Positions 1 through 64,000 of a DNA stretch of 64,000 bases are shown piece by piece. The DNA is taken from positions 960,001 to 1,024,000 of the forward strand of contig OZ245056.1 of NCBI GenBank assembly GCA_965224705.1, in the 5' to 3' direction. A program made the position numbers and the translations under genes. Within the stretch, counting starts at the first letter, position 1, and every line of letters starts with the position of its first letter. This DNA is from Spirochaetaceae bacterium. Lineage in GTDB: Bacteria > Spirochaetota > Spirochaetia > DSM-2461. The notes under the pieces were generated by a model, which did no database searches, was not told the origin of the DNA, and saw only the letters and a list, made by a program, of their open reading frames with translations.

Positions 1-1
1 G

Positions 2-295
2 GGCAATGTTCTCCGGGAAGACCCTACAAGTCTTGAACTGAAAAGAAAATCGGCCGCTCTCACTGGCAGGGAAGCTTCACTGTTCACGCCATCGGGGACT
101 TTTGCCAATCAATTGTCTCTGTTTACCTGGTGCCCCGGAGGGGGAGAGGTATACCTGGGTGAAAATACTCACATCATTCAGCATGAAGAATTTGCCCGCA
201 TATCAGGTGTTCTTACCCGGCCCTGTCTGCCCAACAGCGGTCACTGGATACGGTGGAATAATACTGAACCCCGCATAATAGAAGGGTTGCAATGA
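2..295 (+). pseudogene. ltaE: Low-specificity L-threonine aldolase, N-terminal part only (enters from the left edge, stops early)
   Basis: Frame from nt 2 reads GNVLREDPT..L...SAALTGREASLFTPSGTFANQL...GEV.LGENTHIIQHE, the LtaE N-terminal motif. It stops at 295, well short of full length. Confidence 0.65.
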
Positions 296-792
296 GTCCC
301 TCCGATATACAGTTATTTGTTGACCTTGACGGTGTTCTGGTCGATTTTAACTCAGGTGTTATTCAAGCAACCGGCCTGACTCCCGAACAACAGTCTCCTC
401 AACAAATGTGGCCGATTCTTGCACGAACTCCGGAATTTTATGCTCATCTTGACTGGATGAGCGATGGTAAAAAACTCTGGAATGCTCTCCGCGTTTTCAA
501 TCCAGTTATACTGACGGGTGTTCCATGGGGAAATTGGGCTGGACAGCAGAAAAGAGACTGGTGTGCAAGGGAACTTGGTGAGTCGGTTCCGGTCATTACT
601 GGCCTATCCAGCAAAAAAGCTGACCTTGCATGGACCTGGCTGGAAGAAAATAGTCTTTCCGACCGTCTGCATCTCCTCATTGATGACAGGCTGAGACTCA
701 AGAACAAGTGGGAGGATTCCGGAGGAACTTTCATTTTTCATACTTCAACGGAGGATACTTTTGCCCAGCTCGGAAGTCTGGGGATACTTTGA
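292..792 (+). CDS. HAD-superfamily hydrolase (5'(3')-deoxyribonucleotidase-like)
   Basis: DLDGVLVDF motif I and LLIDDR motif IV; 166 aa. Confidence 0.7.
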   Translation: MSPSDIQLFVDLDGVLVDFNSGVIQATGLTPEQQSPQQMWPILARTPEFYAHLDWMSDGKKLWNALRVFNPVILTGVPWGNWAGQQKRDWCARELGESVPVITGLSSKKADLAWTWLEENSLSDRLHLLIDDRLRLKNKWEDSGGTFIFHTSTEDTFAQLGSLGIL

Positions 793-860
793 GGATACCT
801 CATTACAACAAGCTTTCTGACACTATATAAGTATTTCAGAATTACCTTCCTCCACTGGGT

Positions 861-1066
861 GTCATCCTTATCAAACAAAACACCGCCAGCCTGAAATTTG
901 ATATCTTCAACTATTTCACTCCATTCAACCTGGTCAGCTATAATTGGAAAAGGCCTGGGAAGAAGGCATAACGCAAACAGTCAAAGGCTTCAAGGCCACC
1001 GGAGCCGACATGGAGCTCATCATCAAGGTCACCGGCCTGAGTGAAGAAGAGATCCAGAAGCTCTAA
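861..1066 (+). pseudogene. Internally deleted type-C Rpn-like gene remnant
   Basis: Encodes VILIKQNTASLKFDIFNYFTPFNLVSY (homologous to 38717..39550) joined directly to the shared tail ...QTVKGFKATGADMELIIKVTGLSEEEIQKL*. Confidence 0.75.
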
Positions 1067-1180
1067 CAGAAACAAATCTCCCCCGACCCCTCCCGTGCGC
1101 CCCCCTGTATTTGAAACTTCATCACAGAAAACCTTATGCACCTGGTAGCCTGTCGCCGAAGCCTCCGTGAGAGACACTCA

Positions 1181-1209
1181 TTGACAACACTCCCCGCCAC
1201 TGATATACT
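1181..1209 (+). promoter_or_regulatory. Sigma70-type promoter of type-A rpn (near-leaderless)
   Basis: TTGACA-17 nt-TATACT, with ATG only 10 nt downstream and no SD. The same motif precedes the copies at 3540 and 37327. Confidence 0.65.
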
Positions 1210-1219
1210 TTCTCTGGTC

Positions 1220-2047
1220 ATGAGCAAGTATATCAATCCAATGAACGACTTTTTCATGCGCTATCTGCTGGGAAGCAAGGGCAGCGAAAACGATTGCCGC
1301 GGCTTCGTCAACGCCGTTCTTAAGGATTTTGATTTCCCGGCGGTGAGCAGCCTGGTCATTCTCAATCCTTTCAACCTGAAGGATTATCACGGATACAAGG
1401 AAAGTGTTATAGACTGCCGGGCGCAATCCGACGATGGCAGGGTGTTCAACATAGAGATTCAGACAAGCCAGTTAAGGGATTTCGATAAGAAAACACTGTT
1501 TTACTGGGCCAAGGCCTACACCTCCCCTCTGGAGGAGGGCCATGGATACGGTGAACTTTCACCGGTGATCAGTATTAACCTGTTGGACTTTGTTTTGTGG
1601 CCGGAGTTGGAGCAGGTGCACAGTTGTTTCATGCTCAAGGAGCTGAGAAACCCGGACTGCGTTTTTTCGAAGGACATCATTGTTCATTGTCTGGAAGCTC
1701 CCAAGTTGGAAGACCACCTGCAGGGTTTAGGCGCGAGACTGCGTGGATGGCTGGCCTATTTGAAATCGGAAGGCAAAGTGCCGGAGACAGAACTGTGGGA
1801 AATAATAAAGGAGGATCCCGTGTTACAGGAAGCCCATAAAAGATACAATAAATTCTTAAGCGATCCTGAATTGATGGAGGCCTACGAGGGCAGGCAGAAA
1901 TGGCTGCATGATCAGGCGACAATCAGGGACGAAGGCTTTGAGGACGGCATAATGCAAACAGTCAAAGGCTTCAAGGCCGCCGGAGCCGACATGGAACTCA
2001 TCATCAAGGCCACCGGCTTGAGCAAAGAAGAGATCCAGAAGCTCTAA
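1220..2047 (+). CDS. Rpn family recombination-promoting nuclease / PD-(D/E)XK nuclease (type A)
   Basis: INPMNDFFMRYLLG, D-C-RA..FNIEIQ catalytic motif, YWAKAY, and C-terminal EG...IIKATGLS tail. Start placed at MSKYIN. Confidence 0.9.
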   Translation: MSKYINPMNDFFMRYLLGSKGSENDCRGFVNAVLKDFDFPAVSSLVILNPFNLKDYHGYKESVIDCRAQSDDGRVFNIEIQTSQLRDFDKKTLFYWAKAYTSPLEEGHGYGELSPVISINLLDFVLWPELEQVHSCFMLKELRNPDCVFSKDIIVHCLEAPKLEDHLQGLGARLRGWLAYLKSEGKVPETELWEIIKEDPVLQEAHKRYNKFLSDPELMEAYEGRQKWLHDQATIRDEGFEDGIMQTVKGFKAAGADMELIIKATGLSKEEIQKL

Positions 2048-2317
2048 CAGAAACAAATCTCCCCCCGCAGCCTCCCCGGCATTTGAGCCCCCACCTCCAT
2101 GTCCTCCGTGCCTCCGTGAGAAACACCCCAAAAAACTCATTTCGATCCCCCAGAACCATTATCCTCATTTTACCGGGAACCCTGGAAAGAAAACCACCAA
2201 ATTTTGTGTCTTTCGTGCCTTTCGTGGTAAGAAATCCTCTCAATCTGCTTCCTGCCTCTTTTTATGAACCACGAACCACACGAAAAGCACGAAAAGATTT
2301 CATCCGTTATTCCTTAA

Positions 2318-2413
2318 ATGCAAACAGTCAAAAACTTCAAGGCCGCTGGCGCCGACATGGAACTCATCATCAAGGCCACCGGCCTGAGCGAAGAAGAGAT
2401 CCGAAAACTCTAA
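2318..2413 (+). pseudogene. Orphan Rpn C-terminal tail (31 codons)
   Basis: MQTVKNFKAAGADMELIIKATGLSEEEIRKL* with no N-terminal domain. Confidence 0.7.
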
Positions 2414-2515
2414 CAAAAACAAATCTCCCCAAGGCCTCCTGCATTTGAAATTCCCCCGTATCCTCCGTGAGAAATATCCCTTGCATAAATACCAAAACTC
2501 CCGTAATGTAGAATC

Positions 2516-3388
2516 ATGGAAACAACCAGACCATTTGATCCGCTGTCTGACTTGTTTGCCCGTGCCCTTCTGGGCGATGAGAAAAACACCAGCCTGCTGA
2601 CGAATTTCATCAACGCGTTTTTAACCCCAAAGGGATTAAGTCCGGTCATCAGCGTCGATATACTAACCCCTACAACCTGAAAGAGTACTTCAACGACAAG
2701 GAAACCGGATGTCAAGGCAAGAGACAGCCACAAGCGCATCATCGACATAGAAATACAGATTTCCACCGGCGAGTATTTTGCCAATCGCAGTCTGCTCTAC
2801 TGGGCAAAGAACTACCAGAGCCAATTGAAGAAATCGGATGTGTACACCATGCTCAATCCGGTTATTTGCCTCAATCTGGTTGGCACACCCCTTTTTCCAC
2901 AGTTGGAGGAGTATTACACCTGCTTTCACATTACGGAAAAGGATAATCCGGAGTTGGTGTTGACGGATCATCTGTGCATCATGTTCATGGAGCTGTCGAA
3001 GATGAACTTTCCCAACAAGGACAAATTGACTTTTGAGAGCGACTTTGAGCGATGGTGCTATTTTTTCAAGTACGAAGGTTACTTAAAGGAGGAGGAGATG
3101 ACAGTGCTATTGGGAGACAACTCGCATATTCAGGAGGCCCATAAACTCTACACCACATTCACCGCCGATCAAGCCATGCTTGATCGGCTGGAGGCCAGGG
3201 AGAAATGGAGACGGGATTACCTTAGCGGTCTGGATGAATCCTGGAACAATGGCAGGGAAAAAGGCCGAGAAGAAGGTAAGGAAGAAGGCATAATGCAAAC
3301 AGCCAAAGGCTTAAAGATCGCCGGAGTTTCCCTTGACATCATCATCAAGGCCACCGGCCTGAGCGAAGAAGAGATCCAGAAGCTCTAA
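2516..3388 (+). pseudogene. Rpn family nuclease (type B), frameshifted
   Basis: Near-identical to intact 42611..43477, but with a 1-nt deletion near 2663 (early TGA near 2678) and a 5-nt deletion near 2706. The C-terminal part is open. Confidence 0.85.
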
Positions 3389-3539
3389 CAGAAATTAATC
3401 TCCCACCCCTCCCGTGCGTCCCCCCTGTATTTGAAGCTCCATCACAGAAAACCTTATGCACCTGGTAGCCTGTCGCCGAAGCCTCCGTGAGAGACACTCA
3501 TTGACAACACTCCCTGCCACTGATATACTTACTCTGGTC

Positions 3540-4546
3540 ATGAACAAGTATATCAATCCAATGAACGACTTCTTCATGCGCTATCTGCTGGGAAGCAAGG
3601 GTAGCGAAAACGATTGCCGCGGCTTTGTCAACGCCGTTCTTAAGGACTTTGATTTCCCGGCGGTGAGCAGCCTGGTCATTCTCAATCCTTTCAACCTGAA
3701 GGATTATCACGGATACAAGGAAAGTGTTATAGACTGCCGGGCGCAATCCGACGACGGCAGGGTGTTCAACATAGAGATTCAGACGAGCCAGTTAAGGGAT
3801 TTCGATAAGAAAACACTGTTTTACTGGGGCAAGGCCTACACCTCCCCTCTGGAGGAGGGCCATGGATACGGTGAACTTTCACCGGTGATCAGCATTAACC
3901 TGTTGGATTTTGTTTTGTGGCCAGAGTTGGAGCAGGTGCACAGTTGTTTCATGCTCAAGGAGCTGAGAAATCCAGACTGCGTTTTTTCGAAGGATATTAT
4001 TGTTCATTGTCTGGAAGCTCCCAAGTTGGAAGACCACCTGCAGGGTTTAGGCGCGAGACTGCGTGGATGGCTGGCCTATTTGAAATCGGAAGGCAAAGTG
4101 CCGGAAACGGAACTATGGGAAATAATAAAGGGCACCTCTAAAAAACCCGCTTTCGGAATCTGGCGTAGAAATTTTTCACTGATACAAGGCGACAAAAGCG
4201 GAGCGTAGCTGGGCTACGTGAGCATTTTGGCAACGCAGCAGCAGTGGTAAAGATCAAGCCAGAAACGGAATGGGTGTTTTTTAGAGGTGCCCTAAAGGAG
4301 GATCCCGTGTTACAGGAAGCCCATAAAAAATACAATAAATTCTTAAGCGATCCTGAATTGATGGAGGCCTACGAGGGCAGGCAGAAATGGCTGCATGATC
4401 AGGCGACAATCAGGGACGAAGGCTTTGAGGACGGCAGAGAAGAAGGCATAAACCAAACAGCCAGGCGATTAAAGGCCGCCGGAGCCGACATGGAACTCAT
4501 CATCAAGGCCACCGGCCTGAGCGAAGAAGAGATCCGAAAACTCTAA
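3540..4546 (+). pseudogene. Rpn family nuclease (type A), split by a MITE
   Basis: Near-identical to 1220..2047 and interrupted at EIIK by the element at 4130-4292. Confidence 0.88.
4130..4292. mobile_element. MITE family B, 163 bp
   Basis: TIR GGGCACCTCTAAAAAAC...GTTTTTTAGAGGTGCCC with 4-bp TSD TAAA. The empty site is visible in the paralog near 1806. Confidence 0.9.
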
Positions 4547-4685
4547 CAAAAACAAATCTCCCCAAGGCCTCCGTGTGAAAGCCTCCCTGTGGAGATTTGC
4601 GGCTCCCAGAGCCAGAGCAGCCGGGTCGATTCACCGTCTTGCAAGCTCAGCTTCCTTAGTTCTTATCCCAGATCATCGTTTGATT

Positions 4686-5573
4686 CTATGTCGGAATGAT
4701 AGCTTTTCCTATTACTCGGCGTTCAGGCAGGCCGGCCACATCCATCTGCACCGCAAACACCGCCCCGGCCAAAGGCTGTTCATCTCGCTGGTGCGCACTC
4801 AGCCCCTCATGGGCTGAGGTAACATACAATGTCTTCAGATCATCTCCGCCGAAGGCCGGACAGGTGACTTGTGCAGCCGGCAGGCTGATCGCGCGCACAA
4901 ACATCCCGTCAGGATCATAACAGGCCACACGACCGGCCCCCCATTGAGCATTCCAGAGACACCCTGCCTCATCAATCACCGCCCCGTCCGGGTTCAGCCC
5001 GTCTGCGGATAGGTCCGTAAATAAGCACGGCTTATCTGTCGGCCAGCCGGTCTCTGGATCAATGGCTACCTGCATAATTTTCTGTTCTGGCGTATCACAG
5101 AAATAGGCGGTTCGGCCATCTGGTGAAAAACAGGTGGCATTGGGGATAGATACATCCGCAAACAGGCGTTCACACTGCCCGCCGTGGATATGATAGACTG
5201 CCCCTGCCGCCGGTTCCAACTTGCGGCCCATCGTCCCAAACCAGATCGCCTCACCTGGGGCCACACGGCTGTCATTGGCCCGTGTGTTCGCCTTATCCTG
5301 TTCTATCGGCATCACCAGCTCATATCCGCCGATCTCAGGGTACAGACTGTACAGCCCGCTTGCCCCGGCTACCAGCAGCTGATCTGTGTCTGTCAGGAAT
5401 ACCGCTGACACCGGCTCGCCAAAGCCGACTGTTTTTATCAGCCCTGTCTGTCCGTCACCGATAAACAGGGTTTGACCGATTATATCACACCAGATAAGAC
5501 AATTTGTCTTCTGATCCCAGACCGGGCCTTCCCCCAGCTCATTTTTGACCGGAAACGCAACCTCATATGTCAC
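4686..5573 (-). CDS. SMP-30/gluconolactonase family sugar lactonase
   Basis: LGEGPVWD, RANDSRV, PDGAVID and TCPAFGG motifs. Confidence 0.9.
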   Translation of the reverse strand: MTYEVAFPVKNELGEGPVWDQKTNCLIWCDIIGQTLFIGDGQTGLIKTVGFGEPVSAVFLTDTDQLLVAGASGLYSLYPEIGGYELVMPIEQDKANTRANDSRVAPGEAIWFGTMGRKLEPAAGAVYHIHGGQCERLFADVSIPNATCFSPDGRTAYFCDTPEQKIMQVAIDPETGWPTDKPCLFTDLSADGLNPDGAVIDEAGCLWNAQWGAGRVACYDPDGMFVRAISLPAAQVTCPAFGGDDLKTLYVTSAHEGLSAHQRDEQPLAGAVFAVQMDVAGLPERRVIGKAIIPT

Positions 5574-5769
5574 ATCACACCTCTGTTTTTATTGACCGAG
5601 AATTCTTCATCAACAGCTGCAAAGAGCCACCATAAGTTTTCACACATGTATTCGTCTCATTGTTTTGTTCAAAATCAGAAATTAGCCACAGTCGTCTTTC
5701 ATAAACAATCTCTTTTTTCACATGTATCACCTTAGGTGCCCCTTACTTCATAAGAGTCAATACAATCCC

Positions 5770-6549
5770 TCAGCTTGGCCAGTTGCCGCCGTCCACATTC
5801 AGACACTGCTGGGTAATGTAATCCGAATCGGAAGAGGCAAAAAACACTGCGGCACCTGCCAGGTCATCTGGCTGTTCAATGCGGCCCAGAGGAATACCTT
5901 CCGTGAATTTACGTTTCGGCTCACCTTTTTCCCATCCGAGAATTTTTGCAAACTGCTCGTCCACTTTTTCCCAGAACGGTGTATCTACAATTCCTGGAGC
6001 AAGTGCATTCACATTGATCTTATGTTCTGCGAAGGCCAACGCGATGGATTGATTCATGCTGATAACCGCCGCTTTGGTAGCACAATACGCCATAACCAGA
6101 GACTCGCCCCGGCGTCCGGCCTGGGAAGCCATGTTGATTATCTTTCCACCCCGGCCCTGTTCTATCATGACCTTGCCGACTTCTTGACTGAAAAACATGA
6201 GTCCTGCGCAATTGATGTCAAACATGAGTTTGAAATCTTCATACGTCGTGTCCATAAAGGGAATGATTTTCCCCATACCGGCGTTGTTCACCAGGATGTC
6301 AATACCGCCAAGTGTCTCGACCGTTTCCCTTACAACTGACTTGATCTCACTCCTTATCGCCACATTGCATTTCAGAGCAAGCGCCTTGCCCCCCGCAGCC
6401 TCAATTTCTCCGGCCACTTTCTTCGCATTCTCTTCACTCAGATCGGCGACGACAACCCTGGCACCTTCCTGGCCATAGCGGAGCGATATCCCCCGGCCTA
6501 TGCCGGCTCCTCCCCCGGTTACGATGGCGACTTTATCCTTTAACTTCAT
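5770..6549 (-). CDS. SDR oxidoreductase (sorbitol/polyol or sugar dehydrogenase-like)
   Basis: TGGGAGIG, NNAG, ASQAGRRGE, YCATK motifs. Confidence 0.85.
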   Translation of the reverse strand: MKLKDKVAIVTGGGAGIGRGISLRYGQEGARVVVADLSEENAKKVAGEIEAAGGKALALKCNVAIRSEIKSVVRETVETLGGIDILVNNAGMGKIIPFMDTTYEDFKLMFDINCAGLMFFSQEVGKVMIEQGRGGKIINMASQAGRRGESLVMAYCATKAAVISMNQSIALAFAEHKINVNALAPGIVDTPFWEKVDEQFAKILGWEKGEPKRKFTEGIPLGRIEQPDDLAGAAVFFASSDSDYITQQCLNVDGGNWPS

Positions 6550-6585
6550 ATTCTTCCTCCTGGGCAAGTTGCCCTAATTTTCCCC

Positions 6586-8034
6586 TCAACTAAAATTTAC
6601 GTAGTAGGCTTTTTTGTGGAGATAGTTCTCCAATCCGTACTTCCCGTCTTCCCCGGCCAGACCACTTTTTTTCATTCCCGTGTGGTAAGACTGAGGCAGT
6701 TCTCCTATGCCCCGGTTCACGTATACCTCCCCGAATTCCAGATCGTCGATAGTCCGCATAACCCGCCGCATGTCCTTTGTCCAGAGATACGCAGACAAAC
6801 CAAATTCACAGTCATTGGAATACTCCAGAACCTGATCAAATGTTTTGAACGGCAGAACCGGTACAACGGGGCCAAAAATTTCATCTTTCACCAGGGGCAT
6901 GTCATTGGTGACACCGGTAACAACGGTGGGTTCAAACCAGTATCCTGCGGAGAATTTCTCCCCGGACGGGCGGCCTCCACCGGTTTCCACCTTCGCCCCG
7001 GCTTTAACCGCGGAATCCACCAGCGATTCAACGTGTTCCAGCTCAGATTTATTCACTTTTGGACCCATGTCGGGATTTGAAAGTTGATCTCCCAGCGTCA
7101 AAGCCTTTACCTTCGGCAGAAACTTACCCATAAACGTATCGTAGATGTCTTCATGGAGGTACATCCGCTCATTGCAGGTACACACCTGTCCGCAGTTATA
7201 GAAACGGGCTGTCAGGGCCGCATCCACGGCCCGGTCGATATCGGCATCCTCCATAACGATGAAGGGCGCATTTCCCCCCAGTTCCAGAATAAGGTCGGTC
7301 ACCCAGTCCGCCGAATCTCCAATAATCTGCTGTCCGGCAACGGTACTCCCGGTATGCGTAACCAGTCGGGTCTTAGGATGACGAACAAGGTCGCGTCCCA
7401 CTTCCGATCCGGTTCCGGTTACCACATTGAACACACCCGGCGGAATACCCACATCAACAGCCAGCTTCGCAAATTCCACCACAGCCATGGGAACATCCGT
7501 AGGCGGCTTCACTATCATGGTGTTACCCGCCGCCAGCGCCGGTCCGAGTTTACGTCCGGCCAGAGCTACAGGAAAATTCCAGGCGACCAGGCCAACTGTT
7601 ACCCCGTAGGGAACCTTCTGAATCCAGACCTGCTCCTCTGGAAAGTCAGAAGGGAGGATATCCCCTTCAATACGTCGGGCACCCATGGCCGCCATTCGCA
7701 AATATCCCAGTGTTCCGGCAATTTCCTCAAGGGCTTCTCTCTGGGGTTTTCCATGTTCCAGGCAGAGAAGAAGGCCAATTCGTTCGCGGTTTTCATGCAA
7801 TGCGTCGGCCAGGTCCATCAACAGGTCTGCGCGCCGGGCGGCTGGAACCTTTCTCCAAGAATGAAAGGCCTTTTCAGACGAGTCCATCGCCTTCTCTGCG
7901 TCTTCGGCAGAACCGCGGGGAACACTGCCCAAAACGGTTTCATCGGCGGGGTTCAGAACATCTAACCGCTTGCCTGAAGAGGCCTCAACCTCTTTGCCGT
8001 CAATGAACATCCCGTAGCTGTAGTTTTCACTCAT
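6586..8034 (-). CDS. NAD(P)-dependent aldehyde dehydrogenase, resembling 3,6-anhydrogalactose dehydrogenase
   Basis: ALDH motifs AWNFP, LELGG, NCGQVCTCNERMY, EIFGP. The segments WIQK.P.GV, MGPKVNK.EL.H and GEDGKYG...YL.KK..YVNF match my recollection of Vibrio 3,6-anhydro-L-galactose dehydrogenase. Family is secure; substrate is inferred. Confidence 0.8.
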   Translation of the reverse strand: MSENYSYGMFIDGKEVEASSGKRLDVLNPADETVLGSVPRGSAEDAEKAMDSSEKAFHSWRKVPAARRADLLMDLADALHENRERIGLLLCLEHGKPQREALEEIAGTLGYLRMAAMGARRIEGDILPSDFPEEQVWIQKVPYGVTVGLVAWNFPVALAGRKLGPALAAGNTMIVKPPTDVPMAVVEFAKLAVDVGIPPGVFNVVTGTGSEVGRDLVRHPKTRLVTHTGSTVAGQQIIGDSADWVTDLILELGGNAPFIVMEDADIDRAVDAALTARFYNCGQVCTCNERMYLHEDIYDTFMGKFLPKVKALTLGDQLSNPDMGPKVNKSELEHVESLVDSAVKAGAKVETGGGRPSGEKFSAGYWFEPTVVTGVTNDMPLVKDEIFGPVVPVLPFKTFDQVLEYSNDCEFGLSAYLWTKDMRRVMRTIDDLEFGEVYVNRGIGELPQSYHTGMKKSGLAGEDGKYGLENYLHKKAYYVNFS

Positions 8035-8140
8035 TCTAACTTATCCTCCTGGCATTCGTTGCTCCCGGATCCTTCCGGACAACTGTTAATGGTGCCATTC
8101 TACAGGGCATACACGACAGCTGTCAATAAAAAATAAATAT

Positions 8141-8186
8141 TTGTTGACAACTAATTGTTGACAACTTTGCAATTCTTTTCTATAAT
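8141..8186 (+). promoter_or_regulatory. Consensus sigma70 promoter of the ABC operon with a tandem TTGTTGACAACT operator-like repeat
   Basis: TTGACA(8158)-17 nt-TATAAT(8181). The 12-mer occurs at 8141 and 8155. Confidence 0.75.
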
Positions 8187-8214
8187 GCAGCCATATTTTA
8201 CAAAGGAGTTTTCC

Positions 8215-9174
8215 ATGAAGAAAATTTTTGTCGTTTTTCTTGCGGTAGCACTACTCTCGTCCGTGGTCTTTGCCAACGGAAGCGGAGATAGCTCCGATGG
8301 CACGAAGGTGGTTGGGTTTTCCCAGGTAGACAACCAGAATCCCTGGCGCCTGGCCGAAACCGAGTCCATCAAGTCGGAGGCCGCTGCGCGCGGCTATGAA
8401 CTGAAGTACTCTGATGGACAGGCCGTTCAGGCTAATCAGATTGCCGCAGTGAGGGATTTCATAGCCCAGGGTGTGGACGGGATCATTCTCGCGCCCAAAA
8501 CCAGCACCGGATGGGAGCCTGTTTTACGCGAAGCCAGGGATGCCGGAATTCCAGTGGTACTGGTGGATCGGGACGTAGAAGCGCCCAAGGATCTTGTTGT
8601 AACCTTTATAGGATCGGACTTCGTAGAAGAAGGTGAAAGGATCGCCCAGATGATGATTGAAGATCTGGGCGAAGGTCCTCTGAACGTTGCGGAGCTTCAG
8701 GGTCAGCCGGGAGCGGATCCCACCATCGACCGCAAGAAGGGTTTTGAAAATGTCATTAACAAATACCCGAACATCAACATTACCCTGTCCCAAACCGGAG
8801 AGTTCAATCGGACTCAGGGAAAACAGGTTATGGAGGCATTTCTCCAGTCAGATGGAGATAACATTGATGTTGTCTATGCGCACAACGATGACATGGCCAT
8901 CGGAGCCATTCAGGCCATCAAGGAGTACGGACTCACCCCAGGCGAAGATATCTATGTCGCATCTATTGATGGAGTACGTGATGCCTTTGTCGCCATGAGA
9001 GATGGGGAACTGAACATCTGTGTGGAATGCAGCCCCCTGCTGGGACCCAAAGCCTACGATGCCCTGGAGTCCGCATGGAAGGGTGAGGAACTCCCCGATT
9101 GGATTGTGCAGCTCGATAACGCCTTTCGCCGCGATGATGTGACTCAGGCAGTGCTAGACGAAAGAAAGTACTAA
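8215..9174 (+). CDS. ytfQ: Sugar ABC transporter substrate-binding protein (YtfQ-like)
   Basis: Signal peptide, VGFSQ...WRLAETESIK, QIAAVRDFIAQGVD; SD AAGGAG. Confidence 0.8.
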   Translation: MKKIFVVFLAVALLSSVVFANGSGDSSDGTKVVGFSQVDNQNPWRLAETESIKSEAAARGYELKYSDGQAVQANQIAAVRDFIAQGVDGIILAPKTSTGWEPVLREARDAGIPVVLVDRDVEAPKDLVVTFIGSDFVEEGERIAQMMIEDLGEGPLNVAELQGQPGADPTIDRKKGFENVINKYPNINITLSQTGEFNRTQGKQVMEAFLQSDGDNIDVVYAHNDDMAIGAIQAIKEYGLTPGEDIYVASIDGVRDAFVAMRDGELNICVECSPLLGPKAYDALESAWKGEELPDWIVQLDNAFRRDDVTQAVLDERKY

Positions 9175-9212
9175 TTAATTAGAAGCATCAAAGTACACCG
9201 GAGGAGAGAAAT

Positions 9213-10745
9213 TTGAACAACATTATTTTGGACATTAAAGGCATTACCAAACACTTCCCCGGTGTAAAGGCTCTTACGAATGTGGATTTCACCCTTAGGG
9301 AGGGTGAAATCCACGCACTCATGGGTGAGAACGGAGCCGGGAAATCCACGCTCATCAAAGTACTCACCGGTGTGTACCGAAAAGATAGCGGAGTGATTAC
9401 CTATCAGGGCGAACCTTTTGAATGTCATTCACCCCTGCAAGCCCAGGAAGCGGGAATTAGCCCCGTGTATCAGGAAGTGAATCTGGTTCCCAACCTTTCG
9501 GTAGCTGAGAATATTTTTCTAGGCCGTCATCCCTTGAAATCTGGACGCATCGACTGGAGAACCATCAACACCCAGGCACGGACCATCCTTGCAAAATTCG
9601 ATCTTGCTCTTGATGTCACGGAACATCTGGGCGTTTATCCCGTGGCCATTCAGCAGATGGTGGCCATTGCCCGTGCACTCGAACTCAATGCCCGCATCCT
9701 CATCCTGGATGAACCCACATCCAGCCTCAATATCCAGGAAACCGAGCGGCTGTTTACACAGATGGAACGACTCCGGGAAGAGGGTCATTCTATTATTTTC
9801 GTGACGCACTTTCTGGATCAGGTATATCGAATTACCGATACCATTACTGTTCTGCGAAACGGTAATTATGTGGGAACATGGCCCACGGAGAAACTTCCCA
9901 AGGTGGAGCTCATCTCCAAACTTCTGGGAAAAGAAATCGATAAACTCTCAGAAGTCACCGCCGAACGGCTCGAGTCTGACGAAGTATCCAGCGAACGGGA
10001 ACATCGGACTGTTGTTAAGACGGAAGGCTTCGGAAAGAAAGACGGAATCAAGCCTTTTGACATTGAAATCCGTGCCGGGGAGGTTCTCGGATGTGCCGGA
10101 TTGCTCGGATCAGGGCGGACAGAAATTGCCAACCTGCTTTTCGGCATTGATTCTGCGAATCTGGGTTCGGTAACTATTGACGGATCGAAACAAAAAATTA
10201 ACACGCCTCGGAAGGCTTTAAAAAATGGTGTCGCCCTGAGCCCGGAAGACCGGAAAGAGCAGGGTATCATCGCAGACCTCAGTGTCCGGGAGAACATTAT
10301 CCTGGCTCTGCAGAACCGCCGAGGCTGGCTTCGTCCCATTCCCATAAAAGAACAGAGGGAAATTGCGGATCGATATATCAAGCTTCTGGGCATCAAGACT
10401 CCTTCTGCAGATCAGGCCATTAAAAACCTCAGTGGAGGAAATCAGCAAAAGGTGATTATTGCCCGATGGCTGGCCGCGAATCCGAAGTTTCTCATTCTGG
10501 ACGAGCCGACACGGGGAATTGATGTGGGGGCCAAGACGGAAATTCAAAAACTGCTTATTGAACTGAGCGCCAAAGGGATGGCCGTCATGTTCATCTCCTC
10601 GGAAATTGAAGAAATATCCCGATGCTCCAACAGAGTTCTTGTGATACACGATTTTGAAATTTCCCGGGTGCTGAACCAGAATCAAATTGACGACCAGAGC
10701 ATCACACAGGCTATTGCCGGAGGACATTCAGACAATGAGCGATAA
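9213..10745 (+). CDS. ytfR: Sugar ABC transporter ATP-binding protein (two ABC domains)
   Basis: GENGAGKS, LSGGNQQK and DEPTRGID motifs. Confidence 0.85.
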   Translation: MNNIILDIKGITKHFPGVKALTNVDFTLREGEIHALMGENGAGKSTLIKVLTGVYRKDSGVITYQGEPFECHSPLQAQEAGISPVYQEVNLVPNLSVAENIFLGRHPLKSGRIDWRTINTQARTILAKFDLALDVTEHLGVYPVAIQQMVAIARALELNARILILDEPTSSLNIQETERLFTQMERLREEGHSIIFVTHFLDQVYRITDTITVLRNGNYVGTWPTEKLPKVELISKLLGKEIDKLSEVTAERLESDEVSSEREHRTVVKTEGFGKKDGIKPFDIEIRAGEVLGCAGLLGSGRTEIANLLFGIDSANLGSVTIDGSKQKINTPRKALKNGVALSPEDRKEQGIIADLSVRENIILALQNRRGWLRPIPIKEQREIADRYIKLLGIKTPSADQAIKNLSGGNQQKVIIARWLAANPKFLILDEPTRGIDVGAKTEIQKLLIELSAKGMAVMFISSEIEEISRCSNRVLVIHDFEISRVLNQNQIDDQSITQAIAGGHSDNER

Positions 10746-11793
10746 GATAAAGAAGAGCGAATGGCCGGGAAGAATGCATGCCGGGATTCGATCCATTCAA
10801 TGGCCGCTGGCGGCACTGGGCATTATTTTGCTTTTCAACCTTATTTTTACCCGGGGCTTTTTTGAAATTTCCATTCACGATGGACGTTTGGTGGGCAGTC
10901 TTATGGACATGCTGAAAAGAGCCTCACCCCGAATCATTATTGCGCTGGGCATGACCCTGGTCATCGCTACGGGAGGGATTGACGTTTCTGTGGGATCTAT
11001 CGCAGCGATTGCCGGATCGCTGGCCGTTCTGGTTATTCGAGGCGGTGATATTACATATCTTCAGGACACGGGCATTTCCACCGCATCTCTTGCCCTTGTT
11101 ATCATAGTTGCGCTTTCAGCCGGTGCTCTTTGCGGTCTGTTTAACGGTGTCCTGGTGTCAATAGTGAAAATTCAACCCATAGTAGCGACGCTAATCCTGA
11201 TGGTTACCGGTCGAGGCATGGCCATGCTGTTCACGGGGGGGTATGTGCTGAATTTCAAGCATTCGGTGTATCAGACATTGGGGACGGGCAGCCTTTGGGG
11301 ACTTCCCATTCCCCTGCTTCTCGCCATTCTTGTTTTTGTCCTCCTGGGCACAGCAACCCGGCGCACGCCTCTTGGCCTTTTCATACAGGCGACTGGGGGA
11401 AACTCCACGGCCAGCTACTACGCGGGAACGAATACAACGCTTGTAAAAATTCTGGCTTATGTTATCAGCGGTGTCTGCGCCGCCCTGGCCGGGGTTATTT
11501 TCACAGCCGATGTGCAAAGCGCAGATGCGGCGTTCATTGGGCTCTGGGTTGAACTGGATGCCATCCTGGCGGTGGTAATCGGCGGAACCATTATGACCGG
11601 CGGACGCTTGAACCTCGGCGGAACAGTCGTTGGTGCACTCATTATTCAACTTCTGATCACCACCCTGCTAACCCGCGCGGTTCCGGTTCAGTACACACTG
11701 GTTCTGCAGGCTATTGTGGTTATTGCCGTTCTCATCTTGCAGTCTCCAAAAGTCAAGAATCTCCAATTTAAACGAAAGGTAGAAAACCGATGA
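10735..11793 (+). CDS. ytfT: Sugar ABC transporter permease
   Basis: GMTLVIATGGIDVSVG, ELDAILAVVIGGT. Confidence 0.8.
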   Translation: MSDKIKKSEWPGRMHAGIRSIQWPLAALGIILLFNLIFTRGFFEISIHDGRLVGSLMDMLKRASPRIIIALGMTLVIATGGIDVSVGSIAAIAGSLAVLVIRGGDITYLQDTGISTASLALVIIVALSAGALCGLFNGVLVSIVKIQPIVATLILMVTGRGMAMLFTGGYVLNFKHSVYQTLGTGSLWGLPIPLLLAILVFVLLGTATRRTPLGLFIQATGGNSTASYYAGTNTTLVKILAYVISGVCAALAGVIFTADVQSADAAFIGLWVELDAILAVVIGGTIMTGGRLNLGGTVVGALIIQLLITTLLTRAVPVQYTLVLQAIVVIAVLILQSPKVKNLQFKRKVENR

Positions 11794-12833
11794 GCAACTC
11801 CGTTCCATCCAGTATCCCGACAGATGAAGGCAAATCCTCCCCTACAATCGACAATCCTGCACCCATAAAAGAATCATCCTTTTTCAGACGCAATCTAACA
11901 ACCATCGCGCCCGCCGCTGTTTTCGCTGCGTTCTTCATTCTCGGCGGCGTTTTTTTCCGCAACTTCTTTACCTTGCGCGTTCTGTTCAATCTTCTGACCA
12001 ACAATGCGTTTCTTGGCCTGGCAGCCGTTGGCATGACTGTGGTGATTATTTCCGGAGGCATTGATCTCTCCGTGGGGGCGGTTATCTCCACAGGTGCCAT
12101 GATCATTGCGATTCTGGACCGGGCGGGCATAGGCCCGGCGGTGGCGGTACCAGCGGCCATGCTGTTCGCAACGGGGATGGGGTTTCTGATGGGATGTATG
12201 GTTCAGTATTTTCAAGCACCTCCGTTCATTGTTACTTTGTCCGGAATGTTCCTGGCTCGTGGTATCGGTTATGTACTGAGTCTTTCGTCCATACCCATTG
12301 ACGGGAAACTGTATCATGTTATTTCTCAAGCCGGTTTGCGATTCGGCGGCGGTGCCCGGTTCACGGTTCCGGCCATGATGTTCATTTTCATGGTCATCGT
12401 CACGTGGGTTTTACTGAAACACACCCGATTCGGTCGGGCCGTTTATGCAATAGGGGGGAACGAATCTTCCGCGTACCTTATGGGACTTCCCGTGGCCCGG
12501 ACCAAGATTCTAATCTATACGTTCAGCGGATTCTGCTCCGGCATTGGTTCCCTGGCTTATGTGTTCTTTACCCTTTCCGGTTACGGACTTGCGGCCATCG
12601 GGCTGGAATTGCAGGCCATCGCATCCGTGGTGATCGGAGGAACCTTGCTCTCCGGAGGATTCGGCTCTATTTTCGGGACACTTATCGGTGTGGGCATCCG
12701 GGGAACGATACAGACATTTATCACCTTCCAGGGAAAGCTGAATGTCTACTGGACACCGATCTTCATCGGAACGCTTCTCTTCATTTTCATTCTTCTGCAA
12801 AAAGCATTCGCGGCAGGGGCCAAAAAGCGCTGA
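11790..12833 (+). CDS. yjfF: Sugar ABC transporter permease
   Basis: GMTVVIISGGIDLSVG, ELQAIASVVIGGTLLSGG; fourth gene of a ytfQRT-yjfF-like operon. Confidence 0.8.
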   Translation: MSNSVPSSIPTDEGKSSPTIDNPAPIKESSFFRRNLTTIAPAAVFAAFFILGGVFFRNFFTLRVLFNLLTNNAFLGLAAVGMTVVIISGGIDLSVGAVISTGAMIIAILDRAGIGPAVAVPAAMLFATGMGFLMGCMVQYFQAPPFIVTLSGMFLARGIGYVLSLSSIPIDGKLYHVISQAGLRFGGGARFTVPAMMFIFMVIVTWVLLKHTRFGRAVYAIGGNESSAYLMGLPVARTKILIYTFSGFCSGIGSLAYVFFTLSGYGLAAIGLELQAIASVVIGGTLLSGGFGSIFGTLIGVGIRGTIQTFITFQGKLNVYWTPIFIGTLLFIFILLQKAFAAGAKKR

Positions 12834-12852
12834 TGCCGGGACTGTGTGTTAG

Positions 12853-13006
12853 GAGTCTGTCGGACTTACGCCTCACGGCTCGATTTTTGCCCTTTTTACC
12901 TGCTGCTACATTGCCAAAATACTCACTTAGGCCCAGCTACTCTCCGTTTTTGTCGCCTTGCATCAGGAAGAAATCATCAAAAATCGCCTCAAAGTCTGAC
13001 AGACTC
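12853..13006. mobile_element. MITE family A (reverse orientation)
   Basis: TIR GAGTCTGTCGGACTT...AAGTCTGACAGACTC; flanks TTAG/CTAG. Confidence 0.85.
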
Positions 13007-13033
13007 CTAGATTTGAGAAGTCTCATTCATTAT

Positions 13034-13708
13034 TCAACCGTAATTTGTAGCTTTCTGGAATAATTGTAACTGCTTTGCTCCTTCCTTCTTTTCAGCCTGT
13101 GAATGATTTGAGTAGGTTGACCATGTCGGCGAATACTTTTCGGATTGATTCCCCCAGACATCCCATCCCGGCACAGGGCCTCTTGCAAACAGTTCCAAAA
13201 ATGGGCCCCAACTGCATTTTTCTATTAGCTCATATTGCTCGTCAGGTTTTCTGCTGTGCTCACGTTTCTGGGTAGAAATCATATTTTCCTGTGATCTTCC
13301 AGGCTGCAGCGTCCTTGCATTTTTTCCTTTTACACCAAAGAGCAGTATCTCCGTTACATTGCGGAAATAAAAGCCGACACCCCGCCTGTCAGGCCCGCCG
13401 TCTTTCCTTATTTTATACCAAATGAGATTCGATTTATAGGAAAATCCCCAGCGAGACAACACTTCTAATCCATCTGGCAGCAGTGCGTTCGGCACCCACA
13501 AATAAAGGTGCGCCGTTTCTTCGGTTATCTCTTTTACGGGCAAACTGCAAATATCATCCAATTTCATGGTTGAGTATCGATTCAATCGTTTATGTTCTGG
13601 AGCCATTTTCCCGGTACGGTTATTGAATTGCCACGGCGGATCTGCCAAAATACACGAGTATTTTTTCCCATTGACATGGGCCAATAGGTCATCGCATGGA
13701 TTAAGCAT
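13034..13708 (-). CDS. MT-A70 family N6-adenine DNA methyltransferase
   Basis: ADPPW, HLYLWVPN, HSRKP and LELFARG motifs; SD AGGAGG; overlaps the upstream endonuclease stop. Confidence 0.92.
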   Translation of the reverse strand: MLNPCDDLLAHVNGKKYSCILADPPWQFNNRTGKMAPEHKRLNRYSTMKLDDICSLPVKEITEETAHLYLWVPNALLPDGLEVLSRWGFSYKSNLIWYKIRKDGGPDRRGVGFYFRNVTEILLFGVKGKNARTLQPGRSQENMISTQKREHSRKPDEQYELIEKCSWGPFLELFARGPVPGWDVWGNQSEKYSPTWSTYSNHSQAEKKEGAKQLQLFQKATNYG

Positions 13709-14223
13709 CGGATTCCTCCTCATAAGTTTTTTTCGTGATTCCAATTACCAAAATCGGACAGCCAGCGCCGCTTCCGCCTTCAATCCTGGGAAGTAATCTG
13801 CTCATGTGAGTTGTCGAAGCACCGTAAGAAGAACCTCGGCCTAACGCATCAAAAATATTCTGCAATTCGTCACTTCTTGTTATTATGACACCAACACTTA
13901 TCGCCCTTAAATCAAATAATAAACGGAAATTATTTAAATCTCTGTCATAAAATGGATCTTTGTTATTCCATTCAATCTCTAAAGCAACTCTATTTTTATA
14001 GCAATCTATTTTATGCGTGGGAGACTCCATTTTATGCTCATCGACCACGACTTCTGTTTTGAATTCTTTTTCGGCCCACCCCTTTGAGTACAAAAAGCTG
14101 TCGATTGATTCAGAAATTTTTGATTTTCTTCCCCCTGGAGTGGTAATCCAGGATTTTTTTGACTGAAAATTCGATAGAACATCAATCACATCTTTCCACA
14201 TCATTGGGAAAATCCTGTTTAAG

Positions 14224-14384
14224 GAGTCTGTCGGACTTTAAGACTTCGAGGCGATTTTTGATGATTTTTTCCTGATGCAAGGCGACAAAAACGGAGCGTA
14301 GCTGGGCTACGTGAGTATTTTGGCAACACAGCAGCAGGTAAAAAGGGCAAAAATCGAGCCGTGAGGCGTAAGTCCGACAGACTC
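14224..14384. mobile_element. MITE family A, 161 bp
   Basis: TIR GAGTCTGTCGGACTT/AAGTCCGACAGACTC; TSD TAAG once the adjacent IS is removed. Confidence 0.9.
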
Positions 14385-14387
14385 TAA

Positions 14388-16072
14388 CCCCTATTTCTCA
14401 CCAAGACCTTGAGACAAAGCAGGCTTCCCATGCTAAAATATTTACATGAAAAAAAATAACAAACAAAAAGAAGCCCGCTTTGCTAATACAGAGTGTAAAG
14501 CCCATCAGCTCGAATTGCAAGGGATGGAAATCGGAAAATCCCGCAAAATTATTGTAAAGAATGACGGCAAGGTCAACAGTTCCGATGCCGGATTTCTTCT
14601 CCTCCAGCAGGTTGAGCAGAAGCACAGAATTATTGAAAAGCTGTCAGATTTTTTCACCGATAAAAGAGATCAGGAAAAAATTACACATAGCCTGGCTACT
14701 CTTCTGAAACAGAGAATCTTCGGAATCTGTCAGGGCTATGAAGATCTCAATGATCATGAACAATTGCGCGAAGATCCACTGCTTCAATATATATGAGGGC
14801 GGGATGATAAAACGCCAGTTGCCGGAAAGAGCACCCTGAACAGATTGGAACTCGGTCATGAGCTGGATGAAAAAACCAGGGACCGGTACAGCAAAATCAC
14901 CTGGGATGCCAGGGGGATTGAAGAGCTTCTCTGTCAACTGTTTCTTGAGAGTTTCGAGGAGCCGCCGGAAACCCTGATTCTGGATTTTGATGCCACCGAC
15001 ATTCCCATCCACGGCGAGCAGCAGCAGCGGTTTTTTCACGGATATTACGATCACTACTGCTACCTTCCGCTCTACGTGTTCTGTGATGATTTTCCCCTGA
15101 TCGCCCGGCTGCGGCCGTCCAGCCTGGATGCCTGTGAGGGTACCGAAGAGATTCTGGTCAAGCTGGTTCGCGCGATCAGGGCCAAATTTCCTGATGTTCG
15201 TATCATTTTTCGTGGAGACTCGGGCTTCTGCCGTGAGAGTATCCTGAAACAGTGTGAGATATTGAAAGTCAGATATATCACCGGTATGGCAGGAAATACG
15301 AGGCTGCTGAAGAAGATTGATCCGCAGATGGTTGAGGCTGAAAAGCTCTTCGGTAAAAGCAAAGAAGCCGAACGTGTTTTTACCCGTTTTTCCTGGAAGA
15401 CCGAAAGCAGTTGGAGTCGCAATCGGGATGTCATTGCCAGGGTGGAACATCTGCCGGGCAAGAAAAATCCCCGCTTTATTGTGACGGACATTTCTGCTGA
15501 AGAAGGGGATGCCCAATCGCTGTATGAAGATGTCTACTGTGCACGCGGCGATATGGAGAATCGCATCAAAGAACAGCAGCTTTATCTGTTTGCCGACCGC
15601 ACCTCCACCTGGTGGATGAGTTCGAATCAGCTTCGATTGTATTTCTCGACAATCGCCTATATTTTCTTTGTCCATCTTCGAAGAACAATTCTGCAGGTCA
15701 GCGGTGATGAAACTCGAAGCATGTCCTCTACAATCCGATTAAGGATGCTTAAAGTTTCGGCCGCTGTAAAGATTACGGTTCGCCGAGTCTGGATCAGTCT
15801 TCCGGAGAGTTTTCCCTGGTGGGACATCTGGATACGAACATCCCGGGCCATCTGAGCGGTAATAAAAACAGTTGATAGTTCTCATCTGGATTCCCTGGGG
15901 AAGCTGTGCACCGAGGGTTGAAAAAATGCAAAAAAAATCAGAAGAAATCGACTTAAATTGGACGGAAATAACAAGGATCAATCAACTGGAAACTTTTTGT
16001 TTGATATATTAGCGGAGAGAACAGAAATTCTCCAGGATTTTTATGCAATTTTATGTTGGTGAGAAATAGGGG
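14388..16072 (+). mobile_element. IS1380 family element, 1685 bp (copy 1)
   Basis: TIR CCCCTATTTCTCACCAA/TTGGTGAGAAATAGGGG; 4-bp TSD CTAA. Confidence 0.93.
14446..15855 (+). pseudogene. IS1380 transposase with a nonsense mutation
   Basis: TGA at 14794-14796 where copy 2 has TGT (Cys); otherwise near-identical. Confidence 0.9.
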
Positions 16073-16280
16073 CTAAGGATGGCGCAAGCGTGTTTCCACT
16101 CGTAAACCTCGAATTTATCACGTATTTTACTCGGTAAGAGTTCCAGTGCCATGATTTCTCCAAAAGGCGGCTTTCAGTGTATCATGTTATGGTCGTCAGG
16201 ACAAGGAGAACTGGAGTATTAGTATGCTCTTTTTACACATAGCGTTCCGCTATTATGCGACGTTCTCTCCGCCAAGGCCG

Positions 16281-16502
16281 CTAGCGGTCCACCCGCGCCC
16301 CCCCTCCGGACACAAGCTTTTCCACCTCCGCAAGGGAAGCCGTGGAAGTGTCCCCGGAAGTTGTCATCGCCAGAGCACCATGGGCGGCCCCGTAGTTCAC
16401 ACAGTCCTGGGGCGGCCTCCCCGTCAGAAAACCATAGATCAAGCCGGAGGCAAAGGAATCGCCGCCGCCCACCCGGTCGAGGATCTCAAGGTTTTCCCAT
16501 CC
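16281..16502 (-). pseudogene. Duplicated 3' end of the kdgK-like sugar kinase gene
   Basis: 222-bp direct repeat of 27632-27853 with identical translation. Confidence 0.9.
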
Positions 16503-16569
16503 GGGGCTTAAGCCAGAACTCATCTTTGGCCCGCATACGGCGCCTAAAAAAGTCGCATACCTATAAGAG

Positions 16570-16705
16570 AGTGTCTAAGCGATAGCGAAGAAAAGCCGCC
16601 ATGGAGGGCGGCGGAAGCGAACGTAGGCGGCCCGGAAGAAGCATGCAGGAGGCTTGCTTCTGGAGGGGGGAAGGGCAAAAATCGAGCCGTGAGGCCTAAA
16701 TCCGA
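16570..16705. mobile_element. Degenerate long-form MITE A remnant
   Basis: Similar to 37655-37785 (gcgatagcga.gaaaagccgcca...gggcaaaaatcgagccgtgaggc). Confidence 0.65.
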
Positions 16706-16904
16706 AGTCAAAAAGTATGACGATCTTTTTCATACTTACTCTTTCGTGCGTTTACATCATTTTACTATATATTCGGGCAAAAAGTCATCCCAAGCACTTT
16801 TTTTCATCAACAAGTAGTCACAGAATATCGAGACACAAAAGCTGCGGGATATCCCTTACAAGAACCGTCGGGCCTGCATTTGTTCCATTTTTTGTCAAGC
16901 AATG

Positions 16905-17960
16905 TTATGCTGGATTCTCCCAGACGCTTTTTATGTGAACCGTATTGCCAGTTTCGACGGATAGTTTAAGTGCCTCAATTACTTCCATTACCTTCAATCC
17001 ATTCAATCCCGAGACTATGGGAGATGCTTCCCCTCTTATTACCGCAGCAAAATGCTCCAACTGTGCAATGAGTGGATCTTGAATTTTTTTCATAAATATT
17101 TCAGAGCTGATTGGTTTATACCAATGACGTTCGTCGGTATAGTGCCACAGACGGTTGTTGGGAAGCTCTATAGAGCCATCAGTTCCCCCAATCATACAAT
17201 AGAGCTGATCCGTTTTGGGATAACTGGGATTATCACCCGCGGTTAATTCCCAACTCCACGGAGAGGGAATGGTATCGGACATATTGATGGTGCAGAGTGC
17301 GGAATTTTTGAATTTCGCGATTATTACGGCGGTGTCTTCCACCTCAAAGCTCCTTGTGGCATTGCTGGCATACGCGTGGAGATAGTCAATATCGCCTATG
17401 AAGTATAGCAGCAGATCAATATCGTGCGATAGGTTTATGTTGATGGGACCCGCCCCAGATAGTCGCCGCCATTGATTTTCAAAGTAGCTTTCATCTTTAT
17501 GAAGCCAGAAATGAGTGTGTACCGACACGATCTTTCCTATGCGTCCATTTTCTATCTGTTCTTTTGTCGCTTGCACTACGTTGTTAAATCTTCTAAAGTA
17601 CCCTGTTAGTACTGGAACGTGATTTTTGTCTGCCAGAGCAATAAAATTCCGGGTCTCCTGGATGTTGGTTGCCAGGGGTTTTTCAACCAGCACGGGTATT
17701 CCCTTCCGTACACAGGGCATGGCATGTGTTATGTGAAGCTCGTTGGGTGTCGCAATAATTACTCCGTCCGGGCTTACAGTATCTATCATTTTTTCTATGT
17801 CGTTGAAAAAGGGAATGTCATACCTTTCTGCCGTTTGCTTGCCTTTTTCAGAAACATCTACCACTGCCGCTACATCAACGGAAATAGCCTTCATTGCACT
17901 TTCTATATGACGAACCCCAATAAGACCTGCCCCAACTACGGCAATTTTCGTTTCCTTCAT
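16905..17960 (-). CDS. Gfo/Idh/MocA family oxidoreductase
   Basis: GAGLIG, VLVEKP, HDIDL motifs. Confidence 0.9.
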   Translation of the reverse strand: MKETKIAVVGAGLIGVRHIESAMKAISVDVAAVVDVSEKGKQTAERYDIPFFNDIEKMIDTVSPDGVIIATPNELHITHAMPCVRKGIPVLVEKPLATNIQETRNFIALADKNHVPVLTGYFRRFNNVVQATKEQIENGRIGKIVSVHTHFWLHKDESYFENQWRRLSGAGPININLSHDIDLLLYFIGDIDYLHAYASNATRSFEVEDTAVIIAKFKNSALCTINMSDTIPSPWSWELTAGDNPSYPKTDQLYCMIGGTDGSIELPNNRLWHYTDERHWYKPISSEIFMKKIQDPLIAQLEHFAAVIRGEASPIVSGLNGLKVMEVIEALKLSVETGNTVHIKSVWENPA

Positions 17961-18017
17961 TGTTTTCCTTTTTTAGAATCTGTGTGCATTGTCACGGCTT
18001 CATATCCATAAGTGAAT

Positions 18018-19793
18018 TCAATCCGTTGTAGAATGAGACACTTTCTCATCGGGTGAGTAAATATCCAGAATATTCCAATGCCCGGTTGTAGGTGTGGGGT
18101 TATTCTTCATAGGAACATCAATGACTGTGGATTTTTCGCTCGCCAGCGCATTGATCAACGCCGTCTTAAATTCACTTGCCTCTGTTATTCTTATTCCCTC
18201 AATACCGTAGGCTTTTGCGATATCAGCATAGTTTGTATCAGAACGCCTGTTTGTCTGTGCATGCTCAAACAGGGTACCGTACGTTATTCCATAGTGGGCC
18301 TTCTGCAAGCCGGCGATGGTCCCAAAGGCATTGTTGTTCATAACAATCCAGATCACCTGAATATCCAGTTCGCGCGCAGTAGATAATACCGCAGGATTTT
18401 GTCCGAACCCGCCATCTCCAACCATCGATACAACAAGCTTTGATGGAGCTGCCAACTTTGCACCAATTGCCGCCGGAGGACCAAAGCCCATGGTAGCGCA
18501 TCCTCCCGGCGTCAATATGCTGTTTGGGGTAAGGATGTCAAACTGCTGTCCTATCCCATTTTTGTTCCAGCCAACATCGGTAGTTATTATCGCGTCGTCC
18601 GGAAGAACCGCCCTTGTATCCGCGAGAATACGCTCCGGCATCATGGGAAAGCTGGCACTCTCCGTCTCTGCTTGTATACTTTGCTTAAACTCGCGCTTGA
18701 AGTTCTCTATTCTTTCTGCCGCCGCTTCATTTTTCAGTCCCGATGGATATCTCTCCTTGAATATCTTATTGATCAAGGTCAAAGATAGTTTCAAGTCTCC
18801 AATGGCACCGATATGCGCGGGATAGTTTCTCCCTATTTCACTTGCCTCTATATCTATGTGAATGAGTTTCGTGGAATAGGGAATATTGAAGGTGTATCCG
18901 TTTTCCCATGAACTACAATCCGCCTCCTTAAATCTAGTGCCTAAGGCAAATACATAATCCGCGTTGAGGCATGATTGATTCACTAAAGAGGTTCCCCAAA
19001 ATCCAGTCATCCCCATGGCAAAGGGATGAGTATCCGGAATACACCCTTTGCCCATCAAGCTGTAGGCGACGGGAGTATTTGTATGGTTCACAAATTCTTC
19101 CAACTCATGCGATGCCTTTGCCAAAAGGACGCCGCCGCCAGCATAAATGACAGGACACTTTGCCCGGGCAAGGGTCTCTACAATCTCTTCTGCTATTTCA
19201 TAGGATATGCACGGTTTTGATAGCTGTTTTGCTCCCGTCAAACGTTCAAAGAGCTGTGGGTTAATCTCTGTGGAGAAAACATTCATCGGAACATTGACGA
19301 GTACTGGACCCTGCTGTCCGCTCTCGGCTAACAGGAATGCCTTTTCTATGATTTCGGGAAACAGCTCCGCACTCTCTACACGCCATGCGCGTTTTACAAA
19401 TGGCTTGTATATCTCATACTGAGAGGCGTCGGCATGGAGGTTCACCTCTTGGTGAGCATGTTTTCCGTAGTAGTGGGTGGGGATATCCCCCGCGATTACC
19501 ACCATCGGAATACAGTCAAGAGCGGCATTCAGTACCCCTGTAGTGCCGTTTGAGAGCCCCGGAGTGAGATGAGACAGAAAAACGGCCGCCCTACTGCTTA
19601 CTCTTGCGTAGGCATCTGCCGCATGTGCCGCGATCTGTTCGTGCCGGACTGTTATGAATTCTATGGAAGAATCATGGAGTGCGGATAACACCGCGATGTT
19701 GGTGTGCCCGCATAAACCAAATACATGCCGCACCTTTCGCTCTTCAAGATACTTCACTAAAAGCTGTGCTACTGTGTTTTTTCTCTCTTGCAC
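18018..19793 (-). CDS. Thiamine diphosphate-dependent enzyme (acetolactate synthase-like)
   Basis: VRHEQ, MGFGPPAAIGA, GDGGF...NN ThDP motif. Confidence 0.9.
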   Translation of the reverse strand: MQERKNTVAQLLVKYLEERKVRHVFGLCGHTNIAVLSALHDSSIEFITVRHEQIAAHAADAYARVSSRAAVFLSHLTPGLSNGTTGVLNAALDCIPMVVIAGDIPTHYYGKHAHQEVNLHADASQYEIYKPFVKRAWRVESAELFPEIIEKAFLLAESGQQGPVLVNVPMNVFSTEINPQLFERLTGAKQLSKPCISYEIAEEIVETLARAKCPVIYAGGGVLLAKASHELEEFVNHTNTPVAYSLMGKGCIPDTHPFAMGMTGFWGTSLVNQSCLNADYVFALGTRFKEADCSSWENGYTFNIPYSTKLIHIDIEASEIGRNYPAHIGAIGDLKLSLTLINKIFKERYPSGLKNEAAAERIENFKREFKQSIQAETESASFPMMPERILADTRAVLPDDAIITTDVGWNKNGIGQQFDILTPNSILTPGGCATMGFGPPAAIGAKLAAPSKLVVSMVGDGGFGQNPAVLSTARELDIQVIWIVMNNNAFGTIAGLQKAHYGITYGTLFEHAQTNRRSDTNYADIAKAYGIEGIRITEASEFKTALINALASEKSTVIDVPMKNNPTPTTGHWNILDIYSPDEKVSHSTTD

Positions 19794-19927
19794 CTATTTC
19801 CCCTTTTTATTATCAGAGCGTCTCTAAAAAAAAATCCCACCGTGGATTTTTTAGAGACGAAAAACCCGGACTAAAGTAAGGCTTTTCGTCCCAAAATGCG
19901 GGTGCGTCCATGCACCCACGGGCAGCT

Positions 19928-21376
19928 CTAAACGTTTTTAGAGCTGCCTTCAATTTTTTTGTTGTAGAACTCACCAAACAGCTCTTTTTCATCAGGCCGA
20001 TCTTCTTCAATAGGGACGCTAACCCATGTGTACTGTAAATAGTGTTTCAGGCTTACATTTTCATTAGTGATGTTTCCACCCCATATTCCGCAACCCAGAG
20101 AGGAGGTCATCGGCATACCGTTGTTCCATGCCCCCGCATTTGCCTTTGATTGCGGCTGCCTTACCATCATACGACTTACAGGAGCGGCGTTCGCAAGGGC
20201 ATCTATATTCTTCTGATTGTGTGAATATATGCCGCATGAATGCCCCTTCCCCGCGGCATCGTAGATTTTTTGCACAATCTCAAGCGCTCCCGCAAAATTT
20301 TCAAAATGATAGAGCGCCATAAGCGTAGTGAGTTTTTCGGTAGAGAACTTGTGCTCTTTTCCGATTTTGCCCTGATTCTCCACCATCAGAAACTGAACGT
20401 CCCTCGGAATATTAAAACCCGCGTGCTCCGCGATTTGCTGAGGGGGGCAGGCTATGGTTTCAAATGTTCTGCTGCCCTCTTCATTCCACATCGCTTTTTG
20501 CACCAACTGCTTCTCTTCATCAGAGCAGAGATATCCCCCCTCATTTTTCAAGGCCGCAACCATATCATCATAGATAGATCTATCAATAACGATGTTTCCA
20601 TCTGCCGAACAACCAGAACCGAAATCGGAAGTTTTGCTTATTCTCGTGTTTCTTGCGGCAATGGCAATGTCCGCGGTATCGTCAATGACCATTGTGGAGT
20701 TTCCCGCTCCTACACCATACGCGGGTTTTCCAGAGCTGTAAGCGGATTGCACCATCGGTCTTCCGCCAGTTGCAAGTGTTAAATCACATTGCGCCATCAA
20801 TTCTTTCGTAATAGGAATAGACGGTTTCTCTATCACTTGGAAGAGATCTGCTGGCGCGCCAGCGGCAATACATGCGGAACGCAATACTTCCACCATTTGA
20901 GCAGTCGTTTTTTTCGTTCTCGGATGTGGAGAGAAAATGACTGCGTCTTTCGCCTTCGCGGCGTAGAGAGCGGTAACGGGAGGGGTTAACGCGGGATTGG
21001 TCATAGGAATCAAAGAGGCAATTACCCCTGCTGGTTTTGCGTACTTTGCAATGCCTTTCCGTACATCTTCTTCCACCTTGCCCACGCTCTTCTGTCTGAG
21101 CGCGTCTCTCAACACACCATGTATTTTGAACCGCTTGGCAGGACGTCCATTTCTATCCCCTATGCCGCTTTCATCCACACCTAATCGGGCCAGGCGGGTA
21201 AAGGTATCCTCATTTGCGGAATACCACGCAATGGCTTGGCATACCCTGTCCACCTGCGATTGATTCCAGTGGGCGATTTCTTCCATAGCCTTTTTTGCCC
21301 TGGCTATCTTTTCCTCCACCAGATCCTTCTGCTCGGGGCTAAGGATGTATTTTTTGCCGTTTTTTACTGTCTGCAC
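19928..21376 (-). CDS. CoA-acylating aldehyde dehydrogenase (sulfoacetaldehyde dehydrogenase SauS-like)
   Basis: PMTNP, SPHP, ATGGRPMV.SAYSSGKPAYGVGAGN, LGCGIWGGNITNEN. Confidence 0.75.
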   Translation of the reverse strand: MQTVKNGKKYILSPEQKDLVEEKIARAKKAMEEIAHWNQSQVDRVCQAIAWYSANEDTFTRLARLGVDESGIGDRNGRPAKRFKIHGVLRDALRQKSVGKVEEDVRKGIAKYAKPAGVIASLIPMTNPALTPPVTALYAAKAKDAVIFSPHPRTKKTTAQMVEVLRSACIAAGAPADLFQVIEKPSIPITKELMAQCDLTLATGGRPMVQSAYSSGKPAYGVGAGNSTMVIDDTADIAIAARNTRISKTSDFGSGCSADGNIVIDRSIYDDMVAALKNEGGYLCSDEEKQLVQKAMWNEEGSRTFETIACPPQQIAEHAGFNIPRDVQFLMVENQGKIGKEHKFSTEKLTTLMALYHFENFAGALEIVQKIYDAAGKGHSCGIYSHNQKNIDALANAAPVSRMMVRQPQSKANAGAWNNGMPMTSSLGCGIWGGNITNENVSLKHYLQYTWVSVPIEEDRPDEKELFGEFYNKKIEGSSKNV

Positions 21377-21406
21377 TTTTCCTCCTGAATTGTAAGTACT
21401 TCTGTG

Positions 21407-22270
21407 TTATATCAACCTATCTGGTACGCTGCGGTATTTTGATCTCACACGCCAACACTCTTCCAGTATGAGATAATTTTTTGTGTCTTGTAGAATGTAC
21501 TCGGCAAACCGTAGAGACCCCAAATGGCGATGCAGTCTTTTGTTTGGAATCTCAAGCGAAAATATTTCGCAACTGATATTGTCCAGGTAATTGAGTATCG
21601 CTATATCACCTCGGCCAGCAGGATATCTTGCCTCACGCGCGATATGCTTTTGCCCCTTGAAACTCTTTATCCCTTTGCCCTTCGCATCGCACAAGTGAAC
21701 AAAATGCAGATGCTTTTGATCTATTGCTTTCAATTCATTCGGATCGGTCCTGGTTCTATAGAGATGCAATAGATCCAGCAATATGCCGGAGTTCTCACAC
21801 TGCGCGTCTCTTACAAATTTATTTGTGGTCTGAACATCCGCCAGGGATGACCACGGAATCATTTCCACTACTACGGATATGTTATACTGTGAGGCGAATT
21901 CACATATCTGCCGAAACTTATCCAGGCTGACATTCAAATTTGTACTGTGAACTTGGGCAATAGCATACTTCGCACCTATTTGAGCCGCGGTATCGAGTAT
22001 TGGAAAAAATTCTGTACGTATATCAGTGTCGTCCTCTATCACAAGTAACTCTACATCAAGCACCTTCACACGGCTGTCGGCCAAAATTTTTTGACACTCG
22101 GTAATCGCATGTTTATCTCCCACAAGCCTGTACTTCTCTTCCTCTTGAGTAACCGAACGCAAACGAGGACTAACATATTCATAGCTGGCTTGATGAGCGA
22201 TCTTTATCAGGTTAAATATCGTTTCATCGATCAAACTTAAATGGGCTAAAGAAAATTTACTGGTGATCAT
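21407..22270 (-). CDS. Sugar phosphate isomerase/epimerase (xylose isomerase-like TIM barrel)
   Basis: VEMIPWS, LLDLLH, HLCDA, R.PAGRG, SLEIP. Confidence 0.8.
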   Translation of the reverse strand: MITSKFSLAHLSLIDETIFNLIKIAHQASYEYVSPRLRSVTQEEEKYRLVGDKHAITECQKILADSRVKVLDVELLVIEDDTDIRTEFFPILDTAAQIGAKYAIAQVHSTNLNVSLDKFRQICEFASQYNISVVVEMIPWSSLADVQTTNKFVRDAQCENSGILLDLLHLYRTRTDPNELKAIDQKHLHFVHLCDAKGKGIKSFKGQKHIAREARYPAGRGDIAILNYLDNISCEIFSLEIPNKRLHRHLGSLRFAEYILQDTKNYLILEECWRVRSKYRSVPDRLI

Positions 22271-23081
22271 CTTTTACTCCACTCTGCTTGTAATATGGTA
22301 TAAAGTCCCTTGGAATAGGTCCTTTGTTTTTCGTGCCGCTTTGCATCTCTTCCCACGCATGCGCGAGGATCCCCACCCCGCGAGCCAAACAAAAGAGTCC
22401 ACGGCAAAGCGGAGCGGGTATTCCCAATTCACAGAAAATAATGGCAGCAGCACCATCTACATTCATGGGAATGGGCATTGATTTGCCTTGACTGATTTGC
22501 CGCTGTACTTCCAAAGCAATATCCTTGAACACACCGCTAATGTGTCCGTCACGCACGCAGCTCTCAACTATCTCAACCGTCTTCAGCGCGCGCGGATCTG
22601 AATTTTTGTGAAATCGATGACCATAACCCGGAATTGTCTTTCCATGCTTCGCTCTCTGTGCCGCAAGGCCATCCGCGACACTTCTTTGCATGGGTGTTCC
22701 TGTGTTCATTTCGCGCGCTATCGCGTAGAAAAGCTCTGCACACCCTTGCCCTGCTCCCCCATGGTTGTCTCCCAATACGTTGATGGCACTTGCAAGCACA
22801 TTGTTAATGCTTATTCCACAAGTAGATGACATTCTGGCAATGGCTATGGATGGAGCCTGCGGACCGTGATCTACAGACATTACCATTGCTACATCAAAGA
22901 GCTTTGCCTCTTCGGGAGTAAGATTTTTTCCCAGGATCACAAGCAGCATCATTTGGGAAAATGATTTTGCCTCCATCAAATCCTCAATGGGCGAACCGCG
23001 GAAACTGATACTCCCGGGTTTCATGTCTATGATTGAATTCTCCCACCACTTTTCTACCTTAAGACGATCTTCACTCTTCAT
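22257..23081 (-). CDS. Citryl-CoA lyase / citrate synthase-like protein
   Basis: DHGPQAPS, HGGAG, IPGYGHRFH..DPR, NVDGA. Confidence 0.85.
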   Translation of the reverse strand: MKSEDRLKVEKWWENSIIDMKPGSISFRGSPIEDLMEAKSFSQMMLLVILGKNLTPEEAKLFDVAMVMSVDHGPQAPSIAIARMSSTCGISINNVLASAINVLGDNHGGAGQGCAELFYAIAREMNTGTPMQRSVADGLAAQRAKHGKTIPGYGHRFHKNSDPRALKTVEIVESCVRDGHISGVFKDIALEVQRQISQGKSMPIPMNVDGAAAIIFCELGIPAPLCRGLFCLARGVGILAHAWEEMQSGTKNKGPIPRDFIPYYKQSGVKDDHQ

Positions 23082-23259
23082 CCTGCTTCTCTCGAAGTGT
23101 ATGTAAAACTAAAATTTATTATATGTCAAGGGCAATATCATAAATTATTAAAAATATATGATATTTTAGATCTCTATACGGAAGTGTGGATAATTTCAGA
23201 TTGTCACCTATGTATTACGAAAAAAAGAGAACCGTTCTTCTACGAGCACAAACTCCCTA

Positions 23260-23907
23260 TTATTCGGTGAACAACTGAGAAGCCTTGTAGATATGTTCTT
23301 TGAGAACCTTTGATGCGCCGGAAGCATTACGCTCCAGGCAGTACTGCAGAAGTGCTTTGTGCTCCTCTGCCGCGACAACTCCCCGAAATCCCAAAGCGTT
23401 TATTTGATAGCGCAAATACTTCGTATAGATGATTTCGTGAAGAGACATAAGCTCTGTAGAGTTAGAGGCAGACACGATTGCCTTGTGAAACTCAAAGTCA
23501 GCGATACACAAATCGTAGGAATTGTAGTCCCTATTATTCATAAACTTCTCTTCATATTTGTGCAATCGATAGTGAGCCGCTATTATTTGGCTCTCCCAGT
23601 TAAGATCGCCCTCTTTGAGAGATAGTTTCATCATGTCCGCCTCAAGCAAATACCGTAGATAGATAAGTTCATCCAAATGCTTTTTTGTGAGAGGTGCCAC
23701 ACAAAATCCTTTTTGCTCTTCCGCGACAATGAATCCGTCGTTGGTCAATCTGTTAAGCACTTCACGAATTGTGGATATGCTGACGTTGTAACCATTTTTT
23801 AATTCGGTTAGCTTCAGCTTTTGCCCCGCCTTCAATGTGCCGTGAATTACATCGTGCAAGATGGTATGGTAGGCGATAGTGCCGACAGATCTGCTTTCTT
23901 TGCTCAT
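23260..23907 (-). CDS. GntR/FCD family transcriptional regulator
   Basis: N-terminal wHTH (VSISTIREVLNRL) and FCD domain (FHKAIV). Confidence 0.9.
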   Translation of the reverse strand: MSKESRSVGTIAYHTILHDVIHGTLKAGQKLKLTELKNGYNVSISTIREVLNRLTNDGFIVAEEQKGFCVAPLTKKHLDELIYLRYLLEADMMKLSLKEGDLNWESQIIAAHYRLHKYEEKFMNNRDYNSYDLCIADFEFHKAIVSASNSTELMSLHEIIYTKYLRYQINALGFRGVVAAEEHKALLQYCLERNASGASKVLKEHIYKASQLFTE

Positions 23908-24187
23908 TTATCAACCCTGCTTCTTCTCCCGAAGTCCCTTCATGGATTGCAATGCTATCATATAATCTCGAAAAAATGCAATGAAATACATGGAATGATA
24001 TTTCAAATCGTGTATGGAATTATATTTTTCTCCCATCCCTCACTCTTGGAAACCCAACAGAGAAAAACATTTATATCGGTTAAAAGTATTTTTTTATGAT
24101 ATTTTCCAAAAAATATTATATTTTCGCTATTGACAAAAAAAATATATGTTGTAGAGTGATAAAAGCAAAAATATTTGGAGGTCACAA

Positions 24188-25192
24188 ATGAAGAAATTTG
24201 TAATTGCTTTGCTGTTAACATCTGTTTCTGCCGCACTGTTCGCGGGCGGAGGCGGTGAAAAAGAGGCTGGAGCTTCTGCTGAGGAGGAGGTTGTCATCCG
24301 ATTGGCAACTTCGGCTTCAGGGACTGAAGTGCGCTCACTGGCGGTTAAGGAATATGTGGGGGGAGCCGTCAATGAATTCGGAAAGTTTGAAACGTATTGG
24401 AATTCCACCCTCTTCAAGCAAGGAACAGAGCTCGACGCGTTGGCTCGCGGAAACCTGGAAATGGTGCTTACTTCCGCACAGGAGATTGCACAGTTTATTC
24501 CTGAATTCTCTATCTTTGCAACTGGCTATGTGCATAGAGACGCCCAGCATCAAATTGCCGTATTCAATGCCGACTACATGGATGAGTTCAAGAAAATGAC
24601 TGAGGAAAAACTGAAACTAAAGCTCCTGAGTGTTGTCTATCTCGGCAGACGGAACTTAAACTTGAGGGGAGACAAGGTAATCAACACTCCCGCCGACTTA
24701 AAGGATGTAAAGCTGCGTATGCCCGGTTCAAACGCGTGGCAATTCCTCGGAAAGGCGCTGGGAGCCAATCCTACACCCATTGCCTTCGCAGAGGTTTATA
24801 CGGCACTCCAAAGCGGAGCCGTGGATGGACAGGATAATCCAATTCCGACTACAATCGATAAGAAGTTTTATGAAGTAACTAACCAGGTTATCTTGACAGG
24901 ACATTTAGTGGACTTGAACTATTTGGGTATTTCTGTTGATCTCTGGAATAAACTTACGCCCGAACAACGGCAGAAACTTCAAGACGCCGCGGACATGGTC
25001 ACCGACTCCGTATGGAGAAAACAGTCCGAGTTGGAAAAAGAGCAGGTCACATTCTTAGAGGAGCAGGGCTTAAAGGTCTATTCCCCAGATGTGGACGCAT
25101 TTCGCACACATGTGCAGCAGGAGTATTTGAATTCAGAATTCTCTCAGCAATGGCCTGAAGGATTACTGGAAAAAATCAACAACACAAAGTAG
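24188..25192 (+). CDS. dctP: TRAP transporter substrate-binding protein
   Basis: Signal peptide, DLKDVKLRMP, EVYTALQSGAVDGQDNP. Confidence 0.9.
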   Translation: MKKFVIALLLTSVSAALFAGGGGEKEAGASAEEEVVIRLATSASGTEVRSLAVKEYVGGAVNEFGKFETYWNSTLFKQGTELDALARGNLEMVLTSAQEIAQFIPEFSIFATGYVHRDAQHQIAVFNADYMDEFKKMTEEKLKLKLLSVVYLGRRNLNLRGDKVINTPADLKDVKLRMPGSNAWQFLGKALGANPTPIAFAEVYTALQSGAVDGQDNPIPTTIDKKFYEVTNQVILTGHLVDLNYLGISVDLWNKLTPEQRQKLQDAADMVTDSVWRKQSELEKEQVTFLEEQGLKVYSPDVDAFRTHVQQEYLNSEFSQQWPEGLLEKINNTK

Positions 25193-25232
25193 TTCAGCCT
25201 ATGTAGGCTGAGGCCGCTTTTTAGGATTCAAA

Positions 25233-25784
25233 ATGCAGCGGAAAATAGCAAAAGGGTTCCACACCACCATAAAAGTTACAAAATTGATTGCGAACTACAT
25301 CGGCGCAGCAATGCTGCTTGTTATTTTCCTTGCGTTTTGTATCAACGTCATTTTGCGATACACCTTAGGCATATCTTTTGGATGGATTGTTGAATTTTCT
25401 CTTATTCTATGGCTCTGGGTAGTTTTTCTTGGAGCGGGTATATTTTTAGAAAACGATGACCACGTTTCTCTTGTCTATATGTACAGGGCGTTTCACAAGA
25501 AAATACGCCTCTCGCTGAAGGCATTCGCCTGCTCAGTTATTTTCTTCGGCGGTTTTTTTATGATCGCGCCAGTGTGGGATTATGTGGATTTCCTAAAAAT
25601 CAGATACAGCGATGTCATCGGCATCCCGATGAACAATATTTTTTCTGTTTATAAGATATTCCTGATCTCCCTCATTCTAAGATATGGGTATTTGGTTCTT
25701 GGATATGTGCGTGAGTTGTTTTATGTGGAAGACACGGAAGATCATACTCGTTCCGAACCTCCCGCAGGACAAGGGTACGAGTAG
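25233..25784 (+). CDS. dctQ: TRAP transporter small permease
   Basis: About four hydrophobic segments; lies between dctP and dctM. Confidence 0.85.
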   Translation: MQRKIAKGFHTTIKVTKLIANYIGAAMLLVIFLAFCINVILRYTLGISFGWIVEFSLILWLWVVFLGAGIFLENDDHVSLVYMYRAFHKKIRLSLKAFACSVIFFGGFFMIAPVWDYVDFLKIRYSDVIGIPMNNIFSVYKIFLISLILRYGYLVLGYVRELFYVEDTEDHTRSEPPAGQGYE

Positions 25785-25809
25785 GCACGGAGATTGAGTT
25801 AATACCACC

Positions 25810-27105
25810 ATGGGCACAGAACTTATTGTTTTCATAATATTGCTGCTTCTGCTCGTATTGCTGGAGTTGCCCATCTCTATTTCAATAATTTTCGCGACTA
25901 TCGGCTTTCTGCTTGTATCGGGACAGGATTTGGCGATTGTTGCGGAACAGCTTCTCAATTCCCTCTTCACCAATTATCTATTGCTCGCGGTCCCGCTGTT
26001 CATCTTGTCAGCCAATCTTATGAATGCCTCAAGAGTAACAGATAAGTTATTGGATTTCTGCCTTGCGCTAGTTGGGCGCTTCAAGGGCGGCCTTGGACAC
26101 GTTAATATTGTCCTTTCCCTCATCTTCTCCGGTATGTCTGGTTCGGCCGTTGCGGATGTTGCCGGCGTCGGGAAAATCATTGTCCCGATGATGACCAAGG
26201 AAAATAAGTACAGTAGAGGATATGCCGCCGCAATAACTGCTGCCTCTTCGACAATAGGTCCAATTGTTCCCCCTTCAATTCCCATGGTGCTTTATGCGCT
26301 TGTTTCTAACGCGTCAATAGGGTATCTCTTTTTGGGAGGCATTCTTCCCGGCATCATTATGGCGATTGTGTTGATGATGATTAATGCCTCTATCGCCCGA
26401 AAAAAGAATTTCGCAGTAGAGAAAGTGGCTCCCTTAAGAGAGCTGCCGAAGAAAACCGCTGTCGCATTTCCTTCCCTTATGCTTCCCGTAATTCTGTTGT
26501 ACGGGATATACGGTGGAGTAATGACCGCGACAGAAGCCGCAGCCATTGCGGCGCTGTACGCGCTTTTAATTGATATAGTGATATACCGCGGATTGACTTT
26601 TAAGAAATTTGTGAAGGCGATGTCAGATACAGCAAGAGCCTCCGCTGCGGCGGGCTTCATTGTGGGGAGCTCACTGATAATGAACTACGTGGTCGTAAGT
26701 CAGAACATTCCCGGCATGCTTTTCGGCATGTTTGAAAGTATTCATATACATCCGTTCCTGTTTATGCTTATGATCAACGTACTGGTACTCGCCTTGGGGT
26801 GCCTGTTGGATGCCTCGGTCATTATACTGGTCATAATCCCCCTCTTCCTTCCAACCGTCGAGAATTTAGGAATCGATATAGTCTATTTTGGAGTGGTTAT
26901 CGTCATTAATTGTATGATTGGACTCATCACACCACCGTACGGAGTTATCATTTTGGTAATAAACTCTATTATGAAGATACCCCTTGGTGAGATAGTAAAA
27001 GAAATATGGCCGTTCTTATTATCACTGATTGGTTTTTTGATTCTTCTAATACTGTTCCCAGATATAGTACTTTTCATCCCCAGACTATTAGGATATCAGG
27101 GATAG
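25810..27105 (+). CDS. dctM: TRAP transporter large permease
   Basis: AVPLFIL, SGMSGSAVAD, IVPPSIPM, GLITPPYG. Confidence 0.92.
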   Translation: MGTELIVFIILLLLLVLLELPISISIIFATIGFLLVSGQDLAIVAEQLLNSLFTNYLLLAVPLFILSANLMNASRVTDKLLDFCLALVGRFKGGLGHVNIVLSLIFSGMSGSAVADVAGVGKIIVPMMTKENKYSRGYAAAITAASSTIGPIVPPSIPMVLYALVSNASIGYLFLGGILPGIIMAIVLMMINASIARKKNFAVEKVAPLRELPKKTAVAFPSLMLPVILLYGIYGGVMTATEAAAIAALYALLIDIVIYRGLTFKKFVKAMSDTARASAAAGFIVGSSLIMNYVVVSQNIPGMLFGMFESIHIHPFLFMLMINVLVLALGCLLDASVIILVIIPLFLPTVENLGIDIVYFGVVIVINCMIGLITPPYGVIILVINSIMKIPLGEIVKEIWPFLLSLIGFLILLILFPDIVLFIPRLLGYQG

Positions 27106-27197
27106 CGCTTCTCTTTATCGAGTCTTGGAAAGGGCCAAAAAATATTTCAAAGACAAATGTCAACAACTCGAAAATGAGTTGGACTGGTAAATGTATA

Positions 27198-27336
27198 AGG
27201 CGCCTCTAAAAAACCCGCTTGCGGAATCTGGCGCAGAGATTTTTTACTAATACAAGGCGACAAAAGCTCAAGCTAGCTTAAGCTGCGTGAGCATTTTGGC
27301 AGCGCAGCAGCAGTGGTAAAGATCAAGCCAGAAGCA
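27198..27336. mobile_element. Truncated MITE family B copy
   Basis: ggcgcctctaaaaaacccgc... similar to 4130-4265; lacks the right TIR. Confidence 0.75.
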
Positions 27337-27617
27337 GTCATGCCTAATGCCGCATTTTAGCGAAAACTGAATCCATACAGATTCCGGTCTGCATTATTGT
27401 ATCCAGTTTTTGCTGTATGCGTCGGACTTGTTTGCATACATTGCAGCTTTTTGAGTGTCGTTTTGGACCATTGAGTTTTCCCGCAGGTATTCACACAGCA
27501 TAAGCATCGCCCCTAAACGCAAGGCATAGCCATCCTGTACCGCATACATAGCTCCATAAATTTGAAAATCCTCAAAATGGTTTCACAGAAGGTGAAACCT
27601 AAATGCGCAAATAGGGG
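27337..27617. mobile_element. Possible IS1380-like right-end remnant
   Basis: Ends in GCAAATAGGGG followed by CTAA, like the right end of the IS1380 copies; no transposase ORF. Confidence 0.4.
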
Positions 27618-27631
27618 CTAAAATATCTCCG

Positions 27632-28726
27632 CTAGCGGTCCACCCGAGCTCCCCCTCCGGACACAAGCTTTTCCACCTCCGCGAGGGAGGCTGTGGAAGT
27701 GTCCCCGGAGGTTGTCATGGCCAGGGCACCGTGGGCGGCCCCGTAGTTCACACAGTCCTGGGGCGGCCTCCCCGTCAGAAAACCGTAGATCAAGCCGGAA
27801 GCAAAGGAATCGCCGCCGCCCACCCGGTCGAGGATTTCAAGGTTTTCCCATCCCATGGATTCATGAAATGCCCCTTCACAGTACAATAATGCTCTCCAAT
27901 CATTTAAGGTGGCCGTCCTGACTTCCCGCAGAGTGGCCGCCACCGCCTTGAAATTCGGATAGGCATCAACCGCCCGTTTCATCATCCGGCGATAGCTTTC
28001 AATCTTCAGATTGTTCACATCCCCCTCATCGACGGGTATACCCAGGGCGGCGGAGAAGTCCTCTTCGTTGCCCAGCATAACATCCACCAGCGGGGCTATC
28101 CGGCGATTGACCTCCTGGGCCCGGGGCTGTCCTCCCCTAAACTGCCACAGAGAGGGCCGATAGTTAAGATCGTAGCTCACGATGGTTCCCGCTGCTTTGG
28201 CGGCCTTCATCGCTTCAATGCTTATCTCGGCGGTGGTATCCGAGAGAGCGGCAAAAATACCACCGCAGTGGAACCAGCGTACCCCCTCGTTCCCGAAAAG
28301 GCTTCTCCAATCCACGTCTCCGGGCTTCAGGGCGGAGGCGGCCGTATGTCCCCGGTCAGATACTCCTTTGGCCCCCCTTATGCCAAATCCCCTCTCCACG
28401 AAGTTCAAGCCCTGCCTGGCGGAAAGACCCATCCCATCATAGGGATACCATTTTGCCCTGGAGATATCCACTCCTCCCTGAAAAAGGAGGTCCTCCAGAA
28501 GATATCCCAGTTCGTTTTCAGGAATCCCCGTGATGACAGTGCTGCGCTGACCGAAACAGCGTTTCAATCCTCTCATGACATTGTACTCACCGCCTCCTTC
28601 CCATACATTGAAGGAACGGGCCGTCCTTACCCTTCCTTCTCCGGGATCGAAGCGGAGCATGATTTCCCCCATGGCGGCGGCATCCCAACGGCACTCGGAT
28701 GATGGACGGATTTTTAGTTTATCCAT
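27632..28726 (-). CDS. kdgK: PfkB family sugar kinase (2-keto-3-deoxygluconate kinase-like)
   Basis: GEIMLRFDP, GGGEYNV, SYDLNYRPSLW, DRVGGGDSFASG. Confidence 0.8.
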   Translation of the reverse strand: MDKLKIRPSSECRWDAAAMGEIMLRFDPGEGRVRTARSFNVWEGGGEYNVMRGLKRCFGQRSTVITGIPENELGYLLEDLLFQGGVDISRAKWYPYDGMGLSARQGLNFVERGFGIRGAKGVSDRGHTAASALKPGDVDWRSLFGNEGVRWFHCGGIFAALSDTTAEISIEAMKAAKAAGTIVSYDLNYRPSLWQFRGGQPRAQEVNRRIAPLVDVMLGNEEDFSAALGIPVDEGDVNNLKIESYRRMMKRAVDAYPNFKAVAATLREVRTATLNDWRALLYCEGAFHESMGWENLEILDRVGGGDSFASGLIYGFLTGRPPQDCVNYGAAHGALAMTTSGDTSTASLAEVEKLVSGGGARVDR

Positions 28727-29708
28727 GATTTTTTCCTCCACTGGCAGGGATTTTGAACACCGGATGCAAGGCCTCTTCACCCCGCAAAACCCTGACCACT
28801 TCCTCAGCGGCCCTCCGTTTTAGATCAGTTTTGGCCTCCTCCGAATACCAGGCCGCATGGGGTGTCAGAACAACATGCGGAAACTTTCTCAACGGACTAT
28901 CCTTTTCAAGGGGTTCAACCTCGCAAACATCGATTCCTGCACCGGCCAGCTGCCCGTTTTCCAGAGCCTCGACCAGCGCATTCTGATCCACAAGTCCACC
29001 CCGGGCGGTATTGATGAGAACCGAGCCTTTTTTCATTTTCCGGAAGCTTTCCCGATTAAACAGGTGGTAAGTATCCTCCGTCAGGGGAGCATGGAGGCTT
29101 ATTGCATCGGATTGGGATAGAAGGGTGTCAAAATCGACGTGTTCGATGTCCTGCTGAGCGATGAGATCAGGGTCCATGAAGGGATCGGCGGCTATCACGC
29201 GGAAGCCGAAAGCCCTTGCCTTCCGCGCCGTCTCCGCGCCGATGCGGCCGCATCCGGTCAAACCAAGGGTGAGGGTGGACAGACGCCGCAGGGGAACCGC
29301 TTTTTTCACATCCCAGATACCGTTCTTTACCTGACTGTTCAGAAAGGACACCTTTCTCAGAACGTTCAAAAGCAGGGTAAGCGTGTGGTCGGAAACCTCC
29401 GCGACCCCGTAGTCGGGGACATTGGCAACCACCACCCCATGCCGTGCAGCCGAATCAAGATCGATGGAATCGACACCGACACCGTATCGGGCAATGACTT
29501 TGAGCTTCTTCAATGCCTGAAAAACCCCTTCGGTGATCGGCGCATATTGAACGATGAGCGCGTCCGCATCCTTTGCCTGGGCGATAAGCTCCGATTCAGT
29601 ACGGCATTGAAGGGGGATGAGGGCCGCGTCAATCGTGGAGATTACCGCTTCCTCTTCTTTGAGCGAAGCGTAGTCGAAATCGGTGACATAGATGGAATAT
29701 CGGTTCAT
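28719..29708 (-). CDS. D-isomer-specific 2-hydroxyacid dehydrogenase
   Basis: RYGVGVD, GCGRIG, INTARGG, TPHAAW. Confidence 0.9.
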   Translation of the reverse strand: MNRYSIYVTDFDYASLKEEEAVISTIDAALIPLQCRTESELIAQAKDADALIVQYAPITEGVFQALKKLKVIARYGVGVDSIDLDSAARHGVVVANVPDYGVAEVSDHTLTLLLNVLRKVSFLNSQVKNGIWDVKKAVPLRRLSTLTLGLTGCGRIGAETARKARAFGFRVIAADPFMDPDLIAQQDIEHVDFDTLLSQSDAISLHAPLTEDTYHLFNRESFRKMKKGSVLINTARGGLVDQNALVEALENGQLAGAGIDVCEVEPLEKDSPLRKFPHVVLTPHAAWYSEEAKTDLKRRAAEEVVRVLRGEEALHPVFKIPASGGKNHG

Positions 29709-30808
29709 GCGTCTTTCTCCACCTGGAATTCATCCAGTTTCTCCCAATCGAATTCAACGCCGATGCCCGGGGAATCCGGTGCCCGGGCGATGCCGTCTTC
29801 CACCCTTACCGGATATTGCGTGTATTGATCGATGAAAAAAGAATGGATTTCCATGTATCCCGCGTGGGGCATGGCGGCCAGAAGACTCACATGGAGTTCC
29901 TGCATGCCGTGGGTACAGACCGGAAGGTGAAAACATTTGGCCAGAGCGGCCACCCTCAGCCAGCCGGTGATGCCGCCGACGTTGGACGCATCGGGGGTGG
30001 GGTAGGCTATCCGCCCGTACTGCATGGCCAGACGGTGCTGGTTTTCAGAATGAAGATTCTCTCCCATGGCGAGTGATAGTGCACAGCGGCGGTTCAGTTC
30101 CCTGTATCCGTCAAAATGACGGGGATTCAGCGGTTCTTCCAGCCAGTAGATGTTCTGTCTTTGCAGCTCCGGCGCGGCCTTCAGCACCGTTGGAATATCC
30201 CAGGACGCATTGGCATCGATCATGAAATCTCTTTCCGGGCCAATCATCTCACGGACAGCACGCACCCTCTGAAGATCTTCCTCCAGGTTTTTTTTGCCGA
30301 CCTTGATTTTCACCGCCCTATGCCCTGCCTCAAGCTGAGCTTGAAGGCTGGACAGAAGCTCTTCCTGGGTGAACCCAAGATCAATACCCCCGTAATAGCA
30401 GTTTACCTCCCTGTGTTGACCCCCGATCATCCGCCACAGAGGCAATCCCGCCGCCCGGCACCGGAGATCCCAGAGGGCAATATCCACCGCTGAGATCGCG
30501 AAGGAGGAAATACCTCCCCGACCGACATAGTTGACCCGGACCGTCATTTCTTCGGTCAGATTTTCCACGGCCGCCGCATCCTTCCCCAGAATCACCGGGA
30601 TGATATCGTCCTGAATCATCGCCCGGATGGCCCTGCCGCCGAATCCGCCGGTGTAGGTGTAACCGGTTCCCATCAGACCGTTTTCCAGTTCCACCGTCGC
30701 GGTCAGTATCTCAAAATGGGTCTGTTCACCGTGTTCCGCATCGACAAGAGGAAGCTCCAGAGGAATGCGGTAATGACCCACCCTCACATCTTTAATCGTT
30801 CTTTCCAT
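29705..30808 (-). CDS. Mandelate racemase/enolase superfamily, resembling 3,6-anhydrogalactonate cycloisomerase
   Basis: DA.HG...HFE, GTGYTYTGG.GG, YVGRGGIS.FA.SAVDIALWD, KIK, DAN, EEP, AMGENLH, PVCTHGMQELHVSL, GIGVEFDW. These match my recollection of the Vibrio EJY3 cycloisomerase. Confidence 0.8.
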   Translation of the reverse strand: MERTIKDVRVGHYRIPLELPLVDAEHGEQTHFEILTATVELENGLMGTGYTYTGGFGGRAIRAMIQDDIIPVILGKDAAAVENLTEEMTVRVNYVGRGGISSFAISAVDIALWDLRCRAAGLPLWRMIGGQHREVNCYYGGIDLGFTQEELLSSLQAQLEAGHRAVKIKVGKKNLEEDLQRVRAVREMIGPERDFMIDANASWDIPTVLKAAPELQRQNIYWLEEPLNPRHFDGYRELNRRCALSLAMGENLHSENQHRLAMQYGRIAYPTPDASNVGGITGWLRVAALAKCFHLPVCTHGMQELHVSLLAAMPHAGYMEIHSFFIDQYTQYPVRVEDGIARAPDSPGIGVEFDWEKLDEFQVEKDA

Positions 30809-30827
30809 ATTTTCAGTCCTGTCTGCC

Positions 30828-31703
30828 TTACTTGTTCATCAAAAGATTAGGAAGAAATGTGACCAAAAGAAGCACAACAACCAGCATGAGGCTCAGCCCG
30901 ATAATGATTCCCGGAAGAATCCCTCCGAACAGCAGGCGGCCGATCGATGTTCCGCTGACGATCCCAAAGATGACCGGGGGAATGCTCGGCGGAACGATGG
31001 GGGCCACCGTGGACGAGGTAGCGGTGATGCCCGCAGAATAGTCCCGGTCATAACCGGCATCCAGCATCGCCTTCATTTCAATCTGTCCGAAGAGCTGCTC
31101 ACTTCTTCCGTAGCTGTGTTCAAACTCCATTTTGATCTCATTATTTTTCTCCTGTTCGCATAATTCTCAGCGTGCGTAAGACATTACCTCAACTGGTTAC
31201 CGACCATTCGGTGACAAACAGTTCCTCAAGAGCGGGCCGGGCCGCTTCCACAAAAGCTTCGGGGAGGGCGACAGGGGTCGGCAGGAACCCAATCTGCTGG
31301 AACATCTTCACCCAGGATGGAATCTGGGAAACCCGAAGTTTCAGGCCCGCAGCATCTTTGGGCTTGTTGATGGGCACGTTCGCCGCCAACTGACGGACAC
31401 CTCTTTCATAGACTTCCATGGCACGCAGGTGACAACCTGAGCGGAGTCAGGTTTAACAGCCTGTACGATGTCCTTTTCCCCTCCCATCGATCCGGAGTGG
31501 AATACCTTGACTTCAATCTGACCCTGGCCAAGTTCTTCCACTTTGTTCTTGAAGGCCATGACGGTGACATAGGACTCGTCCCCTTCCGGATAGGTAGTGA
31601 CAACCGAAATGGAGATTGGTTTGTTTTCCTGTTCACCCTCTCCCCCGGCGAAAGCCATCGGTCGATGGTGAACGCCAGTAATAAAAAAAAGTGTTTTTCA
31701 TGG
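30828..31703 (-). pseudogene. Heavily deleted TRAP transporter operon (dctP and dctM fragments)
   Basis: Short fragments FKNKVEE...GGEKDI, GLKLRV, and APIVPPSIP...FGGILPG separated by deletions and frameshifts. Confidence 0.8.
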
Positions 31704-31929
31704 AACACCTTCTTAATATAATAGGATATTGTCAACATTTGATTGTCAGTTATCAACAACTGGAATGAAATTTTTTGGCTAAAAGTTAAAAAATCCTCAA
31801 AATACTAATCGGGTGTTGAGTGTTTTGTCCAGGGAGGGGGTTTTGGGTCTGGGAATGGGTGAATGGGGCGGCTGGGAGACGGACGGTGGGGGGGTAGGGG
31901 AGAAACTGGCTACTGGAGATTAGTCGTTT

Positions 31930-32190
31930 CACCTAACGGTGGTCATTGACTGCTACTCCCGCAAACTCCTTTCCTGGGGGACTCCTCTTCGCTGGTTAAA
32001 TCGTTCTGTATTGATGTAGTGCAGAGGGCCTTATGTCTTAACGGGTTGCCTGGAGTCTTCAATGCTGAGTGAAGAGTTCCAGGGCATCTTTAAGAAAAAA
32101 GCTTAAGCATGGGGTGGTAAAGGCCGGGCCATAGGTAAGGTGTATATGGAGCGGTTTTGGCGGGCGATCAAGTATGTCGAGGTGGGGTCT
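31930..32190 (+). mobile_element. IS3-family transposase (integrase core) remnant
   Basis: Decayed LTVVIDCYSRKLLSW ... G.PGVFN ... MERFWRAIKY. Confidence 0.6.
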
Positions 32191-32466
32191 CACGGATTAC
32201 AATGAAGAACATCCCCATTCATTGATTGAGGGCTTGACACCGGTTATGTTTTGTGATATCTTGAACTTGTGTTGAACATCAGGGGGAATTTCGAGAAGAA
32301 AGCAACTGAGCTTCTGGCTCCTCGGCTGTAGAAGTGTTGCTGATCAGCGTCAGGGCGGGGGGTGTGTGAAATTTGTGGAGATAAGATTTAATTCTATTCA
32401 ACGCCCGGCTTAAGAAGTTTTTACTCCTCGGCCATCCGTAGCCGCGAGAAATAGGAGAAAATAGAA

Positions 32467-33398
32467 ATGAAAAAAGCACTATTAGTATTCTTTATTTTTA
32501 CTTTAGTATTCTCTTGTGAAATGCCTTCTGACCAACCGGATGATCCTTCTGAACAACCGGATGATTTCAATGGTTCAGCATCCACATCAAATTTTGTATA
32601 TCGTTTTATTCCCGTAGCTTCCCCTCCTACTGATTTTTGACACAAGCAAATAATCAAGGTTCTTCTGGCTATATTTGGAAGGGCGATTATATGTTTTCTG
32701 GAACAACGTACAGTATTTATGTCAAAGATGGTACTAAAGGAAACAACTTTTCGTATCTATTGTTATCCACAACAAGTACAACTTCTGATTTTCTTACCCA
32801 GGCAAATACTCAGGGTTTAAACGGCTATATTTGGAAGGGGAGTTATTCATTTTCAGGAGTTGCTTACAATTTGTACATAAAGGATTCTTCAAAGAACAAT
32901 AATTTTTCATATCAATTATTAAGTACTTCTAGTTCATCAACTGATTTCTTAACTCAGGCAAATACTCACGGTTCAACCGGCTATATTTGGAAGGGGAGTT
33001 ATTCATTTTTAGGAGTTGCTTACAATTTGTACATAAAGGATTCTTCAAAGAACAATAATTTTTCATATCAATTATTAAGTACTTCTAGTTCATCAACTGA
33101 TTTCTTAACTCAGGCAAATACTCACGGTTCAAACGGCTATATTTGGAAGGGGAGTTATTCATTTTTAGGAGTTGCTTACAATTTGTACATAAAGGATTCA
33201 TCGATTTCAGATAGTTATTCTTACCATGTATTAACATCCCAAAGTTCTTCTTCCGATTTCTTAACTCAAGCAAATACTGAGGGTGCAGATAGTTACTTAT
33301 ATATGAACACATACTATTTTTCGAAAATGCAGAATGTTTTCTTTAATTCAAAGAATGGCATAGAACTTCTATTTAGTCATCTGTACTCTGGACTTTAA
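32467..33398 (+). pseudogene. Lipoprotein with 52-aa tandem repeats, frameshifted in a T-run
   Basis: MKKALLVFFIFTLVFSC lipobox at 32467; frame breaks at the T5 run near 32634-32638; repeat units start every 156 nt (32667, 32823, 32979, 33135). Confidence 0.75.
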
Positions 33399-33499
33399 TG
33401 CGTGTGGAGAGTACTGTAGTTTTTTAAGCGGATTTAAAAGCACCTCCATGTACTTTAAAAGTATTCAACCGAGCCAACCGGGCACTAAGGATATCAGCG

Positions 33500-33650
33500 A
33501 ATACACACTCTGTCGCCTACGCTCCCTGGCCTTCGGCCAGATTGCCCCTTTGACACCATTGGAAAAAGCATGGTAGATTTTCCCCAATTGGTGTAAAGCC
33601 CACAAGGGGCCCAGGCCAGCTTCGCATAATGGCGAAACGTTATACGAAAT
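33500..33650 (+). other. attC-like recombination site (left end uncertain)
   Basis: Imperfect palindrome ending ...cttcgcataatggcgaaacGTTATACgaaat just upstream of a promoterless AT-rich ORF. Confidence 0.4.
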
Positions 33651-33661
33651 AGAAAAAACAA

Positions 33662-34102
33662 ATGAAATTATTCTTTAATACAAAAAAATCGTATTTAATA
33701 TATGGGATAGTCTTCATCCTATGCCAGCCCTTTTTCACGATTTCATACTATGTTTGGAATCAAGAAGCCGGTGCTTATCCCCCTCATGCAGATTCAATAG
33801 GAATACCTATTTTTCAGGAGTTAGTTGTTTTTCCATTCCTGGCATTTATTGCGATTGCGGGTATCATTTATGCAGGGATCAACTTCCCTGGAAGTATCAA
33901 AATTCGAATAATTAACTCCGATAGAAAAATATGGTCGATTTGTTGGTTTCTTTTGTTTCTCTTTTTTATATTTACTGCTATTCAAGAAGGCGTCCTTGCT
34001 ATAAAGTATTTCAATGTAATTCACATGCTAAATAGTATTATATGGGTACACGTGTTTTGTCATGTGTATCTTCTTATAAAAGAAAAAAAGGGCTGGCTCT
34101 AG
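33662..34102 (+). CDS. Hypothetical membrane protein (possible gene cassette)
   Basis: 146 aa with about four hydrophobic segments; GAYPPHADSIGIPI motif. Confidence 0.6.
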   Translation: MKLFFNTKKSYLIYGIVFILCQPFFTISYYVWNQEAGAYPPHADSIGIPIFQELVVFPFLAFIAIAGIIYAGINFPGSIKIRIINSDRKIWSICWFLLFLFFIFTAIQEGVLAIKYFNVIHMLNSIIWVHVFCHVYLLIKEKKGWL

Positions 34103-34185
34103 TTTTTTCTACATCGTACAACAGCGTTTATGTGTTCCAGCCTGTCAAACCGACTTACTGGTTTCGCGCGCTGTGCCAAAGTAGT

Positions 34186-34560
34186 TGTCACACAAGTTAA
34201 GTCAGCCAACGTAGGAGATGACAACATGCAGCGGTACAGTGTTCAATTCAGGAATTCTATCTTGCAAAAGATGATCGGCCCGGAGAAACGGAAGGCGGCT
34301 GATCTCTCAAGGAATTCGGGGTTTCTGCAACCACAATCTATGGGTAGAAATTGAGCGTCCCAATCAGGTATGGAGTACCGCCATTACCTATATCCGTATG
34401 GAGCACAGATTCGTCTACCTGACGGCGGTCATTGACTGCTACTCTTGCACGCTTCTTTCCTGAAAACCTCCTCCTCGCTGGTTAAATCGTTCTGCATCGA
34501 CGTAGTACAGAGAGACTTATGTCTTAACGGCTTGCCTGAAGTCTTCAACACTGAGCGAGA
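34186..34560 (+). mobile_element. IS3-family remnants
   Basis: MQRYSVQFRNSILQKMIGP (OrfA-like start) and decayed FVYLTAVIDCYS, similar to 31930-32090. Confidence 0.5.
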
Positions 34561-34975
34561 GCTTCAGGGCATCTTCATCGATTGAGGGATTGACACCGCT
34601 TATGTTTTTCGGTGGGTAAAGTATCGACAGGATGAACGGGGATCAATGCCTGATTCTCCAGGTAGGGACTTAAGTCAAGACGAAGGATTTGTGCCTGCCT
34701 GTGCGTTACCTCACGCAGACAGGCGGGTTCTGACTTAAGTGCTTAACATTTTGGTCTATCTCGACGGCTTGTATTAGCCGGACATTTGTCAATGGATGAA
34801 TTCTGGACTTGAACATCAGGGGAGATTTCGAAAAGCAAGCAACTGAGCCTCTGGTTCTTCGGCTGTATAAGTGTTACTGATGCAGTCTCAGGGCAAGAGA
34901 TTAAGTGTATGAAATTCGTGGAGATAAGTATAGTTTGATAAAAAATGCAAAAATCAATTCCTGAAAGGAACCTCA

Positions 34976-35329
34976 GTGAGAAAGTTCCTTCTCGTGTTAT
35001 TTGTGCTTTCTTTAAGTGTATATACTTTCGCAAATAACTTTCCGTTAGTTGGCAACGAACTACTTGCTCCTTTTCCAGGGCCGTACTCCCCCGAATTCTT
35101 GAGCCCTACAGAACTGTTGCTTCGGTGGGAAAGTGGGGCTGAGAACACGGAGTATTTAGACCTTTCAAAAGAATACTCGTACGAACTGCTCGATAGAAAT
35201 GGAATGACGTTCTCAGAATTCATGGAGAATTGCCCAGGACATTGGAATCAGGTATGTACTCAAATGTACCGACTCCGCGCTATGCACACCCCATTTCAGA
35301 TTGCGGCAGTCAGGCCGCCGTCCACGTAA
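34976..35329 (+). CDS. Hypothetical secreted protein (possibly truncated)
   Basis: N-terminal signal peptide; 3' end overlaps the convergent gene. Confidence 0.4.
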   Translation: MRKFLLVLFVLSLSVYTFANNFPLVGNELLAPFPGPYSPEFLSPTELLLRWESGAENTEYLDLSKEYSYELLDRNGMTFSEFMENCPGHWNQVCTQMYRLRAMHTPFQIAAVRPPST

Positions 35330-36063
35330 AGAATCTGCCCCGTAACAAAGCTGCTGGCTTCACTGGCAAGGAAGACCGCGGCCCCTGAAAGCTCCTGAAC
35401 ATTTCCCCAACGCGCCATGGGAGTCCGCCCTCTATACCATGAGTCAAATTTCTCATCCTCCTGGAGTGCTTTGGTTAGGGGAGTCGAAAAATAACCCGGC
35501 GCGATGCCGTTCACCTGAATATTTTGCGCCCCGAGTTCCACCGCGAGCTCCTTTGTGAGCATGGCCACCCCGCCCTTGCTGGCGGCGTAGTTCGCGTTCT
35601 CCTTTCGGGCGATGGAACTCATGAGGGAGCATATATTGATCACCTTTCCCGCCTGCCGCTCGATCATTTCCGGGACCACCGCCTTTGACACGAGAAAAAC
35701 GCTGTCCAGATTGAGACGCATCACCTGCTGCCACTGTTCCAGTGACATATCCGTGAACTTTCCCCGGATTGTTCCCCCGGCGTTATTCACGAGGATGTCG
35801 ATGGGACCTATTCCCTTAGCAGCAGCCTGGATACCCGATGCGATGGAGATTGGATCGGTAACATCAAAGACGGCCGATTCGACACGCCAGCCCTTCTTTC
35901 GGCATTCGGCGGCCACGGCCTCCACTTTCTCTTCTGATCGGCCGTTGAGGACAACCCGCGCTCCGGCAGCCATCAAACCTTCCGCCAGAGCGCGGCCGAT
36001 TCCCTGGGTCGATCCGGTCACAAGGGCGTTCTTCCCCTCAAGGGAAAACAGCTTTGCCTTCAT
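35296..36063 (-). CDS. SDR oxidoreductase, gluconate 5-dehydrogenase / KduD-like
   Basis: LFSLEGKNALVTGSTQGIG, YAASKGG, VNGIAPGYF, VDGG. Confidence 0.85.
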   Translation of the reverse strand: MKAKLFSLEGKNALVTGSTQGIGRALAEGLMAAGARVVLNGRSEEKVEAVAAECRKKGWRVESAVFDVTDPISIASGIQAAAKGIGPIDILVNNAGGTIRGKFTDMSLEQWQQVMRLNLDSVFLVSKAVVPEMIERQAGKVINICSLMSSIARKENANYAASKGGVAMLTKELAVELGAQNIQVNGIAPGYFSTPLTKALQEDEKFDSWYRGRTPMARWGNVQELSGAAVFLASEASSFVTGQILYVDGGLTAAI

Positions 36064-36069
36064 ACAAGA

Positions 36070-37107
36070 TTACTCCTTTTTCTCAAGATCAAAGATAACG
36101 CGCAGCCCCTCTTCTCCTGACCTTGCCGCCGCGAACGCTTCCCGCGCGCTGCTCAAGGCGAAGGCTTCCGACTTGAAGATGTCGAAGAGTCGGAATTCGC
36201 TTCTAAGGAATTCCATGGCATATTCAAAGTCAAAAGGCTCGTACACCCTTACCCCGCGGACAATAAGTTCCTTAAAGGTTAAATCGACCATGTTGAAGGT
36301 CCTTGCCTCCTTGGGGATGGACACCTGAACAAGGGTGCCGCGGGGACGGAGAATCTTTGTTGACGAAAGAATGGCCGGTTGGCTTCCCGCGCACTCGAAT
36401 ACCACATCCATGCCGCGGCCTTCGGATACGGCGGAGATGTATTCCTCCAGGGGCTGACTGGATGGATCAACGACATCGAAACCAAGGGACTCTGCCTGTT
36501 TTTGCCGCTTCTTGTTGGGCTCACTTATGATAATCTGACGCCCGCTTACCCGCTGCGTCAGGATTCCCACGAGGATGCCGATAGGGCCGCCCCCGATAAC
36601 ACAGATCCTGTCCCGGAATTTTGGCGCGCCAAGCCGGGCCGCATGGACGGCAATGGCTAAGGGCTCGGTGAGCACCACGAGTTCCGGTGCCATGCCCTCT
36701 GCCGCGGGGACAATCTTTCTGTTATCCGCCACCATGAAATCGGCCATTCCCCCCGGAAGATCAATCCCATACAGTTGGAGATTTTGACAAACGTGGGGGA
36801 CTCCCGACCGGCAGGCCACGCAGGTTCCACAGCTAATGATCGGCTCCAGGCTTACTTGATCGCCGGGGCCGAAATTGACCGCCTCCCCCCTGGTTTCGAC
36901 AACTTCGGCGGCCAGTTCGTGCCCCGGAATGAGGCCGGGCTTTGCTCTGGGATGCTTTCCGCTCAGGATGGAAATATCCGTGCCGCATATACCCGCCCGT
37001 AGGACACGCAGTAGACTCTGATTTTCCCCCGGTATGGGTATGGGGGGGCTTTCCAGTTGAATTTCCGGGGTTCCGTTGTAGGAAAGGGCCCGCATCTCTT
37101 GACTCAT
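36070..37107 (-). CDS. Zinc-dependent sugar-acid dehydrogenase (MDR family)
   Basis: GICGTD, GHE, CGTCVAC...C, EPLAIAVH, GGGPIG. Confidence 0.88.
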   Translation of the reverse strand: MSQEMRALSYNGTPEIQLESPPIPIPGENQSLLRVLRAGICGTDISILSGKHPRAKPGLIPGHELAAEVVETRGEAVNFGPGDQVSLEPIISCGTCVACRSGVPHVCQNLQLYGIDLPGGMADFMVADNRKIVPAAEGMAPELVVLTEPLAIAVHAARLGAPKFRDRICVIGGGPIGILVGILTQRVSGRQIIISEPNKKRQKQAESLGFDVVDPSSQPLEEYISAVSEGRGMDVVFECAGSQPAILSSTKILRPRGTLVQVSIPKEARTFNMVDLTFKELIVRGVRVYEPFDFEYAMEFLRSEFRLFDIFKSEAFALSSAREAFAAARSGEEGLRVIFDLEKKE

Positions 37108-37183
37108 CACCGTATCTCCTTGCTTTACATGCTCCCAGGAGCCTGTTTGGACTCTCCGTCGAAGGTCATTATAATCTGATAAT

Positions 37184-37198
37184 TGTTGACAGTCAACA
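37184..37198. promoter_or_regulatory. Palindromic operator-like site TGTTGAC-A-GTCAACA
   Basis: Perfect 7-1-7 inverted repeat about 80 nt upstream of the Zn-dehydrogenase start. Confidence 0.55.
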
Positions 37199-37326
37199 GT
37201 ACAGCAATTATGTGATCCTGGTTTATCCGATATCTCATCACCGCCCCTTAAGACGAATTCTACCCTCCGTGAGAGACACTTCACTCATTGACAACGCTCC
37301 CCGCCACTGATATACTTCCTCTGGTC

Positions 37327-37878
37327 ATGAACAAGTATATCAATCCAATGAACGACTTCTTCATGCGCTATCTGCTGGAAAGCAAGGGCAGCGAAAACAA
37401 TTGCCGCGGCTTCGTCAACGCCGTTCTTAAAGATTTCGACTTCCCGGCGGTGAGCAGCCTGGTCATTCTCAATCCCTTCAACCTGAAGGATTATCACGGA
37501 TACAAGGAGTCTGTCGGACTTTAAGACTTCGAGGCGATTTTTGATGATTTCTTCCTGATGCAAGGCGACAAAAACGGAGCATAGCTGGGCTACGTGAGTA
37601 TTTTGGCAACGCAGCAGCAGGGTATGCGAGTCTATGGACTCGCATCCTGAGAGAGTGCCGAGCGATAGCGAGGAAAAGCCGCCACGGATGGCGGCGAAAA
37701 CGAACGAAGGCGGCTCTCCAGAAGCAAGCAGGAGGCTTGCTTCTGGAGAGAAGGGCAAAAATCGAGCCGTGAGGCGTAAGTCCGACAGACTCCTAAGCGC
37801 TTGAAGGCCGCCGGAGTTTCCCTTGACATCATCATCAAGGCCACCGACCTGAGCGAAGAAGAGATCCGAAAGCTCTAA
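37327..37878 (+). pseudogene. Type-A Rpn gene with its middle replaced by a MITE
   Basis: N-terminal 60 codons to 37506, then the MITE, then only the tail RLKAAGVSLDIIIKATDLSEEEIRKL*. Confidence 0.85.
37507..37792. mobile_element. MITE family A, long form (286 bp)
   Basis: Same TIRs with an extra ~125-bp multi-hairpin insert at about 37620-37750; flanks do not match, indicating an adjacent deletion. Confidence 0.85.
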
Positions 37879-38716
37879 CAGAAACAAATTTCCCCCAAGC
37901 GAAAGCCCCCTGCACAGGGATATTTCGCTATATATTCCCCCACCTTCGTGAGAAACACCCCTCTCCAAGCCACAAACCACACAAAAAGCACGAAAGGATT
38001 TCATCAATTACTTCTTGTACAGTAATCCTATTTTACCAGATGAAGGCAATTACTCACCAATCTTTTTGTCCCATATTTCTCTGCGTATCTCCGCGATCTC
38101 TGTGGTTTTTAACTTATTCATGGTTTTTAACCGCAGAGGACGCAGAGAACGCAGAGGGTTTAAGGTAATTATTCATCAAACTTCTTATGCCATGTTTGGA
38201 TTTTAAGGTGTTGGAACTGTTCTCTAATGAGATACGATTGCCCTGGTGGATATTTTATCAGGAACCCTGAAAAGAAAACCAGCAAATTTTCGTGTTTTTC
38301 GTGCCTTTCGTGGTAAGAAATCCTTCAATTGGCTTCCTGCCTTTTTTATAAACCACGAACCACACAAAAATCACGAAAGGATTTCATCAATTATTCCCTT
38401 TACAGTAACCCTATTCCATCAGATGAAGGTAATTACTCACCAATCTTTTATCCCATATTTCTCTGCGTATCTCCGCGATCTCTGCGGTTTTACCCTATTC
38501 ATGGTTTTTTAACCGCAGAGAGCGCAGAGTGTTCAAGATAATTATTCACCTCACAACGATAACAAAAAGTTGACAAGCTCCTATTATTGAAGAAAACTCC
38601 ATTCGATCCCCAAAAATCAGTGTTTTTATTTTCTCTGGGATAGAATTAGATGCGATTGCCCTGATGACCCTATGCACAGCCCTAAACACTTCCCAAAAAT
38701 CATGCTACTTTAACAC

Positions 38717-39550
38717 ATGATACCCCTGCCCAAATCAGTACCAAAAGTCCAAATCTCCCTGGACACCTTCTTCAAGAGACAGGCAAGGGAGTTTTTTAGC
38801 TCTTGCGGATACCTGGTTGAAACGGAACATGAAATGCTTAAAAGCCCCAAGAGGCTGGATGTCCTCCTTATCCAACAAAACACCGCCAGTGTAGAATTCG
38901 ACATATTCCACTACTTCGCTCCGTACAATCTGGTCAGCTACAAATCATACGGCGATGCCGTAAGAACACAGGACATTTACGACCTCTCCATATACACAAA
39001 CCTCTACCTGCGAGAAAACTCCAGAGCCAACTACAGCAACACAACCATCACACTCATCTGCTCCAGAACCCCGAGGAAATTCATCCGGGAACACAAAGAG
39101 TATTTCACCGAGACATGTCCCGGCCACTTCATCGGCAACTATGGAATGTACAAAATTCACATCATCAACATTGAAACCATCCAATTATCGGGACCTGACG
39201 GAGTGTTTCTATCCGAATTCTGCCGGGATATCGACCGCTTATCCGACCAGACCGAAATCAAGGAGTCCGGTTTCCCTAAACAGATTATTGACAAACTGCT
39301 TAAGGGCATTATAATGAGACTATCTATCTTTGAGGGTAAGGAGGACAATATGGTACCTGTTGCCGATGTAACGGAACTGATGAGGCCTCAACTTGAAAAG
39401 GCCTGGGATGACGGAATGGAAGAAGGCAAAAAAGAAGGCCGAAATGAGGAAAAAACCCAAACAGCCAGGCGCTTAAAAGCCGCCGGAGCCGACATGAAAC
39501 TCATCATCAAGGCCACCGGCCTGAGCGAAGAAGAGCTCAAAAAGCTCTAA
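38717..39550 (+). CDS. Type-C Rpn-like putative PD-(D/E)XK protein
   Basis: ETE...PKRLDVLLI...NLVSYKS..D motif and the Rpn-type C-terminal tail. Confidence 0.7.
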   Translation: MIPLPKSVPKVQISLDTFFKRQAREFFSSCGYLVETEHEMLKSPKRLDVLLIQQNTASVEFDIFHYFAPYNLVSYKSYGDAVRTQDIYDLSIYTNLYLRENSRANYSNTTITLICSRTPRKFIREHKEYFTETCPGHFIGNYGMYKIHIINIETIQLSGPDGVFLSEFCRDIDRLSDQTEIKESGFPKQIIDKLLKGIIMRLSIFEGKEDNMVPVADVTELMRPQLEKAWDDGMEEGKKEGRNEEKTQTARRLKAAGADMKLIIKATGLSEEELKKL

Positions 39551-39936
39551 CAGAAACAAACCTCCCCAAGGCCCCCCTGCGAAAGCCTCTTGACATTCGA
39601 GTCCTCTCCTCCGTGCCCTCCGTGCCTCCGTGAGAAACATCCCAAAAAGCTCATTCCCCCCAGAACCATTATTCTCATTTTACCGGGAACAGAATGAGAT
39701 ACGATTGCCCTGGTGGGGCGGGTTAATCAGGACCACTGGAAAGGAAACCAGCAAAGTTTCGTGTCTTTCGTGTTTTTCGTGCCTTTCGTGGTAAGAAATC
39801 CTCTCAATTGGCTTCCTGTCTTTTTTATAAACCACGAACCACACGAAAAGCACGAAAGGATTTCATCAATTATTCCCTGTACAGTGTCCCTATGCACAGC
39901 CCTAAACACTTCCCAAAAATCATGCTACTTTAACAC

Positions 39937-40758
39937 ATGATACCCCTGCCCAAATCATTACCAAAAGTCCAAATCTCCCTGGACACCTTCTTCAAGAGAC
40001 AGGCAAGGGAGTTTTTTAGCTCTTGCGGATACCTGGTTGAAACGGAACATGAAATGCTTAAAAGCCCCAAGAGGCTGGATGTCCTCCTTATCAAACAAAA
40101 CACCGCCAGTGTAGAATTCGACATATTCCACTACTTCGCTCCGTACAATCTGGTCAGCTACAAATCATACGGCGATGCCGTAAGAACACAGGACATTTAC
40201 GACCTCTCCATATACACAAACCTCTATCTGCGAGAAAACCCCAAAGCCAACTACAGCAACACAACCATCACACTCATCTGCTCCAGAACCCCGAGGAAAT
40301 TCATCCGGGAACACAAAGAGTATTTCACCGAGACATGTCCCGGCCACTTCATCGGCAACTATGGGATGTACAGAATTCACATCATCAACATTGAAACCAT
40401 CCAATTATCGGGGCCTGACGGCATATTTCTATCCGAATTCTGTCGGAATATCGACCGCTTATCCGACCAGACCGAAATCAAGGAGTCCGGTTTCCCTAAA
40501 CAGATTATTGACAAACTGCTTAAGGGCATTATAATGAGACTATCAATCTTTGAGGGTAAGGAGGACAATATGGTACCTGTTGCCGATGTAACCGAACTGA
40601 TGAGGCCTCAACTTGAAAAGGCCTGGGATGACGGAATGGAAGAAGGCGAAAGAAAAGCCATAACCCAAACAGCCAGGCGCTTAAAAGCCGCCGGAGTCTC
40701 CCTTGACATCATCATCAAGGCCACCGGCCTGAGCGAAGAAAAGATCCAAAAGCTCTAA
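39937..40758 (+). CDS. Type-C Rpn-like protein (copy 2)
   Basis: Near-identical paralog with a different tail. Confidence 0.7.
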   Translation: MIPLPKSLPKVQISLDTFFKRQAREFFSSCGYLVETEHEMLKSPKRLDVLLIKQNTASVEFDIFHYFAPYNLVSYKSYGDAVRTQDIYDLSIYTNLYLRENPKANYSNTTITLICSRTPRKFIREHKEYFTETCPGHFIGNYGMYRIHIINIETIQLSGPDGIFLSEFCRNIDRLSDQTEIKESGFPKQIIDKLLKGIIMRLSIFEGKEDNMVPVADVTELMRPQLEKAWDDGMEEGERKAITQTARRLKAAGVSLDIIIKATGLSEEKIQKL

Positions 40759-41154
40759 CAGAAACAAATCTCCCCCAAGCTCCCATAACTCCGCAAGCCC
40801 CCCTGCATTTTGAGTTCCCCACCTCCGTGCCCTCCGTGCCTCCGTGAGAAACACCAAAAAAAACTCATTTCGATCCCCCAGAACCATTATTCTCATTTTA
40901 CCGGGAACAGAATGAGATACGATTGCCCTGGTGGGGCGGGTTAATCAGGACCACTGGAAAGGAAACCAGCAAAGTTTCGTGTCTTTCGTGTTTTTCGTGC
41001 CTTTCGTGGTAAGAAATCCTCTCAATTTGCTTCCTGCCTTTTTTATAAACCACGAACCACACAAAAAGCACGAAAGGATTTCATCAATTATTCCTTATAC
41101 AGTGTCCCTATGCACAGCCCTAAACACTTCCCAAAAAACATGCTACTCTAATAC

Positions 41155-41988
41155 ATGATACCCCTGCCCAAATCAGTACCAAAAGTCCAAATCTCCCTGG
41201 ACACCTTCTTCAAGAAACAGGCAAGGGAGTTTTTCGGCTCTTGCGGATACCTGGTTGAAACGGAACATGAAATGCTTAAAAGCCCCAAGAGGCTGGATGT
41301 CCTCCTTATCAAACAAAACACCGCCAGTGTAGAATTCGACATATTCCACTACTTCGCTCCGTACAATCTGGTCAGCTACAAATCATACGGCGATGCCGTA
41401 AGAACACAGGACATTTACGACCTCTCCATATACACAAACCTCTACCTGCGAGAAAACCCCAGAGCCAACTACAGCAACACAACCATCACACTCATATGCT
41501 CCAGAACCCCGAGGAAATTCATCCGGGAACACAAAGAGTATTTCACCGAAACATGTCCCGGCCACTTCATCGGCAACTATGGAATGTACAAAATTCACAT
41601 CATCAACATTGAAACCATCCAATTATCGGGACCTGACGGAGTGTTTTTATCCGAATTCTGCCGGGATATCGACCGCTTATCCGACCAGACCGAAATCAAG
41701 GAGTCCGGTTTCCCCAAACAGATTATTGACAAACTGCTTAAGGGCATTATAATGAGACTATCAATCTTTGAGGGTAAGGAGGACAATATGGTACCTGTTG
41801 CCGATGTAACGGAACTGATGAGGCCTCAACTTGAAAAGGCCTGGGATGACGGAATGGAAGAAGGCGAAAAAAAAGGCGAAAAAAAAGCCATAACCCAAAC
41901 AGCCAGGCGCTTAAAAGCCGCCGGAGTCTCCATTGATATCATCATCAAGGCCACCGGCCTAAGCGAAGAAAAGATCCAGAAGCTCTAA
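41155..41988 (+). CDS. Type-C Rpn-like protein (copy 3)
   Basis: Near-identical paralog with a different tail. Confidence 0.7.
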   Translation: MIPLPKSVPKVQISLDTFFKKQAREFFGSCGYLVETEHEMLKSPKRLDVLLIKQNTASVEFDIFHYFAPYNLVSYKSYGDAVRTQDIYDLSIYTNLYLRENPRANYSNTTITLICSRTPRKFIREHKEYFTETCPGHFIGNYGMYKIHIINIETIQLSGPDGVFLSEFCRDIDRLSDQTEIKESGFPKQIIDKLLKGIIMRLSIFEGKEDNMVPVADVTELMRPQLEKAWDDGMEEGEKKGEKKAITQTARRLKAAGVSIDIIIKATGLSEEKIQKL

Positions 41989-42610
41989 CCGAAACAAATC
42001 TCCCCAGGCGAAAGCCCCCCTGCACTTGGCCGCTCCACCACAGAAAACCTCTCACGGAGGCACGGAGCACACGGAGATAATTCAATACTTCCCTTACACA
42101 TAACAGGGATATCTCTAGATATTTCCCCACCTCCGGGAGAAACACCCCTCTCCAAACCTCCCCAAGCCCCCATAACTCCGCAAGTCCCCCTGCATCCGAC
42201 AGCCCCACCTCCGTGCCCTCCGTGCTTCCGTGAGAAACACCCAAAAAACTCATTTCGATTCCCCGGAATCATTATTCTCATTTTACCAGGAACCCTGAAA
42301 AGGAAACCACCAAATTTTCGCGCCTTTCATAGTAAAGAAACTTCTCTCCCCTGATAGCCCATTACAGAAAACCTCTCACGGAGGCACGGAGTTCACGGAG
42401 CTTATCCAGGGCTTCCCTTATATCTCACAGGGATATCTCTCTGCATTTCAAAGAAAGAAAGAACCCTATCATGCACCGACTCAAGCAACCCTCCCTCCGC
42501 CTGCCTGCCGAAGCCCCGACTTGAGGCAGGTGCCTCTATGAGAAACGCCCCCGTGTCCTCCGTGAGAAATATCCCTTGCACAAACACCAAAACTCCCGTA
42601 ATGTAAATCC

Positions 42611-43477
42611 ATGGAATCAACCAGACCGTTCGATCCGCTGTCTGACTTGTTTGCCCGTGCCCTTCTGGGCGATAAAAAAAACACCAGCCTGCTGGCGAAT
42701 TTCATCAATGCGTTTTTAACCCCAAAGGGATTAAGTCCGGTTATCAGCGTCGAGATACTTAACCCCTACAACCTGAAAGAGTACTTCAACGACAAGGAAA
42801 CCATACTGGATGTCAAGGCAAGAGACAGTCACAAGCGCATTATCGACATAGAAATACAAATTTCCACCGGCGAGTATTTTGCCAATCGCAGTCTGCTCTA
42901 CTGGGCAAAGAACTACCAGAGCCAATTGAAGAAATCCGATGTGTACACCATGCTCAATCCGGTTATTTGCATCAATCTGGTTGGCACACCCATTTTTCCG
43001 CAGTTGGAGGAGTATTACACCTGCTTTCACATTACGGAAAAGGACAATCCAGAGCTGGTGTTGACGGATCATCTGTGCATCATGTTTATGGAGCTGTCGA
43101 AGATGACCTTTCCCAACAAAGACAACTTGACTTTTAGGAGCGACTTTGAGCGATGGTGCTATTTTTTCAAGTACGAAGGTTACTTAAAGGAGGACGAGAT
43201 GCGAGTGCTATTGGGAGACAACCCGTATATTCAGGAGGCCCATAAACTCTACACCACATTCACCGCCGATCAAGCCATGCTTGACAGGCTGGAAGCCAAA
43301 GAGAAATGGAGAAGGGATTATCTAAGCGGTCTGGATGAATCCTGGAACGATGGCATGGAAAAAGGCATAGAGAAAGGCATAACCCAAACAGTCAAAGACT
43401 TCAAGGCCGCCGGAGTCTCCCTTGACATCATCATCAAGGCCACCGGCCTAAGCGAAGAAGAGCTCAAAAAGCTCTAA
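42611..43477 (+). CDS. Rpn family recombination-promoting nuclease (type B), intact
   Basis: DPLSDLF, ILDVKARD..IIDIEIQ, RSLLYWAKNY. Confidence 0.9.
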   Translation: MESTRPFDPLSDLFARALLGDKKNTSLLANFINAFLTPKGLSPVISVEILNPYNLKEYFNDKETILDVKARDSHKRIIDIEIQISTGEYFANRSLLYWAKNYQSQLKKSDVYTMLNPVICINLVGTPIFPQLEEYYTCFHITEKDNPELVLTDHLCIMFMELSKMTFPNKDNLTFRSDFERWCYFFKYEGYLKEDEMRVLLGDNPYIQEAHKLYTTFTADQAMLDRLEAKEKWRRDYLSGLDESWNDGMEKGIEKGITQTVKDFKAAGVSLDIIIKATGLSEEELKKL

Positions 43478-44072
43478 CAGAAACAAGCCTCCCCAAGCGA
43501 AAGCCCCCAAGCCCCCTGCATCCGACAGCCCCACCTCCGTGCCCTCCGTGCCTCCGTGAGAAACACCAAAAAAAACTCATTTTGATCCCCCAGAACCATT
43601 ATTCTCATTTTACCGGGAACCCTGGAAAGGAAACCAGCAAATTTTCGTGTTTTTCGTGCCTTTCGTGGTAAGAAATCCTCTCAATTGGCTTCCTGCCTTT
43701 TTTATCAACCACGAACCACACGAAAAGCACGAAAGAATTTCATCAATTATTCCTTATACAGTAACCCTATTCCATCAGATGAAGGTAATTACTCACCAAT
43801 CTTTTATCCCATATTTCTCTGCGTATCTCCGCGCTCTCTGCGGTTTTACCCTATTCATGGTTTTTTAACCGCAGAGAGCGCAGAGTGTTCAAGATAATTA
43901 TTCACCTCACAACGATAACAAAAAGTTGACAAGCTCCTATTATTGAAGAAAACTCCATTCGATCCCTAAAAATCAGTGTTTTTATTTTCTCTGGGATAGA
44001 ATTAGATGCGATTGCCCTGATGACCCTATGCACAGCCCTAAACACTTCCCAAAAATCATGCTACTTTAACAC

Positions 44073-44894
44073 ATGATACCCCTGCCCAAATCATTACCAA
44101 AAGTCCAAATCTCCCTGGACACCTTCTTCAAGAGACAGGCAAGGGAGTTTTTTAGCTCTTGCGGATACCTGGTTGAAACGGAACATGAAATGCTTAAAAG
44201 CCCCAAGAGGCTGGATGTCCTCCTTATCAAACAAAACACCGCCAGTGTAGAATTCGACATATTCCACTACTTCGCTCCGTACAATCTGGTCAGCTACAAA
44301 TCATACGGCGATGCCGTAAGAACACAGGACATTTACGACCTCTCCATATACACAAACCTCTATCTGCGAGAAAACCCCAAAGCCAACTACAGCAACACAA
44401 CCATCACACTCATCTGCTCCAGAACCCCGAGGAAATTCATCCGGGAACACAAAGAGTATTTCACCGAGACATGTCCCGGCCACTTCATCGGCAACTATGG
44501 GATGTACAGAATTCACATCATCAACATTGAAACCATCCAATTATCGGGGCCTGACGGCATATTTCTATCCGAATTCTGTCGGAATATCGACCGCTTATCC
44601 GACCAGACCGAAATCAAGGAGTCCGGTTTCCCTAAACAGATTATTGACAAACTGCTTAAGGGCATTATAATGAGACTATCAATCTTTGAGGGTAAGGAGG
44701 ACAATATGGTACCTGTTGCCGATGTAACCGAACTGATGAGGCCTCAACTTGAAAAGGCCTGGGATGACGGAATGGAAGAAGGCCGAAATGAGGAAAAAAC
44801 CCAAACAGCCAGGCGCTTAAAAGCCGCCGGAGTTTCTATTGATATCATCATCAAGGCCACCGGCCTAAGCGAAGAAGAGCTCAAAAAGCTCTAA
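44073..44894 (+). CDS. Type-C Rpn-like protein (copy 4)
   Basis: Body has the same amino acid sequence as 39937..40758; tail differs. Confidence 0.7.
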   Translation: MIPLPKSLPKVQISLDTFFKRQAREFFSSCGYLVETEHEMLKSPKRLDVLLIKQNTASVEFDIFHYFAPYNLVSYKSYGDAVRTQDIYDLSIYTNLYLRENPKANYSNTTITLICSRTPRKFIREHKEYFTETCPGHFIGNYGMYRIHIINIETIQLSGPDGIFLSEFCRNIDRLSDQTEIKESGFPKQIIDKLLKGIIMRLSIFEGKEDNMVPVADVTELMRPQLEKAWDDGMEEGRNEEKTQTARRLKAAGVSIDIIIKATGLSEEELKKL

Positions 44895-45399
44895 CAGAAA
44901 CAAGCCTCCCCAAGCCCCCTGCGAAAGCCCCCTACATTCGAGCCACCACCTCCGTGCCCTCCGTGCCTCCGTGAGAAACACCCCTCTCCAAACCTCCCCA
45001 AGCCCCCCTGCGAAAGCCCCTCGACATTCGGGCCATCACCTCCGTGCCCTCCGTGCCTCCGTGAGAAACATCCCAAAAAGCTCATTCCCCCCAGAACCAT
45101 TATCCTCATTTTATCGGGAACAGGATGAGATACGATTGACTTGGTAGAGGGGGTTAATCAGGAACCCTGGAAAGAAAACCACCAAATTTTCGTGCCTTTC
45201 GTGGCAAAAAATCCTCTCAATTGGCTTCCTACCTCTTTTTATGAACCACGAACCACACAAAAATCACGAAAGGATTTCATCAATTATTCCTTATACAGTA
45301 ACCCTATTCCATCAGATGAAGGTAATTACTCACCAATCTTTTTACCCCATATTTCTCTGCGTATCTCCGCGATCTCTGCGGTTTTTTACCTTATTCATG

Positions 45400-45521
45400 G
45401 TTTTTAACCGCAGAGGACGCAGAGAGCGCAGAGGATTTAAGGTAATTATTCATCAAACTTTTACTCCATGTTTGACTTTTAACGTGTTGAAACTAATGTT
45501 CAAACCAACTTGTAAATTTTT
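45400..45521 (-). pseudogene. GxxExxY gene 3'-end remnant
   Basis: Reads LQVGLNISFNTLKVKHGVKSLMNNYLKSSA, matching the C-terminus of 53037..53444. A similar remnant lies at about 38150-38220. Confidence 0.65.
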
Positions 45522-45640
45522 TATTTTATTGATGATGAGGTAATGCACGATGCGACGGCGAAGATTTCCCGTCTCACCGGCCGTTCCACAATAAAAGCCA
45601 GAGAATTACCTGACCTGTAGTCTCTGGAGAATAAAAACAT
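45522..45640 (-). pseudogene. DGR reverse transcriptase remnant
   Basis: Reads SRDYRSGNSLAFIVERPVRREIFA and, after a small deletion, RIVHYLIINK. This matches the DGR-RT N-terminal motif Y.PG.S..FIV..PV.REIFAA.FRDRIVHH and lies directly after TR. Confidence 0.75.
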
Positions 45641-45661
45641 CCTCCTCCCGCTGACTCAGGC

Positions 45662-45802
45662 AAAAACCCTCACTGCACGGACATGTTTATCGTTGTTCTT
45701 GTTGTTGCCGTTCTGGCTGCCATTGTTGAAGTTCTGTTTCCACGCGTTGTTGGAACTGTTCTCTGAAGACGACCAGTAGTTGTTAGACGCGAAACCTCCA
45801 AC
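45662..45802 (-). repeat. DGR template repeat (TR)
   Basis: AAC-rich copy of 47946-48089; by hand alignment 24 of 27 substitutions are at TR adenines. Confidence 0.93.
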
Positions 45803-46016
45803 GGTTATAGCAAAGATGTCATGATAAGCAGGAACGCCCGCTCCCCTTATGCTCCTTTACCGCCGCCAAACAAGACGGCGGTCTCTTTGCCGCTTTTTAC
45901 CTAAGCCTTGCTCGCTCCATGAAGCCATTGCCCCATGGATTCCGGCAGACGTACCTCCAATTTCAGTATCTCAAAATTATCCAGAAATTCCTCCAGATGC
46001 TCCTTTTTATCCATAG

Positions 46017-47701
46017 CCCCTATTTCTCACCAAGACCTTGAGACAAAGCAGGCTTCCCATGCTAAAATATTTACATGAAAAAAAATAACAAACAAAAAGA
46101 AGCCCGCTTTGCTAATACAGAGTGTAAAGCCCATCAGCTCGAATTGCAAGGGATGGAAATCGGAAAATCCCGCAAAATTATTGTAAAGAATGACGGCAAG
46201 GTCAACAGTTCCGATGCCGGATTTCTTCTCCTCCAGCAGGTTGAGCAGAAGCACAGAATTATTGAAAAGCTGTCAGATTTTTTCACCGATAAAAGAGATC
46301 AGGAAAAAATTACACATAGCCTGGCTACTCTTCTGAAACAGAGAATCTTCGGAATCTGTCAGGGCTATGAAGATCTCAATGATCATGAACAATTGCGCGA
46401 AGATCCACTGCTTCAATATATATGTGGGCGGGATGATAAAACGCCAGTTGCCGGAAAGAGCACCCTGAACAGATTGGAACTCGGTCATGAGCTGGATGAA
46501 AAAACCAGGGACCGGTACAGCAAAATCACCTGGGATGCCAGGGGGATTGAAGAGCTTCTCTGTCAACTGTTTCTTGAGAGTTTCGAGGAGCCGCCGGAAA
46601 CCCTGATTCTGGATTTTGATGCCACCGACATTCCCATCCACGGCGAGCAGCAGCAGCGGTTTTTTCACGGATATTACGATCACTACTGCTACCTTCCGCT
46701 CTACGTGTTCTGTGATGATTTTCCCCTGATCGCCCGGCTGCGGCCGTCCAGCCTGGATGCCTGTGAGGGTACCGAAGAGATTCTGGTCAAGCTGGTTGGC
46801 GCGATCAGGGCCAAATTTCCTGATGTTCGTATCATTTTTCGTGGAGACTCGGGCTTCTGCCGTGAGAGTATCCTGAAACAGTGTGAGATATTGAAAGTCA
46901 GATATATCACCGGTATGGCAGGAAATACGAGGCTGCTGAAGAAGATTGATCCGCAGATGGTCAGGGCTGAAAAGCTCTTCGGTAAAAGCAAAGAAGCCGA
47001 ACGTGTTTTTACCCGTTTTTCCTGGAAGACCGAAAGCAGTTGGAGTCGCAATCGGGATGTCATTGCCAGGGTGGAACATCTGCCGGGCAAGAAAAATCCC
47101 CGCTTTATTGTGACGGACATTTCTGCTGAAGAAGGGGATGCCCAATCGCTGTATGAAGATGTCTACTGTGCACGCGGCGATATGGAGAATCGCATCAAAG
47201 AACAGCAGCTTTATCTGTTTGCCGACCGCACCTCCACCTGGTGGATGAGTTCGAATCAGCTTCGATTGTATTTCTCGACAATCGCCTATATTTTCTTTGT
47301 CCATCTTCGAAGAACAATTCTGCAGGTCAGCGGTGATGAAACTCGAAGCATGTCCTCTACAATCCGATTAAGGATGCTTAAAGTTTCGGCCGCTGTAAAG
47401 ATTACGGTTCGCCGAGTCTGGATCAGTCTTCCGGAGAGTTTTCCCTGGTGGGACATCTGGATACGAACATCCCGGGCCATCTGAGCGGTAATAAAAACAG
47501 TTGATAGTTCTCATCTGGATTCCCTGGGGAAGCTGTGCACCGAGGGTTGAAAAAATGCAAAAAAAATCAGAAGAAATCGACTTAAATTGGACGGAAATAA
47601 CAAGGATCAATCAACTGGAAACTTTTTGTTTGATATATTAGCGGAGAGAACAGAAATTCTCCAGGATTTTTATGCAATTTTATGTTGGTGAGAAATAGGG
47701 G
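46017..47701 (+). mobile_element. IS1380 family element, 1685 bp (copy 2)
   Basis: Same TIRs as copy 1; 4-bp TSD ATAG. Confidence 0.95.
46075..47484 (+). CDS. IS1380 family transposase, intact
   Basis: SSDAG, GYEDLND, LDFDATD..HG.Q, RGDSGF, Y.ARG.MENRIKE; 469 aa. Confidence 0.95.
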   Translation: MKKNNKQKEARFANTECKAHQLELQGMEIGKSRKIIVKNDGKVNSSDAGFLLLQQVEQKHRIIEKLSDFFTDKRDQEKITHSLATLLKQRIFGICQGYEDLNDHEQLREDPLLQYICGRDDKTPVAGKSTLNRLELGHELDEKTRDRYSKITWDARGIEELLCQLFLESFEEPPETLILDFDATDIPIHGEQQQRFFHGYYDHYCYLPLYVFCDDFPLIARLRPSSLDACEGTEEILVKLVGAIRAKFPDVRIIFRGDSGFCRESILKQCEILKVRYITGMAGNTRLLKKIDPQMVRAEKLFGKSKEAERVFTRFSWKTESSWSRNRDVIARVEHLPGKKNPRFIVTDISAEEGDAQSLYEDVYCARGDMENRIKEQQLYLFADRTSTWWMSSNQLRLYFSTIAYIFFVHLRRTILQVSGDETRSMSSTIRLRMLKVSAAVKITVRRVWISLPESFPWWDIWIRTSRAI

Positions 47702-47888
47702 ATAGCCTTGTTGGCCCGGTAAATGCTCCGCACCAGTTCTATTCCATCCCGCTTCATATCCTGGCCCAGAGTATACTTGTATTCCCTGGGAAAATCCTTT
47801 GTGACTTCAAATATTTTCAGCACTAACTTGTAGGTGTCCTGATACACCGGCAAACGATAATATAACGCCATAATTTCAAAAAAAATCG

Positions 47889-47922
47889 TGCCTTAGCGGC
47901 AGCCTGCGCTGCCGCTAAGGCA
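47889..47922 (-). promoter_or_regulatory. Perfect 15-bp hairpin downstream of VR (DGR homing hairpin and/or terminator)
   Basis: TGCCTTAGCGGCAGC-4 nt-GCTGCCGCTAAGGCA, 20 nt after the target stop codon. Confidence 0.75.
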
Positions 47923-47942
47923 ATGGTTAAATAGATAAATAG

Positions 47943-49385
47943 TTAAAAAGCCCTCACCGCACGGACATATCCGCCGCCGTACTTGCCGCCGCTGCCGTAC
48001 TGGCTGCCATCGCTGAAGTACTGCCCCCACGCGTCGCTGGAACTGAACTCTGAAGACGACCAGTAGGAGTAAGACGCGAAACCTCCAACAGTATCCTTTT
48101 GTTTATATAACTCATTCAACTCATCTTTGGAAGGGAGAAACCAGTCATCATAGCCGCCAAGTTCAAAGTCATAACAAAGCCGGGCCGCGTAGTTGCCCGA
48201 TCCCAACTTGTTGACAATCTTCTCCGTATTGCTTTTGCCGCTCCCTATGGCCGTGGATGTTCCACCCACTGTAGTTCCATATTCTCCCCATCCGACATCA
48301 CCCTGATCCGATGGGGCCGCCTCCAGATATCGCCAGCCATCGGAATAACTCCCCTTGTCGTAGAAGACGATTCCTCCAGCGGGGCCGGTATCACCAATGG
48401 AATAAACCACTACCTGAATGGATGCAACCCCACTCCAGGCCCCAGACTGTCCATCCCCATCCTTTGCACGCACCTGCCAGTAATGGGTCTGCAAGTTCGT
48501 CAATGCCGATGCTGGCGTGTGGGACGGGTCTGTTTCACTAGCCGATGGTGCGCTGTTCAGCCCCGCCAGGCTGTCGGCTATTCGCACCTCATAGCCTGCC
48601 GCACCCGGTACCGCATCCCAGCTCAGCGTCGGGGTTGTATCCTCAGTGGTACTGCCATCGGCAGGATTCAAGCCGCTGACAGCCCCCCATTCCACCTCCA
48701 GGTTGTGCACATTACTCCAGAACCCAAACTGTCCATCCCCATCCTTTGCCCGCACCTGCCAGTAATGGGTCTGCAAGTTCGTCAATGCCGATGCTGGCGT
48801 GTGGGACGGGTCTGTTTCACTGATCAATGGCGCGCTGTTTAGCCCCGCCGGGCTGTCGGCTATACGCAGTTCATATCCCGCCGCTCCGAGCACCGCGTTC
48901 CACCTGAAGGTCGGTGTGGTATCCGTAGTGGAACTCCCATCGGCGGGATTCAGGCCGCTGATTGTGGTCATGGTGAATTTCCACCCATCTGTCCACTTTC
49001 CCCACTGGCCGCCTTGCTTTGCCCGGCCCCGCCAGTAGTAAACGGTGTTCAGGGAAAGCGGCGCATCGGTCAGCATAATGTTGGCAGCATGGCTGTTCCC
49101 ATCGTAAAGCGTATTCCCAAAATCCACAGAAGAGGCTATCTGCAGGTGGTAGGCTTCCGCCCCCCGTGCTTCGCTAATAATGAAACGCTGAAACACAAGA
49201 CTTCCGCCATCGGTCGGTGTATGCGCCTCCACATCGTCCACACTCTCCACCGTATGATACCCCTGATAATTAACACCATCAGGATCAGCAGGATTATCCC
49301 ACACCCGGCAGCCACCCAGGGTCAACACAACCCCGAGCACCAACAAAAGAGCCCCTAAAACCCGAAATAATACCCAGCCCTTCAT
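47943..49385 (-). CDS. DGR target lipoprotein with FN3/Ig-like repeats and a C-terminal DUF1566/C-type-lectin-fold-like domain
   Basis: Lipobox LGGC; two 94-aa repeats; YSIGDTGPAGGIVFYDKG, DWFLPSKDEL, YWSSSE...VRAVRAF. Confidence 0.9.
   Translation of the reverse strand: MKGWVLFRVLGALLLVLGVVLTLGGCRVWDNPADPDGVNYQGYHTVESVDDVEAHTPTDGGSLVFQRFIISEARGAEAYHLQIASSVDFGNTLYDGNSHAANIMLTDAPLSLNTVYYWRGRAKQGGQWGKWTDGWKFTMTTISGLNPADGSSTTDTTPTFRWNAVLGAAGYELRIADSPAGLNSAPLISETDPSHTPASALTNLQTHYWQVRAKDGDGQFGFWSNVHNLEVEWGAVSGLNPADGSTTEDTTPTLSWDAVPGAAGYEVRIADSLAGLNSAPSASETDPSHTPASALTNLQTHYWQVRAKDGDGQSGAWSGVASIQVVVYSIGDTGPAGGIVFYDKGSYSDGWRYLEAAPSDQGDVGWGEYGTTVGGTSTAIGSGKSNTEKIVNKLGSGNYAARLCYDFELGGYDDWFLPSKDELNELYKQKDTVGGFASYSYWSSSEFSSSDAWGQYFSDGSQYGSGGKYGGGYVRAVRAF
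47946..48089 (-). repeat. DGR variable repeat (VR)
   Basis: Last 48 codons of the target gene; matches TR. Confidence 0.93.
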
Positions 49386-49927
49386 TGCAGATGCTCCTCC
49401 AACCGCTTGATTTCTTCCAGAAGATCGCTGTACTGGGCGGCGAGCTTCTCACGGTTGGGCGTCGTCAGGGCGGATATGCTTCCCGCCCCAGCCAGAGCCA
49501 GTCCCCCTCCCCACAGGGAATAGGTCAAAGCATCGTAGAGTTCCGCCTGCCCGCGATAGCTCTCCGTGTCATTGCTAAGAAGGGCGGACTGGTAATTCTG
49601 ATAGGCCTCATTAGCGGAAACAAAGGTATACACACCGGTACCTATAGCTGCTACGCCCAGGGGAATAGTAATCCAGGCCCAGGCCTTATGCGCCCGGATA
49701 CGCCTGTTCACAGTGTCCAGCTTGCCCTTCAAGTCGGCCTCTTCCCCCCGCAATTCCTCCAACTCGGCCTCCATAACAGCCCGGTAGTTCTTCATCAGTT
49801 CCAGCAGTCTCTCGCTCTGCTCCCCCGATGCCATATCCGCCCCGGCCTGCAGATCGGGAGGCAGCTCCTGGGCGGTAAGTGGAGTTATCGCGCACACCGC
49901 CAGTATAAGCACTGCAATCATCCTCAC
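49382..49927 (-). CDS. Hypothetical exported/membrane coiled-coil protein, coupled to the DGR target
   Basis: Signal peptide, coiled coil, two hydrophobic segments; 4-nt ATGA overlap with the target start. Confidence 0.7.
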   Translation of the reverse strand: MRMIAVLILAVCAITPLTAQELPPDLQAGADMASGEQSERLLELMKNYRAVMEAELEELRGEEADLKGKLDTVNRRIRAHKAWAWITIPLGVAAIGTGVYTFVSANEAYQNYQSALLSNDTESYRGQAELYDALTYSLWGGGLALAGAGSISALTTPNREKLAAQYSDLLEEIKRLEEHLQ

Positions 49928-50080
49928 GGTTTTTCTCCTTTCCTATCCAAATTCCCGTACTAGACCCCATTATAATACTAAAAAACCCTGTCAAGATAGA
50001 AGAGCAGCCTATGTCCCCAGCAGGGCAATCGCATCTCATTCTATCTCAAAAAGCGTTGTGCGGTGAGTAATGACCTTGAT

Positions 50081-50933
50081 CACTCTGCGCTCTCTGCGTC
50101 CTCTGCGGTTAAAAAACCATGAAGGGGGATAAAACCGCAGAGGACGCAGAGTAACGCAGAGAAATATGGGGAATGAACCGCAGAGTAACGCAGAGAAAAA
50201 TAGGGTAAAAGATTGGCGAATAATTATTATGCTCTCTCTGCCGTAAAAAACCATGAATAAGGTAAAACCGCGGAGATACGCAGAGAAACATGGAGTTTTC
50301 TTCAACAGTAGAAGTTTGTCAACTCTTCGTTATCGTTGTGAGATAAATAATGACTTTGATCACTCTGCGCTCTCTGCGTCCTCTGCGGTTAAAAAACCAT
50401 AAAGGGGGATAAAACCGCAGAGGACGCAGAGTAGCGCAGAGAAAAATAGGGTAAAAGATTGGCGAATAATTATTATGCTCTCTCTGCCGTAAAAAACCAT
50501 GAATAAGGTAAAACCGCGGAGATACGCAGAGAAACATGGAGTTTTCTTCAATAGTAGAAGTTTGTCAACTCTTCGTTATCGTTGTGAGATAAATAATGAC
50601 TTTGATCACTCTGCGCTCTCTGCGTCCTCTGCGGTTAAAAAACCATAAAGGGGGATAAAACCGCAGAGGACGCAGAGTAGCGCAGAGAAAAATAGGGTAA
50701 AAGATTGGCGAATAATTATTATGCTCTCTCTGCCGAAAAAACCATGAATAAGGTAAAACCGCGGAGATACGCAGAGAAACATGGAGTTTTCTTCAATAGT
50801 AGAAGTTTGTCAACTCTTCGTTATCGTTGTGAGATAAATAATGACTTTGATCACTCTGCGCTCTCTGCGTCCTCTGCGGTTAAAAACCATGAATAAGGTA
50901 AAAAAACCGCAGAGGTACGCAGAGAACGCGGAG
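50081..50933. repeat. Tandem array of ~245-280-bp hairpin-containing units (about 3.3 copies)
   Basis: Units start at 50081, 50361, 50607 and 50852; each has ctctgcgtcctctgcggtt...aaccgcagagg inverted arms. Confidence 0.9.
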
Positions 50934-50942
50934 GGTTGATTT

Positions 50943-52103
50943 TCAAGTTTTTTCCTCCCTTCTGACAGCATGGGGCCATCCGGCTACGTTGAATCCATTG
51001 CGTACCATGCTGTTGATTCCGGCGTAGATAAGATACATGCTTTCGCTACTTTCTCCGGTTAAATTGCTCCAGTATCTTAAATTGTCAAAGTGTTTTTCCT
51101 GTATGGTTTTGGCGGATTTGATTTCTATGCCATGACTTTTCCATCCGAAGTCTACAATCAAGTCAAGTTCCTTCTGATGGTTGTCGCGCCAAAAGTGCAG
51201 GTTGTAGGGTTCGCCGGTATTGTAGTTTGCTTTGACGAATTCCATGATGATGAAGTTCTCGAAGATTCCGCCTTTCAGGTAGTGAAAATCAAGTTCTTCT
51301 TTCCTGCGTATTCCAAGTAAGTGGCATAATAACCCGGTATCCGTAAAGTATATTTTTGGGTTTTTGACCAATCTTTTATTGTAGTTTCGATGGTACGGGC
51401 GGAGCTTGTAGATCAAAAAACTGGATTCTAATACCGACAGCCAGTCTTTGATGGTATTATGCGAGACCCCGCATTCATTGGACAGCGGAGCTAAATTCAA
51501 TATCTGTCCGGTTCTCCCAGCCAATAACTTCATAAACTTAAGGAAGACATCCAGTTTTGTGATGTTTTTGATTAACCGTAGATCTTTTTCAATATATGTC
51601 GATATGTAATTCTTGTAGAATGACTGCGCCCTGATGTGTTTGTCGTATATACGGGGGTAGGAGCCTTTGAACAGGAGTGTTTCCAGATTTCGCTCCAGAG
51701 GGCGTAGTTCTTCGGCACTAAAGGGGAGCAGGATAGAAATGCCAATCCGCCCGGCCAGGGATTGGCTTATCCGTTCCATCAATAGGTAATTATGAGAACC
51801 CGTGATGACGAATTGACCGGTTTCACTTGTCTGATCGGCATGGGTCTGCAGGTAGGAAATCAATGACGGAACTCTTTGTATTTCATCAAGTATAATGCTG
51901 CGCTGGTATTTTTCCAGAAATCCTCGTGGGTCATTGACCGCGAATTCCCGGTTGTCGAGGTCTTCAAGGGATACGTAGGCGAAGCTGTTGAACAGTTTTT
52001 TGGCCAGTGTAGTTTTCCCGGATTGCCTGGGGCCTAATATCGCAATAATGGGAAATTCCCGTGTAAGAAGAGATAGTTCTTTCTCTATTGCTCTATTTAT
52101 CAT
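50943..52103 (-). CDS. AAA+ ATPase with DUF4143-type C-terminal domain
   Basis: GPRQSGKT, ILDEIQR, ITGS, PKIYFTDTGL, FWRD..KELDLI...EIKS. Confidence 0.9.
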   Translation of the reverse strand: MINRAIEKELSLLTREFPIIAILGPRQSGKTTLAKKLFNSFAYVSLEDLDNREFAVNDPRGFLEKYQRSIILDEIQRVPSLISYLQTHADQTSETGQFVITGSHNYLLMERISQSLAGRIGISILLPFSAEELRPLERNLETLLFKGSYPRIYDKHIRAQSFYKNYISTYIEKDLRLIKNITKLDVFLKFMKLLAGRTGQILNLAPLSNECGVSHNTIKDWLSVLESSFLIYKLRPYHRNYNKRLVKNPKIYFTDTGLLCHLLGIRRKEELDFHYLKGGIFENFIIMEFVKANYNTGEPYNLHFWRDNHQKELDLIVDFGWKSHGIEIKSAKTIQEKHFDNLRYWSNLTGESSESMYLIYAGINSMVRNGFNVAGWPHAVRREEKT

Positions 52104-52382
52104 GAGGATGATAATACAGATAACTGTACAAATTGGCAATAGGAGTTCAGAAATGTACCATTGTTGGGGACTCAACAAAATAATGGGCCTGGTTGATCAG
52201 GGAATCATCCATTCCCTCCAAAACCTACTTAAGCGAAAGCCCCCTGCACTTGGCAACTCCACCGCAGAAAACCTCTCACGGAGGCACGGAGTTCACGACA
52301 CCAGAGAATTTAAGATATAATTGTTTAGCATGAACTGATTACAAACTTTTCACTGATTTCAACTCAAGAATTATCTTATCCA

Positions 52383-54975
52383 GGTTTTTTAACCGCAGAG
52401 GACGCAGAGAGCGCAGCGGGTTGTCACGGTAATTACTCAGCAAACTCTTATCCTATATTTCTCTACGTATCTCCGCGATCCCTGCGGTTTTATCCCCCTT
52501 CATGGTTTTTAACCGCAGAGGACGCAGAGAGCGCAAAGGGTTGTTCACGGTAATTACTCAGTAAACTTTTTATCTTATATTTCTCTGCGTATCTCCGCGA
52601 TCCCTGCGGTTTCATCCCTCCTCATGTTTTTTTAACCCCAGAGGATGCAGAGAGCGCAGAGGGTTGTTCAAGGTGATTACTCACCAAACTTTTATCCTAT
52701 ATTTCTCTGCGTATCTCCGCGATCCCTGCGGTTTTATCCCCTTTCATGGTTTTTAACCGCAGAGGACGCAGAGAGCGCAGAGGGTTGTTCACGGTAATTA
52801 CTCAGCAGACTTTTTATCCTATATTTCTCTGCGTTCTCTGCGGTTCATTCCCCATATTTCGCTGCATATCTCCGCGATCCCTGCGGTTTTACCTTATTCA
52901 TGGTTTTTTACTCCAGAAGATTCATGGTAACTATTCACCACTCTTTTACCCTATTTTTCTCTGCGTTACTCTGCGTCCTCTGCGGTTCATCCCCTATATC
53001 TCGCTGCGTATCCTTGCAATCTCTGCGGTTTTTACCTTATTCATGGTTTTTTACCGCAGAGGGTTCAAGGTAATTGTTCACCAATCTTTTTATTCCATGT
53101 TGGAGTTTTAACGTGTTGAAATTAATGATCAAGCCGACTTGCAATCTTTTTATTTTTAGATAATTCAGTAATTGAGCTTCATCGATTTTGGTAAGTTCTT
53201 TCACAGCTTTACACTCAATGATTACTTTATCCTCTACAAAAAAATCACATCGGAAACCAACTGCCAATTTTAATCCCTTATACTCAAGCGGCATTTCATG
53301 TTCTTTTTTAAAGGAAAGCCCAGCTATTTCCATTTCTTTTGCCAATGCAGACTGATATACACTTTCAAGGAATCCACAACCAAGTTCTTTGTGTACCTCA
53401 ATAGCACATCCAATTATTTTTTCAGTAACTTCATCTACTTCCATCTTTCTCCGCGTATCTCCGCAGTTTACACCCTCCTTCATGTTCTTTAACCGCAGAG
53501 GGTTCAAGGTAATTGCTCACCAATCCTTTATTCCATTTTTTTAACCGCAGAGGACGCAGAGAGCGCAGAGGGCTCATTGGTAAATATTCACCAACTTTTT
53601 AGCCTGTTTTTTTCTGCTATACTCCGCAAGATCGCGGTTTTTACCTTATTCTTGGTTTTTTAACCGCAGAGGACGCAGAGAGCGCAGAGGGTTCAGAGTA
53701 ATTATTGATCAAACTTTAGATCCTATATCTCTCTGTGTATCTCCTCGCTAGTTTTTTTTACCGCAGAGGGTTCAGAGTAAATAATCACCAAACTTTTATC
53801 CTATATTTCTCTGCGTATCTCTGCGATCTTTGCGGTTTATACCCCCTGCTAGTTTTTTACCGTAAAGTGTTCAAGGCAATTATTTACTAATCTCTTTATC
53901 CCATATTCCTCTGTGGTACTCTGCGTCCTCTGCGGTTCATTCCCCACAATTCTCTGTAGTACTCCGCAAACTCTGCGGTTCTTACCTTATTCTTGGTTTT
54001 TTAACCGCAGAGAGCGCAGAGGATTCAGAGTAAATAATCACCAATCTTTTATCCTATATTTCTCTGCGTATCTCTGCGGTTTATACCCCCTGCTAGTTTT
54101 TTACCGTAAAGTGTTCAAGGCAATTATTTACTAATCTCTTTATCCCATATTCCTCTGCGTAACTCTGCGCCCTCTGCGGTCCATTCCCCACATTTCTCTG
54201 CGTATCTCTGCGTCCTCTGCGGGTCATTCCCCACATTTCTCTGCTATACCCCGCAAACTCTGCGGTTCATCCCCCACTTCTCTCTGTGTCCTCTGCGGTT
54301 CATCCCCTACATTTCTCTGCCGTACCCCGCAACTCTGCGGTTCATCCCCCACATTCCTCTGCGTATCTCTGCAATCTCTGCGGTTTATACCCCCTGCTAG
54401 TTTTTTTACCGTAAAGTGTTCAAGGCAATTATTCACCAAGCTCTTTATCTCATATTTCTCTGCCGTACTCCATAAACTCAGCAGTTCATCCCCCATATTC
54501 CTCTGCGTATCTCTGCGTCCTCTGCGGTTCACTCCCCACATTTCTCTGCCGTACCCCGCAACTCTGCGGTTCATCCCCTACATTTCTCTGCGTATCTCTG
54601 CAATCTCTGCGGTTTATACCCCCTGCTAGTTTTTTTACCGTAAAGTGTTCAAGGCAATTATTCACCAACCTCTTTATCTCACATATCTCTGCCGTACCCC
54701 GCAAACTCTGCGGTTCATCCCCCACATTTCTCTGCAGTACCCCGCAAACTCTGCGGTTCATCCCCCACATTTCTCTGCTATACCCCGCAAACTCTGCGGT
54801 TCATCCCCCATATTCCTCTGCGTATCTCTGCGTCCTCTGCGGTTCATTCCCCACATTTCTCTGCCGTACCCCGCAAACTCTACAGTTCATCCCCCACATT
54901 CCTCTGCGTATCTCTGCGTCCTCTGCGGTTCATTCCCCACATCTCTCTGCAGTACCTGCAAACTCTGCGGTTTAT
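52383..54975. repeat. Dense array of CTCTGCG-based repeats around the GxxExxY gene
   Basis: Many copies of aaccgcagaggacgcagagagcgcagag and ctctgcgtatctctgcgtcctctgcggtt in ~35-125-bp modules. Confidence 0.9.
53037..53444 (-). CDS. GxxExxY protein (PD-(D/E)XK-like)
   Basis: IIGCAIEVHKELGCGFLESVY, RCDFFVEDKVIIECKAV, AQLLNYLK, GLIINF. Confidence 0.92.
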   Translation of the reverse strand: MEVDEVTEKIIGCAIEVHKELGCGFLESVYQSALAKEMEIAGLSFKKEHEMPLEYKGLKLAVGFRCDFFVEDKVIIECKAVKELTKIDEAQLLNYLKIKRLQVGLIINFNTLKLQHGIKRLVNNYLEPSAVKNHE

Positions 54976-54988
54976 CCTCAGTTGGATA

Positions 54989-57821
54989 CTACTTCACCTG
55001 ATAAAACGAATAAGGCTCATTACTCCTATCCCCCGTACCAAAAGTAGGATGCTGCTCCCCAGAAGTCAGCTCCAGCACCTGCCGGTAAACACTGTCCTCC
55101 AGCTCATTCACACTGACAAATCCATCCCGATTAGCATCGGCCAGTCCCCCTTCCAGCGACCGGACAATCGCATAGGTAAAAGCTCCCCCGCCCCAATCCG
55201 AGCGCTCCCAGGCCGCCTCATTCCCCCGCGCCGCGCTGATAACATTGTAGCCGCTGGCCAGAACCAGCTGGTTCACCACCGCGTCAATGTCGGCAGCCCC
55301 CCGCCGTCCAGTGGCCTGACCGCTGCGGCAGGAATCCAGCATAACCAGCACCTTCTCGGCATACACGGAACTCTGCAAATCCTCCTCCAGATCGCGGTTC
55401 TTGTAGCCCAGGGAACTGGGCCGCTCCATATCGCCGTCATGACCCATCAGATAGTACTCGTTCCGGGCATCGGTGGTACCATGACCGGCAAAGTAGAACA
55501 CCGCCACATCGTCCTTGCGGGCTTCGGAGAGAAAGTAGTTCACGCCGTCCTTTATGTTGGAGCGGGTGGCCTCCTCGTCGTAGAGGGTTTTGATCTTCAC
55601 ATCTTTATAGATGTCGGCCCCGCCCTGCTTTCGGAAGAGTGCGGCGATCTTCTCGGCATCGCTTCTGGCGTATTGCAGATTTTGATCCTCCCTGGCATAG
55701 CGGCTAACCCCCACCGACAGCACATACATGGAGGGCGGATTCTTTATCCCCAGCGAGTTCAGATGCAGAACCTGGGTCTCCGAGGCCACATTGCGGGAGT
55801 TGTAGGCGGTCACCTCCACCTCATTTTTTCCCTTCTTTAAGATGAGAGGAATGGTTTTGCGCAGTTCCCGGCTGGCCACGCCCCCCAGACGGCGCAGCCC
55901 CCGCGCCGCGGCATCCGCCAGAGGAGCCCCGTTGATCCGCACATCAATCTTACTTATACCGAAACTGCGGTCCACCGCCTGAATATCCATCTCGGCGGCG
56001 TTGTACACATCTTCCCCGCCTCGGGGCGATACGATAATCAACACCGGCTTGGCGTTCACAAAGGTCAGTTCGCCGTAAACCCCGGCATCCTTGCTGTCGT
56101 CCACCAGCCCCTGGGTGCTTTCCCGCAGATTTTCCACGAGAAAAGTCGATTCCGTCGGCTGGTTGTAGTCATGGGTTTCGGCCTTTTGAATCCAGCCGCT
56201 TCGCCCGTACACGCCCACCTTGTACCAGCCGTTCAGTTCGCCCACGGCGGTGAACACCGCCCCCCTGGCCAAAGAAGCGATGCGCGGCGATTTCTCCGAT
56301 GCGCCGCTGCGCACAATAATACTGTCCCTGGCCGAAACCTGCTTGTTCAAAGCCAGCACCGGCGATCCCACCGTCTGTCCCACCGGCACATCGATTTTTT
56401 CATCCAGCATGGTGCCAAACTGGGGACTGCTAACCAATACCCGCATGGGCAGCGTACTGCCCTTGAATGACGACTTCACGCCTATGGTGGCATCCATGCT
56501 TATGGTGTCGTCCATTTTGAACACGGTGAGATTCTTGGGCTGACTGTACAGGTCTATGGCGGAGGCGCTTTGTTCCAGCACAACCCGTACATCCTCTATA
56601 TCGTAACGGGAGGCGTTTTTGATAATGAAATGGAAGTCCACTCCCTCGCGGATCTGAATCATGCCGTCGCCGTTGCCGGTGGAGGTGGCCGAATCACCAT
56701 CGTCTATGGTGTAGGTGTAGAGAACTTCGGGAAGGCTAAAGATGTCCAGGGCGCCCAGTTCCTGTATCTGATTCCTTGAAAAGGACATGCCGTTGGCGTA
56801 GAATGCCTCGGCCACCTGACGGGACAGATAGTCATTGCGGCCCAGTTCCAGCAGATGAGACGCATCAAACTCCACCCGTCCGTCCAGCAGGGCCAGTTCC
56901 AGGTATTCCTGTGCCGATATTGGAGGCTTCCACGCTAATAAGCGCACGGCTGCGGTAGGCGGCGGTGCCGGTAAAAGATAGTTCCGCTTTGGCACGGGGC
57001 GGCAAATCGGGTTTACCCCGTTCAAAGGCCTCCGGGCTGTCCAAAACCGCAGCCAAGGCGGTCGATCCATAGAGGAGATAGTAGTCCGGCAGTCTGGGGT
57101 CAAGCTCCTCCGCCGCCCAGCTAAGCGCGCTGGGAAAGCCGGAATCGGCAAGGGCCGCGTCGGCTCCCCAGCCCAGAAGCAGGTTCACGGTATCCGTATG
57201 CCTGTGCGCAACGGCCCAGTAGAGGGCGGTGGTGCCGCTTCCCAATGCGTCCACATCGGCCCCCGCCTCCAGAAGCAGTCCGCATAGTTCATCGCTGCCC
57301 CGGTAGGCGGCCCAGTGCAGCGGCCGGTATCCATCCTTACGCGGCAGGTTCACATCCGCACCGGCATGAACCAGCGCGGCGGCAATCTCGCTCTGATTGT
57401 TCCAGACGGCATGATGCAGATAGCCCGCCCCGTCCTCATCGCTCCATTCAATATCCACGGAGTCTGTCGGACTTTAAGACTTCGAGGCGATTTTTGATGA
57501 TTTTTTTCCGATACAAGGCGGCAAAAGCGGAGCGTAGCTGGGCTCCGTGAGCATTTTGACAACGCGGCAGCGGGAAAAAAGGGCAAAAATCGAGCCGTGA
57601 GGCGTAAGTCCGACAGACTCCACGGCTCCATCGTCCAGCAGGCTCACAAACGGCACAGCCGCCCCCTGGAGCAGCAGTTCCAGGTAGGATTTCTGCCTCA
57701 TTGTGTCCAAATCGGCGGCCTGAGCAGTGCCGTCCACGCTGGAATCCTCCGGACTCGTCTTGCAGGCGGCCAGCGTCAGCACCGCCAGTACCGACAGAAC
57801 GTATCGCATACTTTTTTTCAT
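54989..57821 (-). pseudogene. Lipoprotein with ankyrin repeats, SH3-like and caspase (C14) domains; MITE-interrupted and frameshifted
   Basis: Lipobox LAAC near 57821; ankyrin motifs (PLHWAA, GADVN) at 57458-57150; frame change near 56910; FYFAGHG and LDSCRSG dyad motifs. Confidence 0.75.
57460..57620. mobile_element. MITE family A, 161 bp
   Basis: TIRs as above; 4-bp TSD CACG. Confidence 0.92.
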
Positions 57822-58333
57822 TGCTCTTCCTTATCCCAGGATCTTCTATCATGATATTAGGCATATTTGATCTTGTCGATAGAAATGGACGGCAAGGGCC
57901 GAGTCATAAATAACGTTTATATCTGGAACTGCTTTCATCATTGGAAGCTGTTTACATTATACAATAAGAGTAAATACAAGAAGGAATTATGTTGTGTCAG
58001 AAAGCTTGTTGCAGCCTGGCTTCATCAAAATCCAGCCAGACACGTATACCCTTGTCTGGTATAGTCGTTTAACAGTAATTGATGACTGCGATTCTGCGAA
58101 TCACTTTCTGGAACGGTGAGAAGCTTTGTCGGCGAAGATCATTGTAAATACTTATTCTATAACATATTAATTCTCTAATGAAAGCAATCGTTTTATCGAA
58201 CAAGCTTCTTGACACTACAAAAGGGTTATTGGGAGATGTATTGACTCTGATAATCATAAAGCGGCACGATGTGAAAAAGGTAGAGTATTGTGTTCCCGGC
58301 GGCCGAATCTCCGCGATTAAACGAAAAGGAAGC

Positions 58334-59290
58334 ATGAAGAAACGAGCACCTCGAAATCGAACACTGACCTGCTCCGAAGCCGAGCAGGCGACACTGTCCA
58401 GGCGGCTGGTCATCCTGTCCACCGCCGTAGAACCTGAAGAAATTGCGGACCGCATTATCAACCAGAATCTGTGGGATGTAGTGTCCTTCCTGCCGCATGG
58501 CTTTGCCGATCTCCTTATTCTGGACCCTCCCTACAATCTTACGAAGAACTACAATGGCCACGTATTCAGAGAGCGCGAGACAGAGGCCTATGGCAAGTGG
58601 TTTTCTGATCTACTGGAGAAGCTCATCCCCATTCTGAGTCCCTCAGCATCAATCTATGTCTGCAGCGACTGGAAGACATCTACTCTGATCTTTCCACTCT
58701 TAGACAGGCATTTTCATGTACGGAACAGAATCACCTGGGAGCGAGAAAAGGGACGGGGAGCAAAAAGCAACTGGAAGAACAATACAGAAGATATCTGGTT
58801 CTGCACTCGGACGGATGATTACTGCTTCAATGTTGACGATGTGAAGCTGAAACGGCGAGTGATTGCCCCCTATCGCTCTGACGATGGAAGCCCTAAGGAT
58901 TGGGAGGAAGGCAAAAATGGAAACTATCGGCTGACCCATCCATCGAATCTCTGGTCAGACATTACCATCCCTTTCTGGTCCATGCCCGAGAACACAGATC
59001 ACCCGACCCAAAAACCGGAAAAGCTCATCGCCAGGCTAGTCCTTGCCAGCTCACGCCCGGGGGACATGGTCTTTGATCCCTTCCTTGGAAGCGGAACAAC
59101 GGCAGTTGTTGCGCAGAAGCTCAACCGACGGTTCTGCGGTGTCGAATTGAACCAGAAATACTGTTGCTGGACGCAGAAACGCCTGTTGCAGGCCCGGGAA
59201 GACCCTGGCATTCAAGGCTACGCCAACGGCGTATTCTGGGAAAGAAACAGTCTCAACGGCCAAAACACTGGCATGTCACGTTCGCTTTGA
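58334..59290 (+). CDS. Orphan N4/N6 DNA methyltransferase (beta class)
   Basis: DPPYN precedes HPTQKP and DPFLGSGTT. Confidence 0.9.
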   Translation: MKKRAPRNRTLTCSEAEQATLSRRLVILSTAVEPEEIADRIINQNLWDVVSFLPHGFADLLILDPPYNLTKNYNGHVFRERETEAYGKWFSDLLEKLIPILSPSASIYVCSDWKTSTLIFPLLDRHFHVRNRITWEREKGRGAKSNWKNNTEDIWFCTRTDDYCFNVDDVKLKRRVIAPYRSDDGSPKDWEEGKNGNYRLTHPSNLWSDITIPFWSMPENTDHPTQKPEKLIARLVLASSRPGDMVFDPFLGSGTTAVVAQKLNRRFCGVELNQKYCCWTQKRLLQAREDPGIQGYANGVFWERNSLNGQNTGMSRSL

Positions 59291-59515
59291 CAAAGGATCT
59301 CTCCTACTCCGCACACTACGCCTTACGATTCAGCTCATCAGAAACAAGAAGTGATCGGATTCTCTCTCCAAAATCCAACATTGATAAGGAGGCGGCATTG
59401 ATTTCCTCCGACAAGTGATGGCACTGTAACGAGAGGTCAATAGAGATGGTGAAACAGGACAAATCCAGCGCATGCGGAATCCCGTGCTGCTGATTTGCGA
59501 CCTTGGGAAGAGAAG

Positions 59516-60151
59516 ATGAATATACCGGAGACGCTCAAAGACAGAATCGCATTACTGCCAATACCTTACATCGTCGCGATTTCCGGATTTGGCGGTGCGG
59601 GGAAGACAACATTTGCATCAGCTCTGGGGAACGCAATCGGCATACCTGTTATCGGCATTGACTCCTTCATTACCGACAGGACTCGTGATAGCTACAGATT
59701 TTGGAACTTGATCGACTTCAACCGATTCAAAACAGAGGTCTTGCTGCCCTTTTTCACAAAGAAACCCGTTCGATACGGACACTACGACTGGGAGGCAAAT
59801 GAAATCCTGGAAATGCGGGAGCTGCCATCAGCAAAGGGCATCATAGTCGAGGGGGTGGGACTATTCCGCCCTGCATTGCTTGACTGTTTTTCCCTATCCA
59901 TCTGGTTGGAATGTCCCATTGAGACTGCGATGTCACGCGGAATGAAAAGAGATCGTGAAGTTTATCACAATCCACAAGATGAGGCATGGCGAGGGATTTG
60001 GAGACGAAATGACGAGGAATGCTATCGTGAATTTGACCCGGCAAAAGCAGCAGACATCATAGTTGATAACACCAGATCTGAAGTGGCAGAACAGGCTCAT
60101 CGTCTTGCAAACCGCCTGGAGATCCACTATACACCAGAGCATGGAAGCTGA
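59516..60151 (+). CDS. Uridine kinase-like P-loop kinase
   Basis: VAISGFGGAGKTT, IIVEGV. Confidence 0.75.
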   Translation: MNIPETLKDRIALLPIPYIVAISGFGGAGKTTFASALGNAIGIPVIGIDSFITDRTRDSYRFWNLIDFNRFKTEVLLPFFTKKPVRYGHYDWEANEILEMRELPSAKGIIVEGVGLFRPALLDCFSLSIWLECPIETAMSRGMKRDREVYHNPQDEAWRGIWRRNDEECYREFDPAKAADIIVDNTRSEVAEQAHRLANRLEIHYTPEHGS

Positions 60152-60235
60152 CTGAATACAGCGGAAATAGAATTAAGTGTCTATAAACGGCTATGCCTCA
60201 ATCGCCGAATACCAACCATTGAACAGCTGGTCAGG
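60085..60235 (+). mobile_element. IS630-family transposase C-terminal remnant
   Basis: RLEIHYTPEHGS*LNTAEIELSVYKRLCLNRRIP resembles the IS630 HYTPKHGSWLNMAEIE motif. Confidence 0.7.
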
Positions 60236-60324
60236 AAACAGAAAAGTGGAATCTGCCCGCTATGATCCGCTGTATGTGAAGGTGTAGGGTGAAATTGGAC
60301 TCCCGGGATGGGTTGAAGGGGGTT

Positions 60325-60810
60325 TTACAGGCCTTCTGACACTGGGTAAGGGTCCAGATCAATCTCTGAAGCCATAATTGAGTTAAGACGCAAATACTCG
60401 TAAAGTTCAATCCAGTTGCTGCCGGCGACCCGTATCAGTATATTGCTCATCCATCTTGTAACTGGAGGCAATAGCAAAACAATCCCAAAAAATTTGTTGA
60501 CTATCCCGGGTGGTATGAAGAATAGACCGGCAAGGAGTATTATCATGTAATCATTGAACATTTTTGCATCGAATCTTCCCTCATGAATAGATTTTGTCAG
60601 CCGAATACTGCGATTTTCAACCAGTCTATAGGTCAAAAATACACCTGCAGCTGTAATGACGGCGAGAATCGTAACGGTCATCCAGGGGCCGATTAACAGG
60701 GAAAGTTTGAAGAACAAAACAATGTCCAGCAGAATCACAAATCCAAGACAACAGAGAATCCCCAGATAGATACTGATAAGACGGAAGTTCAGAAGTGAAC
60801 TCAGTAACAT
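60325..60810 (-). CDS. FxsA family membrane protein
   Basis: Hydrophobic, with GLFFIPPG...GIVLLLPP. Confidence 0.65.
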   Translation of the reverse strand: MLLSSLLNFRLISIYLGILCCLGFVILLDIVLFFKLSLLIGPWMTVTILAVITAAGVFLTYRLVENRSIRLTKSIHEGRFDAKMFNDYMIILLAGLFFIPPGIVNKFFGIVLLLPPVTRWMSNILIRVAGSNWIELYEYLRLNSIMASEIDLDPYPVSEGL

Positions 60811-60867
60811 TTGATTCAACATGGACTGGGAGTATACCTGTTGTACATGAAAAAAGCCAGTATTGAA

Positions 60868-61611
60868 TCAGGCTTTTCGGATACTGGCTGCAAGGAGGAT
60901 AATGAAGAAGTACAAATATCGAAATAGACGCAGTATTCTCCATGGTCTGATGAGAGTATTGAAGAATCCAGCGACAAGCCGAGCACCCTCTGAATCGTTT
61001 GGCTTTTGTCTTCTACCAGAAAAAACACCGAAGCAGTTTTTCTCCCAGATTGCCAATCCTCCTGCAAGATATTGCCTGTGTCGACTGAACCATAGATGCC
61101 TGCCTTTTAAGCCATCACCAGTAAGAAGCAAAGTTGGAGAGGATTTCTTGATTGCGGTCAATACATCCTTTTTCCGCTTCTTTCTGAAGTTTGCAGCATA
61201 ACGTCCGACAACCCGGATCCCTGGGAATGTTGAACGAAGTGTTGATTCAACCGCACGTACTCCGTTCATATCCAAACCCAGTAAGTAAACAGATTTTGTT
61301 TTCTTTTCCAGGATACCTAGCAGGCGTATGATAAATGAATACGGTCGGTATAGCGGCGATGAAACTTTGTTAAGATAATGAACAGCATTTACAATCAGCG
61401 ACGAAGTTGGAATTATCAATGCGGCCTGCAATAAGGCTTCTTTGCGTTCTGAATCGTGTCTGGATTTCATGAATTCGTGGAAATCAAGGAGGATGATTTG
61501 ACGACAATCATTTCGGTTATAAATTCTTTCAATGACTTCCTGAAGGTTTTCTTCATTGACGATATCAATTGGTAACCCAAGAAAGTAAATGCGTTTTACT
61601 GTAGATCCCAT
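60868..61611 (-). CDS. WecB/TagA/CpsF family glycosyltransferase-like protein
   Basis: FLGLPIDIV, SVYLLG, FPGIRVVG. Confidence 0.75.
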   Translation of the reverse strand: MGSTVKRIYFLGLPIDIVNEENLQEVIERIYNRNDCRQIILLDFHEFMKSRHDSERKEALLQAALIIPTSSLIVNAVHYLNKVSSPLYRPYSFIIRLLGILEKKTKSVYLLGLDMNGVRAVESTLRSTFPGIRVVGRYAANFRKKRKKDVLTAIKKSSPTLLLTGDGLKGRHLWFSRHRQYLAGGLAIWEKNCFGVFSGRRQKPNDSEGARLVAGFFNTLIRPWRILRLFRYLYFFIILLAASIRKA

Positions 61612-63020
61612 TATTTCTTGGTTCTCAGAAACTCTACAGCTCGAATCAACACTCTATCATAATCCAGATCAACAACTGGAGGAGAATTGAGTCTGGAATT
61701 ATTCTCCTGTTTTATCATCCGCCGAATGCTTCTTTCGCTGAGAACAAGTCCTTCTGAATGCAGATCTCCAATCAGTGTATTGACAACTCTGGCTGATGGA
61801 TTTGGATTCCTGTCAATGAATTCTCCAATACGATTCTCCTGGAGAATTATGGTAAGAGATTCGATTTCTTCGTCTGTAAGCTCTGGTTCCTTAACAACAA
61901 TATCTGGAGTAATACCCACTTTATCGATGTTGTTTCCCGCTGGTGTATAATACCGTCCGGTAGTAAGCTTAATCGCCGCTTCATCAGATTGAAGTTGAAT
62001 GAGCTGCTGAATTGAGCCCTTTCCAAAAGTTGTTTCACCAATTATGGTTGCCCGTCCATTATCTTTGAGAGCACCGGTCAGTATTTCCGATGCTGAGGCA
62101 GAGCCTTTGTTGATGAGTACAACTATTTCCATATCCCGGGGGACAATTTTTCCCGCCTTTGCTCGATGAACCTGATTGAATTCCTTCTGGCGGTACTTTG
62201 TACTGACCACAACACCGTTCGATAGGAACAGGTCGGCAATTTCGATAACTGATTCCAGCAATCCGCCAGGATTGGACCGAACATCGATGACAAGTCGGCC
62301 AAGTCCGAGAGTAATGAAATCCTTCAGGGTACTTGCAACATTCTGTGCCGTATAAGGGGTGAATTCAATAACTCTCAGATAACCGATTTCATTATCAATG
62401 ACAGTTGATTTCACCGTTGGTATTTCAATGATCTCCCGGGTTAGAGTTACATCAAACTTGATATTTTTTCCCCGCAGAATGGTAACCGTTACTTCACTTC
62501 CAAGTACTCCCCTCAGACGGTCAGAAACATCCTGAGTCGAGAATCCTTCCGCCGATTCATTTTCTATCGCATAGATATAATCTCCAGCCTTGAGTCCAGA
62601 TTTCCAACTGGGAGTATCCTCAATAGGTGCAATAACTTTGACATAGGGTAATCGTCCATGAGGATTCTCCGGATCGTAATGATCCCGGCTGATATAGAGA
62701 CCCACGCCGCCATAGGATCCCTCAGTCGTATCCTGCATCATCCGGAGGTATTCATCATCCAGGTACAGGGAATATGGATCATTCAAGGAGGCGAACATAC
62801 CATTCATGGCACCATTAAAAAGTGTCTCCGCTTCCACTTCATCGGCATAATAGGATTGGATTGCATGCAGAGCTGTTTCCAATTCTCTGATGAACTTCTG
62901 GTTTTGATTTCGGGGAAATGATTTGGCTGAGGCTACAGGTGATAATAAAACAACGAGAAGCAGGAGCAGTAAACTGGAAGTTAAAAGAATCCAGACAATT
63001 CTTTCTTGTTTTTTATACAT
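61611..63020 (-). CDS. ctpA: S41 carboxyl-terminal processing protease
   Basis: DPYSLYL, PDZ domain, DVRSNPGGLL, SASASEI, TFGKGSIQ. Confidence 0.92.
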   Translation of the reverse strand: MYKKQERIVWILLTSSLLLLLLVVLLSPVASAKSFPRNQNQKFIRELETALHAIQSYYADEVEAETLFNGAMNGMFASLNDPYSLYLDDEYLRMMQDTTEGSYGGVGLYISRDHYDPENPHGRLPYVKVIAPIEDTPSWKSGLKAGDYIYAIENESAEGFSTQDVSDRLRGVLGSEVTVTILRGKNIKFDVTLTREIIEIPTVKSTVIDNEIGYLRVIEFTPYTAQNVASTLKDFITLGLGRLVIDVRSNPGGLLESVIEIADLFLSNGVVVSTKYRQKEFNQVHRAKAGKIVPRDMEIVVLINKGSASASEILTGALKDNGRATIIGETTFGKGSIQQLIQLQSDEAAIKLTTGRYYTPAGNNIDKVGITPDIVVKEPELTDEEIESLTIILQENRIGEFIDRNPNPSARVVNTLIGDLHSEGLVLSERSIRRMIKQENNSRLNSPPVVDLDYDRVLIRAVEFLRTKK

Positions 63021-63185
63021 ACCGTGATTTTCAACGGCACTTGTGTGCTTGTCAACAAGTAATTGCTTGACCCATGCCTGATACAGCCTTATGCTGTAAA
63101 AAATTTGAGTTGACAACCTGTCAGCCTGATGGCTTCCATGGGTTCTTCTGGCACTGAACCTGTGTTTCCAGAATCGGGGGATTGA

Positions 63186-64000
63186 ATGCAGATTATTGCG
63201 GTTGCCAGTGGTAAGGGAGGGGTAGGGAAATCCTTGATCTCTGCCAATTTAGCCATTGCACTTGCACAGAAGGATAAAAATACTGTTCTTGCCGACCTTG
63301 ACCTGGGTGGTTCCAACCTACACCTTGTTCTTGGTGAGAAGGCAGGAACAAAAGGCATTGGAACCTTCCTTAACAACAGTAAGACCTCCATTGAATCCAT
63401 ACATTATCCCACTTCCTGGAAAAATCTGAAGTTCATCCCTGGTGAAGCAGAACTTCCAGGTGTTGCCAATATAACGGCCTCGACTAAAAAGCGACTCTTA
63501 CGATCATTGAACAGTCTGGATGCTGACTTCCTTATCCTTGATCTGGGTGCTGGAACGAGTTTCAATACAATTGATTTATTCCTGCTCTCGGGTTGCGGTA
63601 TGCTTATCTCAACCCCAACCTATACGGCCACACTCAATGCCTACCTATTCCTAAAAAATGCAATCTTCAGAGTCTTAACAGGAACATACAGTAAACAGTC
63701 TCCTGTTCACGCATATATGGAAAAACTCCGTAAGGATGGAACATCTTTACAGCGGGTTTATCTGAATCAACTTCTTGATTTGATAAAGCAAATGGATGCT
63801 GAGGCGTATGAAAACTACAGGGAGAAAATCTCACATTTCAGACCAAGGCTGATTATGAACATGCTGGATGACCCTGGAGACATCTCCCGCAGTCAAAGAT
63901 TGCGTATATCATCGCGGGAATATCTGGGCGTTACCATGGACAGTCTGGGTGTGATATACAGGGACAAGATGCAGGATGCAGCGCAACGTTCCAGATTGCC
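63186..64000 (+). CDS. MinD/ParA family P-loop ATPase (runs off the window)
   Basis: MQIIAVASGKGGVGKS...ADLDLGGSNLH, ILDLGAGT; open to the window end. Confidence 0.88.
   Translation, partial: MQIIAVASGKGGVGKSLISANLAIALAQKDKNTVLADLDLGGSNLHLVLGEKAGTKGIGTFLNNSKTSIESIHYPTSWKNLKFIPGEAELPGVANITASTKKRLLRSLNSLDADFLILDLGAGTSFNTIDLFLLSGCGMLISTPTYTATLNAYLFLKNAIFRVLTGTYSKQSPVHAYMEKLRKDGTSLQRVYLNQLLDLIKQMDAEAYENYREKISHFRPRLIMNMLDDPGDISRSQRLRISSREYLGVTMDSLGVIYRDKMQDAAQRSRL

Follow-up and report, generated by a model that had tools for sequence, protein, structure and literature searches.

The closest described counterpart of the locus reported here is the diversity-generating retroelement (DGR) of Legionella (LdtA; CLec2/DUF1566 category 'd', architecture B1; Wu et al. 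2018, PMC5758913), in which target, avd, template repeat (TR) and reverse transcriptase (RT) stand in the same order and a DUF1566/Lcl_C lectin likewise forms the C-terminus of a lipoprotein. Unlike it, the focal element is chromosomal in a spirochaete, its target has an Ig/FN3-like stalk, its RT and avd are destroyed, and its congeners carry 14-35 dispersed targets. The DGR of Treponema denticola (TvpA family; PMC4891356) resembles the focal lineage in belonging to a spirochaete, in its chromosomally dispersed lipoprotein targets and in the leftover targets of strains without RT and TR. Its targets, at most 7, are of the FGE-sulfatase type with an HRDC accessory gene, whereas the focal element combines an Lcl_C target with avd, and assignment to the Treponema type was therefore rejected. 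The focal genome (G000) also harbors a separate Treponema-like DGR, with FGE/HRDC loci apart from the focal locus.

Inactivated DGRs are not new. RT-inactivated examples with clean TR/variable repeat (VR) pairs are documented (PMC3521204), and in the DiGReF inactivated DGRs (PMC3521204) and in Thiohalocapsa PB-PSB1 (bioRxiv 10.1101/2023.09.22.558884) IS elements or MITEs interrupt or replace the RT, with TR/VR left clean. In PB-PSB1 intact and broken alleles coexist and there are multiple targets, as in the focal lineage; however, its 15 targets are distributed over several DGRs with trans-acting intact systems, whereas no intact DGR RT was found in G000 and the target set of the congener G009 traces to one TR family. 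The Bordetella phage BPP-1 DGR (Mtd) shares A-specific substitution, an IMH differing from TR and a downstream hairpin (PMC3240598), but has a phage tail fibre target and an 8-bp stem with a GRNA loop, against a 15-bp stem and a GCAG loop here. Incidentally, no phage context was seen at the focal locus.

The locus lies in a 64,000-nucleotide stretch of a Spirochaetaceae chromosome (contig OZ245056.1 of GCA_965224705.1; the window), to which all coordinates refer. It is a DGR-derived relic and not a functional DGR, as neither its RT nor its avd is intact. Its DGR features are an A-biased TR/VR pair, a CLec-fold target with the VR at its 3' end, directional transfer as judged by comparison, and an IMH and hairpin of inferred function. 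The VR domain class and the avd-TR-RT order fit the CLec2/DUF1566 (Legionella-type) class, architecture B1, the likeness of the RT being pairwise only. We consider it very probable that the locus is a Legionella-type relic in which the RT has been reduced to a stub, avd has been split by an IS1380 element and the mutated surface-lectin target is likely frozen. A preliminary description of this DNA had proposed a DGR with an adenine-mutagenised TR/VR pair; the pair is real and A-specific, but a working DGR was an overstatement, since the element is disabled in G000. Among the three analogies drawn there (BPP-1, LdtA and TvpA) Legionella is the closest, as P0002, a full-length RT of the cognate lineage, shares 50.6% identity with the RT encoded in a Legionella pneumophila plasmid cassette ordered as DUF1566 gene, four-helix bundle, RT.

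Lesions in avd and the reverse transcriptase

The minus-strand order target(VR)-hairpin-avd-TR-RT remnant given in the preliminary description is correct, as judged from hairpin energy, avd profiles and a tblastn match for the stub; the IS1380 element within avd, the deletion of the avd 3' end and the extent of RT loss were absent from it. The avd 5' part (47706-47871, minus strand; about 55 codons) is recognised by Pfam bAvd (E=1.7e-8) and NCBIfam DivGenRetAVD (E=2e-7), and is identical to the avd of the congener G012 at 150/167 nt (dN 0.024, dS 0.55). It is interrupted by a 1,685-nt plus-strand element (46017-47701) that belongs to the IS1380 family by its transposase ORF (46075-47484; NF033539, 343 bits against a cut-off of 180), its terminal inverted repeats and its 4-bp target-site duplications (46013-46016 and 47702-47705). 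The body of the element is identical to a copy near G000:C1:1.449-1.451 Mb. There are 8 near-full-length copies in the genome, and termini with 4-bp duplications were found at 8 copies. The genome as a whole contains many IS copies and many short repeats. An avd 3' remnant of about 20 codons (45954-46012, minus strand) is identical to G012 at 53/58 nt; about 110 nt are deleted after it and the end of avd is gone, the alignment there jumping from position 7255 to 7517 of L036 across an interval that includes a 147-nt insert specific to G012. The avd-TR spacer (45803-45949, minus strand), which would form the 5' part of the DGR RNA, and the TR are together identical to G012 at 273/291 nt.

The RT stub (45513-45628, minus strand), located by tblastn with related full-length RTs and without a Pfam match, corresponds to residues ~62-102 of a 408-413-aa relative, about 40 codons, so that ~90% of the length is gone. 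It has lost its start together with ~200 nt of 5' sequence, a 13-nt deletion shifts the frame, and the catalytic regions are all missing. The RT deletions may have come first, because they are present in other strains and the 3' breakpoint is common to a second G000 stub, and the IS1380 insertion last, because the element is identical to another copy and absent in other strains. With the RT mostly deleted and avd split, the target, a predicted surface lectin, is likely fixed in its last variant.

The RVT_1 profile gave five matches genome-wide in G000, none of them at the focal locus and none an intact DGR RT. The empty result at the locus, like the missing Pfam match for the stub, is consistent with the suggestion in the preliminary description that RT-anchored DGR finders would probably miss this element. 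Of the five matches, three constitute one 426-aa family, identified from one copy as a group II intron RT; another is split by a 165-nt repeat beginning with a stop, and the last is interrupted and truncated. Two RT stubs, the focal one and the second, stand besides these matches. The other DGR RTs of the genome are broken, of FGE/HRDC type and about 27-32% identical to P0002, so rescue by another G000 RT was rejected. Rfam gave no match at the DGR loci and only group II intron domains, at L001. A genome-wide scan for AAC-rich sequence returned four matches (the focal TR, two FGE-type TRs and one simple repeat), and no further target of the focal TR was found in G000 by blastn, tblastn or PF07603 search, leaving one target. 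The assembly is 95% complete; an unbinned replicon is therefore possible, which counts against a frozen target.

Full-length RTs of the cognate lineage, P0002 and P0003, share 77% and 74% identity with the G012 RT and contain the DGR RT motifs (I/V/L)GxxxSQ and YxDD. They are encoded on ENA contigs of 9 and 46 kb, and P0121 on one of 23 kb. A search of 38 family genomes with P0002 matched two, both broken, and none intact (the G000 stubs fall below the 1e-20 cut-off); no intact cognate RT was found in the four target-bearing genomes (G000, G001, G009 and G012), in JGI metagenome contigs or in viral contigs, and plasmid sequences yielded only distant relatives of P0002, all <60% identical. These results bear on whether the VR is still diversified in trans, the intact TR being transcribed and used by a cognate Avd and RT from an unassembled plasmid or mobile element or by another genomic RT, which we regard as unlikely. 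TR, spacer, IMH, hairpin and target are all undamaged, trans activity at RT-less loci is reported in Thiohalocapsa (bioRxiv 10.1101/2023.09.22.558884), full-length RTs do exist on the ENA contigs, and G009 retrohomed very recently although its assembly lacks TR and intact RT. However, the other DGR RTs of G000 are broken and of the FGE/HRDC type, its intact RTs are of the group II intron type, and searches of viral and plasmid sequences gave no relative of P0002 and distant ones only, respectively. Sequencing runs, used throughout as assembled contigs from which assembly drops rare variants, add that the VR is identical in two studies (X1, and a 196-nt contig of X2, from another study). X2 and X9 leave the RT core of L036 uncovered and X4 and X8 cover it only in patches, which is weak evidence and does not establish absence. 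The short contigs of low depth that RNA run X9 yielded for the VR, hairpin, avd and TR are no evidence of transcription.

Other VR alleles, with 27-29 differences and linked to the same hairpin and avd, occur in X4 and X8; they could be other frozen strains, paralogs or current diversification, and count against a frozen target. Populations are not uniformly broken, since IS-free, insert-free avd alleles occur in X2, X4 and X8 (contigs joining 46005 to 47707). Such IS-skipping contigs, an X8 contig with an uninterrupted avd end, X8 pieces of the RT N-terminus and of the RT core (281 nt) at about 80% identity, and the coexistence of intact and IS-broken DGR variants reported elsewhere (bioRxiv 10.1101/2023.09.22.558884) would fit a mixed population, in which the broken lineage was assembled and co-occurring strains keep a working cassette and share VR alleles by recombination. 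We hold this to be more improbable still: no contig crosses an intact cassette, joints at 80% likeness could stem from other organisms, and an intact P0002 match occurs in 0/38 family genomes. The alternative that the cassette is intact and its lesions were introduced in assembling a repeat-rich long-read MAG is largely refuted and hardly credible; IS copies and short repeats do abound, but the IS has clean 4-bp target duplications, the junctions are reproduced by independently assembled contigs (those of X1, perhaps the source sample, match the RT stub and the two IS junctions without any difference), and the joint of the RT 5' deletion recurs with a few substitutions in another study (X4).

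The repeats and the lectin target

The TR (45662-45802, minus strand) comprises 141 nt with 46 adenines and 13 AAY codons, and the VR (47946-48089, minus strand) forms the last 48 codons of the target gene; the translations, both coordinate pairs and the hand counts of the preliminary description are all exact. Tabulated by TR base, VR mismatches fall at 24/46 adenines against 3/95 non-A bases (Fisher p=1.6e-11, from the alignment), a spread over the four bases that is far from even and that upholds the adenine specificity claimed earlier. The adenine changes are 16 A>G, 7 A>T and 1 A>C, and the non-A mismatches (T>C, C>T and T>C) all lie within the last 30 nt. The VR also carries a 3-nt insertion, one extra codon, within the AAC run at about 47985-47992; the gap has six co-optimal placements, and the mismatch counts are unchanged in all of them. 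In the DGR literature, in-frame indels beside AAC and a few non-A changes are described. Within the AAY codons, positions 1-2 are altered at 17/26 and position 3 at 0/13. The theoretical capacity of the TR is about 10^27 DNA and 10^24 protein variants (codons 7-45).

The G012 TR is identical to the focal one at 129/141 positions. Sites are diagnostic if the two TRs differ there and both carry a base other than A; at 5/5 of these sites each VR agrees with the TR of its own genome, and non-A mismatches number 3/95 and 1/94 within the two genomes versus 8/95 and 10/94 across them. Because each VR follows its own TR, this comparison of sequences shows past retrohoming, with transfer that would be directional from TR to VR. 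The notion that the TR is a pseudogenised paralog of the lectin gene 3' end, its bias arising from ordinary selection on surface loops, has a negligible chance of being right: although the variable codons coincide with the part of the lectin domain most variable among homologs, AAY third positions are fixed here and altered at 6-15% in congeners, against 54-55% farther upstream within that domain, homology ends at the repeat edges, the own-TR tracking refutes it too, and the TR, with an open frame of 66 codons between avd and the RT stub, is not part of the ordinary paralogous CDS that the preliminary description had allowed for.

The target gene (47943-49385, minus strand) is intact and encodes 480 aa, with two PF25788 matches, Ig/FN3-like repeats before the lectin, and, at residues ~328-480, a C-terminal C-type lectin domain of the Lcl_C family (PF07603, E=9e-11), which we take to be the same as DUF1566. 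A lipobox-like LGGC motif (Cys26), judged by eye, makes it a predicted lipoprotein. Among the fold matches listed for the AF2 model (pLDDT 95), the C-terminal domain of Lcl (8q4e; Z=15.8, rmsd 1.9, 117 aligned) comes first, with C-type lectins next at Z 8-10; Mtd, TvpA and TaqVP do not figure there, which does not imply their exclusion.

At the VR 3' end a conserved block (47943-47968, minus strand), present at 38 sites in G009, would be the IMH. One of the three non-A mismatches looks like a conserved IMH/IMH* difference and not decay, because base 47950, T in both TRs, is C in the focal VR and in 64/64 congener VRs. The GC-rich hairpin (47889-47922, minus strand) starts 20 nt past the stop, has a 4-nt loop and a T run after it, and reaches -20.9 kcal/mol (z=-6.6; as stable in 0/200 shuffles), suggesting a DGR target-recognition hairpin or cruciform, possibly also a terminator. 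Hairpins of -11 kcal/mol or better follow 33/35 targets in G009, 14/14 in G012 and 3/15 in G001, while the departure of the focal loop from the GRNA consensus of phage DGRs, as given in PMC3240598, counts against this assignment.

The stop of an upstream gene (49382-49927, minus strand; 181 aa) overlaps the target start, and the gene is likely a co-transcribed partner. Its product, with no Pfam or NCBIfam match, has by eye a signal-peptide-like N-terminus, a coiled-coil-like stretch and two hydrophobic segments, and shows weak similarity (26% over 109 aa, pairwise E=8e-5) to the C-terminus of the caspase-domain gene that precedes the target in G012. A general rule that targets lie behind a caspase or membrane partner found no support: among the 64 congener targets, a crude search detected a gene of this kind ahead of the target in the G012 cassette only. 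A promoter scan did no better than chance (5 vs 5.1).

By established DGR biology, RNA containing the TR would have been copied by Avd and an error-prone RT, the cDNA would have replaced the VR at the IMH and hairpin, and retrohoming would have randomised the surface with which an outer-membrane adhesin or receptor binds, the putative ligand likely being a host or microbial surface molecule in a mollusc.

Congener paralogs and their meaning

G012 carries the orthologous cassette, its RT with LPIGNLTSQ and YVDD motifs. Counted by an end-motif filter, distinct VR-bearing paralogs, mostly lipoproteins, number 14 in G012, 15 in G001 and 35 in G009, 64 in total. A count of up to 35 per genome lies above those in the paper texts compared (7 remote targets, 15 and 18), although higher ones may stand in Wu 2018 Table S1 and Vallota-Eastman Table S3. 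Copies in G009 with an upstream identity of at least 93% show differences at 45% of TR-adenine versus 4% of other sites, a very recent retrohoming signal, yet the assembly contains neither TR nor intact RT. Nine metagenome contigs contain an exact 34-nt TR motif; the majority also carry avd and RT, at 40-55% identity, and represent more distant cassettes. A Bacteroidales MAG (L079) and a Treponema MAG (L080) show the same cassette order with A-biased TR/VR pairs. The literature searched on DGRs in spirochaetes or molluscs and on bivalve Spirochaetaceae symbionts, mostly non-subscription papers, holds no report of this system.

Tentatively, and with slightly less than even confidence, we propose that one Legionella-type DGR family built 14-35 surface lectin-tipped lipoproteins per genome, which were then frozen, a course of 'duplicate, diversify, freeze'. 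Retrohoming would have acted on dispersed near-identical copies until very recently, the RT would have been lost separately in each lineage during IS/MITE expansion, and the outcome may be a host-recognition or antigenic repertoire in mollusc-associated Spirochaetaceae, with the focal locus as the family's surviving template.

Taken alone, the focal locus is nothing unusual for DGR biology, being an element of known class that was disabled recently; with inactivated DGRs already known, the notable part is the number of VR paralogs in the congeners, a moderately interesting lead. The survey approach of Roux et al. does not, by their own account, detect remote targets (PMC8144416), and the orphan paralogs of the three congeners would go uncounted in RT-anchored surveys. 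Because a TR survives in the focal genome and in G012, the 64 orphan paralogs can be read as DGR products, and they offer the lectin scaffold of an animal-associated bacterium in dozens of natural, selected forms. If the pattern holds, they would constitute a natural series on what cellular DGR-variable lipoproteins bind and on whether DGRs are dropped after useful variants fix.

Adenine-directed variation and its lectin target

DGRs act through an RT and Avd that reverse-transcribe TR RNA with misincorporation opposite adenines, the cDNA replacing VR at its 3' end, the IMH, with the assistance of a hairpin (in part from PMC5758913 and PMC3240598). Alignment of TR (reverse complement of 45662-45802, 141 nt) with VR (reverse complement of 47946-48089, 144 nt) matched exactly the translations in the preliminary description and confirmed its counts: substitutions fall at 24 of the 46 TR adenines and at 3 of the 95 remaining positions (Fisher p = 1.6e-11). 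The extra VR codon is a single 3-nt insertion, and all six optimal gap placements leave the mismatch counts unchanged. Within the 13 AAY codons of TR, 17 of 26 first and second positions are changed and 0 of 13 third positions, a test that safeguards against plain selection on surface loops as the cause. Across the whole focal genome, G000 (a single contig of 3.0 Mb, estimated 95% complete), no second VR was found for the focal TR.

An orthologous cassette lies at C1:403-407 kb in the congener G012, with a TR that differs from the focal one at 12 of 141 sites. At all five diagnostic sites where neither TR has A, VR agrees with the TR of its own genome, and non-A TR/VR mismatches number 3/95 and 1/94 within genomes versus 8/95 and 10/94 across genomes; as judged from these sequences, past retrohoming is proven by VRs tracking their own TRs. 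One of the focal non-A mismatches, at 47950, shows C in all 65 VRs compared and T in each of the two TRs, which fits an IMH/IMH* difference (concept from PMC3240598).

VR forms the end of an intact 480-aa ORF (47943-49385). This ORF carries a lipobox-like LGGC motif (identified by eye), matches PF25788 (Ig-like) twice and has Lcl_C (PF07603) as its C-terminal domain; a GC-rich 15-bp hairpin (47889-47922, z = -6.6) lies 3' of it. The last 153 residues, modelled with AlphaFold2 from a 75-sequence alignment (pLDDT 95), have a predicted fold resembling the C-terminal domain of Legionella Lcl (8q4e; Foldseek E = 9.6e-8, Z = 15.8, rmsd 1.9, 117 aligned); next come a fimbrial protein of Bacteroides at Z 13.5 and, at Z 8-10, C-type lectins.

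Decay of avd and RT

The avd gene starts at 47871 and is interrupted after ~55 codons by an IS1380 (body 46017-47701) flanked by 4-bp target duplications; since this copy is identical across 1,685 nt to one near C1:1.45 Mb, the insertion is judged very recent. Beyond it lie ~20 further avd codons and then a ~110-nt deletion relative to the G012 ortholog. By simple counting on two sequences, focal and G012, dN and dS are 0.024 and 0.55 for avd, 0.14 and 1.13 for the lectin scaffold, and 0.27 and 0.43 for VR; these estimates place the scaffold, like avd until it was broken, under strong purifying selection. Another near-identical IS1380 (99.6%) lies at ~14400-16080 of the window (G000:C1:974385-976075), and the genome holds ~8 near-full-length copies along with many partial ones.

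In the RT gene, which follows TR, ~200 nt are missing, the start among them; the rest carries a 13-nt deletion, then breaks off, and corresponds to residues ~62-102 of a 408-413-aa relative. A further stub of the focal RT type (C1:229.5 kb) apparently shares its 3' breakpoint. Tandem arrays of a 273-281-aa gene without a Pfam match (16 tblastn matches in G000, 13 at >=80%), interspersed with PD-(D/E)XK_2 (Rpn-like) genes (12 matches), occupy window 38717-44894 and G000:C1:222869-233305; each array borders an RT stub and has a DGR target nearby, a placement that suggests a duplicated island. The G012 cassette is broken too, by different lesions (inserts in the avd end and RT, and an internal RT deletion with frameshift).

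An RVT_1 profile search of G000 returned five RTs, none at the focal locus: three form one 426-aa family (group II intron type in the one copy checked), and the other two, at C1:2211596 (interrupted by a 165-nt repeat starting with a stop codon) and C1:526.9 kb (interrupted and truncated), represent a distinct kind of DGR, with FGE-sulfatase and HRDC. No intact DGR RT was thus found in this genome (95% complete); activity on the focal VR in trans, from an engine unseen here, we consider improbable. Full-length RTs of the focal lineage (P0002, P0003) are present in ENA assemblies, and the same gene order with A-biased TR/VR pairs occurs in Bacteroidales (L079) and Treponema (L080) MAG cassettes.

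The focal stretch was present, whole or in part, in 20 of the 22 sequencing runs listed, all compared as assembled contigs, and the habitat-labelled holders are mollusc metagenomes. Contigs of run X1, possibly the source sample, match the focal sequence without a single difference at the two IS junctions, the RT stub and VR, and X2, from another study, has the identical VR on a 196-nt contig. IS-skipping contigs occur in X2, X4 and X8, and in X4 and X8 the hairpin and avd are also found joined to other alleles of VR. Contigs placed on the G012 cassette at 80% likeness, whose joints possibly derive from other strains, give an uninterrupted avd end in X2, X4 and X8 and, in X4, the focal type of RT 5' deletion with a few substitutions. 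The favoured order of decay has RT loss earliest and IS insertion last; a mixed population that includes working strains is very unlikely.

Lectin repertoires and other DGRs of the genus

Lectin domain matches number 39, 23 and 20 in the congeners G009, G012 and G001, and IMH/hairpin block matches 38, 16 and 14; an end-motif filter, which drops fragments, the TR and sequences without the exact terminal motif, retained 35, 14 and 15 VRs (64 in total), no two alike. Against the two surviving TRs (G000, G012) as proxies, their AAY codons are changed at 52-61% of positions 1-2 and 8-16% of position 3; where positions 1-2 are changed, position 3 is changed in 6-15%, versus 54-55% upstream in the same domain. 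In G009, 55 pairs of paralogs have an upstream identity of 93% or more (99-100% in many of them; some lie >2 Mb apart). Between the members of these pairs, which are not independent and whose apparent recency upstream gene conversion could inflate, 1173 of 2585 TR-A sites (45%) differ versus 164 of 3850 other sites (4%). The targets carry lipobox-like motifs (G009 26/35, G012 8/14, G001 13/15) and varied stalks (FN3, Big_2, He_PIG, Rib), with an N-terminal caspase domain in three of the 14 targets, out of 64, that were scanned for domains.

Of 14 genomes of the genus, G000 and G012 alone yielded a TR motif, the single G009 match being a VR; the G009 RT is fragmented, and P0002 had no match in G001 at 1e-20. 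Given their greater distance and the presence of a strong hairpin in only 3 of 15, the G001 VRs may derive from a different TR. In G001, an IS-interrupted avd copy (L062, C1:686000-691500) adjoins FN3-stalk lipoprotein genes that end in a different tandem-repeat domain, not a lectin. More distant spirochaete-class genomes contain Lcl_C paralog clusters (G036, L159-L163, 16 matches; G027, L162; G033, L164), with no TR, avd or RT seen in the stretches examined.

A second, Treponema-like DGR family in G000 (L010, C1:2202573-2212753, plus C1:1539243, 2907843, 519976, 525906, 221856 and 1539746) has targets of the FGE-sulfatase type, two of which bear an N-terminal caspase domain. It also includes an intact avd, HRDC-like pieces, TR copies at 2210369 and 1539243, and seven VR-like ends that differ at 14-22 of 33 TR adenines and 2-22 of 85 non-A sites. 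Its RT is split by the 165-nt repeat (G000:C1:2211908-2212072), a palindromic, MITE-like element with TA ends and ~125 copies of >=110 nt in G000, ~147-nt relatives of which break DGR genes in G012. An apparently intact FGE-type cassette at G012:C2:387670-391261 (L064; HRDC-like gene, 336-aa RT, TR, caspase+FGE target) is the one place in the genus where a DGR RT was seen unbroken. Several caspase-domain genes in this genus are fused to, or precede, DGR-variable lectins; a 720-aa ORF with SH3 and caspase/CHAT domains lies behind an ankyrin ORF at window 54989-57458, with seven more caspase-domain genes by tblastn. Short imperfect intergenic repeats (periods 43, 122 and 246 nt) form dense arrays in window 50050-50950 and 52400-54980; one 27-nt core has 55 exact occurrences in the genome. 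A long gene at G000:C1:2342400-2348100 (L014) has many ~95-aa Ig/FN3-like repeats as in the target's stalk and no Lcl_C match.

Classification and biological reading

DGR parts and footprints are present at the focal locus, and the element is a Legionella-like CLec2/DUF1566 DGR of avd-TR-RT order; P0002 shares 50.6% identity with an RT from a Legionella plasmid whose cassette is ordered likewise. Lacking both an intact RT and an intact avd, it does not qualify as a functional DGR and is therefore classed among relics. Earlier work already describes inactivated DGRs whose repeats are clean (PMC3521204), IS/MITE-degraded loci (bioRxiv 2023.09.22.558884) and leftover spirochaete targets (PMC4891356). 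Published target counts include 7 non-adjacent (PMC5758913), <=6 per MAG (PMC11661182), 15 in PB-PSB1, 18 Trichodesmium loci (PMC8867640) and, across 21 cyanobacterial genomes, 76 remote targets (PMC7517822); the 35 targets of G009, a genome other than the focal one and counted via a borrowed TR, exceed the per-genome figures cited.

The observation is confirmed, and the DGR interpretation first proposed for this locus is supported, qualified in that the element now appears dead: with high probability it is a real DGR, now disabled, and its target is frozen. Its IMH and hairpin would have been functional in retrohoming, and the lectin is probably displayed on the cell surface, where its ligand may belong to the mollusc host or its microbiota.
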